Part shown: positions 1 to 64,000 of the stretch, in pieces | Layout: each line of letters starts with the position of its first letter | Numbering within the stretch: position 1 is the first letter of the stretch | Source: Octopus sinensis | Lineage: Eukaryota | Direction: 5' to 3' | Assembly: GCF_006345805.1 (NCBI RefSeq) | Contig: NC_043023.1 | Coordinates: 11,904,001-11,968,000, forward strand | Length of the DNA: 64,000 bases | Notes under the pieces: generated by a model | Seen by the model: only the letters and a program-made list of their open reading frames with translations | What the model was told of the DNA's origin: nothing | Database searches by the model: none | Program-made: the position numbers and the translations under genes

Positions 1-490
1 TAATAATTACACCACTTAACACTCATTTTAACAATTAATTTCCTTTATATCACATGCAACAGCAGTTCATAGGTTTTCCTAAGCAACAAATCAACATTTC
101 GGTTTGGAATTTATTATTTAAGACACCGAAATATATTTTCCCAATTTGTTATGTTTTAACATAAAGAGGGTCACATAATCCTATTATTTACATTATTATT
201 AGTAGTATTAACACAATTATAGCCTTCAAGTAAATATTTCTCAACTTATCGTATTCAGATTTGAACAAACGAGTAAGTGATCGCTAATTAAGCACCTTAA
301 TTAACGTTTAACTCGGAGCTTGTAAGAAAGTTTTGTAGAAGTTACTTCCCTTCATAACATTGTATTTCTTTAATTCTCCAATAGATGGCTTCACTGACTG
401 GTTGATTTCGTTCCAGTGATTTTCTATCAACCACTTCACCTTCAAGAATTTTTCAAATTTACACCAGATTGTTTTAACAAAGAGTACTCA
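1..490 (-). promoter_or_regulatory. A-type ZNF promoter, non-coding exon 1 and start of intron 1 of a paralog lying left of the window
   Basis: Colinear similarity to 4920-5310 and 62290-62770, including CCAATAGATGGC (378-389). The donor position reads ATAAGT on the minus strand (249-244) instead of GTAAGT. Confidence 0.6.
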
Positions 491-690
491 GGCGATCCTT
501 CGGTATAGGTACATGCGTGACTTTGTTTGCATTTCTGAAAATAACAGAAACACTTTTCTCCCACCCCCCATATATAAAAAAACCCACTTTCTTGAAATGT
601 ATCCGGTACTTATACCGAAGTTACGCCGAGTACTCATGTATTCTCCTCTATGACCATTTTCAGTATACGACTTGACCCCGTCACAGATAC

Positions 691-917
691 CTATTTCTTT
701 ATTACCCACAAGGGGCTAAACGTAGAGGGGACAAACAAGGACAGACATAGGTATTAAGTCGATTACATCGACCCCAGTGCGTAACTGGTACTTAATTTAT
801 CGACCCCGAAAGGATGAAAGGTAAAGTCGACCTCGGCGGAATTTGAACTCAGAATGTAACGGCAGACGAAATACCGCTAAGCATTTCACCCGACGTGATA
901 ACGTTTCTGCCAGCTGT
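691..917 (-). mobile_element. SINE family 1 (tRNA-like head, GTCGACTTTGCCTTTCATCCTTTCGGGGTCGAT core)
   Basis: Near-identical copies throughout the window. The core resembles the Meta-type SINE central domain, but the family assignment is not verified. Confidence 0.8.
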
Positions 918-1479
918 GAGAAGGAATCTGTCTTCAACGTGTGACCACTTGACGTGTCGTCATGCCGTCGCACTTCCGGTCCCTCTTTGACCGCGTTTCC
1001 TCTGTCCTTCCCCAACACTCGAAACCGATCGAAAGCATTCTGCTTCTCTAGACCGTTTCGTAATCATCCATTCTGTGGTGGGAGGGGCGACATTCCCTTT
1101 GATATCTCCTTCAGGTCATCAAAAGTGTTACTCACCCTTCGAACATATGACGCTGCCTTCCACCCATTGATACATGGGAGTACTGATCGGGGTCATTCTT
1201 ACTATTTCTCAGTGTATAGCTTTCTTAAGCTATACACAAAAATAATCAGGAGAAAAAGTTTGTTTGTGTGTTGTTTACTTCTTTTCAATCAGCTATACAC
1301 TGTAAAGACAAATACCATCAGTCATTTAAACAAGGGGTTTTACCACCATATTTTAACTATGGACCCCTTTGAGTAGTATTCTATTCTGGTGGACACCCAT
1401 AGCCATTTGATGTTTAAAAACTAGTTTCATACTTACTTTCAAAATTCCTATTTAGCTTTTCACAAATTAACAGATGTAG

Positions 1480-1900
1480 GTTCCCTAAAATGTGTAAAAT
1501 GTTTGAGAAAGAAACCAAATTGTATCTGGCAATACATACCAATACACAACATCTAAAGCAAATCTTTTATGAAGGCTCTTAAGATACAATTGTGCTTTCC
1601 CATTTGTCTACAGCCAGAAATTTTACACCATGGAAGTGGATCCAGGCAATGACTTTCCCAACATGTCAAATCAAACTCAAGAGACTTTATTGATTGCTTC
1701 AGCTAATCCTTATACCTAAGGACAGGTCTTCCCCTGCCATGATATCCCTCCATTTTTTGGCCATAAAGAAGAATTTTTTTTAATGCAGCCATTTTTCATT
1801 TGAAAAACGTCCTAACCATCTGCACTGAATTCTCATCAACACACTTTGGATGCTGGACATACCACATATTTCTAAGGTTTTGACATTTGATGTCTTATCT
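1480..1900 (-). mobile_element. Degenerate RTE-type LINE C-terminal fragment
   Basis: Minus-strand translation contains KILLYGQKMEGYHGRGRPVLRYKD*LKQSIKSLEFDLTCWE, matching the RTE 'LLYG..G.R.RGRP.LRYKD' motif. Confidence 0.55.
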
Positions 1901-2580
1901 TCCTATTTTGTTGCACAAACAGCACATGTGGAAAGTTTCAAGATTTTTTTATTTCCCTGTAAAAGGGAGTCCATGCTTCTGCCCCATACATGAATACACT
2001 CAAAATACCAGATTTGTATACACTTATTTTAGTCATCAGACTGTCACTGTTCACAAAAACACACACACATATCAAATTAAATACATAACCGAGAGAGCTA
2101 CTACTAGTTTCAGGCAGTTATGATACATGAACAGGCATATTTATAAAATACACCATGTATCTTAAGGGCATACAGCCAAAGAAAGCAAGCCAAATCTGAC
2201 TGGAATCTGGAACAGCACTCTGGCTTGACAGCCCTTGTAACACTTTCCCACCTGATCCTGCATAGAAAAATTTAAAGGATGATGATGAAGAAAGCACAAC
2301 AAAGACAAAATTAATGTCACTTAAAAATTTTATTCCTTTATTCTCTTATAACAAATTCCTCAAAAATTCAGCACAATCATCTTCAGAAATCAAAGTGACC
2401 GCTGTGTTGATATATTTAGATACATACATGATATTGAAGTTGGGGTTCGTTAATATTAAATTGCTAATGATGAAATTAAAGTTGATGAGGTCAAACTTGA
2501 ATAGGAATAAATCCAGTCTTTTAACAGACAAAATATTCGTAATTGTTGTCCTATTATAATAAATCTTGATACAGATACAG

Positions 2581-3795
2581 TTACACTTGTGTATGAATAT
2601 TCACATGTGTACTTAAGTGGCCTTTTTGAGAGAATGACTCACCACAGATATCACAGTGATATGGTTTTTCACCTGTATGAATACGTCTGTGATTAGTTAA
2701 ACTGCTATTTTGAGAAAACGATTTACCACAGATATTACAAAGATATGGCTTCTCTCCTGTATGAATACGTCTGTGATTATCTAAAGTCTTGTTGTGAGAA
2801 AATGATTTACCACAAATATCACACTGATATGGGTTTTCTTGAGTATGAATAAGCGTGTGACTAATCAAATAGCTATTTGAAGAGAATGATTTACCACAGA
2901 TATTACAATGATTCGGCTTCTCACCTGTATGACTACGTTTGTGTTTAATATCTCTTGTATGAATACGTTTGTGTTTAATAAAGTCACTACTTCCAGAAAA
3001 TGATTTACCACAGATATCACAATGATATGGCTTCTCTCCTGTATGAATACGTATGTGTATAATCAAGTCACTACTTCCAGAAAATGATTTACCACAGATA
3101 TTACAATGATATGGCTTCTCTCCTGTATGAGTACGTTTATGTTTAGGCAAGTCACCACTTTGAGAAAACGATTTACCACAGATATCACACTGATATGGTT
3201 TTTCTCCAGTATGAATACGTTTGTGACGAGTCACAGTGTCAGTTCTGGAAAATGATTTACCGCAGGTATCACACATGTATGGTTTTACTCCAGTGTGAAT
3301 ACGTATGTGATTAGTCAATTGACAATGTTGGGGAAATGATTTACCACAGATATTACACTGATATGGTTTCTCTCCTGTATGAATACGTTTGTGCGTTGTC
3401 AAGTTACCACAATGAGAAAAAGATTTACCACAGATATCACACCGATATGGTTTTTCTCCTGTATGTGTAGCTTTGTGTTTAGTTAAGGTATCATTTCGAG
3501 AGAAAAATTTACCACAGATATTACAATGATATGGCTTCTCTCCTGTATGACATGGCTTTTCCCCAGTATGAATACATTTGTGACAAGTCAAAGAACCTCT
3601 TCGAGAGAATGATTTACCACAGACATCACAGTGATGTGGTTTCTCTCCTGTATCAATGCACTTGTGTTTAGCTAGGACTCTTTCTTCAGTGAATGAATTA
3701 CCACAGATATCACAGTGATATGGCTCTCTTACTTCAGGGATTTTTCGTTTAGTAAACTGATTCATTACAAGAGAATAGTTTTTCATACATATCAC
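2581..3795 (-). CDS. C2H2 zinc-finger protein A (13 fingers, no effector domain); likely start ATG at 3765
   Basis: 404-aa ORF of CxxC-HxxxH repeats with TGEKP linkers. The MNQFTKRKIPEVREP leader aligns with the [16 protein letters not shown] leader of gene E. Confidence 0.9.
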   Translation of the reverse strand: MICMKNYSLVMNQFTKRKIPEVREPYHCDICGNSFTEERVLAKHKCIDTGEKPHHCDVCGKSFSRRGSLTCHKCIHTGEKPCHTGEKPYHCNICGKFFSRNDTLTKHKATHTGEKPYRCDICGKSFSHCGNLTTHKRIHTGEKPYQCNICGKSFPQHCQLTNHIRIHTGVKPYMCDTCGKSFSRTDTVTRHKRIHTGEKPYQCDICGKSFSQSGDLPKHKRTHTGEKPYHCNICGKSFSGSSDLIIHIRIHTGEKPYHCDICGKSFSGSSDFIKHKRIHTRDIKHKRSHTGEKPNHCNICGKSFSSNSYLISHTLIHTQENPYQCDICGKSFSHNKTLDNHRRIHTGEKPYLCNICGKSFSQNSSLTNHRRIHTGEKPYHCDICGESFSQKGHLSTHVNIHTQV

Positions 3796-4204
3796 AATGA
3801 TAGTGTTTTTTTCATTTCCATGAATATGGTTGTGTTCAGTTGTGTCACTATTTTCAGAGAATAATTTAATGCAACAATTCTTTCATCTGTGATCTTACTG
3901 AATATCTAAAACACAAGATGTAAACTGCTAACTCATTTGAAAAGTTATCAACGCTTAATTAATCTGTAAATTGATTATCTCCTCGACATTCCAGGCAGTG
4001 AAGGCAAAAAAATATTGTTGTTAATTGCATTGTCCAGAAGAAATATTTCCCCATCGTTTGATGAAGATTTTATTCATATAAAGGGGTTGAAGTATTGATG
4101 AACGTGCCTTATAAAAATATGGTCTTAATCCATGAAAGTCAATAAAAATACCAGAGGTACATCTGAATGAAGAAATTTCTTTCATGTCAACATGAAGTGA
4201 TATA

Positions 4205-5173
4205 CTGAAATAGAAAAAGAAGCAGTAAGGCAAAGAAGACCATGAAAGTATGAAAGGCAAAGTCGACGTAGGCGGAATTTGAACTCAGAACGTAAAGACA
4301 CACGAAATACCGTCCGAACGTTTCTTATTTCTTTACTGCCCACAAGGGGCAAAACACAGAGGGGACAAACAAGCGGATTAAGTCGATTATATTGACCCCA
4401 GTGCGTAACTGGTACTTAATTTATCGACTCCGAAAAGACGAAAGGCAAAGTCAACCTCGGCGGAATTTGAACTCAGAGCGTAACGGGAGGCGAAATACAG
4501 CTAAGCACTTCGCCCAGCGTGCTAACGTTGCTGCCAGCTTGGCGCCTTTAAAGTACTGAAGATTGATATCATCATCATCACCATTATTATTTAATGCACC
4601 CGAAACGAATGAAAGTCGAAGTCGACCTCAGCGGAAAGTCCTGAATTCAAATACGGCCGAGGTCGACTTCGCCTTTCATCCCTTTCGGGAAATACTGAGT
4701 TCTATGTATTCGACTGGCAAAATTTGAAACGATCATCATCATTACTATTATTAGTATAACCTTAGAAGAAATCCTCGCCAACTTACCGATTAATCAGTGC
4801 CTCATAAACAACAGGCCAACGTTTATTAATGTGACAGCCTTCATCACATTAACCATAGTAAAATGATAGTCCTCTCATTTTACTAATTAATTATGCTACA
4901 TTACTCTGGATATTACTAATTAATTATACCACAACACTCTCATTTTACTAATTAATTTACTTTATATCACATGTAACAGTTGATAAAAGGTTTTCATAAA
5001 CAACAAATTAACATTTCACTTCGGAAATTATTTAAGACGAGCAAATACATTTCCCTATTGTTATGCCTTCCAAATAATTACTGTAACATCGAGAGGGTCA
5101 CATAATTCTATAATTTACATTATTATTATTATTATTATCATTACAGCCTAACAGAAAATCTTTGTCAACTTAC
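4205..5173 (-). other. Putative intron 1 of ZNF A (5' UTR intron)
   Basis: Minus-strand donor GTAAGT at 5173-5168 and acceptor CTTTTTCTATTTCAG ending at 4205. Equivalent sites are present in gene E, and the acceptor in gene D. Confidence 0.65.
4249..4700. mobile_element. Cluster of SINE family 1 copies and fragments in intron 1 of ZNF A
   Basis: Repeated GAACTCAGAACGT and GTCGACCTCGGCGGAATTT motifs in both orientations. Confidence 0.75.
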
Positions 5174-5310
5174 CGTATTCAGATACAAACGAGTCAGTGA
5201 TCAGTAATTAAGCACCTTAATTAATAATTTAATTGGACGTCGCTTTAAGTGTTGTAAAAGTTATCTCCCTCTATATGGTTGTATTTCTTTAATTCTCCAA
5301 TAGATGGCGT
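5174..5310 (-). promoter_or_regulatory. Non-coding exon 1 and promoter of ZNF A, with CCAATAGATGGCG (5297-5309)
   Basis: Conserved in three paralogous copies and directly upstream of a canonical donor. Confidence 0.55.
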
Positions 5311-6034
5311 TCTGGAATGGAGAGGTTATTTGGCCCTGGCCTCTGTATTTTTTGTAGGCATTCTCTTTCCTGGATGACCTCTTGTCGTTTATCCGCAGTT
5401 ACTCACAAGTTCTGTGCTGGTACGGCCATCACCTAATGGTCACCGACTGTAGAGGGATCCAGCATGAGACTTCCAGTAATATCCTTTACCTGTCTTATCA
5501 CTTTCACTCTCCTTTTGATTTTCACAACTTGAAGCTCTGCCGTATTGAATGAATAAATGTAAGTTGTCAGAAACCCCAAACAGAAATATTTGATTCGAGT
5601 GTTGAAGGCTTGTGTAGAACCAGCCACACATTTTGGAAGTGATGATAGCAAGAATATGCTCACAATACTAAAAACAACACAACTCAGGTTTTTTCTTTAA
5701 AGGTTTTCATCTCCTAGACAAGCCCCTATAAGCAAGCTGGAGAGCCTAGTCTACCTTATGAGTCAGGATTGTACTGAGAGTACAGCCCTGTTAAGGAGAC
5801 CCTCACAACCAAAGACCTGGTTTATATAAGTTTCCCTCTCCTAAATAATATACCTTCACCAAGGTTAAGGAGTCCCATCTGCCCCCTAATATATGGAATT
5901 AAATACCTTCACTTTATTTTATAAAAATAGAAGGTAAAATGGTATGTGCCTCTACACATATTAATGGATGGCCGTTGACTACTCATGAGTAATTTATATA
6001 TATATATCCTGTGCAGGTGGCAAGTAAAGAAACA

Positions 6035-6510
6035 CCGTTTTGACCCTGTGCTTGAGGAGATCCATTGAGTCAAGGACACCAACATCAAAGATCAATGGAA
6101 ACTGCAGTTGTGAAAGCTGTGCTGGTGGCACAAAAAAGACTACCATCCGAACATGACCGATGCCAGCTCCGCCTAGACTGGCTTCTGTGCTGGTAGCACA
6201 TAAAGAGCACCGTCTGAACGTGGCCGATGACAGCGCCACCTTGACTGGCTTCCATGCCGGTGGCACATAAAAAGCACCAACGCGATCGTGGCCGTTGCCA
6301 GCCTTGCTTGGCACATGTACCGGTGGCACGTAAAAAGCACCCACTACATTCTCGGAGTGGTTGGCGTTAGGAAGGGCATCCAGCTGTAGAAACACTGCCA
6401 GATCAGACTGGAGCCTGGTGCAGCCATCTGGCTTCCCAGGCCCCGGTCGAACCGTCCAACCCATGCTAGCATGGAGAACGGGCGTTAAACGATGATGATG
6501 ATGATGTATA
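6035..6510 (+). mobile_element. 3' UTR fragment of the RTE LINE with a few GGTGGCACGTAAAAAGCA repeat units and an (ATG)n tail
   Basis: Matches the 3' UTR that follows the RT stop at 26050-26430 and at 48960-51010. Confidence 0.75.
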
Positions 6511-6864
6511 CATACATATATATATAGGTGAGGGTCCAACTTGACCTTGCCTGAGATTGAAACCAAATCCACTGGCTTGTTGCTTGTCAAAACGAGCGGG
6601 ATATCCACAACACTAGTTGATTGATGAGGAAACACTCCACACCCTACTGGTCAAGGAAAGGTCAGACCTTTGTTTAAGGTTTGACCTACATTACTAAACA
6701 TAGCCTATATAACAGAGAGAATTTTCTATCTCTTCCTCTTATGCGTCTCCCGATCCGCTAGAAATAGCGGGTTAGATAACTAAACAGTGAACCTTAGTTT
6801 ACGAATTTTCATCTTTCCTGAAGACCTTTTCTCATCTGAAATATTCGTGAACCGAAAGAGTTTT

Positions 6865-7030
6865 CTCAGTGTGGCTGTGGGGTAAGAATCTTGCTTCACA
6901 TCCATATATGTCATGTACAACAGCCTAGGGCCAACGAAAGCTTTGTTAGTGGATTTCGTAGACGGAAACTGAAAGAAGCCCGTAGTGTGTGTATTTGTGT
7001 CATTGTTTGTGCCCCACCATCGCTTGACAA
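6865..7030 (+). mobile_element. SINE family 2 fragment
   Basis: Contains GTGGATTTCGTAGACGGAAACTGAAAGAAGCCCG, shared with 23123-23510. Confidence 0.6.
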
Positions 7031-7594
7031 TCTGTAATGGTTACGGTGTATTGGAATATGGTGAGGTGAACGGATGTGATTAGGCATGTGGATGCCTTCG
7101 AAATAAACAAATGAACGACGTAGATTTATAGTTTAAATAATTTATTTACGGGACTTGCATTCGCTGTTGATATACACAGTTTTTCACTACATTAATTTGT
7201 TGTCAACTGCTATGAGTTGAGAGGAATAAAAGCATTGTACATTTGTGGATATGATGCGGTAGAACTGAATATGTTTTGTGTCTGTGTGTGCGTCGTTTAT
7301 CTGAGAAAGTTGTAGGCTATCTCGTGTCCCGATCCTTTCTGCCTGTCCCTTTGCTGACCACAGTATTTATAACAGCCATGGCAGTTACAAAGACAGACAT
7401 GCTGCAGGAGAGATTGTGTCTAAATAGGTCAGCTTCTGTCCATTTGAACTTCGCCTGACATGGCCGAGGTCATAGGTCTAAGGGAGATGATTTATCCTTT
7501 TTTGACAGGACAAAGAAAATTCCTTTGGCGCCTATTGGTTGGTGGTGGCTCAGACGAGCGAGAATCCTTAGTTTTGGTTTCGAATCTAAGCTTG

Positions 7595-7790
7595 GTGATA
7601 ATGTCTTCACAATCAACCTTGTCCCATCACATAATTTAGGAGGATCTAAATTTTTTGGAAGCATTATTGGGACTCCTATCTTCGGAAAAAGTTTCTGTGG
7701 TGGAATTCCAGGTGGCTCCAGAGAATTAATGAACTCAGTTGGGTAATGGACAGCTTGGAGATGAAAATGATGATGATGTCAAGGATGTGT
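7595..7790 (-). mobile_element. Helitron PIF1-like helicase fragment fused to the ZNF B stop codon, truncated on the left
   Basis: Encodes AVHYPTEFINSLEPPGIPPQKLFPKIGVPIMLPKNLDPPKLCDGTRLIVKTLSP, a typical Helitron helicase motif string. Near-identical to 14910-15105. Confidence 0.85.
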
Positions 7791-9203
7791 TTCCTCACCT
7801 GTATGGATGAGTTTGTGTTTAATTAAAGTATCATTCAGAGCAAATGATCTACCACAGATATCACACTGATATGGTTTCTCACCTGTATGCAAACGTACGT
7901 GAGTAGCTAAGCTACCTTTTTCAGTGAATGACTTTCCACAGATATCACACTGATATGGTTTCTCACCTGTGTGAATGCGTTTGTGTTTAGTTAAGCTACC
8001 TTTCTGAGTGAATGATTTACCACAGATATCACAGTAATAAGGTTTCTCACCTGTATGCAGACGTTTGTGAGCAGTTAAGCTACCTTTTTCAGTGAATGAC
8101 TTTCCACAGATATCGCAGTGATATGGTTTCTTACCTGTATGAATGCGTTTGTGAATAGTTAAGCTACCTTTTTGAGTGAATGATTTACCACAGATATCAC
8201 ACTGATATGGTCTCTCATCTGTATGAATGCGTTTGTGTGTGGTTAATGCATTGCTCAGAGCAAATGATTTACCACAGATATCACAGTGATATGGTTCCTC
8301 ACCTGTATGCAGATGTTTGTGAGTAGTTAAGGAAGCTTTTTGAGAGAATGACATACCACAGATATCACATTGATATGGCTTCTCTCCTGTGTGAATGCGA
8401 GTATGTTTAGTTAAGTCATTACTTCCAGGGAATGATTTACCACAGACCTCACAGTGATATGGTTTCTCATCTGTATGCAGACGTTTGTGAATAGTTAAGC
8501 TACCTTTTTGAGTGAATGATTTACCACAGATATCACATTGATATGGCTTCTCTCCTGTGTGAATGAGTTTGTGTGTGGTTAATGCTTTGTTCAGAGAAAA
8601 TGATGTACCACAGATATCACAGTGATATGGTTTCATACCTGTATGAATACGTGTATGAGTAATTAAGCTACCTTTTTCAGTGAATGACTTTTCACAGATA
8701 TCACAGTGATATGGCTTCTCTCCTGTGTGAATACGTTTGTGTTTAGTTAAATTAGTACTTACAGAGAATGATTTACCACAGATATCACAGTGATATGGTT
8801 TTTCACTTGTATGCAGACGTGTATGAGCAGTTAAGCTACTTTTTTGAGAGAATGACTTACCACAGATATCACAGCGATATGGTTTATCACCTGAATGAAT
8901 GCGTTTGTGAATACTTAATACTAAGTTTCGAGCAAACGATCTACCACAGATATCACAGTGATAAGGTTTCTCACCTGAATGAATACGTGTGTGAGTAGTT
9001 AAGTTACATTTTTGAGAGAATGTTTTACCACAGATGTCGCAGTGATATGGCTTCTCACCAGTAGAAATGCATTTATGAGTAGTTAGGTTCCCTCTCTGAG
9101 AGAAAGACTTTTTGCAGATATCACAATGGTATGATAATTTTCCTCCTTCTTTCGTCATCTCTTCACGAAGTAAGATATCCTTTACATTTCTCACATAACT
9201 CAT
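7779..9203 (-). CDS. C2H2 zinc-finger protein B (16 fingers, no effector domain), intact ORF
   Basis: 474-aa ORF with leader [24 protein letters not shown]. Acceptor TTTCAG ends at 9555. Confidence 0.92.
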
Positions 9204-10950
9204 TGTTCTACAATGTTTCTGATACTACCACAATAAATAAATATTTTTCTTGTGTTTCTTTTTATATATATATGTTTCTGTTAACTTCAGTATCCGAAGG
9301 CCATAAATTTCCTTGTAAATGTATCCATGTTTAATTAGAATGTGAAATGTAAATATTTCAGGCAGTGAGGAAGTGAAATATTGCTATCAATCTCAGTCCA
9401 GAACAAAGTATTTCACAGTTATTGATTCATAGAGATATCATATAACATGTTTATATCTATTATTTATCACATCTTCCTTTAGTCTTTCAAAGATTATTAA
9501 TATTCTTGATGTATCTCAAGTAAAAATCCGTTCATGCCACAGACGTCTGATATTCTGAAATGATATAGAAACAATATACAATAGAGAAAATAGTTAAAAA
9601 GGAGAGATTCAATAATAGAAATGTTAGTATGTTTTCATAAGGATAAACTGTGGAAATAAATTTTTAGCTAAAGGGTTACTTTCTTTTGTTATTAAAATAG
9701 GATCTATTCCATCACAAAGTAAAAAAAAAATTTCAACTAAACAGTTTGAATCTTCAAATACTGGTAGAAAGAGGTATGTATACATTATAATTTTCGTAAC
9801 ATAATTTCTGTAGTATTTCAAGATGTTTCTGACACGCACTTTGGTTCACAAGGCGGAGATCCAACATTTCTTCACTTTTTCCGGAATTTCTTCTCTCTTT
9901 CTTTCTTTTTTTTTTTTGCGAAACACGTACAAAAATACGGAGTTTATGATTCTGTGAGTTCTCGATAATCGTTTAGAACAAGTTGTTTTACACCAATTAC
10001 ACTATATTTTTATTAGTTTAAAGGCCGTGGACTGAAGATGTGAATTATCCGAGTACTCTCCCCCACCCCCCTTTCGCGTGCGCGCGTTTTTTTTTTCATC
10101 ATATTCGTTTAGAGCAAGTTGTTTTACACCTATTACACTATTTTTTTTGTCTTTTTGACCGGGTTTAACGCTTTAGTTTAACCGATGAAAGTTCTCTGGT
10201 AAACGATTTCATGTAAATAGATGTTTATGTTGAATTTGCCGGCAAAATCTTATAAAACGACATTGTTCTAAAAGCACTCGTAAAGGTTTAGCCATATTCA
10301 TTATTCTGCTTGAAGATTGAGTTCGTTAAAAGTTGTGTATTGTTTTATAGTAGAGGCTATCACTAGCCACATGTTTGGTCGACCGTTTGTGTTACCAAAG
10401 AGGACCACAGTCGTATATACGTTCCGCTTTTAGCACCTGAGAACAATCAAGTCTGCAGCATCATAAAACACAATTTACCGACAGACATTCATATAGCCAA
10501 CAAAATGTCTCGCTCTTTTAACGGACCTGAGCAATAACTGCAATAGCAACAGTAAAACAAATTATTGTACCGGTTATCACTAACCACAAAGAGGTCGGCT
10601 CTTTGTGTGGTTAAACAGAACGACAATCAGAGTACAGTAATCTTTTTGGTTTTTCTATCATTATAAGTGAATTTTTGTTTTCCGATATAACGTATAAACA
10701 GAGGTATATCTTTCGGGTGCACTTGTCCAGATTTACCCGAATATACACGTAGCCAACGATCGCCGATACAAAGCGAAAGGGACCACGCAGAAACGGTTTG
10801 CGACATTCACCTGAGTTCACTAATTAACTATCATTTTATGTGACTGCTATAATCAATTAAACTCAATTAATTACGGTATATTTCGTACACATAAAAGAAG
10901 TAAGGCATTCGGAGGTGTCGACTTAACCGAAATGTATATTAATTACTTAC

Positions 10951-11090
10951 CTGGTGTTTTATATAAATCCGGGTTTAATGTGAAATGTCTTTAATTAAGC
11001 TTAAGAGACGTTTCAACGGATAAATTGAATTGTAAGACGATTGAAAAACCGACACGGTAAACAGCGAAACGAAATCAAGTCTGGAGATTG
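10951..11090 (-). other. Candidate non-coding exon 1 of ZNF B
   Basis: Minus-strand donor CAG|GTAAGT (intron starts at 10950). The segment is similar to 19601-19740 upstream of gene C. Confidence 0.4.
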
Positions 11091-12338
11091 TGTAAGTTAT
11101 CGCATCAATCTTTTGTTATTTACAAAATAATGTTATCAATTTTTTCTTTTTAAATTGCCTCAAAATACACTTAAAAATATAATACAGACTTTTTAAAGCA
11201 TGGATTGTATAGGATATCTAGACGAAATTATATTTTATTAATGGGAATTATAAAAACAAGATACGAAACTAGACATGAAAGAAAGGAAACGAACCTTCGG
11301 TACCTGGTGAAAAGATTAGAAACAAGATTATTTGGAATAGATTAAAAAACATTTAAATCAAATTTACAGAAGTTAAGTTTATCCTAAAATTCCACTGAAG
11401 CATCTGAGATAGTTGATCATTTTTAATATTATGATTCTCTGGTAATTTTAAATTTGGTAAAATGGAAAATTTTCATCATTATACTTAATAGTAGATATGG
11501 ATTTTGATACATCTCAAATTTCGTCAGATTATTATTTAAGAAGGAAAGAATGCTGTTTTGAAATGCTGAAGATTATTTTCTAGAAATGAATAATAAAGTT
11601 ACGAGCTAAAAGTTATGTTATTTTAGCCAATCCTAAATCCTAAATCGGCAGCATATTTCATTAAGCAACCGTAATATATCATAACGTATATTAAATGTTC
11701 TTATAAGCCAACACCACGTTCTACGGCATTAGCAGTGATCTTTACAATATTATGTTATCTGAAGTTTTATTATTTACATCTGTCTTCTCGATGCCAAACG
11801 TTGTAGCTAAAAATCAATGCTGGCTAGAATTTCTGTAGAAATATTCTTAACAGAATCTTGTTGCCCATATACTTTATTTCGCTTTCTCTTCGACACTCTC
11901 CTCTAAATTTTTGATACCCATTATAAATTAATATCGGCATTAGATTTTTGCTCAAGGCCAGCAATTTCGGAAGAAAGGAATGAGTCTGTAGCAGGATCTA
12001 GATACTGCAATGATCTCCATTGCAAGAAAGATGATAGAGCAACCTCCCTTTCTTAGTCTTCTCTAAGCATCAATGTTATGAGACCTGATTCTTAATCATT
12101 CAAAAAGCTTGGCATTTCTCTTGGAAGTTTCTAGAACGTCCAGCATTTCATTAATAAAAACAGCTGGCTAACCCAGCTTTTTGCTTCTTAATCGATCAGA
12201 CTTATACCCATTCATGTCATTGCTATGTCCCTCTATTTCTCTACACCACGATTGAAAACCATCACAAGATCAGAACCTCACTTTACTTTAGTTCAGTCTG
12301 TTGAATGTTGATGTCAGACACACACACACACACACACA

Positions 12339-14124
12339 TCTATATCTATAAAGATGAGAATGTGCGTCTGTCTGTCAGCGTGAATCCCTAAAACTTGAGA
12401 ACTACACAACCAATTTCATTCAAATTTTACACATACCTTACTTAGGGTCCATGTAGTGTCTTGTGCAAACAAATTTTTAACCTCTCTCCTAGGCCGAGCC
12501 CACAGCAATATCATATCTTCTCTATTTCAGTATTACATGACAAGTGAAATAAAAGCATCTCTCAACTGTAATGCCAGATGTTTTCACTTTAATACTGAAA
12601 CTATTATCTCACATATATACAGGCATACATATATACTTACATATATATAATATATATATATTATGTGTTTATATATATATATATATTTATATGTTTACAT
12701 ATATATTATGTCAGGTCACTTTTGAGTGCTACTGGTAACATGTAACCCAGTACAACCTGTTGCATGGTCGGGTCATCAGCGACTAAACTAGCAACCCTGC
12801 CAAGCTTGCTTGGTGAGGAGGGTGTTTATTGGACACCATGTGGGATGAAAAGCAAAACCCATGAAAGGGCAGAGGGACTCTTGAGAGTCAACGGCCATCC
12901 AATAAATGTCCTAAGGCTGTCTTATGCACGGGGACATAGAAATAATTGGACTGAATACCCGATTGCGCGGTTAAACCATTGGGAGTGGAGGACTCCTAGC
13001 CTTGGTTGGGGCACCCTTCTAGGAGAATGTAACACAGGTAACTGGGATAACTCCGGCATAAAACCTGCAGCTCAGTGGTTACCGATGATGTTGACTTGTT
13101 CTTTTTGGATTTTGGCTGCTGTTGCTTAGTGAGTGGGATTGACTCAGTGCACAGCCTTTCCTCACTCTTAAAAGAAATCTTGTCCAGGCATTGCATGATA
13201 ACAACATTGATTAAGCTTCGTGCAATGGCCATACTCGATAACAAGGGGGCAGCCACCATAAGTATACATCTGCACAAATGTATATATATATTTCTATAGA
13301 TATAGATATATATGTATACTTGTATATGTGAAGAAGTGTATATATATATATATTATCTTCTTTCTTTATGCCTTTAACCCTCCAACGCAGAGTATAGGCC
13401 ACTTATAGTTGAATTCCATGTCGCATAATTTTTGGCTTCTGTACTTATACTCAGCCATGAATGTCCCCCTTTCTCTAGTTCCATTTGTGTTGATCTCCAC
13501 CACTAGTTCTTAGGCCTACCTTTCTTTCTATATCCATCCGGTTTCCACTGTAAAGCACTTTTCGCTACATGTGGTGTGTCTTTTCTAATTGTGCTACCAA
13601 TCCACTTCCACTTTTTCTTAAATATTTGCTCCCTAATCAAAACTTGATTTGTTCTTTGCCATAGCTCCACTTTGCTTATGTATTCGGTCCATCTAATTTT
13701 ATGTATACTACGCAAGCATCTGTTGATGAATGGTTGTATTTGCTTATTTGACTTTCCGGTTGTTCGCCATGTCTCAGCCCCATACAATAACATCACTTTT
13801 AGATATAAGACCCAAGTTAAAAACATTCTCAAGGATTTCAACCTCTCGGCCAGACATTAAAACATACACACACAATACGGGCCTTAACTCACACATTTTA
13901 GAGCCCCATGGCCTCCAGTTTTCAGGAGCAAAATCCTTTTAACAGGTTCTATAAGACTGGAATTTTGGAACCTGAGCATAAAAATCAGTAGTATGGGATA
14001 CATGTGTCATGATTACAATTTCTGCAATTTTGATGAAATTCGAATCATAGGTATTCCAGTTCATAACAGAAAAGTCTAATTCTTCAATTGCATGTAACAC
14101 GGGCAACGCAGGGTATCTCTGCTA

Positions 14125-14125
<1 letters not shown>
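12339..14125 (+). mobile_element. Non-autonomous Helitron with nested insertions
   Basis: A|TCTATATCTATAAAG 5' end; GGGCAACGCAGGG degenerate hairpin followed by CTAG|T at the 3' end; AT target site. Confidence 0.6.
13400..13845 (-). mobile_element. RTE-type LINE C-terminal fragment
   Basis: ORF contains LLYGAETW...KWKWIG...KGRPKN. Confidence 0.75.
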
Positions 14126-14164
<39 letters not shown>

Positions 14165-14362
14165 TTTGGGTATTATTAATAAGTTAGAAAATAGTGACAT
14201 CTATTGGATATAAATTATTTTATGAATTATTTAATATCATCACCTCCAATTGTTTCATTTCATAATCAAAATTAAAATTACAAAACATTTTTTAATTCAA
14301 TAATTATAATAATAATCATGAATAATGATTTACAACATGTAAGAGTAAGATTATATAATGAA

Positions 14363-15105
14363 CCAGCAGAGGCACCCAGCATTGACTGGCAATGAAATTT
14401 TTCCTCACATATCGGAAGAAATAAAGCAAAATAGGTTGCAAAGAAATTTGTTACTGTAATTTCAGTTTATTCTTCAATTGGGATATAATTTATTCTTTAA
14501 TTGGGAATTCAATTCTGAATTCATTAGAAAATAACAATAATAATAATGATAAAACAAAAAACAAAATTGACCACTTTTATGAAAGGAGTGAAATTCTATG
14601 ACATATGTTGAAGGAAATTATCTAAGAGCTTCTGGGTAAACAACATTCTTTTGTTTTCTGGTTTGGACCATAGATAATTAAGTCTTGCAAATTACCTGCC
14701 CTGGAGCAAGCAACAAGGTTGACCATGAGAAAAGCAAACCAGTAGATTTCAAAGACTGACCTTGACCTTTATGAACGGACAGTGCAAAGTAGTACTGGGA
14801 TTGTTCGTTTGAACAGAAAGGGCATGTCTGTTGGTTTGGTTGTAATTCTTGGAATGAAAACCTCTTCCCCAGAGGCACATCCAGTGATGATGGTAGCTTC
14901 TCTTACATCAGGTGATAATGTCTTCACAGTCAACCTTGTCCGATCGCATAATTTAAGAGGATCTAAATTTCTGGGAAGCATTATTGGGACTCCTATCTTC
15001 AGAAAAAGTTTCTGTGGTGGAATTCCAGGTGGCTCCAGAGAATTAATGAACTCAGTTGGGTAATGGACAGCTTGGAGACGAAAATGATGATGTGTCAAGG
15101 ATGTG
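14363..15105 (-). mobile_element. Helitron 3' part (helicase C-terminus, 3' UTR, hairpin and CTGG terminus) fused to the ZNF C array
   Basis: Motifs YPTEF, RNLDP.KLC, FIPRI, FALSVHKGQGQSL, CFSHGQ, VACSR and NVVYPEAL* (stop 14624-14622, with small frameshifts). Terminus CCAG-TCAATG-CTGG hairpin then CTGCTGG|T at 14363. Confidence 0.85.
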
Positions 15106-15362
15106 TTTCCTCTCCTGTATGGATGAGTTTGTGTTTAGTTAAAGTATCATTCAGAGCAAATGATCTACCACAGATATCACACTGATATGGTTTCTCACCT
15201 GTATGCAAACGTACGTGAGTAGCTAAGCTACCTTTTTGAGTGAACGACTTTCCACAGACATCACAGTGATATGATTTCTTACCTGTATGCAAACTTTTGT
15301 GAGCAGTTAAGCTACCTTTTTCAGTGAATGACTTTCCACAGATATCACAGCTATAAGGTTTC

Positions 15363-17603
15363 TCACCTGCATTTATGCGTTTTTAAGGTACTATTTACTG
15401 CAAATGACTTGCCACAGTCAGCACAGTGATATGGTTTCTCTCCTGTGTGAATGCGAGTGTGTCTAGTCAAGTCATTACTTACAGAGAATGATTTACCACA
15501 GATATTACAGTGATATGGTTTCTCTCCTGTATGCAAACGTTTGTGAGTAGTTAAGCTACCTGCTTGAGTGAATGACTTTCCACAGATATTACAGTGATAT
15601 GGTTTCTCTCCTGTGTGAATGCGAGTGTGTTTAGTTAAGCCATCACTTACAGAGAATGATTTACCACATATATCGCAATGATAGGGTTTCTCTCCTGTAT
15701 GAATACGTTTATGATGAATTACATCATTCATATGAGAGAATGTTTTACCACAAATATCACAGTGATATGGTTTTTCGCCTGTGTGAATGCGTTTATGTGC
15801 TGTGAAGGTACTATTTACTGCAAAGGACTTACCACAGATATTACAGTGGTATGGTTTCTCACCTGTATGCAAACGTATGTGAGTAGTTAAGCTACCTTTA
15901 TGATTGAACGATTTACCACAGACATCACAGTGATATGGTTTCTTACCTGTATGCAAACGTTTGTGAGCAGTTAAGCTACCTTTTTCAGTGAATGACTTTC
16001 CACAGATATCACAGCTATAAGGTTTCTCACCTGTATGCAAACGTATGTGAGCAGTCAAGTTACCTTTTTGAGTGAATGACTTTCCACAGATATCACAGTG
16101 ATATGGTTTCTCTCCTGCGTGAATGCGTTTGTGTTTAGTTAAGCTACCTTTTAGAGCAAATGACATACCACAGATATCACATTGATATGGCTTCTCTCCT
16201 GTATGAATACGAGTGTGTGTAGTTAAGTCTTTACTTCCAGGGAATGATTTACCACAGATATCACAGTGATATGGCTTCTCACCCGTATGAAGACGTTTGT
16301 GAATAGTTAAGCTACCTTTTTGAGAGAATGACTTACCACAGATATCACAGCGATATGGTTTATCACCTGTATGAATGCGTTTGTGAATACTTAGTACTAA
16401 GTTTCGAGCAAATGACCTACCACAGATATCACAGTGATAAGGCTTCTCTCCTGTATGAATACGTTTATGATGAATAAAATCATTCATCTGAGAGTATGTT
16501 TTACCACAAATATCACAGTGATATGGTTCTTCGCCTGTGTGAATGCGTTTATGAGCTGTGAAGGTACTATTTACTGCAAAGGACTTACCACAGATATTAC
16601 AGTGGTATGGTTTCTTACCTGTATGAATATGTGCATGAGTAGTTAAGTGAACTTTTTGAGAGAATGATTTACCACAGATATCACAGTGATATGGTTTCTC
16701 ACCTGTGTGAATGCGTTTGTGTGTAGTTAAGTTACTAAATCCAGGGAATGTTTTACCACAAATATCACAGCGATATTCTTTTTCTCCTGTGTGACTGCAT
16801 TTATGAGTTTTTAAGGTACTATTTGCTGTAAATGACTTGCCACAGTCAGCACAGTGATATGGTTTCTCTCCTGTGTGAATGCGAGTGTGTCTAGTTAAGT
16901 CATTACTTACAGAGAATGATTTACCACAGATATTACAGTGATATGGTTTCTCTCCTGTATGCAAACGTTTGTGAGTAGTTAAGCTACCTGTTTGAGTGAA
17001 TGACTTTCCACAGATATTACAGTGATATGGTTTCTCTCCTGTGTGAATGCGAGTGTGTTTAGTTAAGCCATCACTTACAGAGAATGATTTACCACATATA
17101 TCGCAATGATAGGGTTTCTCTCCTGTATGAATACGTTTATGATGAATTACATCATTCATCTGAGAGAATGTTTTACCACAAATATCACAGTGATATGGTT
17201 TTTCGCCTGTGTGAATGCGTTTATGTGCTGTGAAGGTACTATTTACTGCAAAGGACTTACCACAGATATCACAGTGATATGGTTTCTCACCTGTATGAAT
17301 ACGTGTGTGAGTAGTTAAGTTACATTTTTGAGAGAATGATTTACCACAGATATCACAGCGATATGGTTTCTCACCTGTATGAGAGTATTTATGGTGAGTT
17401 AAGTTACCTTTGTGAGAGAATGATTTACCACAGATATCACAGTGATATGGTTTCTCTCCAGTAGAAATGCATTTATGAGTAGTTAGGTTCCCTCTCCGAG
17501 AGAAAGACTTTTTGCAGATATCACAACAGTACGATAATTTTCCTCCTTCTTTTGTCATCTCTTCAGGAAATAAGCCATCCTCTACATTTCTCACATAACT
17601 CAT
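15363..17603 (-). CDS. C2H2 zinc-finger protein C (25 complete fingers plus a truncated 26th; 3 more fingers out of frame to 15095)
   Basis: 746-aa ORF. An 8-nt deletion near 15368 gives HKCR*. Paralog of B with near-identical flanks (9204-9790 vs 17604-18170). Acceptor ends at 17953. Confidence 0.85.
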
Positions 17604-19600
17604 TGTTCTACAATGTTTCTGATACTACCACAATAAATAAATATTTTTCTTGTGTTTCTTCTTATATATATATGTTTCTGTTGACTTCAGTATCCGAAGG
17701 CCATAAATTTCCTTGTAAATGTATCCATGTTTAATTAGAATGTGAAATGTAAATATTTCAGGCAGTGAGGAAGTGAAATATCTATCAATCTCAGACAAGA
17801 ACACAGTATTTCAGTTATTGATTCACAGATATATTATATAAACATGTTTATATCTATTATTTATCACATCTTCCTTTAAGTCTTTCAAAGTTTATTAATA
17901 TTCTTGATGTATCTCTAGTAAAAATCCATCCATGCCACAGATGTCTGATATTCTGAAATGATATAGAAATAATATACAATAGAGAAAATAGTTAAAAAGG
18001 AGAGATTCAATAATAGAATTGTTAGTATGTATTTATAAGGATAAACTGTGGAAATAAATTTTTAGCTAAAGGGTTACTTTCCATTGTTATTAAAAGTGGA
18101 TCTATTCCATCTCAATCACAAAGTAAACAAAAAAATTTTAACTAAACAGTTTGAAACTTCAAATACTGGTAGAATTTCTTTGAACGTTTTTGACAAAATT
18201 TCCTTTTTTAGAAGTTATTTCATGTTAAAGTTGTCGTATTTGGGTAATTTCAACCAATCAACGATGTGTATTCGGTTGAAGGGAGCTACAACTTCCGGGT
18301 AATCTCTACTAAACGTCACCACTCTGCTGTATTCATCACGTATTCCATACTAATGAGCAATGTATATCCCTTACTCCTTCCCTCCCTTATACACTATCAA
18401 CCAGCATCCAGTGAGCGAATTTGTCACTGCCACCACAGTTACCCTATTATCCGGTGTATAAGCCGCTATTTGTTTCGTTTTACCTTCATGTTTTGATAAT
18501 GTTATTTTTAATCTAAGAAAGACTTTTATATTTATTTCTTTATTGCCATCAGGGAGCTAAACATTGAGGGGACAGACAAGGACTAAGGCATTAAGTCGAC
18601 TACATTAACCCCAATTGTATAGGCTCATAAGGGACATGTTTGGATAGGGTTGCTAGATTAGAAAACCATATATACGGGACACTTTTAAAATCTCTATCTC
18701 TATATATATAAATTTATACATGCCTACACACGCAATATATTATATAAAAGCAGAGAGATAAGTTAAAAACATAATGAAATTATTTAAATGGGTTATGAGG
18801 TCAAAATTATTTAATACAAGCTAAAAAAAATTGGTGCAGCATCATTCATTTTTCTCTAGCAGAGATAAATAAATACTTGCCCAGGTAGAGTTGTAGAAAG
18901 ATTGAAGGAATACTAGGCTATTAAAAATCGCAGGAAACGTACCATGTTTTTTGTGTATGTGTGCATGTATGCTGTGAACAGAATTTTCTTTATGGTGTAT
19001 CATGTAATGCTGAGAACCCAATGTTTGTATATCTTTCTAAGCCGTCCAAGAATCACTATACATAACTGAGCCAGGTTTGATGTATTTTTGAATTAGTGGA
19101 AGCAATGTCGCTTTGTCACGCTTCTGACCAGTCACAGCAACAACAAAACGACGTTTGCTAATCCGCTCAATTCCAGCGAACAACCAAACATAAACACTTA
19201 AATTAGAATATACAATCTATAAATGGAATTAATTGATTATATGTATGAGAGCAATCAAGACGATTGCAACGGGAAAAAACATTCAAACTATTAACGTGGA
19301 TCATTTTGTCAGAAAAAAAAGCAGAGATATGTAGCAAGTGATAATTTAAGATAAAACAATAGACGGCTTTGAATGAGGACAATTAGCAAATGGAATATTT
19401 ACTGTAATAAAAGAAATTTAAAATTTGGTGCTTTTTCGTGGCAATACCAAATAAAATACAATTTAGATTTTATTCGCCTAATTAAAGAAGTTTACCGGAG
19501 TACAGAATTTATATCGATGTCAGACTAGCAATATTCAAAGCTTTCAATGTCAACAAGCCGGGTTCATTGGCTTTTATTAAAGAAATGTGTTATATCTTAC

Positions 19601-19740
19601 CTCGTATCATAAATAAATCCAGTTTAATGTGAATTAACGTTAATTACTCGAAGGAGTGGATATCGCGGGAAATATAAGTTAAGGACACTTCAGAAAAGCG
19701 ACACGGAAAGTTAACGAAACGAACTAAATATCCGACCGTT
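19601..19740 (-). other. Candidate non-coding exon 1 of ZNF C
   Basis: Minus-strand donor GAG|GTAAGA (intron starts at 19600). Similar to 10951-11090. Confidence 0.4.
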
Positions 19741-21659
19741 GTAAAACCTATATTATTCCACCATTGTCTGATGCTAAAACTCAAGTGGTAAATTTTATGA
19801 TTTTTATTGCTATAATTACTTTCTGAAAATGTGAATTGTAATAAAAAAAACCAATCTGAATGATGACAAAAGATAGAAAACTAGAAACTGACTGCTTCTT
19901 TTCATGTCTGTTGCTTCTTTTACGCTATCCTGTTACCGAACTCCCAAAGCGTCAGGTACGGAAAGAAACCAACAAAACTTGTCAGGCAGTGATGATGGAG
20001 CGAGGTGGGATGGAGACGCGTGTGTGTTTCTCCTATAAGTGTTCGAAAACCATTGTTAGTTTGTTTACATTCCTGCAACGAAAGTCTCCAACACTATAAC
20101 TACCAAATGAAAAATAAGTTCTGCTGTTCCATTCCTGAACGGAACCTTCGAGCTGATACTTCGGGATGGTCGCAGTTTAATTAAAAGTGATACAAACATG
20201 TTTGTCTGTACTTAAGAATGTCCGTGTTTATTTATCTATGTACGTACACGTCCAACCATCCATCCATTCGTCTTTCCTTCCTGCTTTCTCCTTCCCTCCC
20301 TCATATTCCTCATCAATACATGTTAACTTTGCTATTGTTTCCACAGCTGGATGCCCTTCCTAGCGCTAACAACTTCGCAGTGTGCACTGGGTGCTTGTTT
20401 CTTACTACCAGCACTAGTGAGGGGTTGCCAAGTAACTTGTAAGATATGAAAAAATAAGACAAAAAAGCAGTTCACTTCGTTAAGTGGGAGGAGAGAGTTT
20501 AATAAAGGGCCTGGGATGTGATTTTGCACCAAGGAAGAAATGTTTTGCTATAGAGAAGATACATAGTTAACATACTTTTACCTAAGAGTGGGTGGGAGTA
20601 TCTGGGATGAAAATAAGATGTTGGTGACAAGATGCAAGGAAAAATCCCACAAAGTAAGAGACGATGTATGGAAGGTGTCAAGAGGTTGGGGATGGAGTTA
20701 TATGTGTGTGTGGGTGTCATCAGAAGTATGTCTCACTTCTAGCTACTGAAAGTAAAATTTATATATATATATATATGTTTGTGTGTGTGTGTAAACATTG
20801 GGCACTAATTTATTAAAGTTATTGAGTTGATGTCCAGTCATAGAGTGACCAAATGTTTTGCATCTACAAATGCTTTGTGAATGCAGAACCATTGATCACT
20901 CTATAATCTGACATTAAATTGATTACTTTTATATGTATGTATATGTATATATATATATAAGAATTTTTTGCGTAATGAGATAAAAAAAAAACCATAGTGT
21001 ATAAATTCTGTACTTGGAATGATCACTTTTAAATACTGTTGAATCTAACTCATAAGGTATTGGAATCTTACATTGTGTATAAACTTTAAACTTCGAATAA
21101 ACAATTTTAAATACTGCTGGATTTTTCTCACAAAGTATTGGAATCTTACATATCTACCATTCTGCCTAAAAAATGGATCTACAAATTCAATACCCCTACA
21201 TATCTCACATCTATTTTCTTTCCTCCACCTCACTCTCTATTTTGTATCCTATCTAAATTAACTATTAATTAAAAATCATCTCCAATGAAGGGATATAATT
21301 AATAAATATCCTGGAAACAGGTGTAAGACCTTCTATCTATAAATGTTCTAATATCTACACAGCCTTGGTTCTTTATAACATTTCACAAAAAATTCTTATT
21401 TACACACACTGACAGATGACCAATGTTGAACCCCTTATTCCTAAAATCTCCGAACCTGGAACTTAACTATGGTCAGTCTATGGCACTTATTCAGCATTAC
21501 CTGACGACTTTGAGTCTCAATGACACCATTACCTCTTAGATCCTATATATATATATATATATATATAATAGAAGTATTGGGGGTGATGTACAGATTTAAT
21601 ATATATGAAAGAAAAAAGATGTTCAGAATGCTGGATGGTTGTAAAAATATATATTCATA

Positions 21660-21975
21660 CATATCAACGTGATCACCGTGTCCGACCAGGCTATCAGATG
21701 TTGCTACACATCGCTGGTCACAATGTGTTTCGCATTGTTTTAGCCTTTAAATGATGCCACCCCGCTGGCTAAGTGAGCAGGCCAACAGAAGAAAGAGTGA
21801 GAGAAAGTTGCAGCGAAAGAGTACAGCAGGGATTGCCACCACCCCCTACCGGAGCCTCGTGGAGCTTTAGGTGTTTTCGCTCAATAAACACTCACAATGC
21901 CTAGTCTAGGAATCAAAACCGTGATCCTATGACCGCGAGTCCGCTGCCCTAACCACTGGGCCATTGCACCTCCAC
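21660..21975 (-). mobile_element. SINE family 3 (tRNA-like head)
   Basis: Reverse complement of 46529-46830, with A/B-box-like head. Confidence 0.75.
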
Positions 21976-22784
21976 ATTTATTTATATATCACATATTATT
22001 ACTTCATATTAACGCTTTCAACTACTCCTGTAGTTTCATCAGAAATGTCAGTTTTAAAAGCTTTGCCTGTTTTTATATTATTGGTAAATGAAGTGGGGAG
22101 AGAGAGAGTGTGTGTGTGTATATAATGGGGAATAGAGGGAGGGAGAAGGTGAAAGAGAGAGAATATGGGTGTGTGTGTTTTAAAACTGTATTTTTCTCTT
22201 TTTTCTTTTTTTGGGTCTTTCTGCATTTTTTGGATGACCGTTGTAAGAAATGGAAAGAGAGAAGGAAAAAGAGGGTGTTTTTCAATAGTAGGTGTGTTGC
22301 TATGTACCTGGATCTTTCCTTCTATGTTTCCGATGAAGAGTTCCGCTTGAAACGTTAAACCCTCCTTCTTTCCTGAGCGTCCAATAATACTATATTTGTT
22401 CCACGTCATCGTGTTGTGTTTTTTTATGCTTTCTTGTTTGGATTAACTTATAAACATATATATATATATATCCACATACACTCACATATATATACACACA
22501 TATGGAGGAACCTATTGTGTGTGTACATTTTCATAAACATTCATTCATACTTATACTGTGTGTTCTTGAAAATGAGAAAGAAAGAAAGGGAAAAAAATAA
22601 AAATATAAAGAAAATGTGGCCATTCTTCACTTGGCACTCCCTTGGGTTTCTAAAAGAACAGGTGGTTGACCATTCAATGTTTGACATACTTATATATACA
22701 CCTAAACACATATCAATATGTGTACATACATACACGCGCACACACATATTGAAACCGCGATCCGATCCGACTGTGAGTCCGTTG

Positions 22785-23110
22785 CCCGAACCACTTGGCC
22801 ATTCTTGGCTTAGTGGTCAGGACAGTCAGATCATGATCGTAAGGTCATGAGTTCAATTCCTGGCGATGTGCTGTATCCTTGAGCAAGACACTTTATTTCA
22901 CGTTGCTCCAGTCCACTCAGCTGGCAAAAATGAGTTGTACCAGCAATTCAAAGGGCCAGGCTTGTCACACTGAATCTCCCTGAGAATTATGTAAAGGGGT
23001 CCATGTGTCTGTGGAGTACTCAGCCACTTGCATGGAATCTAACAAGCAAAGCAGGCTGTTCCATTGATCGGATCAGCTGGGACCCCCGTCGTCGTAACTG
23101 ACAGAGTGCT
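22785..23110 (+). mobile_element. tRNA-headed SINE with the 3' body seen at 59160-59450
   Basis: TGGCTTAGTGG A-box-like and GAGTTCAATTCC B-box-like head, and a shared body. Confidence 0.6.
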
Positions 23111-23122
23111 CCTTTTTATATA

Positions 23123-23510
23123 GGTGCAGGAGTGGCTGTGTGGTAAGTAGCTTGTTTACCAACCACATGGTTCTGGGTTCAGTCCCATTGTGTGGGACCT
23201 TGGACAAGTGCCTTCTACTATAGCGTCGGGCCGACCAAAGCCTTGTGAGTGGATTTGGTAGACGGAAACTGAAAAGAAGCCCGTCGTATATATGTATATA
23301 TATATATGCGTTTGTGTGTCTGTGTTTGTTCCCCTAGCGTTGCTTGACAACTGATGCTGGTGTGTTTATGTCCCCGTTACCTAGCAGTTCGGCAAAAGAG
23401 ACCGATAGAATAAGTACTGGGATTACAAAAGAATAAGTCCCGGGGTCGAGTTGCTCGATTAAAGGCGGTGCTCCAGCATGGCCACAGTCAAATGACTTAA
23501 ACAAGTAAAC
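23123..23510 (+). mobile_element. SINE family 2, near full length
   Basis: GGTGCAGGAGTGGCTGTGTGG head. Further copies at 26590-26720, 36170-36325, 48355-48520 and 62860-63385. Confidence 0.8.
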
Positions 23511-24419
23511 ATATATACACACACACATGCATATATACATACACACACACATATATATAGATATACCAATGCACATATACATATGCATACATGCGCACAC
23601 ACACATATATACATATACAGACACACGCACACAAATATACTCACACACGCACATACACATATACATATATATACACACACATAATACACACATATCCATG
23701 CACACACACACACACAGCTAATGATGTAACATAAGTGCATTGTGTATAAAACTTGTTCAATCATATTCTCCCGGCAGCCATCTTCTCTATTAAACTGTTA
23801 AATTGACCTCTGCAAAGGTCAACTTTGTCATGTCATCATCAATGAGTTGATCTTTCTGCAAAACGAACTCCACCAGCCCTGCACCTGCTCCTGCCCCACC
23901 CTTGCTCCCTTTCAAAAAACCCCAAAATATCAACATAAACAAGAAAAATTTCAAATTATTTTGCTAACCATGGTGCTGATACTGTTGCTGCTGCTGCTGC
24001 TGTTATTGTATTTGCTGTTGCTGCTGCTACTGTTGTTGTTGTTGTTGTCTATTCTGCACTTGACACAGTTAGTCCTTAATGCTTGTTCTTAGGCTGCACA
24101 GATAACTGTGCTTATATCTCTATCTTCTGTTGCATTGTTAATTTAAATTTGGCTGTGGTGAATCGAATCTACTTCATGCTTGCCAAATCCACTACATATG
24201 TGTATATATATAATATATTACATGTGCATAAACATACATTCACAAATGAAAACCGAAACACATCCTCACTAATTATATACTATTTATTTATTAATAATTT
24301 CGTACTTTATTTAGTTCTAGGTAAATGTTTTATCATATCTTTAATTTTTTTCTTTATGGTATGATTTAAGTATATAATTGTTGAATTGCTACATGGTGGT
24401 TCTTCTCTAATTTATATAC

Positions 24420-24797
<378 letters not shown>

Positions 24798-24814
24798 GAA
24801 ATCTGCAACACTAA

Positions 24815-26430
24815 TGTAGCCTAAGATAAACCCCTATACATAGCTATTGTGGACTTGGAGAAAGCCTTTCAAAGGGTCCCGCAATCCCTTATCAGGTGGG
24901 CAATGCAGAAACTGGGGATTGACTAATGGTTAATAAGGGCTGTACAGGCCCTATACAGAGAGGTCATTAGTAAGGTTAGGATTGGCAATGAGTATAGTGA
25001 AGAATTCCGGGTAGAAGTAGGGGTCCACTAAGGATTAGCCCTCAGTCCCCTTTTATTCATCATAGTCCTCCAGGCAATAGCAGAGGAATTCAAGACAGGT
25101 TGCCCTTGGGAGCTCCTCTATGCTGATGACCTGGCCCTCATAGCAGAATTACTACCGTAACTAGAGAAGAAATTTCAGGTGTGGAAGCAAGGTTTAGAAT
25201 CAAAAGGTGTTAGGGTCAATGTAGCAAAGACCAAAGTTCTAGTAAGTAGGAAGGCGAACTCATCACACACCCCCTTAGGTAGGCGGCCCTGCTCGATCTG
25301 TAGAAAAGATGTAGGTAGAAACTCCATAAAATGTACCCAGTGTAAGCTATGGACACATAAGAGGTGCAGCAACATCAAAGGAAAATTAACCGAGAAGATA
25401 GCTTTCATGTGCAGCAGATGCACAGGGGCAATAGACACCATTGATACTCAGAAAACAGATTCCATTACACTCCAGGGGAAGAAACTAGAAGTAGTTGATA
25501 GCTTCCGCTACCTGGGTGGCCAAGTTAGTAGTGGAGGTGGGTGCTCAGAGAGAGTTACCACTAGAATAAGAATAGCCTGGGCAAAGTTCAGAAAGCTTCT
25601 ATCCCTACTGGAGACAAAGGGCCTCTCGCTCTGAGTGAAAGGTAGATTGTACAATGTATGTGTGCGAACTGTCATTCTTCACGGCAGTGAAACATGGGCC
25701 ATGATTGCTGAGAACATGCGTAGGCTAAAAAAAAATGAAACTAGCGTGATCTGCTAGATGTGTAATGTCAGTGTGCAACACAACAAAGTGTAAGTGCCCT
25801 GAGAGAAATGCTGGACATAAGAAGCATTGGATGTGGCGTGCAAAAGAGACGTTTGCGCTGGTATGGTCATGTACAACAGATGGATGAGGAGAGCTGTATG
25901 AAGAAGTGCCACTCTCAAACAGGGTAGAGGTAGACCCAGGAAGATATGGGATGAGGTAGTCAAGCATGACCTTCGAATGTTGGGCCTCACAGAGGCAATG
26001 ACGAAAGACCAAGACCTCTGGAGATATGCTGTGACTGCAAAGACCCAGCAAATAAAGTGAGTTCACAGCTGTATCCCACACCAGTTGTACAGAACCAGCC
26101 CCAGCTCACTCAAAAGTACCTTGGATCGTAGGGCAACATGCTGTGCTTGAGAAGACCTACTGAGTCAAGTACATCAACATCAAAGTGAAAATCAAATGGA
26201 AATTGTAGTCGTGATACCCATGCCAGTGGCACATAAAAAGCACCATCCGAACGTGGCTGATGACAGCACCGCCTTGACTGGACTCTGTGTCAGTGGCAAG
26301 TGAAAAGCACCAACCAATCGTGGTCATTACCAGCCTCCTCTGCTGGTGGCACATAAAAAGCACCCACTACACTCATGGAGTGGTTGGCATTAGGAAGGGT
26401 ATCTAGCTGTAGAAACACTGCCAGATATTG
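24815..26430 (+). mobile_element. 5'-truncated, degraded RTE LINE (RT with embedded PHD finger, plus 3' UTR)
   Basis: [19 protein letters not shown] and CSIC..CTQC..H..C..CSRC motifs; several stops. Same family as 48961-53500. Confidence 0.85.
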
Positions 26431-26560
26431 TAATGTTATGGCTTCTCTCTTGTTTGAAGCCAATAGTCAAGTGACTATTTTAACAGAATTATTTACCACA
26501 GATATGAACATGATACAGCTTCTCTCTGGTATGAATATACATTGATTTCAGGGATTACTT
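26430..26560 (-). pseudogene. Relic of an A-type ZNF 5' coding region
   Basis: Minus strand reads IHTREKLYHVHICGK*...SHLT, adjacent to GATTTCAGGGATT resembling the gene A leader DNA. Confidence 0.45.
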
Positions 26561-26854
26561 GTAACAAAACTGTAGAATAATGAAGGTAGTCTGTGTCATA
26601 AGAAGCCTTCTTCCCAACCACATGGTTCTGGGTTCCATCTCACTGCATGTCACCTTAGGTGTGTGTCTTTCACTATAGTCTTGGTTTCATGAAAGCCTTG
26701 TGAGTGGATTTGGTAGATGATACACATTCGATGTAGTGGATGTAAAATTAGACACTACAAATATTTGCATATTTGTTCCCAATATATCAGGGGAGAACCA
26801 GATGCAAAATATGTTAGTTGTTATGGTGAATGTCAAAAGAAACACATTTCACTC

Positions 26855-27985
26855 TTCTTATTTCTTTATTGTCCACAAGGGGCTAAACATAGAGGGGACA
26901 AACAAAGACAGACAAAGGGATTAAGTCGATTACGTCAACCCCAGTGCATAACTGGTACTTAATTTATCGACCCCGAAAGGATGAAAGGCAAAGTCGACTT
27001 TGGCTGAATTTGAACTCAGAACGTAATGGCAGATGAAATGCCGCTAAGCATTTCGTGCTAACGTTTCTGCCAGTTCGCCGCCTTACTCATTTCACTCTTC
27101 TGAACATTATTTAATGTCCGTTTTGTTTGCGGTCACTTGTTGGGCAGCTTGACATGAGCCATGTGTGCTTTTATTGTCTGTTTCGGGATGGTTTCTGGGT
27201 CCCTTTACAAGGCATCAGCACCAGTGCATTGTGTGTGTCACCATCACCGATGCATTTTCGGTGACACCAACATCTGCGATTTTTACGTGGGACCATCACC
27301 AGTGCTTTTACCTGTGCTCTTTATGTGACAACACCACCGACAGGGTCAACAAGTACCCTGCAAGACTAAAACACCCACAACAGGAAGTGGCCCGAAGGTA
27401 TTACAGAACAAGTGTGACTTTGTGCCAGTTGAGATCTTCAAGGTATAGAGGAGTCGCTACGTTCTGAGTTCAAATTCCGCCGAGGTCAACTTTGCCTTTC
27501 ATCCTTTCAGGATCGATAAATTAAGTACCAGTTACACACTGGGGTCAATATAATCGACTTAATCCCTTTGTCTGTCCTTGTTTGTCCTCTCTGTGTGTAG
27601 CCCCTTGTGGGTAGTAAAGAAATAGGTATTTCGTCTGCCGTTACGTTCTGAGTCGAATTTGCCTTTCATCCTTTCAGGGTCAATTAAATAAGTACCAGTT
27701 ACGCACTGGGGTCGATGTAATCGACTTAATCCGTTTGTCTGTCCTTGTTTGTCTTCTCTGTGTTTAGCCCCTTGTGGGCAGTAAAGAAATTGGTATTTCG
27801 TCACCCGCTACATTCTGAGTTCAAATTCCGCCAAGGTCGACTTTGCCTTTCATCCTTTCGGGGTCGATTAAATAAGTACCAGTTACGTACTGGGGTCGAT
27901 ATAATCGACTTAATCCGTTTGTCTGTCCTTGTTTGTCCTCTTCGTGTTTAGCCCCTTGTGGGTAGTAAAGAAATAGGTATTTCAT
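26855..27985. mobile_element. SINE family 1: one minus copy (26855-27085) and three head-to-tail 5'-truncated plus copies (27455-27985)
   Basis: The core and tail sequence is repeated four times. Confidence 0.8.
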
Positions 27986-28500
27986 CTGTCTCTGTCACAC
28001 ACAGACAGAAAGAGAGAGAAATCAACAGAAAAAGTCGAGCTTTTAACAAATTTCCATAGGAAGTGGTTATCCGAAGTTTTAGACATTCCTTCTTCAGGGA
28101 ACAAGACTAAAATAATGAGAAATATGGAAGAGATTAACCTCCTATAAGTTAGAAAGAAAACTGATTGTTTTTATTTAATTTCACTCCTGTCAACTTCTTC
28201 CTGTACAAGGACTCTCTCCGAAAAGTTGGATTTTCCACTCACCATGGTAATTTTGCCGTACACTTTCCATTCATTACAAGTAGACAAGAGACGTCTTTCC
28301 AATGCAGACCATCACCAATGTCTTTGAATTCTGTGAAGGCATTCAATCACGCGTTCAATGCATTCACTCAAACTGCCACTGTATATAATGTGTAATTCTA
28401 TTTACAAATGATAATTATTATTATTTAATTATTGTAACATAATCCTGTTGATTAAATGTAAAATCTGAAAATCTAAAAGTTTTGTTTTCTTCTTTTTCAG

Positions 28501-30863
28501 GTTTGGCAAGAACAGAAAGTTACGATATTTCTCAAAGTGGTAAATGGATCAACAAACCTTTTTCTCCTTTTAAACTAGAAACTGTTTTTTCAATTCCGTT
28601 TCTTTACTCAACTCAGTTTTTAGCCACTTTTTTTAAAAACCTTTTTTCCAATCAGCTCAATTTCATTTAACATCACAAAAAATATTACAGGTATGGAAAA
28701 GTGGACGTTAGAATGTTGTTGATGATGATGATGATGACGATTGATGATGATTGATTGATGATGATTGATAATTGATGATGATGATGATGATGATTGATGA
28801 TTAATGATGATTGATGGTGATTGAGTTGTATAATTATTAAGGATCCGACAGGCTGCAGGACTTTGACAAGATCCAATGACTGCGGAGAGGGAGAGATAGC
28901 TGAAGGGAGAGAAAGGCTGTAACCAGTGAAGACAGTGCAGGAAGGGAAGAGGACATAATGGAAATAAGGGATGGGGTTGTTCTGGCAGGGTGGGGGAAAT
29001 AAACGGTAATGGAAAGAAAATGGCAAGGAGTGATATGTGACGATTCTGGTTCCAAATGAATACAACCCCTGAGTAGTGCCATTGACAGATGAGTGATGGA
29101 GAACTGGGTGTTAAGGGAACGAGATGTGGGGAAAGCTTGATGAGGGAGAAGAATAGTTTACAAGCATAAACAGAATGCATTTTGGACATCATCTTTTACT
29201 GGGATGGACGAGTCTTCTCAATCATTGTGTTTTGTCAATCATCTCAGTCTTTTGTCATCTCCTCTTGAGTTCAGCCTTCACCGCTTTATCCCATGTCTTC
29301 CTGGGTCTCCCTCTTCAACAAGTTCCATCCACTTAAAGCACTTCTTTAAACAGCTGCCCTCATCCTTATGCATCACATCACCAAACCATTGCAGTCTCCT
29401 TTTCCGTAGCCTTCATCTGTTCCCTCTTTTGCCTAATTTTTCTCTTGATACTTTAACACTTTTGTATGTACACTGTGGAAGCACATGGCCTAGTGGTTAG
29501 AGCAGCAGACACGCGGTCGAGGGATCGCGGGTTCGAATCTCAGACCGGGCGATGTGTGTTTTTATGAGTGAAACACCTAAGCTCCACGCGGCTCCGGCAG
29601 AAGGTAATGGCGAAACTTCTGCTGATTCTTTCGCCACAACTTTCTCTCACTCTTTCCTCCTGCATCTTGCAGCTCACCTGTGATGGACCAGTGTCCCATC
29701 CAGGTGGGGAACCTATATGCCAAGAAACCGGGAAACTGGCCCTTATGAGCCAGGCAAGGCTCGAGAAGGAACAAACAAGTATGTACGCTGGCATTGCACA
29801 TCCAAAGGAACATACTAGCTTTATTCCTCTCTATTCTTTACACGTCCTCTGCATTTAGGGCCCATCTCTCACTATCATGTAGCTTTGCTGTTCATACATG
29901 AACATCATACAATGTGCCTTTCACTCAGAGAGAACTTAAGTTGCCCAAGCTGTTTGCTTCTTCAGAGACGACCGTATCATGTCAAAAGCTTTCTGCAGGT
30001 CAACAAATACCAATTGCAATGGTTTACTTTGAGCTAAATACATCTCTTGCAGTTGCTTTACTCAGTAGATGGCAGCAGTAGTCCTTCTTCCTGGCAGAAA
30101 ATCAAACTGTATCTCATCTAGTCTAATTCTGTTTCTAATTAATTATAACTTTTTCGACCTGGTCAATCAATTTTAAGGCCTCTCCTTTATGCTTGTAACA
30201 TCTGACTACAACTTGATTTCCTTCTCAAGCGATGCCAGGCTCATAAGGGCCAGTTTTCTGGTTTCAGTGGCATAGAAATTTCTGTACAACTTGATTAACT
30301 TTATGGGTGACAAGGGTGTATCTTACTCTGCACAATCTTAGTAAACAAAAGGTTCGTTTATATGGGGTCGTTTGTTTCCAGTTTACTAGGTAAAACATGA
30401 CTTGACTCTTTGCTATTCAATAGATTGGGATATTAGGACAGGAAGAGCATCCAATTGTACACAAAGAAAATGCTGCTCCCAAGTAGGGAAAAGCAGGTGT
30501 TAAAATGGCAATGATGAAAAAAAAAACCTGAAATTTTTCATATGGACAACCAATCACTAATGTTAATTTATCTTTTTACTTTAGAACCAGTTGCATTAGG
30601 AGACAATGTCACACTTCATACTGAAGTAGCCGAGATGACAGGAATTGTTTTCTGGAAAAACGACAATGGTAGATATGAATGTAACCCGACTTGTTATAAT
30701 TACGGTAACCATGAAGTTACACAAGATGGTAGCAAATCTACTCTTTTGATCCGAATGGTATCAGAACAAGATTTCACTTGGCGTTTTTGTGACTTGTATC
30801 TCTGCTCTGCAAAATATACCTTAATGACAAAAGGTAAGGAAATTACTTTTGCTAATAATAATG

Positions 30864-30895
<32 letters not shown>

Positions 30896-32157
30896 GATGA
30901 TGATGATGATGATGATTCTTTCTAATTATAGCACAAGGTCAGGAATGTCATGTGGAAGTGGTTCTTTGTTTATATTTAGTCGGTCCTTTATTTCATCAAC
31001 CCCAAAGGGATGAAAGGCAAAGCTGACCTTAGCAGTATTTGAACTCAGGACAGAAAGAGTCAGAAGAAATTCCACTGAACACTTTTTTCTGGTGCAACAA
31101 CAACAACAACAACAACAACCTCAGTACAAATATTTTTATAATACTTCAGCAAATTCAAAGTTTGTATCACATAGCATTGCTGTTCATATACAGGCATCAT
31201 ACAATGTGACTTTCACTCTGAGAGAACACAACCCATCGCCTGGTACAGGAAACGAAACCACAATCTTACGATCATGAGTCCAACACCCTAACTATTAAGC
31301 CACGTGCCTCCACCTAATGCTATATAACCCTTCTAAATAATCGACTCATCTGTTGACCTTATATTTTTGTGTTAGAAAGAAGAAATTTAATCCCCTTTGC
31401 TAATGCAACATAACCTTTCTAATTGATGGATTAATCTGAAGGGGAACATCTAATCATTTAGACATAATAATCTGGGATATTGGTGTGTGTTGATCCGTTT
31501 CTTACCATATTTCTGCTGAAATGCATTGCCTTTGTTTCAATAAATTTTGGAAATGATAAAGAATTTAACCTTATCATTACTAAACTATTGTTTGGAACAT
31601 AAGGAAGGTTTTCTTTAGATCTCTTCAAAACTGAGGATTTGTACAATAGAAACAAAAGCAATTTTAAGCAGGATGGTATGAAAAGGGTTAAACCTGGCTG
31701 ATATTACGATTTTTAAAAAATTAAAAACAGAAAGTATATGACGTATATTTGCCATTTAAATATGGCTAACCCCTAAGGGTGGATGCTACTGTAGTTTGTA
31801 GCCCCAGGAGGACACCTCCTCCAACTGGCTATAAGCACACTGGCTACAGATGGAGGAGGTGTCCTCCTGGGGCTACAAACTACAGTAGCATCCACCCTTA
31901 GGGGTTTGCCATATTTAAATGGCAAATATACGTCACGATGTGTTGTAGCTACTGTTTATAACTCACTCTGAGATTTATTATTGCTTAAAAAGTATATGTT
32001 TTACTGTTCATCTTTTGCAGGTGAAAAAACAGAAACGACGACAACAAAAGATGCTGAAACTAATGAATCAGAAGACAGCTTACCAACCTATGCCTATGTC
32101 TTAATTTTCATATCTCTATTTGTAGCCATCGTTATCATTAAGAAAGGCCAGGAATGA
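28501..32157 (+). CDS. Spliced gene for an Ig-like single-pass membrane protein: exons 28501-28539, 30585-30833 and 32021-32157; first coding exon uncertain
   Basis: Canonical AG/GT sites with all introns in phase 1. Joined frame: GLARTESYDISQS-EPVALGDNVTL...IVFWK...STLLI...DFTWRFC...TK-GEKTETTTTKD...YAYVLIFISLFVAIVII-KKGQE*. Confidence 0.75.
29476..29770 (+). mobile_element. SINE family 3
   Basis: TGGCCTAGTGG and GGTTCGAATC boxes followed by the SINE body. Confidence 0.75.
31739..31935. repeat. Fold-back palindrome, 85-bp arms with 1 mismatch and a 27-nt loop
   Basis: Arms 31739-31823 and 31851-31935 are reverse complements. Confidence 0.95.
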
Positions 32158-32580
32158 TATTGGCCAACCTTATTACTGACTTTCACTGATCTGGGTAGAA
32201 TAGTGGATGTTAGAATGTTGTTGTTGATGATGAAAACGATGATATGCGATTGATGATGATTGAGGATAATAATGATTGATGGTGATGTCTGATGATTGAT
32301 GATGATGCGATTGATGATGACTTCAACTGAAAAACTGTACTTTTTTTTCAATCAGTTTTGAAAATGGTGAAGAATTTCGTAAGTTAGCTTTGCCATTATC
32401 AATCTGGTGTTTGGAACATAAATTAACATATATTAAACATAAATTAACATAAAATTTTGAATGAAAGGTTTTAATTTTGATCACTTTAACCCTTTTGTTA
32501 CCATAAACTTGTCCTTTACAGGTGCCGGTGGCACGTAAAAAGCACACAGCATATTCTGTAGAGTGGTTGGTGCTAGGAAA

Positions 32581-32785
32581 AGGCGGCGAGCTGGCAGAAT
32601 TGGTAGCATGCCGGATGAAATGCTTAGCAGTATTTCGTCTGCCTCTATGTTCTGAGTTCAAATTCCACCGAGGTCGACTTTGCTTTTCATCCTTTTGGGG
32701 TCGATGAAATAAGTACCAGTTATGCACTGGGGTTGATGTAATTGACTATCCTCCTACCCCAAATTTCAGGCCTTGTGCCTATAGT
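32581..32785 (+). mobile_element. SINE family 1, host of the CR1 insertion
   Basis: Head GGCGGCGAGCTGGCAGAA. The SINE plus insert is flanked by a 15-bp duplication GGTTGGTGCTAGGAA (32565-32579, 34745-34759). Confidence 0.8.
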
Positions 32786-34733
32786 TAGTTAGTTAGTTAA
32801 TTTGGCTCAAAAGCAAATAGCAAGGCCATGTAGAGGGACATGGAGTTAAATACAGGGTGGTGTTCATGTAAAGAGTTCAGGCCACTTGAGGCAAAGGGAG
32901 GCTTTGAACAAAGCGGTAGTCGGCATCTTCACCATCTTGTCTGGCAGCTTGTTCCACGGATCCGCAACCCGGACGGTGAAAGCTCCTCTCCTTTGATTGA
33001 GATGAAATCGTCGCAGGTAGAGCTTTTCGGAATGACCCCGCAGCCGACGCTCTGGAGCAGGAGTGAAGAACAGCTCTTTCGAGAGGTTACACTTTCCGCT
33101 TATGATGTTGTGGACGAGAATGAGATCACCACGGCGGCGGCGTTTTTCAAGAGAATAAAGGTCGAGCGTCCTCAGCCTTTCTTCATAAGACAAATTTTTG
33201 AGACCATGAACCATGCGGGTAGCCAGCTTCTGGACTCTTTCGAGATGCTGTATGTCTTTGAGGAGATAAGGAGAAGAGGCTTGAATCCCGTACTCCAATA
33301 TGGGTCTCACCAGTGTGACATAGAGTGGTAGGAATATGGCTGCTGTGAGCATTCCGAATGACCGTCGAATCAAGAACAGAATTCCGCGTGCTTTGTTGGC
33401 AGCATGGACGCACTGGGCTGAAGGCGAAAAGGAGGAATCCACCAAGATACCCAGGTCCTTTACCTGATCGGTCCTCTCCAGCAGCAGACGACCCGGCTCG
33501 AAATCAAGTTGAGTTGCAGGAGGAGAGCCAACAGGCAGATGACAGCACTTTGACACGTTCAGACACAGGTCCCATTCGTTAGACCACTTCCAAATTTGGT
33601 GGAGGCATCGACGAAGATCCTCTATATCACCGCGAGGAGCGACCAGTTTGATATCGTCGGCAAATAGAAGGGTGTGTTGCGTGAGGTCGTCGGGCAAGTC
33701 ATTTATGAAGACTAAGAACAATAAGGGCCCAAGCACTGAACCTTGAGGCACGCCACTGCTTGCACTGGAGACGTCGGACCGTGAACCATTAACTTGGATT
33801 TGGAAGGAGCGATCTGAGAGGAAGGCACCAACCCATCGTACAATATCCGGATGGAAACTATATGCTTGAAGCTTGACAAGTAATAGGCGGTGGTTTACCG
33901 AGTCAAAAGCTTTGGCAAAGTCCAATAAAACGATGTCAACAGCATCACTATCATCGAGGATGCGCATCACCAATTCTTCCATTACCAGTAAGTTGGTCAA
34001 GCATGATCTCTTTGGCACGAAGCCGTGTTGGGAATCAGAGATAGAGCTGTGTTTTGGAGGTGGAGCATCATACTTTTCTGAAGGATGGTTTCGAACATCT
34101 TGCTGATTATTGATGTAAGGGAAACCGGTCGGTAGTTAAGCGGGTCTTCGCGGCTCCCTTTCTTGAAAATTGGGCAGATTATCGCTGTTCTCCAGTCCAC
34201 AGGTATAACACCCGTCGCCAATGACATATTGAATAGACATGTTAAGGGCTCGCAGATGACCGGAGCCAACGCTTTGATAACCCGTGGGTGTATGCTGTCA
34301 GGGCCGTGACCCTTGTTGACATCGAGGCCTTGAATAACATGTTTGACTTCGTCCCGCGTGATGACCAATCGAAGCATTGGAGGTACCAATCTATCAAATG
34401 GAGGGGGTTCACGACCATCATCTTGTTTGAAAATAGTTGAAAAAGCCTCGGCAAATAATTGACTCTGTTGATAAGGGTCCCCAATCGATACACCTGTTGA
34501 GTCTACCAACGTTGCAATCTGGTTGTTCAAGCGGGAATTCCGTTGGACATGGGCAAAGAAGGTTTTTGGATTGCTACTGGCATTTGCCGCGATTTTGTAT
34601 TCATAACTGAAGCGTTCTTCCTTTTCAATTTTCACGGCTCGGTCTCATTGAGTTTTGTACACCTCAAAAGCTGCAGTCGAATCCAGATTTTTGAATTCAG
34701 CCCAAGCAATATCTCTGAGTCGACGTTCTCGTT
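32786..34733 (-). mobile_element. 5'-truncated CR1-like LINE with a frameshift near 34010
   Basis: LDFAKAFDSV, GVPQGSVLGPLLF and FADD motifs; (AACT)n tail; TATAGT duplicated at 32780-32785 and 34734-34739. Confidence 0.9.
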
Positions 34734-35185
34734 TATAGTAGAAAGGTTGGTGCTAGGAAGGACATCCGGTTGTAGAAACCATGTGACAACAGGCAATTGG
34801 AGTCGGGACAGTTGCCCGGATGACCAGATCCTGTCAAACCGTCCAATCCATGCCAGCATGGAAAACGAACTTTGAGCGATGATAATGCTGATGATAATGA
34901 TGGTGATGATGATGATGATGCTGATAATGATGACGATGACGATGACCTCTGTTGAAGTACACTGCCTTTATTTCAAATGACCTTGTAAAAACCAACCAGT
35001 ATCAGTTGTCAAGTGATGGTAGGGACAAACACATAGACATGTATATTTAAACCTGGGGCTTCGACACAGTTTCCGTCTTCCAAAACCACTCACAAGCCAT
35101 ATAAACAAGTAGTCAGTTTGATTCTTGCTGTTCCTCATGCATAGAATGATGTGTTTCATATCTTAGCAGAAAGATCACCCTCCAG

Positions 35186-35850
35186 AAGGCGGTAAGCTGG
35201 CAGAATCGGTAGCACGCCGGGCGAAATGCTTAGCGGTATTTCATCTGCCGTTACGTTCTGAGTTCGAATTCTGCCGAGGTTGACCTTGCCTTTCATCCTT
35301 TTGGGGTTGATAAAAATTAAGTACCAGTTATGCACTGGGGTCGATATAATCGACTTAACCCCTTTCCCTGTCCTTGTTTGTCCCTTCTGTGTTGTCCCTT
35401 GTGGGCAGTAAAGAAATAAGAAAGATCACCCTCTACGCAGATTCCTACTTATTGCTAATTTTTATTTACACATTTCATGTTACCTTCTATCTCTTGCTTG
35501 CCCCAGCACCACTGTGGCCATGCTGGAGCATAGCCTTGAGGAATTTTTTGTCAAACAAATCAACCCCAGTTGGGATGAGGTACTGAAGGTTGATCTCACA
35601 ACGCTGAGGTTTCGGAAGGAGATAATATATATTTCTTTACTACCCACAAGGGGCTAAACACAGAGAGGACAAACAAGGACAGACAAACGGATTAAGTCGA
35701 TTATATCGACCCCAGTGCATAACTGGTACTTATTTAATCGACCCCGAAAGGATGAAAGGCAATGTCGACCTTGGCGGAATTTGAACTCAGAACAAATGAA
35801 TATACCACTAATCATTTTGCCCAGTGTGCTAATGATTCTGCCAGCTCGCC
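35186..35850. mobile_element. Two SINE family 1 copies in inverted orientation (35186-35420 plus, 35630-35850 minus)
   Basis: Core sequence present on both strands. Confidence 0.8.
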
Positions 35851-37084
35851 ACCTTCCTGAAGGAGATAATAAAAGACTGAAATATGTGGTACATTGCTGT
35901 AGTCAAGATGACCTGCCCACCACCACAGAATTAATATCTTAAAACCTTGGTACCACATAAAAAAACCATTGGTGTTGGTACCGGGTAAAAATCACTGGTG
36001 CTGGTACTACGTAAAAAGCACCCAGTACACTGTAAAGTGGTTGGCATTAGGAAGGGCATCCAGAAGGTTAAGAGGCATGTATGTGTATGTTTGTATATGT
36101 ATACACACACACATACACACATGTATATGTGTGTGTGTATGTGTGTAGATGTGGTATGTGTATGTGTGTACACCGTACAACCTGTGAAAACTGACACCTA
36201 TGTTGGCATGTTTACGTCTTCATAACTTAGCGGTTCGGCAAAAGAATAAGTCCTGGGTCGATTTGTTCGAATAAAGGCGATGCTACAGCATGGCCACAAT
36301 TAAAGGACTGAAACAAATAAAAGAATATACATACATACATATATACATACATACATACATATATACACACGTACATACATACATACATACACACATACAT
36401 ACATACATACACACAAACACACACATACATATATATAAACATATATACACACATACATACATACATACATACGCACACACACACACACACATACATATAC
36501 ACACACACACATACATACATATATATATATTTAGCAGAAGAGGGAGTGGTGTTTCCAAGCAGGAAAAGAAATATATAGGAAAATGTGTTGCTGAAAATGC
36601 ACTTAAATTTCGAGACCTCTACCATAACAAATGCTTGTGTGTGTTACCAAGAAATTTATAGAGAGTGAAAAGAAAAAAAGACTTCTAAGCAAGCAATTTT
36701 AGACTTGTGTTTTAAAAAGAAATCTACAAGTCTGTCTACGAGTGCTTGTGAATCGGTGATCACATTTTCAAGTGATGGTGTGCGTGAGTCTAATGCGAGT
36801 GACAGTGATTCAGAAAACAATTCTAATAATAATACTTCTTATTATAAATGATCTCAACATTCTTTTTACTTTACATAAAATATTCTTTACATTCTGCTGT
36901 TGTTTTATTGTCATTTATTTACAAGTATTATAAATTTTATTGATAAAATATTTTTCTGGGAACAACTTATAACATTGCTAATATGGGAAATTATGGCACC
37001 ATTTTGCGAGTTCTCACTTTACGAGCGATCTCTGAGAACAAATTAACTTGTATATTGAGGCATTACTGTATATACCTCCCTACA

Positions 37085-37086
37085 TT

Positions 37087-37130
<44 letters not shown>

Positions 37131-37132
37131 AT

Positions 37133-37213
<81 letters not shown>

Positions 37214-37488
37214 CACACACACATATATATGTCACACATCCATTTCGAAGTACGTTTTATATATATATATTTATATATATATATATTTATATATATATAT
37301 ATATGTATATGAATGTATGTATGTATGCATATATATATATACATACATATATATACATCTCCAAGGGATCTGAGTTCAAGTCCCATGGCTGGTTGTTGAC
37401 AAATTTTTAAATGGCGGTGCCCCTGCATGGCCACAGCTCATGAGCTAGAATTAGATGCAATGAAATGAAGAAAAATATATATATATAA

Positions 37489-37539
<51 letters not shown>

Positions 37540-37700
37540 TGTGTATGTGTGAGTGTGTATATATATATACATATATACATAAATATATATACACATATAT
37601 ATATATATATAAATATATACATATATATACACACACGCACATATATATATATATACATATATATGCACACACACACAAATATTTATATATATATATGTAG
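37085..37700. repeat. TA/CA microsatellite arrays
   Basis: Direct inspection; similar arrays at 23500-23720, 36320-36530, 38355-38575 and 48520-48960. Confidence 0.9.
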
Positions 37701-38577
37701 AAAATTTTAGAATAAAAAAAAAAACACTGCCTATCTTAATTTTGAAAAATAAATTTAAAAAAAACTCCCATTATTTATGGAATGACACAGAATATTTGTC
37801 TATCCTTCACTCACCGATTTACGTGTCTTTCTGACTGTTTGTCTGTCTGTCTCTCTCCATCTCCATCTCTCACCCTCTGCACTATAACGCTGACATATCG
37901 TTTGGTGTTAAGGGAGACTACTCACAAATATATTGTACGTGAGTTATGTCCCTTGAACAATGCCTTGAAACCGCTTGACTGCCATTTTTCTGAAATTAAC
38001 CTGTTAAGGTAGACTACTCTCAAGTATAGGTGGTTCATACTTAGCTCTTTGTGGGTAGTAAAGAAATAGGTTTATATTTGAGAGTTCTCTCCCTTGACAC
38101 CATTTATCTGCAAAATAGATTTTATCGTCCGACGGTTACTGGTTTCAATTCTTGGACAACCGCCATGCTGGAGCACCACATCAACGTGTTTAATCACACT
38201 CATCTACGGCTGGGCTTATCTCTCTTCAGGCTGCTACTCATTCCTTCGTTCTCCTTTTGTCGAATTGCTAAGTTACGATGACGTAAACAGCCAAAACCGA
38301 AAATGTAGCGGTGACTAGGGACAAACACAAGTCACAGATAGGGAAATATATGCGTGTGCATGTGTGTGTGTGTGTGTGTGTCTGTATGTGTGTGTGTGTT
38401 TGTGTGTCTGTATGTGTGTGTGTCTGTGTGTGTCTGTATGTGTGTGTGTGTTTGTGTGTCTGTATGTGTGTGTGTCTGTGTGTGTCTGTATGTGTGTGTG
38501 TCTGTATGTGTGTGTGTGTTTGTGTGTCTGTATGTGTGTGTGTCTGTGTGTGTCTGTATGTGTGTGTGTTTGCGCGC

Positions 38578-41040
38578 GCGCCATGTGAACCTCTCAGGGA
38601 AGGCCACCCTCAAGATTGTCCAGACCTATGCTCCCACAAGTGCCAGCGACGACGACGAGGTGGAAGAATTCTATCGACAACTAGACAAAGGGCTGGCTAT
38701 GAAGTCCACTTACACTGTCGTGATGGGAGACTTCAACGCAAGGGTTGGACATGGACGACAAGGAGAGGAGTACGTCGGGCGATTTGGCATGGGAGAGAGA
38801 AACGAGAGAGGAGAACGTTTGGCTACCATGGCAGAGGCGAGGCAGCTCTACATGGGAAACAGCCTATTCAGGAAGAGGGAGAGGAAGAGATGGACTTGGA
38901 TATCGCCGAACTCTGAGCACCGAAGCGAGATCGACTACATCCTGGTTGATAAGCGACGCATATTGCATGACGTCTCCGTCGTGACGCCATTCAACACCGG
39001 CAGCAATCATCGTCTGGTAAGGGCGAGGGTCGTCATCGACGAGAAGAGGGAGAAGATGGCGTTATATTTGGCGTCAAAGGGAAAACGTGTCCGAGTCTAC
39101 AACGAGGCAAAGCTGCAGGAAGCCATCATGCAGGAAGACTGGTGCCAAGGAGACGACATAGACGATGACTACAACTCACTGATAGGGAAACTAAAGGAGT
39201 GTTTAAGGAAGGCTAAGGGTGTATGCCCAAGAGAAAAGAATGGAAGAATCTCGGAAGAAACTACGAAGTTACTCGAGAAGAGGAAAAATATGAAGAGGAC
39301 TATTGAGGATGACCTTGAATATTCCATTCTCAGCAGAGTGATTCGTCAGCAACTAAAGAAAGACTTTGAGGCATACCGGATGGAGAAGCTCTTAAAAGCC
39401 GCAGAGGAAAAGAAGAGCCTCAAGAAATGCAAGAGGGACATGGTACTATATAGATCGGAGGTGACGGCCCTGAAAAATACAGATGGAATACCGGTCAACC
39501 AGAAGAGCGAGATGGAAAAAGTTTGTGAAGACTTCTACACCAAGCTCTTTAAGTCTACCAGAAATGTCCAGCCGTTACCACCACGTCAACAGGAAGAAAA
39601 CGTGCCACCTATCTTTGTCAGTGAGGTTGAAAGAGCCATCGGCTCGATGAAAAACGGAAAGGCTCCAGGGAAAGACGGTATAACATCGGAGGTGCTAAAG
39701 TCAGGCAGAGAGCAGCTCTGGAACATCCTCGCTGAGCGATTTGCGCACTATCTAGACGAGGGAAGAATTCCCTCGCAGTGGAAAGAGTCAAATACTATCC
39801 TGCTGTATAAGAAGGGCGACAGAGAAGATCTAATGAACTACCGACCCATATGCTTGCTGTCTCACGTGTACAAGCTGTTCACGAAGATAATTCTGAACAG
39901 GTTATCACGTCGTCTCGACGAACAACAACCGAGGGAGCAAGCAGGCTTCCGAAGAACTACAGCACAATGGACCATATATTTGCTCTAACGCAACTGCTGG
40001 AGCGAGCAAATGAGTACAAGCTGCCTCTTTGCGTTGCGTTTATAGATTATGAGAAGGCCTTCGATAGCGTCGAAACCAACGCAGTGCTGAACTCGCTGCA
40101 GAGGCAAGGAATCGAAGCGCAATATGTGCAGCTGCTCAGAGAGGCAAATTCCGGATGCACCACCGACATAGCTCTACTGTCATCACCCATACGAGCGCCG
40201 GTCGAGAAGGGAGTGAAGCAAGGAGATACAATCTCCCCAAAACTTTTCACTGCATGTCTCGAACAGATCATCAGAGGCATCGACTGGCAAGGTGGTGTCA
40301 ACATCAATGGCGAGCTCCTCACTCACCTCCGTTTCGCTGACGACATCGTACTCATCGCTGAAAACATGGATCAGCTTCAGACCATGCTGACGGAGCTCGA
40401 CATCAAAAGTTCTGCAGTAGGTCCCAAGATGAACCGCATGAAAACAAAGTACATGCAGTCAGACAATGTAAATATATGCCGGGATATCAAAAAGGAGATC
40501 TCACGGAGAGTAAGGGCCGGATGGAAGGCGTTCAATGGCATAAGAGATGTGCTCAAGGGAAGGTTGGACAGGACCACCCGTGCCAACCTCATTAACAGTG
40601 CAGTTCTGACTGCAATGTTATATGGTAGTGAAACATGGGCTACCACAAAGAGAGAAGAGCAAAGACTGGTAACGGCTCAAAGAGCCATGGAAAGGTCAAT
40701 GCTTGGTATCTCGTTGAGAGAGCACATAAGTAGCAAGATCATCAGAAAGAAGTCTGGCGTGAGAGATGTCATCGCAGAGTATACTTGCAGCAAGTATAGA
40801 TGGGATGGACACGTCGCCCGGCTCACCGATAATCGGTGGACGCACGCATTTGTCAAGTGGTACCCGCGTGAGCGGAAAAGACCACCCGGAAGACCTCGAT
40901 GACAGTGGAGTTACGATTTCAAGAGGATGATTGGGATCACGTGGAACAGAAAGGCGCGATCCAGAGGAGTGGACAGCGTGCTGTGACCAGCAGTGTCAAA
41001 TGGACGCCTGACGGACTGGTCGGTCAAGGTGATCAAGGTG
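38578..41040 (+). mobile_element. 5'-truncated RTE/BovB-like LINE (APE endonuclease C-part and RT), frameshift near 39955
   Basis: VMGDFNARVG, EIDYIL, REQAGF, GVKQGDTISPKLF, RFADD and LYGSETW motifs. Confidence 0.92.
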
Positions 41041-41099
<59 letters not shown>

Positions 41100-41216
41100 T
41101 GTATATATATATATATGAATGTATATATATATATATGAATGTATAAATATATATATATATGAATGTATATATATATATATATATATATGAATGTATATAT
41201 ATATATATATATATGA

Positions 41217-41311
<95 letters not shown>

Positions 41312-41338
41312 TGTGTATATATATATATATATATATGA

Positions 41339-41437
<99 letters not shown>

Positions 41438-41464
41438 CACACATATATATATATATGTATATAT

Positions 41465-41501
<37 letters not shown>

Positions 41502-41515
41502 AATATATACACACG
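41040..41515. repeat. (TA)n array punctuated by GAATG
   Basis: Direct inspection. Confidence 0.9.
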
Positions 41516-41519
41516 AGAT

Positions 41520-42310
41520 GATATCTTGTCGTGAACGACAAATGGAGGTTCAGTAAAATAAAGTGTCAACCATGTTCTCTGGGCGCGAATGTGTCTCTTG
41601 ATGCCCCCTGGTGCCTTGAAAATCTTTTGGCAAATCAAACCAGTTGAGTGCTCACTTTGTTTCAGTGCTTCTGGATCATTTACCATGTGTTTTCTCGAGT
41701 GGAAAATAATGCCTGCTTTGCTTCGTGCCACAAAACCACAATGACACGCGAGGTTTCTATTTAGTGGAGCAGTGTTTTGCCAGCGTACCTTTATGCTTGC
41801 ACGAAATTGTTCCCGGTGTTGGAGTCGATTTTTCTCAAACCTTAGAAGAAGCAGGACTAGTGCTAGGTCCTTGCGATCTGGTGCTTTGGTTTCCCAGATA
41901 GAAAAGGGAACATTGCATCGTATCAGATTGTCTTTTAGTTTTTCTTTGAAGCACAGGAATGGCTTTCCAACTTACCTTCCTGACAGGAATTGGCCAAAGA
42001 GAAGTTGCTTCAGAATACGTGAGAGATGACCTGACTATCTAAACTGTATTTTGATGAGGATGACTTTAATACCTGATATGTTGCATTCTGATCATACCTC
42101 ACTGTTATGAATATGGTCCCTTGGTTTTATGTTGGAGGTAGTACGCACGCATCGCATATGAAATGCGTCAAGCTGGTTGATGTGCTTTTGGTACAAAGTC
42201 CAAGATTCAGCACCATAAAGCAATGTTGTCAAGACAACCGTCTTATATTAACTTTCACCATTTACGATACCTTGTGGTTGTTTCATAGCTTGTGATTTCC
42301 CAATTCTGGA
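41520..42310 (-). mobile_element. Degenerate RTE LINE 3' fragment
   Basis: Minus frames give LYGAESWTLYQKHINQLDAFHMRC and [17 protein letters not shown]. Confidence 0.65.
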
Positions 42311-43079
42311 ATCGATTTCTTGATCCTATTTTGCATCATTGGACACGATTGATCGAAGAAGAGTAAAATCATTTGCTGCGTCTAAAACTGAGACAACATC
42401 CTGTCCCTAACCCTAACCCTAAATTTTAGCCTTTCGTGACAGGATGTTGTCTCAGTCTATTGAGGTGAAAACGATTTCTGCACTGACCATGGGCTCATCG
42501 TAGACAACATGAAGACAGGGATCTTCACTGCTGGCTAGCTAGCGAGCTGGTCCAGAAAAGGGAATTCCGGTCGGGCAACATGAAGTCTTAAATCAAACAT
42601 TTTTCCGAAAGGTAGAGGTGAAGTGTCTAGTAAACTTGTGTGGGTATACCAATGTTTCAATGCCTCAATGAACTCTGACCCCTGTAAACATTGACATTAA
42701 ATGGCTGACAGTGTTCATGTTGTAATATTTACAATGTTGAATTACTATGTCACTTAACTATCCTCTTTATCTTACTGTTTCTTTTTCTATTTCAGAATAT
42801 CACATCATGTTGACGTAAAAGGAATTACTTCGTTCAGATGTGCCTCTGATATTTTTATCAACTTTCATCAACTAAAGGAAGACGATATATTTATAAGGAG
42901 CATTCATCTATACATCAACGTTTCTATATAAATATAATATATGACAAACAACAGCGAAATATTTTTCTTGTCTTCACTGTCTGGAATGTAGAGGAGGTGA
43001 TTGCTTTACAAGTTTGGATAACTTTACAAACGAGTTGACAGTTTTCACCTGTTGATTTAGGTATTAAGATCACAGATGA

Positions 43080-45138
<2,059 letters not shown>

Positions 45139-46119
45139 GAGAATAAAGAAATGGGAATAATGAATAAAAGGTTACACTGAAGTTGATTTTGTCTATGTGT
45201 TTTCATCATTATCGCTGTTATCATCATCATCCTTTAGTGAATTTTTTTTTTTACTGGCATGGGTGGCACAGTGTGACATGAGCTGGCAAACCATAATGCT
45301 GCACTAGGTTCCAATCTGATTTGTTTGGGTTTCTTTGGGTGTATTCTCCTAATGCTAACCTGTTCACAGTTTATGCTGTTTGCTTCAAATATATATGTAC
45401 GTATGCACACACATATATGTATGTGTGTGTATATGTATACCATCATTATCATCAGCATCCACTGAAAAAAATATATATTTCCAATGATACTGAGGTGGGA
45501 GGGCGCCCCACGTTTTCCAAGCAAAAATAAGGAGTTTACAGCGCATTGCAAGGTCAGGGTACTTGATTCCATGCAAAAAATCTGAGTTTTTTTGTTTGTC
45601 TTTATGAAAATCTTGTGGGTGAAAATATCAAAATTTACCCAAATTCTTCTGGACTCTAACTTCTCCGAAAAAAATTGTGACAACAAATTCGTATGTAATC
45701 GTAATCTAAACGATCTAAAAAGTATTATCATCGTAATCTACCTCATCAGAAATGTAGTCACGGAAAATTTTGAATTACCATTAATCTACCAAATCATCAT
45801 CATCATCATTTAACGTCCGCTTTCCATGCTAGCATGGGTTGGACGATTTGACTGACGTCTGGCAAACCAGACTCCAATCTGATCTGGCAGAGTTTCTACA
45901 GCTTGATGCCCTTCCTAACGCCAACCACTCCGGGAATGTAGTGGGTGTTTTTTACGTGCCACTGGCACAGGGGCCAGTGCAGGCTGGCAAACGGCCACAG
46001 TCGGTTGGTGCTTTTATATGTCACCGATACAGACGCCAGTCAGGCGACGCTAGTATCTGCCGCATTCAGACGGTGCTTTTGATGTGTCACCAGCACGAGT
46101 GTCTTAACTACTATTTCAT

Positions 46120-46440
46120 TTGATTTTTTATTTTGATGTTCAATATCAAAATTTATTACATAAAAACAATTGTGACTGTTTTGTCTGCTAAAGGACAGAG
46201 ATTTTTCCTCTTCAAATTTCACGTTATCAGTATCAACATCAAATTTATGAATATCAACCTGAATGATGTGTATATACAATATACCTGAAATATATGAACA
46301 CAACAATGCTTATGATTTCTGAAGATGATCGTGCTGGATTTTTGAAGAATTTGTTTTGAGAGAATAAAGAAATGGAAATAATGAATAAAAGGTTAAACTG
46401 TTGACTTTGTCCATCTTGTTTTTTAATCACCATCATCATC
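46120..46440 (+). pseudogene. Orphan copy of the A-type ZNF 3' UTR
   Basis: ATTTCTGAAGATGATCGTGCTGGATTTTTG and GAGAATAAAG match 45085-45170; no fingers upstream. Confidence 0.65.
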
Positions 46441-46528
46441 ATCATTGTCATTATCATCCTGTAGTAATATTTTCCATCCTGGGAAAATAAAGAGCATATT
46501 ATATATATATGTGTGTGTGTGTGTGTGT

Positions 46529-46830
46529 GGAGGTGCAGTGGCCCAGTGGTTAGGGCAGGGGACTCGTGGTCGTAGGATCGCGGTTTCGATTCCCAGACCA
46601 GGCCTTGTGTGTGTTTATTGAGCGAAAACACCTAAAAGCTCCACGAAGCTCTAGCAGGGGATGGTGGCGACCCCTGCTGTACCCTTTCGCCACGACTTTC
46701 TCTTGCTCTTTCTTCTGTTGGCCTGCTCGCTTAGCCAGTTGGGTGGCATCATTTGAAGGCTAAAACAATGTGAAGCGCATTGTGACCAGCGATGTGTAGC
46801 AACATCTTATAGCCTGGTCGGTCACGTGAT
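46529..46830 (+). mobile_element. SINE family 3
   Basis: TGGCCCAGTGG and GGTTTCGATTCC boxes followed by the SINE body. Confidence 0.8.
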
Positions 46831-46873
46831 ATATATATATATGTGTGTGTGTGTGTGTATTATATATCTATAT

Positions 46874-47073
46874 ATATAAAATAGTGTACATTTAAACACA
46901 AGAGAAAACTACCTTTAACAGGTAAGTTTTACACACTAGAAGAAGCAGTCAAAATGACCAAAACCACATTTAAGAGCAATGTGGTTTTGGTCGTTTCAAC
47001 TGCTTCTTCTAGCATATAAAATTACCCGTTAAAGGTAGTTTTCTCTTGTGTTTAAATGTACACTATTTTATAT
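46874..47073. repeat. Fold-back palindrome / MITE, about 97-bp arms and a 7-nt loop
   Basis: Arms 46874-46970 and 46978-47073. Confidence 0.9.
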
Positions 47074-47178
47074 TGAGAATATGTCGACTATTGACTTTTA
47101 TACATGCTAGGCCACTGGTGGTGAAATTCCTAAAGATATTTGACATCCTATATATTTACATATCTATCTATATATATA

Positions 47179-48342
47179 TCTCTTATTATAAAAGGCAGAT
47201 TTTATCTGCCTCCCTTTGTCAGTTATAGAAATCTACAATATAGGATTTCTTCAATTACAATTTACCTAGCATTTTTAAGAGTAGAATGCATCGGGTTTTG
47301 CCAGGTCTAGTTTTTAAAATTTAAACTCCAATTAAGCAAAATTTACAGAAAACTCACATTCTGGTGTGTATGTCAAATGCTTTTCTTAGTCTGGTTTACA
47401 GCACATGCAAACGCACACACACAGTGTGCAACGAATAAAGTGAAACTAGATGTAATATTTGTTTCTGTCTATCACGCTGATAGATACATGAGTAAAATGT
47501 ATGGCAAGCTAACAGATAAGAGTGAGTGAAAATGTTCTTGGAAGAGAGTAAATAGCGACAGAGTGATTTGAGGAAGACTAAACTGAAAGTATGAAACAGT
47601 GTTTATGTATAAACAGACGACACTTATATAAACCCTTTCGTTACCAAACCGCCCGAATTTACCTATTCATATTTAAATGAGAATATCAGAGTAAATCTCT
47701 TTAGTACATTCGTGAAAACACATATTATACTTCGTAAACACTTCAAATACAGTTTTGTACAAAAATCGAAGTGTAATTTTAATTCCGTGAATTATGGGAG
47801 ATTTTTTTCGGAAATTTGTTCCTATTGTGTTTTCAAAATTTGTAATTCTGACAAAAAATGGATACGAATTTCATTATATCAAGCAGCGAGTCAGAATTCG
47901 AAGGATTTTCTACTGAAGACCTTCATAAATCTAACTCTATGACTGAAAAAAAAAAGCATCTTTATATAAGAGTGAAGTTGTGTGTCTGTCTCCTACAATT
48001 TAGATTCGTAACTACTCCCACATTTTGCGGTGCAGTTTAACAAAAGCGGGTATCTTATAGTCGTGATTCATATCGAGTCCTTCTGGGTATTAGCGCGCGT
48101 CTACGATGAGTCTACGATTTAAAAAAAATTTACCATCATATTTTTCCATTTTAATGCATTTTTTTCGCTTTTATATAAGGGAAGTAACTCTCTAAAAATA
48201 TCTACGATGTGTCAACGATTTAAAAAAAAAATTTACCTTAATTTTTTTTCAATTTTTAATGCATTTTTTGGCTATAACTCTCTAAAAATGCTTATATAGT
48301 TATTTCCCTTACAACCCGAGCAACGCCGGGCGATACTGCTAG
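47179..48342 (+). mobile_element. Non-autonomous Helitron(s); second 5'-like end at 47959
   Basis: A|TCTCTTATTATAAAA start; CCCGAGCAACGCCGGG hairpin (48315-48330); CTAG|T end. Confidence 0.7.
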
Positions 48343-48522
48343 TATATATATAAACGATGGACTACTTTCAGTTTCCGTCTAACAAATCCACTCACACAGG
48401 TTTGGTCAGCTCGTGGTTATAGTAGAAGACACTTGTCCAAGTTGTCACGCAGTGGGACTGAACCTGGAACCATGTGGTTGGGAAGCAAACTTCTTACCAC
48501 ACACCCGCTCCAGCACCTGTAT

Positions 48523-48631
<109 letters not shown>

Positions 48632-48955
48632 AAACAGTACTGGGAAAATAAGAAAAGGAACGAAGCGAACGAATCGAATCCGACGCGAGGGTGCTGTCAA
48701 ACAATAGTGTAATAAATAAAATATATGCATACATACAAACATATATGTACGTACCTACATCTACATGTATATATACATGCATATATAAATATATATACAC
48801 GTGAGTACAGGACACCACAATTAGACGTAGAACTCATATATATATATATATATATATATGCATATATATATATGCATATATATATGCATATATATATACA
48901 TATATGCATATATATATACATATATATGTATATGTATATATATATGTGTATATAT

Positions 48956-48960
<5 letters not shown>

Positions 48961-48987
<27 letters not shown>

Positions 48988-51900
48988 TTAGCGTCCGTTC
49001 TCCATGCTAGCATGTGTTGGACGGTTCAACTGGGGTCTGTGAAGCTGGAAGGCTTCATCAGGCCCAGTCAGATCTGGCGGTGTTTCTACGGCTGGATGCC
49101 CTTCCTAACGCCAACCACTCCGTGAGTGTAGTGGGTGCTTTTTACATGCCACCTTCACAGGTGCCAGACAGAGCTGGCAAACGGCCACAAACGGATGGTG
49201 TTTTACGTGTCACCGGCACGGGGCCAGGCGAGGCTGGCAACGGACACGAACGGATGGTGCTTTTACATGCCACCGACACGGGGGCCAGACAGGGCTGGCA
49301 AACGGCCACGAACGGATGGTGCTTTTACGTGTCACCAACACGGGGGCCAGACAGAGCTGGCAAACGGCCACGAAATGGATGGTGCTTTTACGTGTCACCG
49401 GCACAGGGGCTAGGCGAGGCTGGCAACGGGCACGAACGGATGGTGCTTTTACATGCCACCAACACGGGGGCCAGACAGGGCTGGCAAACGGCCACGAACG
49501 GATGGTGCTTTTACATGCCACCTTCACAGGTGCCAGACAGAGCTGGCAAACGGCCACGAAATGGATGGTGCTTTTACGTGTCACCGGCACGGGGGCCAGA
49601 CAGAGCTGGCAAACGGCCACGAACGGATGGTGCTTTTACGTGTCACCGGCACGGGGGCCAGACAGGGCTGGCAAACGGCCACGAAATGGATGGTGCTTTT
49701 ACGTGTCACCGGCACAGGGGCTAGGCGAGGCTGGCAACGGGCACGAACGGATGGTGCTTTTACATGCCACCAACACGGGGGCCAGACAGGGCTGGCAAAC
49801 GGCCACGAACGGATGGTGCTTTTACGTGTCACCGGCACGGGGGCCAGACAGAGCTGGCAAACGGCCACGAAATGGATGGTGCTTTTACGTGTCACCTTCA
49901 CAGGTGCCAGACAGAGCTGGCAAACGGCCACGAACGGATGGTGCTTTTACGTGTCACCGGCACGGGGGCCAGACAGAGCTGGCAAACGGCCACGAAATGG
50001 ATGGTGCTTTTACGTGTCACCGGCACAGGGGCTAGGCGAGGCTGGCAACGGGCACGAACGGATGGTGCTTTTACATGCCACCAACACGGGGGCCAGACAG
50101 GGCTGGCAAACGGCCACGAACGGATGGTGCTTTTATGTGTCACCAGCACGGGGGCCAGACAGAGCTGGCAAACGGCCACGAAATGGATGGTGCTTTTACG
50201 TGTCACCTTCACAGGTGCCAGACAGAGCTGGCAAACGGCCACAAACGGATGGTGCTTTTACGTGTCACCGGCACGGGGGCCAGACAGAGCTGGCAAACGG
50301 CCACGAACGGATGGTGCTTTTACGTGTCACCGGCACGGGGGCCAGACAGAGCTGGCAAACGGCCACGAAATGGATGGTGCTTTTACGTGTCACCGGCACA
50401 GGGGCTAGGCGAGGCTGGCAACGGGCACGAACGGATGGTGCTTTTACATGCCACCAACACGGGGGCCAGACAGGGCTGGCAAACGGCCACGAACGGATGG
50501 TGCTTTTACGTGTCACCGGCACGGGGGCCAGACAGAGCTGGCAAACGGCCACGAAATGGATGGTGCTTTTACGTGTCACCGGCACAGGGGCTAGGCGAGG
50601 CTGGCAACGGGCACGAACGGATGGTGCTTTTACATGCCACCAACACGGGGGCCAGACAGGGCTGGCAAACGGCCACGAACGGATGGTGCTTTTACGTGTC
50701 ACCGGCACGGGGGCCAGACAGAGCTGGCAAACGGTCACGAACGGATGGTGCTTTTATGTGTCACCGGCACGGGGGCCAGACAGAGCTGGCAAACGGCCAC
50801 AAACGGATGGTGCTTTTACGTGTCACCAGCACGGGGGCCAGGCCAGGCAGGCAACGAACACGAACGGATGGTGCTTTTACATGCCACCGACACGGGGGCC
50901 AGACAGGGCTGGCAAACGGCTACGAACGGATGGTACTTTTACTTGTCACCTGCACGGGGGCCCTGATGTTGATCGACCTCAATTTGGTTTGATCTTGATT
51001 TTGACTGTTCTCACTGGTCTTGCCGGGCTTTCTCACGAACAGCATACCTCCAAAGGTCTCGGTCACTGGTCATTTCCTTGGTGAGACCTAATGTTCGAAG
51101 GTCGTGCTTCACCGCCTCGACCCAGGTTTTCCTGGGTCTACCTCTTCCACAGGTCCCCTCAACTGCCAGGGTGTGGCACTTTCGCACACAACTATCTTCA
51201 GCCATTCTCATCACATGACCATACCAGCGCATACGTCTCTCTTGCACACAACAACTGATGCTTCTTAGGTTCAACTTTTCTCTCAAGGTACTTACACTCT
51301 GTCGATTATGAACACTGACGTTACACATCCATCGGAGCATACTAGCTTCATTTCTTGCGAGCTTACGCAAATCCTCAGCAGTCACAGCCCAAGTTTCACT
51401 ACCATGTAGCATGGCTGTACGTACACATGCATCATACAGTCTGCCTTTTACTTTGAGCGAGAGGCTTTTTGTCACCAGCAGGGGTAAGAGCTCTCTAAAC
51501 TTTGCCCAGGCTATTCTTACTCTAGCAGTTATACTTTCAGCGCACCCGCCCCTGCTACTGACTTGGTCACCTAGGTAACGGAAACTATCAGCTACTTCTA
51601 GCTTTTCTCCCTGGAAAGTGACGGAAGTTGGTCTCAGAGAATTTTCAGTGTTAATTGTTCCTGAGCATCTGCCACATACAAAAACCATCTTCCTAGTTAG
51701 CCTTCCTTTGACATTGCTGCACCTCTTATGTGTCCATAGCTTACACTTGGTGCATCTTATAGAGTTTCTACCTACACCTTTTCTACAGATCGAGCAGGGC
51801 CATCTACCTGAAGGCGTTTGTGATTGGTCTACCTTCCTACTTATTAGGACTTTGGTTTTGGCTAGGTTGATTCTAAGGCCCTTTGATTCTAAACCTTGTT

Positions 51901-53500
51901 TCCATACCTGAAACTTCTCCTCTAGTTCTGATAGAGACTCAGCAATTAGAGCAAGGTCATCAGCATAGAGGAGCTCCCAGGGGCATCCTGTCTTGAATTC
52001 CTCCGTTATTGCCTGGAGGACTATGATAAATAGGAGGGGACTGAGGACTGAACATTGGTGGACCCCAACCTCTACCCTGAATTCTTCACTGTACTCGGTG
52101 CCAACCCTCACCTTACTAGCAGCGTCTCTGTACATGGCTTGTACAGCTTTCACTAACCATTCATCTATCCCTAGTTTCCTCATTGACCACCAGATGAGGG
52201 ATCGGGGGACCCTGTCGAAGGCTTTCTCCATATCAACAAAAGCCAGGTATAGGGGCTTGTCTTTGGCTAGGTATTTCTCTTGCAGCTGTCTTACCATGAA
52301 AATAGCATCAGTAGTACTTTTCCCTGGCACGAACCCAAACTGCATCTGATCTAGGCTAACTCTCTCTCTAATTAGTTGGGCTATAACCCTCTCTGTAACC
52401 TTCATTACCTGATCCAGCAGCTTGATACCCCTGTAGCTATTTGTATCTAGGGCGTCACCTTTACCTTTGTAGCAGCTGACTATTATGCTGCTACACCAGT
52501 CATTGGGAATGACTCCTTCGTGTATCACCTGGTTGACTATACGGGTGACTAGGCTATAGCCGACACTACCAGATATTTTGAGCATCTCTGCAGTAATTCC
52601 TGATGGGCCTGGGGCTTTCCCTGTTTTCATGCATTTAATTGCCTTATCTACTAAGGAACTGTCAACTCAGATTGCTGGTCCCTCTGTTGGGTCAACATTC
52701 GGCAGACTCTCTTTATCCCATTCATTTTCCTCATTCAGCAACCTTTCATAGTGGCTTCTCCAAACCTCTCTCTTTGCATCCTCATTTAGCGCAAGTGAGC
52801 CGTCATCCGTGCAAACACATTTTTCTCCTACCACATCACGATTCTCACTCACACATTGTATTGCTATACGAAATACCTCAAGTCTTTCATCCTCACGGCG
52901 CAGGACATTGGCAAATTTTTTCCTATCTGCTTCCCCTCTGGCTAAATAAACCTGCCTCCTAGCTTCCCTTCTTGCAGTCTGATACACTTCTCTGCTACCA
53001 CCGTTCTTCCAGTCCTTCCAAGCCTGTTTCTTTTGTCTAATACCCCTGTCAACAGTATTGTTCCACCACCACGTTATTTTGGGTCTTGTGGGGACTTTGC
53101 ACCAGCCGCAGATCTGGTCAGTGGCTTTCAGCAGGTTGTCCCTTAGAAGCGCCCAGTTATCTTCTACCCCATGTGTAGCTATGCCCCCTTCTATTTCGTC
53201 GAAGGCTTCAAGTAACATGTCTCTAAATCTCTGTCCATTAGCAGGGTCTTTAAGCTTCCAGACCCTTCTTCTCCATGTTGGTCGTCTTCTAGTCGTCCTC
53301 TTAGTCCTGATCCTAAAGTCACTGACTACCATTCTATGTTGTGGGGTACATTCTTCGCCTGGGAAGGTTTTGGCATTTATAAGCAGCCATCTTTCCCTTT
53401 TTCTGGCAAGGATGTAGTCGATTTGGCTAGTATGCTGGCCCGAACGGTAGGTGACCAAGTGGCTTGTTGGTTTCCTGAAGTTAGTGTTGCAAACCATAAG
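48961..53500 (-). mobile_element. 5'-truncated RTE LINE: ORF 53497-51011 with one in-frame TGA (52669-52667), PHD finger in the RT region, VNTR-expanded 3' UTR, (ATG)n tail
   Basis: The two track ORFs are in the same frame (36-nt gap). QIDYIL, QFGF, VDMEKAFDRV, YADD and HGSETW motifs. Confidence 0.92.
49135..50965. repeat. About 30 copies of a 61-63 bp GC-rich tandem repeat with higher-order structure
   Basis: Unit TTTTACGTGTCACCGGCACGGGGGCCAGACAGAGCTGGCAAACGGCCACGAACGGATGGTGC and variants. Confidence 0.95.
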
Positions 53501-54224
53501 ACTATATATATATACATATATATATATAGCAAGTTCTTAAAAAAAAAATTTATCTTACTATATTTTTTATTCGTTGTTAATACGTTTATTCATACACTGT
53601 TACGAAAATTTAACCTTTTTAAGATACTTTCAAGCCTTCGCCATAACTTGATTTATCTTCCTATCTCTCTCTCTACAATATTTAACCGCAGGCTGCCTCA
53701 AGCCGTAATCCCATCTTTTTCCCATCTTTCAGTCATTGGCGGTGCGCCCCCCCCCCACCCCCACCACCAATACCGTTGAACACTGTTCTCACCCCCACCA
53801 CCAATACCGTTGAACACTGTTCTCACCCCCCCACCACCAATACCAGTATACCCCGTTCTCTCTATCTACACCGGATACACCTTACTCATCTACACTGGGT
53901 ACGCCCTACTCCCTCCTCCTCCTCCCACTACCACTTCTCCTCATTTGCTTAAGACAAGCTGCTAGCGCCATAGCTCATCAACTGCCCACCGATCTTACGC
54001 TTCCTCCTGACACTGCCTCAATCCGACCATCCCTTTAGTACCCTCCCGCCTCGTCACCTACCCATTCTAAGTACCCCCCCCCTACCCATTCTAAGTACCC
54101 CCTACCCATTCTAAGTACCCCGGATCCCCAAAGTACCCGGATCCCCAAAATACCCCAGTCCCCAAAGTACCCCGGACCTCGTTGCCCCCGTGCCGCTGAC
54201 ACGTTAAATGCTCGAATCCGATCG

Positions 54225-54440
54225 TGACGATGCCGGACCCTCCGGCCCCTGTGCAGGTGGCACGTAAAAAGCACCCAATCCACTCACGGAGTGGTTGGCG
54301 TTAGGAAGGGCATCCAGCCGTAGAAACTCTGCCAGATTCAGACTGGAGCCTGGAGCGGCCCCTGGCTTCCCAGACCGGTCAAACCGTCCAACCCGTGCTA
54401 GCGCGGAAAGCGGACGTTAAACGATGATGATGATGATGAT
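54225..54440 (+). mobile_element. RTE 3' UTR fragment with (ATG)n tail
   Basis: GGAGTGGTTGGCGTTAGGAAGGGCATCCAGCCGTAGAAAC. Further copies at 45800-46100 (minus) and 59890-60420 (plus, about 6 units). Confidence 0.75.
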
Positions 54441-55007
54441 GATATACGTACATATATATATACATGTATATATATGTATATATATATATATACGTATATA
54501 TATATATACATATATATACGTATATATATATATATATACACATATATATACGTATATATTTATATATACATATATATACATACATATATATATACATATA
54601 TATATACATACATATATATATATACATATATACATACATATATATATACATATATATATATATACATACATATATATATACATATATATATACATATATA
54701 TATACATACATATATATACACATATATATATACATATATATACACATATATATATACATACATACATATATACATACATATATATATACATATATATATA
54801 CATACATATATATATATATACATATATACATACATATATATATATATATACATATACATACATATATATATATATACATATACATACATATATATATACA
54901 TATATATATATACATATATATATACATACATATACATATATATATATACATATATATATATACATACATATACATATATATATATACATATACATATACA
55001 TACATAC

Positions 55008-55048
<41 letters not shown>

Positions 55049-55542
55049 CATACATATATATATACATACATAATGATGTTGGCATCACCTTTAAGGTACA
55101 TCCAAGGCTTGGGCCCCGTGCCATCCGCCCAAAACAAAAATCGCACTCTCATCTCATAACAACAATACGGCACAATTATTTCACCTCAATTGGCCCCGCT
55201 CTCTTTAACATTACACCAAAACACATTAAAACAGAAACTGACCCTATAGGGTTCAAGAAGTCTTTGGACAGATTCCTTCAAGAAATCCCGGATAAACCCC
55301 CTACACCCGGATATGTCTCTGTAAACAATAACTCTCTACTTGAGTGGGCCATAGTGCCCAAATTCTGACTTGAAAGACTTCACCAGGTGGTGCTATTAAG
55401 TTAGACATGGCCTGGGCCAATAATGGCCGAAACCTATCAAAGTATCAAAGTATCAAAGTATATACATACATACATATATGTACATACATATATATGTACA
55501 TACATATATATATATACATACATATATATATATACATACATA

Positions 55543-55574
<32 letters not shown>

Positions 55575-55732
55575 CATATATACATACATACATATATATA
55601 CATACATATATACATACATACATATATATATACATATATATACATACATATATATATACATATATATATATATACATACATATATATATACATATACATA
55701 CATACATATATATATACATATACATACATATA

Positions 55733-55772
<40 letters not shown>

Positions 55773-55893
55773 CATACATATATATATACATACATATATA
55801 TATACATACATATATATATACATACATATATATATACATACATATATACATACATATATATATATATATATGTGTGTGTGTATATATATATAT
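54440..55893. repeat. Two long TA/TACA arrays (54440-55070 and 55460-55893)
   Basis: Direct inspection. Confidence 0.95.
55070..55460 (+). mobile_element. CR1/L2-group LINE 3' fragment with an (ATCAAAGT)n tail
   Basis: Encodes [13 protein letters not shown]...[26 protein letters not shown]. Confidence 0.65.
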
Positions 55894-56090
55894 CTGTAAA
55901 TGTAATATGTGACAATTATTCAATAGCCAAGATAAAACTCCGAGTTTCGGATGTCGAGGTGGAAATCCACAACACCATCTCTTCAGTTATCTGGATAACC
56001 GAAGAGATGGTGGTGTGGATTTCCACCTCGGCATCCAAAACTCAGAGTTTTATCTTGGCTATTGAATAATTGTCACATATTATTTTACAG
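55894..56090. repeat. Fold-back palindrome, about 98-bp arms and a 2-nt loop
   Basis: Reverse-complement arms with about 5 internal substitutions plus divergence near the outer ends. Confidence 0.9.
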
Positions 56091-56385
56091 ATTAATTTCC
56101 TCTATTTACATAATATTGAGGTCTCTTTCTTTCTTTTGTTATCTTACCGTTTTCACCAATATATATATATATTATTCCGAGTAACAGCTTTTGTTAAATT
56201 TCTGCTGCTTTTAAATAAAGCATATTACTCTACCTCTGGTATTTGAGAACTCCTTTTTCCACCTTGTTTCACATTTGTGTTTACGCCAATATATATATAC
56301 ATATATATATATTTGGTTTGGTTTGAAAATTCTTTACGTGAGTTTGTGTGTTGAACCATATTCTGTCAGGGGAGAGTCATTCTCT

Positions 56386-56634
56386 TTTGGTGCCTGATAA
56401 TGTAACAAACTCACTGGTAAAATTTCCACTAATTTCTTTTTTATTTTTCTAAAATTTTCATTGTGTCTTGCAACCTTCCCAATAGTTTTGACTATTTCAG
56501 TGGTAAGCCTTTACACCAATATGGAGCCAAAACTATTGAAAAGGTTGCAAGACACAATGAAAATTTCAGAAAAATAAAAAAGAAATTAGTGGAAATTTTA
56601 CCGGTGTGTTTGTGTTAAATTATAAGGCACCAAA
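56386..56634. repeat. Fold-back palindrome, about 105-bp arms and a roughly 37-nt loop; half copy at 62108-62232
   Basis: Arms 56386-56490 and 56528-56634. Confidence 0.85.
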
Positions 56635-57266
56635 TTTCACATTTCTAAACTCAATATATGAATTATATTTGGAATACAAGATAATACAATGGATTTTACA
56701 TATGAATCTTATGGATTATTGCAGAATAACCAAGGAAGTATATATGGATTTAACAACTCTCATCACCTGTCACACTTTTCCACCCAAGCCTGCAAAGAAA
56801 ATGGATGGTAAAGTATGATGATGATGATGATGATGAAAACACAACAAAGACAAAATCAATGTCACTTAAAACTTTTATTCCTTATTCCCATTCCTTTATT
56901 CTCATAACAAATTCCTCAAAAATCCAGCACAATCCTCTTCAGAAATCAAAGTCATCTCTGTGTTGATATATTTAGATATATAAATGATATTGAAGTTGTG
57001 ATTCATGAATTTCATGTTGACATCCAAGAAACTGAAGTTGATAATGTCAAGCTTGAAGAGGAATAAACCCTGTCTTTTAGCAGACAAAATGCTCATAATT
57101 GTTGTCATGTTTTAATAAATTTTGATATTGATACTGTTACACTTGTGTATGAATACTCACATGTGTACTTGAGAGGCCATTTGCAGAGAATGGTTTACCA
57201 CAGATATCACACTGATATGGTTTTTCCCCAGTATGAATAGGTTTGTTACTATTGCTAGAGAATGAT

Positions 57267-58508
57267 TCACCAGATATCACAATCATGTGGCTTCTTCCCC
57301 GTATGGGTACATTTGTGTTTAGACAAGCCCACATTTTGGGAGAATGATTTACCACAGATATTACAATATGGCTTCTCTCCTGTATGAACACGTTGGTGTC
57401 TAGTCAAATTAGAATTTTCAGAGAATGATTTACCACAGATACTACAATGATATGGCTTCTCTCCTGTATGAGTACGTTTGTGTTTAATCACGTCACTACT
57501 TGCAGAAAATGATCTACCACAGATATTACAATGATATGGCTTCTCACCTGTATGAGTACGTTTGTGTTTAAGCACGTCACCACCTTGAGAGAATGATTTA
57601 CCACAGATATCACATTGATATGGCTTCTCCCCAGTATGAATACGTTTGTGACGAGCCAAAGTTTCTTTTGTGGAAATTGATTTACCACAAATATCACAGT
57701 GATATGGCTCCTCTCCTGTATGAACACGTTTGTGTGATTTCAAGGGCACAAACCTAGAAAATAATTTACCACAAATATCACACTGATATGGTTTTTCCCC
57801 AGTATGAATACGTTTGTGATAAGTCAAGTTACCCCTTTGAGAGAATGATTTACCACAAATATCACAGTGATATGGCTTCTCTCCTGTATGAACACGTTTG
57901 TGTGATTTCAAGGGACCAGACCCAGAAAATAATTTACCACAGATATCACAGTGATATGGATTTTCCCCAGTATGAATACGTTCGTGACGAGTCAAAGAAC
58001 CCCTTTCAGAGAATGATTTACCACAGATATCACAGTGATATGGCTTTTCCCCAGTATGAATACGTTTGTGTATTGTTAAGGCATAATTTTGAGAGAATGA
58101 TTTACCACAGATATCACAGTGATGTGGTTTTTCCCCAGTATGAATGCGTTTGTGACGAATTAAGAGACTATTGGTAGTGAAAAATTTATCACAGATATCA
58201 CAATGAAATGGCTTATCTACTGTATGTGTGTATGTGTGTTTAGTCAAGTGACCCCTTTGAGAGAATGATTTACCACAAATATCACAGTGATATGGCTTCT
58301 CTCCTGTATGAACACGTTTGTGTGATTTCAAGGGACCAGACCCAGAAAATAATTTACCACAGATATCACAGTGATATGGATTTTCCCCAGTATGAATACG
58401 TTTGTGACAAGTCAAAGAACCACTTTGAGAGAATGACTTACCACAGACATCACAATGATATGGCTTCTCTCTTGTATCAGGGGTTTTTGGTTCAGTCAAA
58501 TTATTCAT
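57267..58508 (-). CDS. C2H2 zinc-finger protein E (14 fingers, then a frameshift; ancestral HTQV* tail out of frame at 57137)
   Basis: 413-aa ORF. GATATCTGGTGA lacks 2 nt relative to GATATCTGTGGTGA. Acceptor ends at 58935; donor at 62565. Confidence 0.85.
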   Translation of the reverse strand: MNNLTEPKTPDTREKPYHCDVCGKSFSQSGSLTCHKRIHTGENPYHCDICGKLFSGSGPLKSHKRVHTGEKPYHCDICGKSFSQRGHLTKHTYTHTVDKPFHCDICDKFFTTNSLLIRHKRIHTGEKPHHCDICGKSFSQNYALTIHKRIHTGEKPYHCDICGKSFSERGSLTRHERIHTGENPYHCDICGKLFSGSGPLKSHKRVHTGEKPYHCDICGKSFSQRGNLTYHKRIHTGEKPYQCDICGKLFSRFVPLKSHKRVHTGEEPYHCDICGKSISTKETLARHKRIHTGEKPYQCDICGKSFSQGGDVLKHKRTHTGEKPYHCNICGRSFSASSDVIKHKRTHTGEKPYHCSICGKSFSENSNLTRHQRVHTGEKPYCNICGKSFSQNVGLSKHKCTHTGKKPHDCDIW

Positions 58509-61489
58509 TATGAGAGAATAATAAATATCACAATAATAGTGTGTTTTTCAAAATTCTGTGGATGTTAGTGTTTAGTTGTGTCACTATTTCTAGAGAATAA
58601 TTTCATCTTATGTTTCTTTCGTTTGTGATTTTACTTAATGTCTAAAATGTAAACTGTCAAATCTTTTGTAAAGTTATCCAACGTTAATCAAACTGTTAAT
58701 TGATAATCTCCTCTACATTGCAGACAGTGAAGAAAAACAATGTTGTTGTGAAAAACAATGTCCAGAAATTTTTTCCCATCATTTGTCGAAAATCAAATTT
58801 ATATTAAGAGTATGATGTATTGATGAATGTTTCTTGTTAATACGTGGACGTCCTTCAGTCAAGGAAAGTCAATAAAAACATCAGAGGCACATCTGCTTGA
58901 AGAAATTTCTTTTATGTTGACACGATGTGTTATTCTGAAATAGGAAAAGAAGCAGTAAGATAAAGTGGATAGTTAAACAACAGTGTAATTCGATTTTACG
59001 ACATCAATTGTCATCCATTTAATATCTACGTTTGCATGGGTCAGAATCCATTGAGGCATTGAAACTTTTACAACATTCTGTATATAGATGAATCGCTTCC
59101 ACATTTCTCTAATTATTTATCTCTTTTCTTTCTCTTCTCTCCTTTCACTTGTTTCACCTGTGAAGTGGCATGGCTTAGTGGTTAGGGTATTTCACTCACA
59201 ATTGTAAAGTTGTGAGTTTGATACACAGTGGGGCAATGAGTCTCCAAGCCATTTTATTTCACTTTGCAATAAGTCCACTCAGGTGTCAAAAATGAATTTC
59301 ACCTGTAATTCAAAGGGCCAGTCTTCTCACCATCTGTGTCATGCTGTGCCTCACTGAAGACTATATCAAGGGTCCCCATGTCTGTGGAATACTCAGCCAT
59401 TTGCATGTTAATTCCATGAGCCGGCTTTTCAGTTGATTGGCTAAACTAAAACACAGAGTGTCACTTACTGTGTCACCCAGGGACTGTGGCCATGCTGGAG
59501 TACTTTTTATTAATCCCACAAATAAATGTACCTAAAAGGAAAGGTTTGTCATGCTACAGGTCTTAGGATAAAGCCATGTAATGACTGCTGCTTCTAGCAT
59601 ACTAAACGACCTGCAGAGGATGAGATACTTTTGAAATTGTTGAAAAGAGAGAGAGAAAGGTTTTCACAACAAATTCCGATGCAATCGTAATCTATACCAC
59701 TCGAATGGTACCTTTTACAAAATTTCATTAGAACACAAATTTTTGAGTAAATTATAACGAAATGAGACTGATGCGTGTAAATCATATGAAATTCTTCTGC
59801 ACTGCACAGGCCCCGAAAGCAGGTTTTCATAACAAATTCGGATATAATCAGAAACTGCACCATCTGAAATAATGTAATAGGAGATTTCGTGGCCATTGCC
59901 AGCCTCGTCTGGCCCCTGTACTGGTGGCACGTAAAAAGCACCATCCGTTGGTGGCCGTTTGCCATCCTCGTCTGGCCCCCATGCCGGTGGCACGTAAAAA
60001 GCACCAACCAATCGTTGGCGTTTGCCAGCCTCGTCTGGCACCTGTGCAGGTGGCACGTAAAAAGCACCATCCAATCATGGCCATTTGCCAGCCTTGTCCG
60101 GCCCCTGTGCCGGTGGCACGTAAAAAGCTCCATCCGTTGGTGGCCGTTTGCCAGCCTCGCCTGGCCCCCGTGCCGGCGGCACGTAAAAAGCACCAACCGA
60201 TCGTGGGTGTTTGCCAGCCTCGTCTGGCACCTGTGCAGGTGGCATGTAAAAAGCACCCACTACACTCACGGAGTGGTTGGCGTTAGGAAGGGCATCCAGC
60301 CGTAGAAACACTGCCAGATCAGACTGGAGCCTGGTGCAGCCTCCAGGTTTCCCAGACCCCGGCCGAACCGTCCAACCCATGCTCACACGGAAAACGGATG
60401 TTAAACGTTGATGATGATGATGATTTAAAAATACTGATTTTTCAGAAAGAATGCTCAGCCATTTGAATGTCAATTCCATGAGCAGGCTTTTCAGTTGATT
60501 GGATGAACTAAAACACAGAGTGTCAGTTACTGTTTTACCCAGGGACTGTAGCCATGCTGGAGTACTTCTTTTAGAGATTTCATTTAAAAACACCAATTTT
60601 TCAGAAAGTGACGAGAAAACGAAGTCGGTGGGGTACATTTAAGTACTGACCCCAGACGGATTTGTAGCTATTCTATCAGAATTAATTAGGCAAGTTTCCT
60701 CTTATTGTGCAGTAATTAAATGGGATCTTTTCCTTTTGAAGGCCTAAATTAATTTAATTGTCACGCGTGTAAAAAACCTGAAAGCAATGGAAAGTGATTT
60801 AAACAATTAACAATCAAAATAATTCTATAAACAATTAAATTAATTTAACAATTAAGAAAAAAAAGTTAGGGTTAGTTACAGGATGTTGTCTCAGTTTTAG
60901 ACGCAGCAAATGATTTTAGCTCAATAGAGGGCAAAGGATTGGTTAAAGTGTGAAAAATTAAACAACGTTAAACAAATAAATTACAATTTTCTCAAGAAAG
61001 CCAAGAAAAAAAATGTTTTATTTTGACACATTCTACCAGTATACGAAGTTTCAAAGTGTTTAGTTAACTAGAAATTGTGTTAAAATCTGGCCTTCAAAAG
61101 TTAAAGATCCATTAAATGTAACAAACATCAAACGATTCTGAATTACCGTTAATCTACGAAATCTTTTATCTATTTACTTTCTATCACATGTAACTCTCAT
61201 CGGATTTTACTCTAAAAGTTCAAATTCCACCGTGGTTCATTTTGCCTTTCAGACTTCCGAGTTCAATAAAATAAGAAGCAGGGGTCCATATAATAGAATT
61301 ACACCTCCAACCAAATTACAGGCCTTATGCCTTAAGTAAAAATGCTTATCATCATCATCATCGTCGTTATTATTTATACACTCTGAAAAGAATTTAAGTC
61401 AAATCTCGACTTCGGCGGAAGGTTCTGAGTTCAAATAAGGCCGAGGTCGATCTTGCCTTTCATTCCTTTCTGGAAATACTGGGGTCCAT

Positions 61490-62105
61490 ATATTCTTATT
61501 TCTTTATTGCCCACAAGGGGCTAAACATAGAGGGGACAAACGGATTAAGTCGATTACATCGACCCCAGTGCGTAACTGGTCCTTAATTTATCGACCCCGA
61601 AAGGATAAAAGGCAAAGTCAACCTCGGCGGAATTTGAACTCAGAACGTAGCGACAGACGAAATACCGCTAGGCATTTCGCCCAGCTCGCCGCCGTGGGGT
61701 CTATATATCTACTTCTCGCTCACATGAAAGGTTGCTGGCCCTGGGCTAAAATTTGAAATTTTTATCTGTTTCCTTATTACCCACAAGGGGCTAAACATAG
61801 GACAGACAAAGGGATTAAGTCGATTACATCGACCCCAGTGCGTAACTGGTACTTAATTTATCGACCGCGAAAGGATGAAAGGCAGAGTCGACCTGGCAGA
61901 AACGTTAGCACGCCGGGCGAAATGCGTAGCCGTGTTTCGTCTGTCGTTACGTTGTGAGTTCAAAATCCGCCGAGGTCGACTTTATGTTTCATCCTTTCGG
62001 GGTCGATAAATTAAGTACCAGTTACGCACTGCGGTCGATGTAATCGATTTAATACCTATGTCTGTCCCCTCTATGTTTAGCACCTTGTGGGTAATAAAGA
62101 AATAG
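61490..62105. mobile_element. Three SINE family 1 copies (minus, minus, plus) in intron 1 of ZNF E
   Basis: Core sequence in both orientations. Confidence 0.8.
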
Positions 62106-62565
62106 GTCAAAACTATTGAAAAGGTTGCAAGACGAAACGAAAATTTTAGGGAAACAAAAATAAGAAATAAGTGGAAATTTTATCCGTGAGTATGTTAAAT
62201 AATAAGGCACTAAAAGAGAATGACTCTCCCCAGACACAACAGAATTAATTAATGTGGTAGTCTTAAACCGTTCTCCTCACCTTTTACTAATCAATAATGA
62301 CACATTACTTTCATTTTACCAATTAATTTCCTTTATATCACATGTAAAAGTCGATCGTAGGTTTCCATAAACAACAGATCATCATTTCAGTTTGGAAGTT
62401 ATTAATTAAGACGAGCAAATTATATTTTCCTAATTGTTGTCAGGTTCCCGCTTCGAAAAATAATTACTGTAACATCGAGAGAGTTACATAATTCTATTCT
62501 TTACATTATCATTATTAGCATTATTATCACTGTTACAGCCTTAAAGTAAATCTTTATCAACTTAC

Positions 62566-62780
62566 CGTATTCAGACATAAACAGCGAGTCAACGATCAGT
62601 AATTAAGCACCTTAATTAATAATTTAATTGGTGGCGGCAAAGTGGAGTTGAAGTTATTTCCCTTTGTAAAGTTGTATTCCTTCAATTCTCCAATAGATGG
62701 CTCTACTGACTGGTTGGTTTCGTTCCGGTTTTTTCTTAATCCCAATTTTCATCAGATTATTTTAATAAAATGTACTCATA
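62566..62780 (-). promoter_or_regulatory. Non-coding exon 1 and promoter of ZNF E, with CCAATAGATGGC (62690-62701)
   Basis: Donor GTAAGT at 62565-62560; paralogous to 5174-5310 and 250-490. Confidence 0.55.
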
Positions 62781-63499
62781 TATTCTGCTATAAAACTCTA
62801 CTAGGTACGGATCTTTTCGGTTTGAACGGCAGTTTTTTTAATTAAGTGTTTAGTTACTCTTTACTCTTTTACTTGTTTCAGTCATTTGACTGCGGCCATG
62901 CTGGAGCACCGCCTTTAGTCGAGCAAATCGACCCCAGTACTTATTTTTTGTAAGCCTAGTATTTATTCTATCGGTCCATTTTGCCGAACCGCTAAGTAAC
63001 GGGGACATAAACACACCAGCATCAGTTGTTAAGCAATGCTACAGGGTCAAACACACACACACACACACGTATATATACGACGGGCTTCTTTCAGTTTCCG
63101 TCTACAAAATCCACTCAGAAAGCTTTGGTCGGCCCGAGGCTATAGTAGCCGACACTTTCTTAAGGTGTCACACAGTGGGACTGAACCCGGAACCATGTGG
63201 TTGGTTAGCAAGCTACTTTATTTCATGAAAGATTCGTCATTAAGGCGTTACATAGAGGGGACATACAAATACAGACAAACATAGGGTGTAGTAGCTTAAC
63301 ACGTTTTGCTATTTACAATGAAATATATATAATATTTACAATATAAAAGCTACTTACCACACAGCCACTCCTGCGCCTACGTGGAAATTGTTTTAAAAAA
63401 CTGCCGTTCAAACCGAAAACATCCATCCACTACAGTAGACCAACTAGGAATGTGAATGAACATCACACCCAACGAAATGGGTGATTATGAGCGGAATAG

Positions 63500-63785
63500 A
63501 GAAGCGGTATTAATTAGATCGGGACCAATGGAAAGGAGGGACAATAATTGGAAAAGAGAGGAAATGCTGTGGGGGAGAGAACCGGAAGAGCGACGGCATG
63601 ACGTCACGTCCCGATGCCACACCCACAAGACGGATTATTTCTTAAGGTATTTGCGGTGAAGTCATGAACTGGAAACAGTCGTAGGATAGAATATGTGAGT
63701 AGACTTTGTTATAATAATCTGGTGGAAATTTGGAAGTGAAGTTGTTGACTGAATGCGACGAAGAAAAAGACCGGAACGAATCCAA
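63500..63785 (+). promoter_or_regulatory. Inverted copy of the A-type upstream promoter module (ETS-like CCGGAAG, CRE TGACGTCA)
   Basis: The reverse complement matches 405-510 and 920-1010. Confidence 0.5.
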
Positions 63786-64000
63786 CGGATCTTTTCTGTT
63801 TGAACGGCAGTTTTTTCTAGCGGTGTCATATGAAATTGTCACCCATAATTATGACCCTGGTATCGATCTATTGCATTTCAATCTGTTTTAGGGTTAGAGT
63901 TAGGGGTGGGGGAAGGGTATCTTTGTTTCTTCAGAAATGTTAATAAACCCAATCTGTTTCTTAAACGAGAAACATTCATACGGCACAGAACGTTTTCACC

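What the first reader, a model, noticed from the sequence alone, without database searches (positions are those of the whole stretch)
14363..15110. Helitron 3' end fused to the ZNF C array: donated stop codon and UTR, possible rolling-circle gene capture
The last linker runs GE-ETHP* directly into a degenerate 'SIDT...QAVHYPTEF' helicase segment, so the final residues and stop codon are Helitron-derived. The Helitron continues through the helicase C-terminus (NVVYPEAL*) and AATAAA signals (14471-14466, 14494-14489) to a hairpin plus CTRR end at 14363. It replaces the HTQV*/conserved-UTR end of A-type genes. Helitrons are known to capture and copy host genes. A ZNF array in place of the Rep/helicase interior is what capture would look like, and could be a route for ZNF expansion. 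A matching 5' TC end upstream of B or C was not found, so simple insertion followed by deletion remains possible.
Basis: partly seen in the sequence, partly recalled or inferred. Interest (0 to 1): 0.8.

Follow-up and report, generated by a model that had tools for sequence, protein, structure and literature searches.

The report
Helitron remnant abutting zinc-finger genes
A dead 712-base tail of a rolling-circle transposon (Helitron) sits directly behind a zinc-finger gene in what is almost certainly an octopus genome, and a nearby second copy looks like ordinary local duplication rather than the transposon capturing and spreading the gene.

Summary
The sequence features are largely real. On the minus strand a C2H2 array ends ...HTGEETHP*. 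From 15074 down to 14363 there is the decayed 3' end of a Helitron: Pif1-type helicase C-terminus, stop, two AATAAA, short hairpin, CTGG|T. Three Octopus sinensis copies end at the same base, so the terminus is confirmed.

Three claims fail:
- In array C the ETHP* stop (15097-15095) is out of frame. The 746-aa ORF stops at 15365-15363, at an out-of-register junction made by a 99-100% identical internal duplication.
- Helitron homology starts 20 nt after the ETHP* stop. The stretch holding the stop cannot be assigned to Helitron or to finger DNA.
- Gene capture has no support.

Paralogue B (7779-9203) carries the same junction at about 96% identity. It keeps only 164 nt of Helitron and lacks the terminus. 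The B/C shared block runs from an intron point (18174/9769) to a point inside the helicase remnant (14911/7594). Its flanking bases do not fit an A|T insertion. No other piece of this Helitron family is in the window.

Best reading: old Helitron insertion behind the gene, then a deletion, then local segmental duplication. Genome-wide copies and transcript ends could not be checked. Low interest.

The parts
14363..15074 (-). 5'-truncated, decayed 3' end of a canonical Helitron (712 nt)
   Evidence: It is 79-87% identical to five octopus copies from 15074 downward. tblastn homology begins at residue Q87 of P0078. Distance to a 5-copy consensus is JC 0.108.
14618..15074 (-). Pif1-like helicase C-terminal pseudo-ORF, from the 2B domain to the stop TAA at 14620-14618
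   Evidence: Pfam Pif1_2B_dom E=1.2e-11. At least 3 frame changes relative to intact relatives. It shares a 17-nt deletion with L001, L002 and L005.
14466..14501 (-). Helitron-borne poly(A) hexamers: ATTAAA at 14501, AATAAA at 14494-14489 and 14471-14466
   Evidence: L004 has both AATAAA hexamers and L005 the first of them. Use by the zinc-finger gene was not tested.
14363..14389 (-). Subterminal hairpin (arms 14389-14386 and 14379-14376) and the 3' end CTGG (14366-14363), followed by host T
   Evidence: L001, L004 and L005 lose homology at the same base. One arm pair differs from L001 by changes on both sides (G-C in L001, A-T here).
15075..15106 (-). 32-nt junction stretch of undetermined origin; it contains the ETHP* stop TGA at 15097-15095
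   Evidence: Semi-global alignment against the finger consensus and the Helitron consensus is not better than shuffles.
15098..15362 (-). Three terminal fingers of array C plus the ...GEETHP tail, out of frame with the main ORF
   Evidence: The last two units are 96-98% identical to the last two of B.
15357..15377 (-). Out-of-register recombination junction CATAAATGCAG|GTGAGAAACC, which creates TGA 15365-15363
   Evidence: It is the 3' edge of a 99-100% identical internal duplicate (15845-15367 copies 17273-16795).
15363..17603 (-). Main ORF of zinc-finger gene C (746 aa, 26 fingers)
14911..18174 (-). Block of C shared with B: about 220 nt of intron, the last exon with the array, and the first 164 nt of the Helitron remnant
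   Evidence: Flanks differ by 4.1-4.3%. A conserved splice-acceptor-like TTTCAG ends at 17953.
7779..9203 (-). Zinc-finger gene B: intact 474-aa ORF with 16 fingers, ending ...HTGEETHP* (TGA 7781-7779)
7594..7757 (-). B's copy of the Helitron remnant (164 nt), cut off inside the helicase; no Helitron UTR, hairpin or CTRR
   Evidence: The remainder (14363-14910) has no other copy in the window.
7594..9769 (-). Whole duplicated block in B
   Evidence: Junction bases are ...CCTCT|TTCTACC at the 5' side and ...ATCACC|AAGCTT at the 3' side.

Best explanation
A Helitron inserted behind a zinc-finger gene in the same orientation. It belonged to an octopus family whose 3' end is: helicase C-terminus, stop, (ATT)n, two AATAAA, short hairpin, CTAG. 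The insertion left a canonical 3' junction (CTRR|T).

A later deletion or illegitimate end-joining removed the gene's own end (the HTQV* plus UTR seen in A-type paralogues) and all of the Helitron 5' of the helicase 2B domain. This fused a decayed linker/finger start to codon Q of ...QAVHYPTEF. A TGA in the scrambled 32-nt junction stretch became the new stop (...GEETHP*).

A 2.2-3.3 kb piece was then copied about 5 kb downstream by ordinary DNA-level duplication, giving B. The piece held part of the intron, the last exon and 164 nt of Helitron.

C then remodelled its array. A very recent 480-bp internal duplication has an out-of-register edge that now stops the ORF 265 nt early.

The Helitron piece is passive. 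At most it supplies 3'-UTR sequence and poly(A) signals to C.

Shown: the anatomy, the homology limits, the shared junction and the breakpoints. Inferred: the order of events and the deletion mechanism.
For: Helitron identity and true 3' end.

Homology starts at 15074 and 7757 in both paralogues, while all 13 octopus relatives read on upstream with ...KKYKSVDSVLDEN.

Same junction in B and C at 96%, so it predates their split.

C is continuous with the Helitron consensus across 14911, where B breaks off.

C is also weakly continuous with a third intron-like copy across 18174 (17 of 1000 shuffles reach the score). B shows nothing there.

No other helicase piece, 3' terminus or family upstream non-coding segment is in the window.

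The five other family copies are themselves cut off upstream at different points, so 5' loss is the usual fate.

B and C flanks differ equally in intron (4.1%) and Helitron (4.3%), which looks neutral.

The frameshift in C sits at the edge of a 99-100% identical block.
Against: - The pre-insertion site cannot be rebuilt. Nothing downstream of the Helitron end resembles the A-type 3' UTR.
- The family's exact 5' terminus was not defined, so its absence is shown only for about 1.8 kb of upstream helicase and a roughly 450-nt upstream non-coding segment.
- Only one 64-kb window and five other copies were examined. Dispersed ZNF-Helitron copies elsewhere in the genome are not excluded.
- B is a dispersed local copy rather than a clean tandem repeat, and the mechanism that placed it is unknown.
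Confidence: 0.72

Rival explanations
1. Helitron gene capture and mobilisation. The intron-exon-array piece lies inside a chimeric non-autonomous Helitron whose 5' end is at about 18173 (TC TACCAG...) and whose 3' end is at 14363. B would be a transposed copy that terminated early.
For: - The shared block starts T|TCTACC, so a TC is present.
- A 38-nt copy of that start exists at 61030-61067.
- In Helraiser the 5' end is essential, while 3' truncations and read-through do occur (PMC4778049). A copy lacking the 3' terminus is therefore not impossible.
Against: - In B the base before TC is T, not A. The base after the block is A, not T.
- Homology between C and the 61030 copy continues about 85 nt upstream of the supposed end, so it is not a terminus.
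- No match of this start occurs in six octopus Helitron loci.
- The family's real upstream non-coding segment is absent from the window.
- Five other family copies have no zinc fingers within the 4-10 kb fetched on either side.
Confidence: 0.05
2. The Helitron piece arrived already 5'-truncated. It would have been an incomplete rolling-circle product, or a fragment used as filler in repair of a break at the end of the array. No later deletion is then needed.
For: - A 32-nt unassignable stretch sits at the junction, as filler DNA would.
- No relic of the original UTR lies beyond the Helitron.
- 5'-truncated copies are common in this family.
Against: - The 3' junction is the exact family terminus next to a T in AT-rich DNA. 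That points to a normal transposase-made insertion, not a random fragment.
- Sequence alone cannot separate 'truncated on arrival' from 'truncated later'.
Confidence: 0.18
3. Assembly artefact: the array-Helitron join, or the frameshift in C, is a misjoin in repetitive sequence.
For: The frameshift in C lies at the edge of a 99-100% identical 480-bp repeat. Assemblers can err in such places.
Against: The array-Helitron junction is present twice with about 4% divergence and one indel, so it is real. The doubt applies only to the frameshift in C.
Confidence: 0.04

Closest known systems
Canonical (Helitron1-type) animal Helitrons, e.g. Helibat/Helraiser (PMC4778049)
   Same: Pif1-like helicase C-terminus, a short palindrome about 12 nt before the 3' end, a CTRR end (family CTAG, as in Helibat1), a 3' junction to T, and an AT-rich flank.
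   Different: Only the last 712 nt survive here. There is no 5' TC end and no Rep. The helicase is frameshifted. The hairpin stem is 4-5 bp, against 19 nt in Helraiser.
Helitron gene-fragment capture (maize Helitrons; the bat HelibatN3 NUBPL fragment, described in PMC4778049)
   Same: A host gene fragment (part of an intron plus an exon) lies directly next to Helitron sequence in the same orientation.
   Different: Captured fragments lie between two Helitron ends and are found in dispersed copies. Here Helitron sequence is on one side only. The second copy is local, lacks the terminus and has non-A/T junction bases.
Transposon-derived 3' UTRs and poly(A) sites (general phenomenon; stated from general knowledge)
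   Same: In C the sequence after the stop is Helitron-derived, and the first AATAAA hexamers are the Helitron's own.
   Different: Use in transcripts is untested. In B the first AATAAA (7146) lies outside the Helitron piece. The Helitron piece diverges as fast as the intron.
Local duplication and unequal recombination in clustered C2H2 zinc-finger genes. The large expansion in octopus is stated from general knowledge; octopus repeat history is in PMC13282606.
   Same: There are four to five arrays in 64 kb with 84-nt units. Internal block duplications reach 99-100% identity. One paralogue pair shares its flanks.
   Different: Nothing unusual, apart from the Helitron remnant that serves as a marker for the B/C lineage.

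Membership tests
Helitron (canonical) | Pif1-like SF1 helicase coding sequence | tested here: met
   Pif1_2B_dom E=1.2e-11. 65-81% identity to octopus copies. A related copy, L006, has the PIF1 domain (5.8e-28) upstream.
Helitron (canonical) | Rep/HUH nuclease domain in autonomous members | tested here: inconclusive
   Not present in the window. Not found in the sampled copy L006, which is decayed and interrupted by a mariner element. No full-length copy could be fetched.
Helitron (canonical) | 3' end CTRR | tested here: met
   CTGG at 14366-14363. The relatives end CTAG, TTAG and CTAG at the same aligned base.
Helitron (canonical) | Short palindrome about 10-12 nt upstream of the 3' end | tested here: met
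   CCAG...CTGG at 14389-14376, 12 nt from the end. It is weak (-3.4 kcal/mol, z=0.13) but positionally conserved in four copies, with one pair changed on both sides.
Helitron (canonical) | 5' end TC | tested here: not met
   The element is cut off at 15074, inside the helicase. No family 5' sequence lies elsewhere in the window.
Helitron (canonical) | Insertion between A and T without target-site duplication | tested here: inconclusive
   The 3' host base is T in 4 of 4 copies. The 5' side is lost, and no empty site is available.
Helitron-captured gene (chimeric mobile element) | Host fragment bounded by Helitron sequence on both sides | tested here: not met
   Helitron sequence lies only 3' of the array. 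Upstream of 18174 and 9769 nothing matches the family.
Helitron-captured gene (chimeric mobile element) | Copies share both element ends and sit in A|T sites | tested here: not met
   B lacks the 3' terminus. B's junction bases are T (5' side) and A (3' side). Only two linked copies are known.
Helitron-captured gene (chimeric mobile element) | Dispersed copies genome-wide | not testable with these tools
   No octopus genome can be searched by DNA. Exact-protein look-ups of B, C and A2 found nothing. The metagenome scan gave 0.
Transposon-derived 3' UTR / poly(A) site | Transcripts of the host gene end within the transposon | not testable with these tools
   Only hexamer positions are known.

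The most novel reading that the evidence does not exclude
The intron-exon-array piece plus the Helitron tail is a chimeric element that Helitron enzymes can still copy from a cryptic 5' end near 18173. B would be one early-terminated product. Rolling-circle copying would then be one route by which octopus zinc-finger genes multiply.
Probability: 0.04. Interest if true: 0.6.

Novelty: new member of a known kind. Interest (0 to 1): 0.18.

Why it matters
As it stands this is an ordinary case. A transposon remnant replaced the end of a fast-evolving zinc-finger gene and was then carried along by local duplication.

Its practical value is as a marker. The junction dates the B/C lineage relative to the A-type paralogues, and it shows how quickly these arrays are reshaped. 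There is a 99-100% identical internal duplicate with a frameshifting edge.

It would matter more only if a genome-wide search showed many unlinked copies with shared ends. That would link Helitrons to the well-known zinc-finger expansion in octopus.

Tried and rejected
- Protein search with the whole B protein. It was swamped by vertebrate zinc-finger proteins and gave nothing useful.
- Protein search with the B/C N-terminus. Only short proteins came back. No orthologue with the ETHP tail was found, and none matches the window closely.
- Exact-product look-ups of B, C and A2. None is on record, so the window's own record, its orthologues and any empty site could not be fetched.
- Metagenome scan for the junction. 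No matches.
- Attempt to define the family 5' end from L001, L002 and L006. The copies are decayed, start at different points, and one has a nested mariner. Only a shared upstream non-coding segment of about 450 nt was obtained, and it is absent from the window.
- Pfam scan of the translated region upstream of C.
- Assigning the 32-nt junction stretch to finger or Helitron DNA. Not significant either way.
- Search for a relic of the A-type UTR beyond the Helitron. None found.
- The 38-nt repeat at 61030 was considered as a transposon terminus. It was rejected because homology with C continues upstream of it.

Full report
WHAT THE WINDOW IS

The window is AT-rich eukaryotic DNA. C2H2 zinc-finger arrays lie on the minus strand at 2581-3795 (A1), 7779-9203 (B), 15095-17603 (C) and 57267-58508 (A2). 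Fragments lie on the plus strand at 43094-43426 and 44602-44880. Around them are LINE remnants, a SINE-like repeat and satellites.

The helicase-like stretch in the finding is 65-81% identical to proteins of Octopus sinensis and O. bimaculoides. The window is therefore almost certainly from an octopus. Its own record could not be located.

THE OBSERVATION

On the minus strand the last finger of C reads ...[28 protein letters not shown], with TGA at 15097-15095. From 15074 the sequence reads QAVHYPTEFINSLEPPGIPPQKLFLKIGVPIMLPRNLDP... This matches Pfam Pif1_2B_dom at E=1.2e-11. With at least three frame changes it continues to ...NVVYPEALR*, with TAA at 14620-14618.

I fetched six loci, covering five related copies (L006 is L004 with longer flanks):
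- O. sinensis: L001, L002, L004/L006, L005.
- O. bimaculoides: L003.

All five align to the window at 79-87% identity from 15073/15074 downward.

L004 and L005 share the whole non-coding tail with the window: a microsatellite, then ...AATTAAAGAATAAAT...GAAGAATAAA..., then a short palindrome. L004 carries both AATAAA hexamers and L005 the first of them.
- L001: CTAG|T
- L004: TTAG|T
- L005: CTAG|T
- Window: CTGG|T at 14366-14363

The terminus motif is unique in the window, with none expected by chance. The hairpin is only 4-5 bp and is not stable beyond shuffles. It sits at the same place in all four copies. One pair is G-C in L001 and A-T in the window.

So the Helitron 3' end, its AATAAA signals and its terminus are real.

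WHAT DOES NOT HOLD

First, in C the ETHP* stop is out of frame with the array.
- The 746-aa ORF (17603-15363) ends ...HKCR* at TGA 15365-15363.
- The cause is the junction CATAAATGCAG|GTGAGAAACC, which joins two finger units 8 nt out of register at a CAG.
- Units 15845-15425 are 99-100% identical to units 17273-16853. The junction is the edge of a very recent internal duplication, or possibly an assembly error.
- ETHP* closes an intact ORF only in paralogue B (474 aa, 16 fingers).

Second, the stop codon cannot be credited to the Helitron.
- Every one of 13 octopus relatives reads ...KKYKSVDSVLDEN before QAVHYPTEF.
- The window departs from them upstream of CAAGCTG (15074), which is 20 nt 3' of the stop.
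- The finger linker is recognisable up to ...GAG(G)AAAC(A)CAT.
- The 32 nt in between (15106-15075) fit neither source better than shuffled sequence. For C, 183 of 500 shuffles match the finger score and 120 of 500 match the Helitron score. For B the counts are 35 and 157 of 500.

THE SECOND COPY

Gene B has the same junction. Window 7594-7884 is 96.2% identical to 14911-15200. Beyond 7594 the similarity stops, whereas C runs on in step with the Helitron consensus. The rest of the remnant (14363-14910) has no second copy anywhere in the window. B therefore has 164 nt of Helitron and no Helitron UTR, hairpin or CTRR.

Upstream, B and C are alike from TTCTACCAGTAT... (9769 and 18174) through a conserved TTTCAG acceptor-like site to the start codon. 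That acceptor-like site is also seen in the A-type genes.

The copied block is therefore about 220 nt of intron, the last exon and 164 nt of Helitron. Nothing outside it is shared. Mismatch is 4.1% in the intron part and 4.3% in the Helitron part, with no sign of constraint on either.

WAS THE COPY MADE BY HELITRON ENZYMES?

Work on Helraiser shows that the 5' end is essential. The 3' end is dispensable, and early termination and read-through both occur (PMC4778049). The missing terminus in B is therefore not decisive by itself, so I tested the 5' boundary.
- The block does begin T|TCTACC. In B the host base before TC is T and the base after the block is A, not A and T.
- A third 38-nt copy of the boundary sequence lies at 61030-61067. 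This could have suggested a transposon end. However, C and that copy stay weakly similar for about 85 nt upstream of the boundary (17 of 1000 shuffles reach the score). B shows nothing there (964 of 1000). The boundary is B's breakpoint, not an element end.
- The boundary sequence is absent from all six fetched loci.
- The window holds no other piece of this family. Absent are the roughly 1.8 kb of helicase upstream of the junction, the roughly 450-nt upstream non-coding segment shared by L001, L002 and L006, and any second 3' terminus.
- The other family copies have no zinc fingers within the 4-10 kb fetched on either side. They are themselves cut off upstream at different points.

MOST LIKELY HISTORY (INFERRED)

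1. A Helitron of a partly defective subfamily inserted behind the gene. The window, L001, L002 and L005 share a 17-nt deletion in the helicase. The copy is JC 0.108 from a rough 5-copy consensus. That is close to the Helitron burst at JC 0.09, about 25 million years, reported for O. vulgaris (PMC13282606).
2. A deletion or end-joining event removed the gene's own end and the 5' bulk of the element. The 32-nt scrambled junction with a new TGA is what remains.
3. The block was duplicated locally, giving B. Pairwise difference is about 4%.
4. C's array was reshaped and acquired the frameshifting junction.

A variant in which the piece arrived already truncated cannot be separated from this by sequence alone.

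UTR DONATION

In C the first poly(A) hexamers after either stop are the Helitron's own (14501, 14494, 14471). In B the first is at 7146, outside the remnant. Any donation of UTR or poly(A) signal therefore applies to C at most, and it is untested.

LIMITS

- No octopus genome could be searched by DNA, so dispersed copies are not excluded.
- The family's exact 5' end and its Rep domain were not recovered.
- The original insertion site could not be rebuilt.

VERDICT

This is a real Helitron remnant fused to a zinc-finger array. The claims of a donated stop codon and of gene capture are not supported. The case is ordinary and of low interest.

Noticed in passing
window 43094-44880: A plus-strand zinc-finger array is split by a minus-strand LINE reverse-transcriptase ORF (43491-44582, RVT_1 E=2.5e-26). 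Fingers lie on both sides, at 43094-43426 and 44602-44880.
   Followed up: partly
window 15367-15845 and 16795-17273: About 480 bp (5.5 fingers) of array C is duplicated within the array at 99-100% identity. It is far younger than the B/C split, and its 3' edge is out of register and truncates the ORF.
   Followed up: yes
window 49134-50962; also 59887-60257, 6117-6506, 45793-46097, 54184-54440, 26141-26426: A GC-rich 62-nt satellite runs for 29.5 copies with a 311-nt higher-order period. Short related arrays are scattered through the window on both strands.
   Followed up: no
window 18138-18175 (-), 9733-9769 (-), 61030-61067 (+): A 38-nt motif, ATTCTACCAGTAT..GTTTAGTT, is kept at 92% identity in a third place where the surrounding sequence has almost fully diverged. 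The reason for its conservation is unknown.
   Followed up: partly
window 687-915, 4322-4548, 26855-27085, 27455-27988, 32580-32747, 35186-35855, 61493-62107: A SINE-like repeat of about 230 nt occurs in more than 10 copies, including a triple tandem at 27455-27988. It is also abundant in the O. sinensis loci.
   Followed up: no
window 38354-40902 (+), 51011-52630 (-), 32864-34018 (-): Further LINE remnants: one with endonuclease plus RT, one with RT plus a PHD-like finger (539-aa intact ORF), and one with RT only.
   Followed up: no
alignment A6 columns 347-363 (window about 14741): The window copy and O. sinensis L001, L002 and L005 share a 17-nt frameshifting deletion in the helicase. L003 and L004 lack it. 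This implies a defective subfamily that was copied in trans.
   Followed up: partly
window 54442-55072 and 55459-55893: Two long AT-rich compound microsatellite blocks (ATAC/ATAT units) lie in the region with the strongest GC skew of the window.
   Followed up: no
L006 7123-7842: A mariner-type transposase (Transposase_1, E=3.4e-23) is nested in the O. sinensis Helitron copy just upstream of its helicase.
   Followed up: no

What the first reader, a model, noticed from the sequence alone, without database searches (positions are those of the whole stretch)
28501..32157. Hidden Ig-like single-pass membrane gene inside the ZNF cluster
Three phase-1 exons join into a short N-terminal piece, an 83-codon Ig-like domain, a Thr/Glu-rich stalk, a 17-residue hydrophobic helix and a KKGQE tail. 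The domain has G.NVTL, a C-strand Trp and STL.I, but His replaces the B-strand Cys, DFTWRFC replaces DxGxYxC, and there are CNPTC and CDLYLC pairs. N-glycosylation sequons NVT and NES are present. A symmetric phase-1 domain exon is typical of the IgSF. A hydrophobic MSVLKALPVFILL exon candidate (ATG 22045, donor 22084) would make a good signal peptide with GLARTES, but it is one base out of phase, implying a micro-exon, an indel or coincidence. This is a candidate lineage-specific surface receptor or adhesion molecule.
Basis: partly seen in the sequence, partly recalled or inferred. Interest (0 to 1): 0.7.

Follow-up and report, generated by a model that had tools for sequence, protein, structure and literature searches.

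The report
Small octopus Ig-like membrane protein gene
The three exons are real and belong to a four-exon Octopus sinensis gene for a 148-residue membrane protein with one divergent immunoglobulin-like domain; it is a recently duplicated, partly annotated member of an uncharacterised mollusc gene family, so it is a useful annotation fix rather than a new kind of thing.

Summary
Exons 28501-28539, 30585-30833 and 32021-32157 have AG/GT borders, are phase 1, and encode the stated motifs. The window is Octopus sinensis CM016885.1, about 11.904-11.968 Mb. RefSeq annotates this locus as LOC118768220, but only from an internal Met at 30635.

It is a 22-nt exon at 20218-20239 (MSVFIYL/C), in phase and identical to exon 1 of the complete paralog LOC115225463. 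The four exons give an intact 148-aa ORF.

AlphaFold2 (pLDDT 89) and Foldseek place the 83-codon exon in the Ig fold (titin, twitchin, IgLON, Neph1). Pfam Ig models stay below threshold, and the B-strand Cys of the canonical B-F disulfide is replaced by His.

The domain defines an unnamed family in octopods and Haliotis, with signature W...CxxxC...STLxI...WxF. Its genes are built from [39-nt linker exon + 249-nt Ig exon] modules, and this gene has one module.

Five copies about 96-98% identical exist in O. sinensis. Only two keep exons 1-2. Among the copies dN/dS is about 1.2, yet the Ig exon is identical to the O. vulgaris counterpart.

The likely product is a type I surface glycoprotein with no signalling tail. 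Whether it functions is uncertain.

The parts
20218..20239 (+). Exon 1 (coding part). ATG plus MSVFIYL plus the first base of Cys8; phase-1 donor T|GTACGT. It supplies most of the hydrophobic core of a short signal peptide.
   Evidence: tblastn of XP_029652280.1 (P0001) gives a 100% match at 20218-20241. The sequence was read and is identical to exon 1 of LOC115225463 in L001. Joined to the other exons it gives an intact 447-nt, 148-aa ORF. An in-frame TGA lies at 20188-20190 with no ATG between (read).
28501..28539 (+). Exon 2. A 39-nt phase 1-1 linker mini-exon (C)LARTESYDISQS(E). It holds the end of the signal peptide, the probable cleavage region and the Y-x-I-x-Q linker motif.
   Evidence: Splice context. 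It is homologous in size, phase and flanking intron ends to the 39-nt linker exons of O. bimaculoides LOC106867739. It is present in P0001 and P0002 and absent from three truncated paralog loci.
30585..30833 (+). Exon 3. A 249-nt phase 1-1 exon encoding the whole divergent I-set-like Ig domain (residues 21-103). It carries the NVT sequon and Cys53, Cys57, Cys89 and Cys94.
   Evidence: AF2 pLDDT 89.1, all-beta. Foldseek top hits are all Ig domains at probability 1.00 and TMq 0.58-0.75. Family HMM E=2.7e-36. 0 of 249 mismatches to the O. vulgaris counterpart.
32021..32157 (+). Exon 4. Thr/Glu-rich stalk (GEKTETTTTKDAETNESEDSLPT, with the NES sequon), a transmembrane helix (YAYVLIFISLFVAIVII), the tail KKGQE and the TGA stop.
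   Evidence: The Kyte-Doolittle 19-residue mean is 2.43 at residues 125-143. The juxtamembrane motif (S/I)(L/I)PTYA-VLI is shared with P0009.
30635..32157 (+). Extent of the RefSeq CDS of LOC118768220 (isoforms X1-X3, 111/109/107 aa). It starts at the internal Met38 and so lacks the signal peptide and strands A-B of the domain.
   Evidence: L007, fetched with P0039, is 100% identical to window 20635-42157, and its gene is at L007 10001-11523.
30542..30584 (+). An in-frame ATG inside intron 2 (MDNQSLMLIYLFTL) that reads through the acceptor into exon 3. RefSeq uses the equivalent start in paralogs that have lost exon 2.
   Evidence: ORF 30542-30925. P0003, P0041, P0045 and P0046 begin M(G)NQSLMLIYLFTLEPV.
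30834..30925 (+). Read-through of the exon 3 donor: ...[32 protein letters not shown]. This is a possible intron-retention product without a membrane anchor.
   Evidence: The equivalent tail GKEIT(S)ANNNNNNSF* ends RefSeq models of O. bimaculoides LOC106871836 and LOC106872842. The first ~90 aligned intron bases are 87% identical to O. bimaculoides L003.

Best explanation
This is a real protein-coding gene of Octopus sinensis, RefSeq LOC118768220, which is annotated there only from an internal Met. It has four coding exons: 20218-20239, 28501-28539, 30585-30833 and 32021-32157. The 148-residue product is most likely a type I single-pass membrane glycoprotein.

Its parts are:
- a short N-terminal signal peptide (MSVFIYLCLA/RTES);
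- a 13-residue linker;
- one divergent I-set-like immunoglobulin domain. It lacks the canonical B-F disulfide and has Cys pairs in a CxxxC motif after strand C' and in CDLYLC at the F-G hairpin;
- a roughly 23-residue Thr/Glu-rich stalk that is probably glycosylated;
- one transmembrane helix;
- a five-residue tail, KKGQE, with no signalling motif.

It is the one-module member of an unnamed family of Ig-repeat membrane proteins in octopods and Haliotis. Genes of that family are built from repeated [39-nt linker exon + 249-nt Ig exon] modules.

The gene was carried along in recent segmental duplications of the surrounding zinc-finger cluster. Five near-identical copies exist, and only this one and LOC115225463 keep the signal and linker exons.

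Shown here: the gene structure, the fold, family membership, the copy history and the hydrophobic helix.

Inferred: cleavage of the signal peptide, surface display and glycosylation. It is also inferred that the protein works only by Ig-mediated binding, as a ligand, co-receptor, adhesion tag or decoy, and would need a partner for any signalling.
For: Structure of the gene:
- Splice sites and phases were read.
- Exon 1 was found by tblastn at 100% identity and is identical to the paralog's exon 1.
- The four exons give an intact 148-aa ORF.
- The same four-exon structure is in RefSeq XP_029652280.1 at L001 and in the O. vulgaris locus L009.

Fold:
- AF2 on a 34-sequence domain alignment gives pLDDT 89.1 and pTM 0.81, all-beta.
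- The top 50 Foldseek PDB hits are all Ig domains. They include titin I21 (8ovu), twitchin Ig26 (3uto), IgLON5 (6dld) and Neph1 (4ofd, TMq 0.71), all at probability 1.00.
- A family profile against PDB sequences gives titin at E=0.0016 and obscurin at 0.07.
- The Haliotis relative P0011 passes the Pfam I-set cut-off (56.8 bits against 23.7).

Family:
- 26 representatives at E<=1e-3, from Octopus, Argonauta and Haliotis, with 1-5 repeats plus a signal peptide and a TM helix.
- W25 and C34 are invariant, and C38, S53, I57, W67 and D71 are nearly invariant.
- The modular 39+249-nt phase-1 exon pairs are seen in L003.
- A one-module relative occurs as an uninterrupted ORF on a contig from an octopus meta-transcriptome.

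Membrane anchoring: Kyte-Doolittle mean 2.43 over residues 125-143, followed by KK.

Constraint: the Ig exon has 0 of 249 mismatches to the O. vulgaris counterpart, against 2.3% in the flanking introns (Fisher P=0.006).
Against: - No transcript of this exact locus could be examined. The exact 148-aa product is not in the 15-billion-protein collection, and RefSeq starts its models at Met38.
- The signal peptide is very short. Its hydrophobic run is 8 residues and the n-region has no basic residue, against 10-13 hydrophobic residues in several relatives. No signal-peptide predictor was available.
- Among the five O. sinensis copies, exons 3-4 show 14 nonsynonymous and 3 synonymous variable codons over 303 N and 81 S sites. 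That gives dN/dS of about 1.2, with changes spread over the domain, stalk, TM helix and tail.
- The window against L001 gives pN/pS of 0.8, with coding divergence equal to intron divergence.
- Three of the five copies have lost exon 2.
- Pfam Ig models do not reach their cut-offs on this protein.
- No function is known for any family member, and no paper mentions them.
Confidence: 0.7

Rival explanations
1. The locus is a structurally intact but functionless passenger. It would be a young duplicate dragged along by segmental duplication of the zinc-finger cluster, drifting neutrally toward pseudogenisation like its truncated sister copies. Any transcripts would be noise.
For: dN/dS is about 1.2 among the five copies, with substitutions in every part of the protein. 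pN/pS is 0.8 and exon divergence equals intron divergence against L001. Three of five copies lack exon 2. Against O. vulgaris, the non-Ig exons carry 6 nonsynonymous and 3 synonymous changes plus a 24-nt stalk duplication. A frameshifted family exon exists elsewhere, in L002 copy B. The signal peptide is shortened relative to relatives. No close single-module ortholog was found in O. bimaculoides proteins; the best domain identity there is about 41-44%.
Against: The ORF and all six splice sites are intact here, in L001 and in O. vulgaris. The Ig exon is identical over 249 nt to the O. vulgaris copy in a 2.3% neutral background (P=0.006). RefSeq reports three isoforms at this locus that differ by 6-12 nt at the exon 3/4 junction, which suggests transcript evidence (this is an inference). 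The number of substitutions is small, so power is low.
Confidence: 0.3
2. The main products are not the membrane form but alternative forms. One would be a protein started at the intronic ATG 30542 (MDNQSLMLIYLFTL...). Another would be a soluble form made by retention of intron 3, ending ...GKEITFANNN...SF* at 30925.
For: The ORF 30542-30925 is open in the window. RefSeq uses the intronic start in LOC115231351 and LOC118768178, and uses the read-through tail as the CDS end in O. bimaculoides LOC106871836 and LOC106872842. The start of intron 3 is 87% identical between the window and O. bimaculoides L003, although the adjoining exon half is only 57% identical.
Against: The intronic 'signal' is simply a translated polypyrimidine tract. 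It is used in models of copies that have lost exon 2. The conserved intron stretch runs into a microsatellite and a SINE-like repeat, so its conservation may not reflect coding. Family members with good signal peptides and the TESY-linker exon support the four-exon form.
Confidence: 0.15
3. The RefSeq reading is right: translation starts at Met38 (30635). The product would be a 107-111-aa protein without a signal peptide. With its hydrophobic helix five residues from the C-terminus, it would be a tail-anchored protein with a truncated domain facing the cytosol.
For: This is the only CDS annotated at this locus. The helix lies at residues 127-143 of 148.
Against: Such a product lacks strands A and B of a domain that the model folds as a complete sandwich. 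The upstream exons are intact, in phase, and identical in structure to a complete RefSeq model 350 kb away. Sequons, Cys pairs and a Thr-rich stalk make sense only in the secretory pathway (inference). All multi-module relatives have N-terminal signal peptides.
Confidence: 0.05
4. One reading: the signal peptide comes from an exon at 22045-22083 (MSVLKALPVFILL), joined through a missing micro-exon or an indel.
For: The ATG, the hydrophobic reading and a GTAAAT donor are present. The stretch is 99% conserved in L001.
Against: It is one base out of phase. No annotated relative contains it. Its conservation is within the range of the surrounding intron over so short a stretch (95-98% across blocks). 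An in-phase exon identical to the paralog's exon 1 exists at 20218.
Confidence: 0.02

Closest known systems
Octopus sinensis LOC115225463 (XP_029652280.1, 148 aa, 'uncharacterized protein'), with the near-identical loci LOC115225077, LOC118768178 and LOC115231351 and the O. vulgaris model CAI-series P0002
   Same: It has the same four-exon structure and the same length, and is 96% identical in protein. The surrounding 29 kb is colinear at 92-98%.
   Different: It is a different locus about 350 kb away. There are six amino-acid differences. At the window's own locus RefSeq annotates only the part from Met38. Three of the sister loci have lost exon 2.
Multi-module relatives: O. sinensis LOC115225115 (4 domains), O. 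bimaculoides LOC106867739 (3 domains), O. vulgaris/sinensis LOC115231405 (2 domains), Haliotis rufescens LOC124119024 (5 domains); all uncharacterised
   Same: They share the domain signature (W, CxxxC, STLxI, WxF.D), the 39-nt linker exon plus 249-nt Ig exon in phase 1, a signal peptide, and a C-terminal TM helix with a related juxtamembrane motif. The window's domain is 50% identical to the membrane-proximal domain of LOC115231405 and 31% identical to a Haliotis repeat.
   Different: The window's gene has a single module, a shortened signal peptide and a 5-residue tail instead of 15-60 residues. Most relatives place their second Cys pair elsewhere (WKC...KEC, or N- and C-terminal Cys in Haliotis) rather than at FC....C.
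I-set immunoglobulin domains (Pfam PF07679), for example titin I21, twitchin Ig26 and obscurin
   Same: These are the best structural matches and the best profile-sequence matches. Shared features are the size of about 85-90 residues, the core Trp in strand C, the D-x-x-x-aromatic-x-C motif on strand F, and one domain per phase 1-1 exon.
   Different: Sequence scores are below the Pfam cut-offs. The B-strand Cys is His, so the canonical B-F disulfide is absent. The extra CxxxC motif is not an I-set feature. Titin-type domains are intracellular, whereas this one has sequons and a stalk.
Extracellular adhesion Ig domains: IgLON5/NEGR1/OPCML, Neph1 (Kirrel), sDscam Ig1
   Same: They are fold neighbours at TMq 0.60-0.71, and they are cell-surface proteins that act by Ig-Ig binding.
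   Different: Identity is 17-22% only. Those proteins have 2-5 or more domains and a GPI anchor or a signalling tail. No shared family-specific motif was seen.
Small single-Ig type I membrane proteins of vertebrates, such as sodium-channel beta subunits and myelin P0, and the disulfide-less V domains of CD2/CD48 (recalled from general knowledge)
   Same: The overall layout is the same: signal, one Ig domain, a short stalk, a TM helix and a short tail. Like CD2 domain 1, it has an Ig domain without the canonical disulfide. CD48 and CD2 appear as weak profile hits (E 0.26-0.37).
   Different: There is no detectable specific homology. The analogy is architectural only and was not tested.

Membership tests
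Immunoglobulin superfamily (Ig-like beta-sandwich; Pfam clan Ig, I-set PF07679 / Ig_3 PF13927 / ig PF00047) | Two-sheet Greek-key beta-sandwich of about 70-110 residues | tested here: met
   The AF2 model has pLDDT 89.1, pTM 0.81 and only beta strands. All top Foldseek PDB hits are Ig domains at probability 1.00 and TMq 0.58-0.75.
Immunoglobulin superfamily (Ig-like beta-sandwich; Pfam clan Ig, I-set PF07679 / Ig_3 PF13927 / ig PF00047) | Score above the curated Pfam gathering cut-off for an Ig model | tested here: not met
   Window protein: Ig_3 16.6 bits against a cut-off of 30. Domain alone: ig 17.0 against 21.8, and Ig_3 15.9 against 30. Only 5 of 34 family domains give even weak I-set hits. 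The cut-off is passed only by the five-repeat Haliotis relative P0011 (I-set 56.8 bits).
Immunoglobulin superfamily (Ig-like beta-sandwich; Pfam clan Ig, I-set PF07679 / Ig_3 PF13927 / ig PF00047) | Canonical disulfide between strands B and F | tested here: not met
   The B-strand position is His (VTLHT) in the window and is never Cys in the 34-sequence family alignment. The F-strand Cys (DFTWRFC) is present in this subfamily only.
Immunoglobulin superfamily (Ig-like beta-sandwich; Pfam clan Ig, I-set PF07679 / Ig_3 PF13927 / ig PF00047) | Conserved core Trp in strand C | tested here: met
   W25 of the domain (W44 of the protein) is invariant in 34 of 34 family domains and lies in the modelled strand 24-26.
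Immunoglobulin superfamily (Ig-like beta-sandwich; Pfam clan Ig, I-set PF07679 / Ig_3 PF13927 / ig PF00047) | One domain per symmetric phase 1-1 exon (typical of the superfamily, not obligatory) | tested here: met
   The 249-nt exon 30585-30833 is phase 1 at both ends. The same holds for three Ig exons of O. bimaculoides LOC106867739.
Unnamed molluscan CxxxC Ig-repeat membrane protein family (RefSeq 'uncharacterized' LOC115225115, LOC106867739, LOC115231405, Haliotis LOC124119024) | Domain signature W ... C-x3-C ... S-T-L-x-I ... W-x-F-x-D | tested here: met
   All positions are present in the window (W44, C53/C57, S72-T-L-L-I76, W86-R-F-C-D90). They are invariant or at least 90% conserved in alignment A2. 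phmmer E-values to members range from 1e-38 to 1e-5.
Unnamed molluscan CxxxC Ig-repeat membrane protein family (RefSeq 'uncharacterized' LOC115225115, LOC106867739, LOC115231405, Haliotis LOC124119024) | Gene built from [about 39-nt linker exon + 249-nt Ig exon] modules, all phase 1 | tested here: met
   The window has 39 nt (28501-28539) plus 249 nt (30585-30833). L003 has 39+249, 39+249 and 36+249 nt, with the same intron ends (ttttacag|GT ... G|gtaaatg). The 96-residue repeat period in P0007 fits 13+83 codons.
Unnamed molluscan CxxxC Ig-repeat membrane protein family (RefSeq 'uncharacterized' LOC115225115, LOC106867739, LOC115231405, Haliotis LOC124119024) | N-terminal signal peptide and C-terminal transmembrane helix | tested here: inconclusive
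   The TM helix is clear (Kyte-Doolittle 2.43). The N-terminus aligns with relatives' signal ends (CLARTESYDISQSE against CSAKTESYEIIQNE), but its hydrophobic core is only 8 residues, and no signal-peptide predictor was available.
Type I single-pass membrane protein | Cleavable signal peptide, one TM helix, positive residues on the cytoplasmic side | tested here: inconclusive
   The helix at 127-143 followed by KK is shown by direct reading and. The function of the signal peptide and the topology were not testable here. Tail-anchored or GPI-type alternatives were not run through predictors.

The most novel reading that the evidence does not exclude
The family could be a rapidly diversifying recognition system of molluscs, acting in immune, self/non-self or gamete recognition. 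The binding half of the Ig domain (strands A'-D, including the CxxxC loop) would be remodelled faster than the neutral rate by diversifying selection or by patchwork gene conversion among paralogs. New specificities would be generated by segmental duplication inside the zinc-finger clusters.

The hint is this. Against O. bimaculoides LOC106867739 domain 3, the first 150 nt of the window's Ig exon are 57% identical. The upstream intron is 81% identical, the last 99 nt of the exon 82% and the downstream intron 87%. The two exon halves also have different nearest relatives.
Probability: 0.12. Interest if true: 0.6.

Novelty: new member of a known kind. Interest (0 to 1): 0.3.

Why it matters
The practical result is an annotation correction. 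LOC118768220 of O. sinensis can encode a complete 148-residue signal-Ig-stalk-TM protein, using exons at 20218 and 28501 that its RefSeq CDS omits.

More broadly, the domain defines a family that is unnamed, uncharacterised and invisible to Pfam at its curated cut-offs. It is a family of Ig-like membrane proteins in octopods and abalone, with a distinctive CxxxC motif and a tidy two-exon module. Describing it would improve IgSF inventories in molluscs, where cell-surface recognition molecules are poorly known.

It also shows that a non-ZNF gene can be amplified passively by the segmental duplications that expand octopus zinc-finger clusters, and that most of the resulting copies are already truncated.

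None of this overturns current understanding.

Tried and rejected
1. It is out of phase, is absent from all relatives, and is replaced by the in-phase exon at 20218.

2. A search for further family exons in the window, using a six-frame translation and the family HMM, found none beyond 30585-30833. tblastn likewise found no second copy.

3. A profile search of the 5.8-billion-protein word-indexed database with the family alignment returned only the six close paralogs already known. It added nothing to the taxonomic range.

4. Literature searches by LOC numbers, XP/UniProt accessions and topic words returned no paper on any family member.

5. The exact 148-aa product and P0004/P0007 were not on record in the gene-position index, so there is no transcript-level evidence for this locus.

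6. I tried to replicate the 'exon more diverged than its introns' pattern on a second species pair, O. bimaculoides LOC106872842 against O. sinensis LOC115225395. It failed: the exon was 73% identical and the poorly alignable flanks 50-64%. The second O. sinensis copy there is frameshifted. I therefore do not claim family-wide diversifying selection.

7. No tRNA gene was found in the introns, despite a tRNA-like SINE head. No AATAAA lies on the + strand between the stop codon and 33154, so the 3' end is undefined.

9. C-terminal KKXX ER retrieval was considered and rejected. The lysines are at -5 and -4 (KKGQE), not at -3 with -4 or -5. This rests on direct reading and general knowledge.


Full report
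**Observation**

Exon 28501-28539 is 39 nt, exon 30585-30833 is 249 nt (83 codons), and exon 32021-32157 is 137 nt including the TGA stop. Each follows a pyrimidine tract plus AG. The first two are followed by GTAAAT and GTAAGG. All three are phase 1.

The translation contains every motif listed: GDNVTL with His at the B-strand Cys position, FW, CNPTC, STLLI, DFTWRFC, CDLYLC, and the sequons NVT and NES. It also has a 23-residue stalk with 7 Thr and 5 Glu, a hydrophobic stretch with a Kyte-Doolittle mean of 2.43 over residues 125-143, and the tail KKGQE.

**Where the window comes from and what is annotated**

A locus fetched with the RefSeq protein XP_036370225.1 (LOC118768220 isoform X1) is 100% identical to window 20635-42157 over 21,523 nt. 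The window is therefore Octopus sinensis GCA_006345805.1, CM016885.1, at about 11,904,001-11,968,000.

At this locus the recorded CDS runs only from 30635 to 32157. It starts at Met38 inside the Ig exon, in three isoforms of 111, 109 and 107 aa that differ by 6-12 nt at the exon 3/4 junction. The locus lies inside a 1146-aa gene model on the minus strand.

C2H2 zinc-finger ORFs lie on the minus strand at 2581-3795, 7779-9203, 15363-17603 and 57267-58508. The gene is therefore not unknown to RefSeq. However, the 28501 exon and the first 17 codons of the Ig exon are outside its CDS, and the exact 148-aa product is absent from the protein collection.

**The real first exon**

The closest full-length relative is XP_029652280.1 (LOC115225463, 148 aa, 96% identical). 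It begins MSVFIYLC-LARTESYNISQS. tblastn finds MSVFIYLC at 100% identity at window 20218-20241.

The sequence there is aagaATGTCCGTGTTTATTTATCTAT|gtacgt. That is a phase-1 donor, and the exon is base-for-base identical to exon 1 of the paralog. An in-frame TGA lies 30 nt upstream with no intervening ATG.

Joining 20218-20239, 28501-28539, 30585-30833 and 32021-32157 gives an uninterrupted 447-nt ORF of 148 aa. The same four-exon structure is present at L001 and at the O. vulgaris locus L009. The 22045 exon is not needed, and no relative contains it.

**Fold**

The exon-3 peptide, searched against 1.84 billion cluster representatives, gave 26 proteins at E<=1e-3. From these I cut 34 non-redundant domain segments and aligned them.

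- AlphaFold2 on that alignment gave mean pLDDT 89.1 and pTM 0.81, with strands only.
- Foldseek against the PDB returned only Ig domains among its top 50, all at probability 1.00 and TMq 0.58-0.75. They include titin I21, twitchin Ig26, IgLON5/NEGR1, Neph1 D1, OPCML, sDscam Ig1 and antibody and TCR V domains.
- A profile of the alignment against PDB sequences put titin (E=0.0016) and obscurin (0.07) first.

By sequence the domain sits at the detection limit. Ig_3 scores 16.6 bits and ig 17.0 bits on the window protein, both below their cut-offs. Only the five-repeat Haliotis relative passes the I-set cut-off (56.8 bits).

It is a divergent Ig domain. The B-strand Cys is His. The family-wide conserved Cys pair is the CxxxC right after strand C' (C34/C38 of the domain). 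The second pair, FC....C at the F-G hairpin, is specific to the membrane-proximal subfamily.

**The family and its module**

The relatives are all 'uncharacterized protein' entries of O. sinensis, O. vulgaris, O. bimaculoides, Argonauta hians, Haliotis rufescens and H. cracherodii. They have 1-5 copies of the domain, N-terminal signal peptides and C-terminal TM helices. In alignment A2, W25 and C34 are invariant, and C38, S53, I57, W67 and D71 are at least 90% conserved.

In O. bimaculoides LOC106867739 (L003) each domain is a 249-nt phase 1-1 exon preceded by a 39-nt (once 36-nt) phase 1-1 linker exon. The intron ends are the same as in the window (ttttacag|GT......G|gtaaatg). The 13+83 codons explain the 96-residue repeat period of LOC115225115. 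They also explain the 13-residue length difference between its isoforms (455 against 442 aa).

The window's exons 2 and 3 are one such module, and the family HMM finds no other module in the 64 kb. Its linker, CLARTESYDISQSE, aligns with CSAKTESYEIIQNE of a relative. Its juxtamembrane LPTYAYVLI aligns with IPTYAKVLI of LOC115231405. The membrane-proximal domain of LOC115231405 is the closest non-trivial relative, at 50% identity.

A one-module relative (P0014) is encoded without interruption on a 1,067-nt contig assembled from SRR3401912. A paper describes that run as an octopus meta-transcriptome (PMC11662614). At least one family member is therefore transcribed and spliced as predicted. This is not evidence for the window's own locus.

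**Copies and constraint**

Window 9601-38372 is colinear at 92-98% identity with the LOC115225463 region about 350 kb away. The block includes the adjacent ZNF gene. Three further O. sinensis loci carry exons 3-4 at 94-98% identity but have no exon 2 within 10 kb upstream: LOC115225077, LOC118768178 and LOC115231351. In L005 the alignment skips window 27990-29004, which contains exon 2. RefSeq models of those copies start at an intronic ATG or at Met38.

- Across the five copies, exons 3-4 have 17 variable codons, 14 nonsynonymous and 3 synonymous, over 303 N and 81 S sites. That gives dN/dS of about 1.2, with changes scattered over the domain, stalk, TM helix and tail.
- The window against L001 over the whole CDS has 6 nonsynonymous and 2 synonymous changes. 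Coding divergence is 1.8% and intron divergence 1.2-2.4%.
- The O. vulgaris counterpart (L009) is different. Its flanking introns differ by 2.3%, but the Ig exon differs at 0 of 249 positions (Fisher P=0.006). The other exons carry 6 nonsynonymous and 3 synonymous changes and a 24-nt in-frame stalk duplication.
- In a three-way comparison the three Ig-exon changes are all on the L001 side.

My reading is as follows. The duplications are recent passengers of ZNF-cluster expansion, and most copies are decaying. The window's copy is the best candidate for a maintained gene. The evidence for constraint is thin and limited to the Ig exon.

**An unexplained feature**

I aligned the window's Ig exon to the third Ig exon of O. 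bimaculoides LOC106867739. Identity by segment was:

| Segment | Identity |
|---|---|
| Upstream intron | 81% (120/149) |
| Exon codons 1-50 | 57% (dN 0.67, dS 0.57) |
| Exon codons 51-83 | 82% (dN 0.21, dS 0.20) |
| Start of the downstream intron | 87% (81/93) |

The two exon halves also have different nearest relatives. Codons 1-50 are closest to P0014 (52%). Codons 51-83 are closest to the membrane-proximal domains of P0008 and P0009 (64%), which match the first half at only 30-42%.

This fits either a gene-conversion mosaic or locally accelerated evolution of strands A'-D. A second species pair did not reproduce the pattern, so I leave it open.

**How it most likely works**

Shown here: the exon structure, the fold, the family, the TM helix and the duplication history.

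Inferred: the 8-residue hydrophobic core VFIYLCLA followed by RTES acts as a short signal peptide. Small residues sit at -3 and -1 for cleavage after CLA or after TES. The Ig domain and the Thr-rich stalk are then translocated and glycosylated, at NVT, at NES and at O-linked Thr. The helix at 127-143 anchors the protein, with KKGQE in the cytosol. With no signalling motif and no charged TM residue, the protein can only act by binding through its Ig domain, as a ligand, an adhesion tag, a co-receptor subunit or a decoy.

The alternatives are given as rivals with probabilities.

**Comparison and novelty**

Structurally it works like an I-set or adhesion-type Ig domain. Membership of the Ig superfamily is supported by the fold, the core Trp, the F-strand motif and the exon phase. 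It is not supported by Pfam thresholds or by the canonical disulfide.

Membership of the unnamed molluscan family is met on signature and on gene architecture. No member has a known function, and no paper mentions them.

This is a new member of a known kind. It offers a modest annotation gain and a small uncharacterised family worth naming, not a new kind of system.

Noticed in passing
window 9601-38372 vs L001 (CM016885.1:12269049-12300531): A block of about 29 kb is duplicated about 350 kb away at 92-98% identity. It contains a C2H2 zinc-finger gene (ORF 15363-17603, minus strand) and the Ig-like gene in head-to-head orientation, about 2.6 kb apart. The Ig-like gene has therefore been amplified as a passenger of ZNF-cluster duplication.
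   Followed up: partly
window 31739-31935: A near-perfect inverted repeat lies in intron 3. Its arms are 89 nt and 98% complementary, with a 19-nt loop. It could be a MITE-like element or a long hairpin. Its origin and any transcript are unknown.
   Followed up: no
window ~29470-29790: A tRNA-derived SINE-like element lies in intron 2, containing GGCCTAGTGGTTAGAGC...GGGTTCGAATC. ARAGORN calls no intact tRNA there. A 48-nt inverted partner pair lies at 29724-29771 and 30218-30265.
   Followed up: partly
window 28696-28821, 32198-32321; L008 3' UTR: The same repeat, GTGGA(C/T)GTTAGAATGTTGTTGATGATG... followed by (GAT)n, sits just after exon 2 and just after the stop codon. A related stretch is in the 3' UTR of the octopus transcript contig L008. 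It is probably a common octopus interspersed repeat.
   Followed up: no
window 30834-31100 vs L003 7981-8200: The first ~90 aligned bases of the intron after the membrane-proximal Ig exon are 87% identical between O. sinensis and O. bimaculoides paralogs, although the adjoining exon halves are only 57% identical. The stretch consists of gtaaggaaattact..gctaataataa, an (AAT/GAT)n run, ttctttctaatt and a SINE-like gcacaaggtcag... element. Read in frame, it gives the tail GKEIT.ANNN..SF* that RefSeq uses as the CDS end in some O. bimaculoides models.
   Followed up: partly
window 30585-30734 (codons 1-50 of the Ig exon): This half of the exon is about three times more diverged from O. bimaculoides LOC106867739 domain 3 than the exon's other half and both flanking introns. 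It also has different nearest relatives. It is either a mosaic or locally accelerated, and the question is unresolved.
   Followed up: partly
L009 (O. vulgaris OX597842.1:23427430-23445764), exon 4: The O. vulgaris counterpart carries a 24-nt in-frame tandem duplication in the stalk (TTTKDAER-TTTKDAET). Stalk length therefore varies between sister species.
   Followed up: yes
L002 31496-33400 (O. sinensis CM016885.1, LOC115225395 region): The 35-kb gene model spans two tandem copies of signal, linker and Ig exons. The Ig exon of the second copy is broken by frameshifts. This is a decaying family copy, or an assembly error, merged into one RefSeq model.
   Followed up: partly
window 32864-34635 (-), 38354-40902 (+), 43491-44582 (-), 51011-53497 (-), 25179-25634 (+): Long ORFs with reverse-transcriptase motifs (FADD/YADD boxes) are present. 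These are LINE-type retrotransposon fragments that fill much of the space between the ZNF genes (read from the translations).
   Followed up: no
window 49014-51084 (and 59594-60305): A G+C-rich minisatellite (GC 0.53) gives overlapping long ORFs on both strands with a repeating peptide unit (...GARQSWQTATKWMVLLRVTGT...). This is probably non-coding tandem repeat rather than a gene.
   Followed up: no
window 24386-24811, 40911-41731, 54379-56069: Long (TA/TG/CA)-rich microsatellite tracts generate spurious 130-310-aa ORFs (YIYIYI..., CVCVCV...) on both strands. GC skew dips strongly at 52-56 kb.
   Followed up: no
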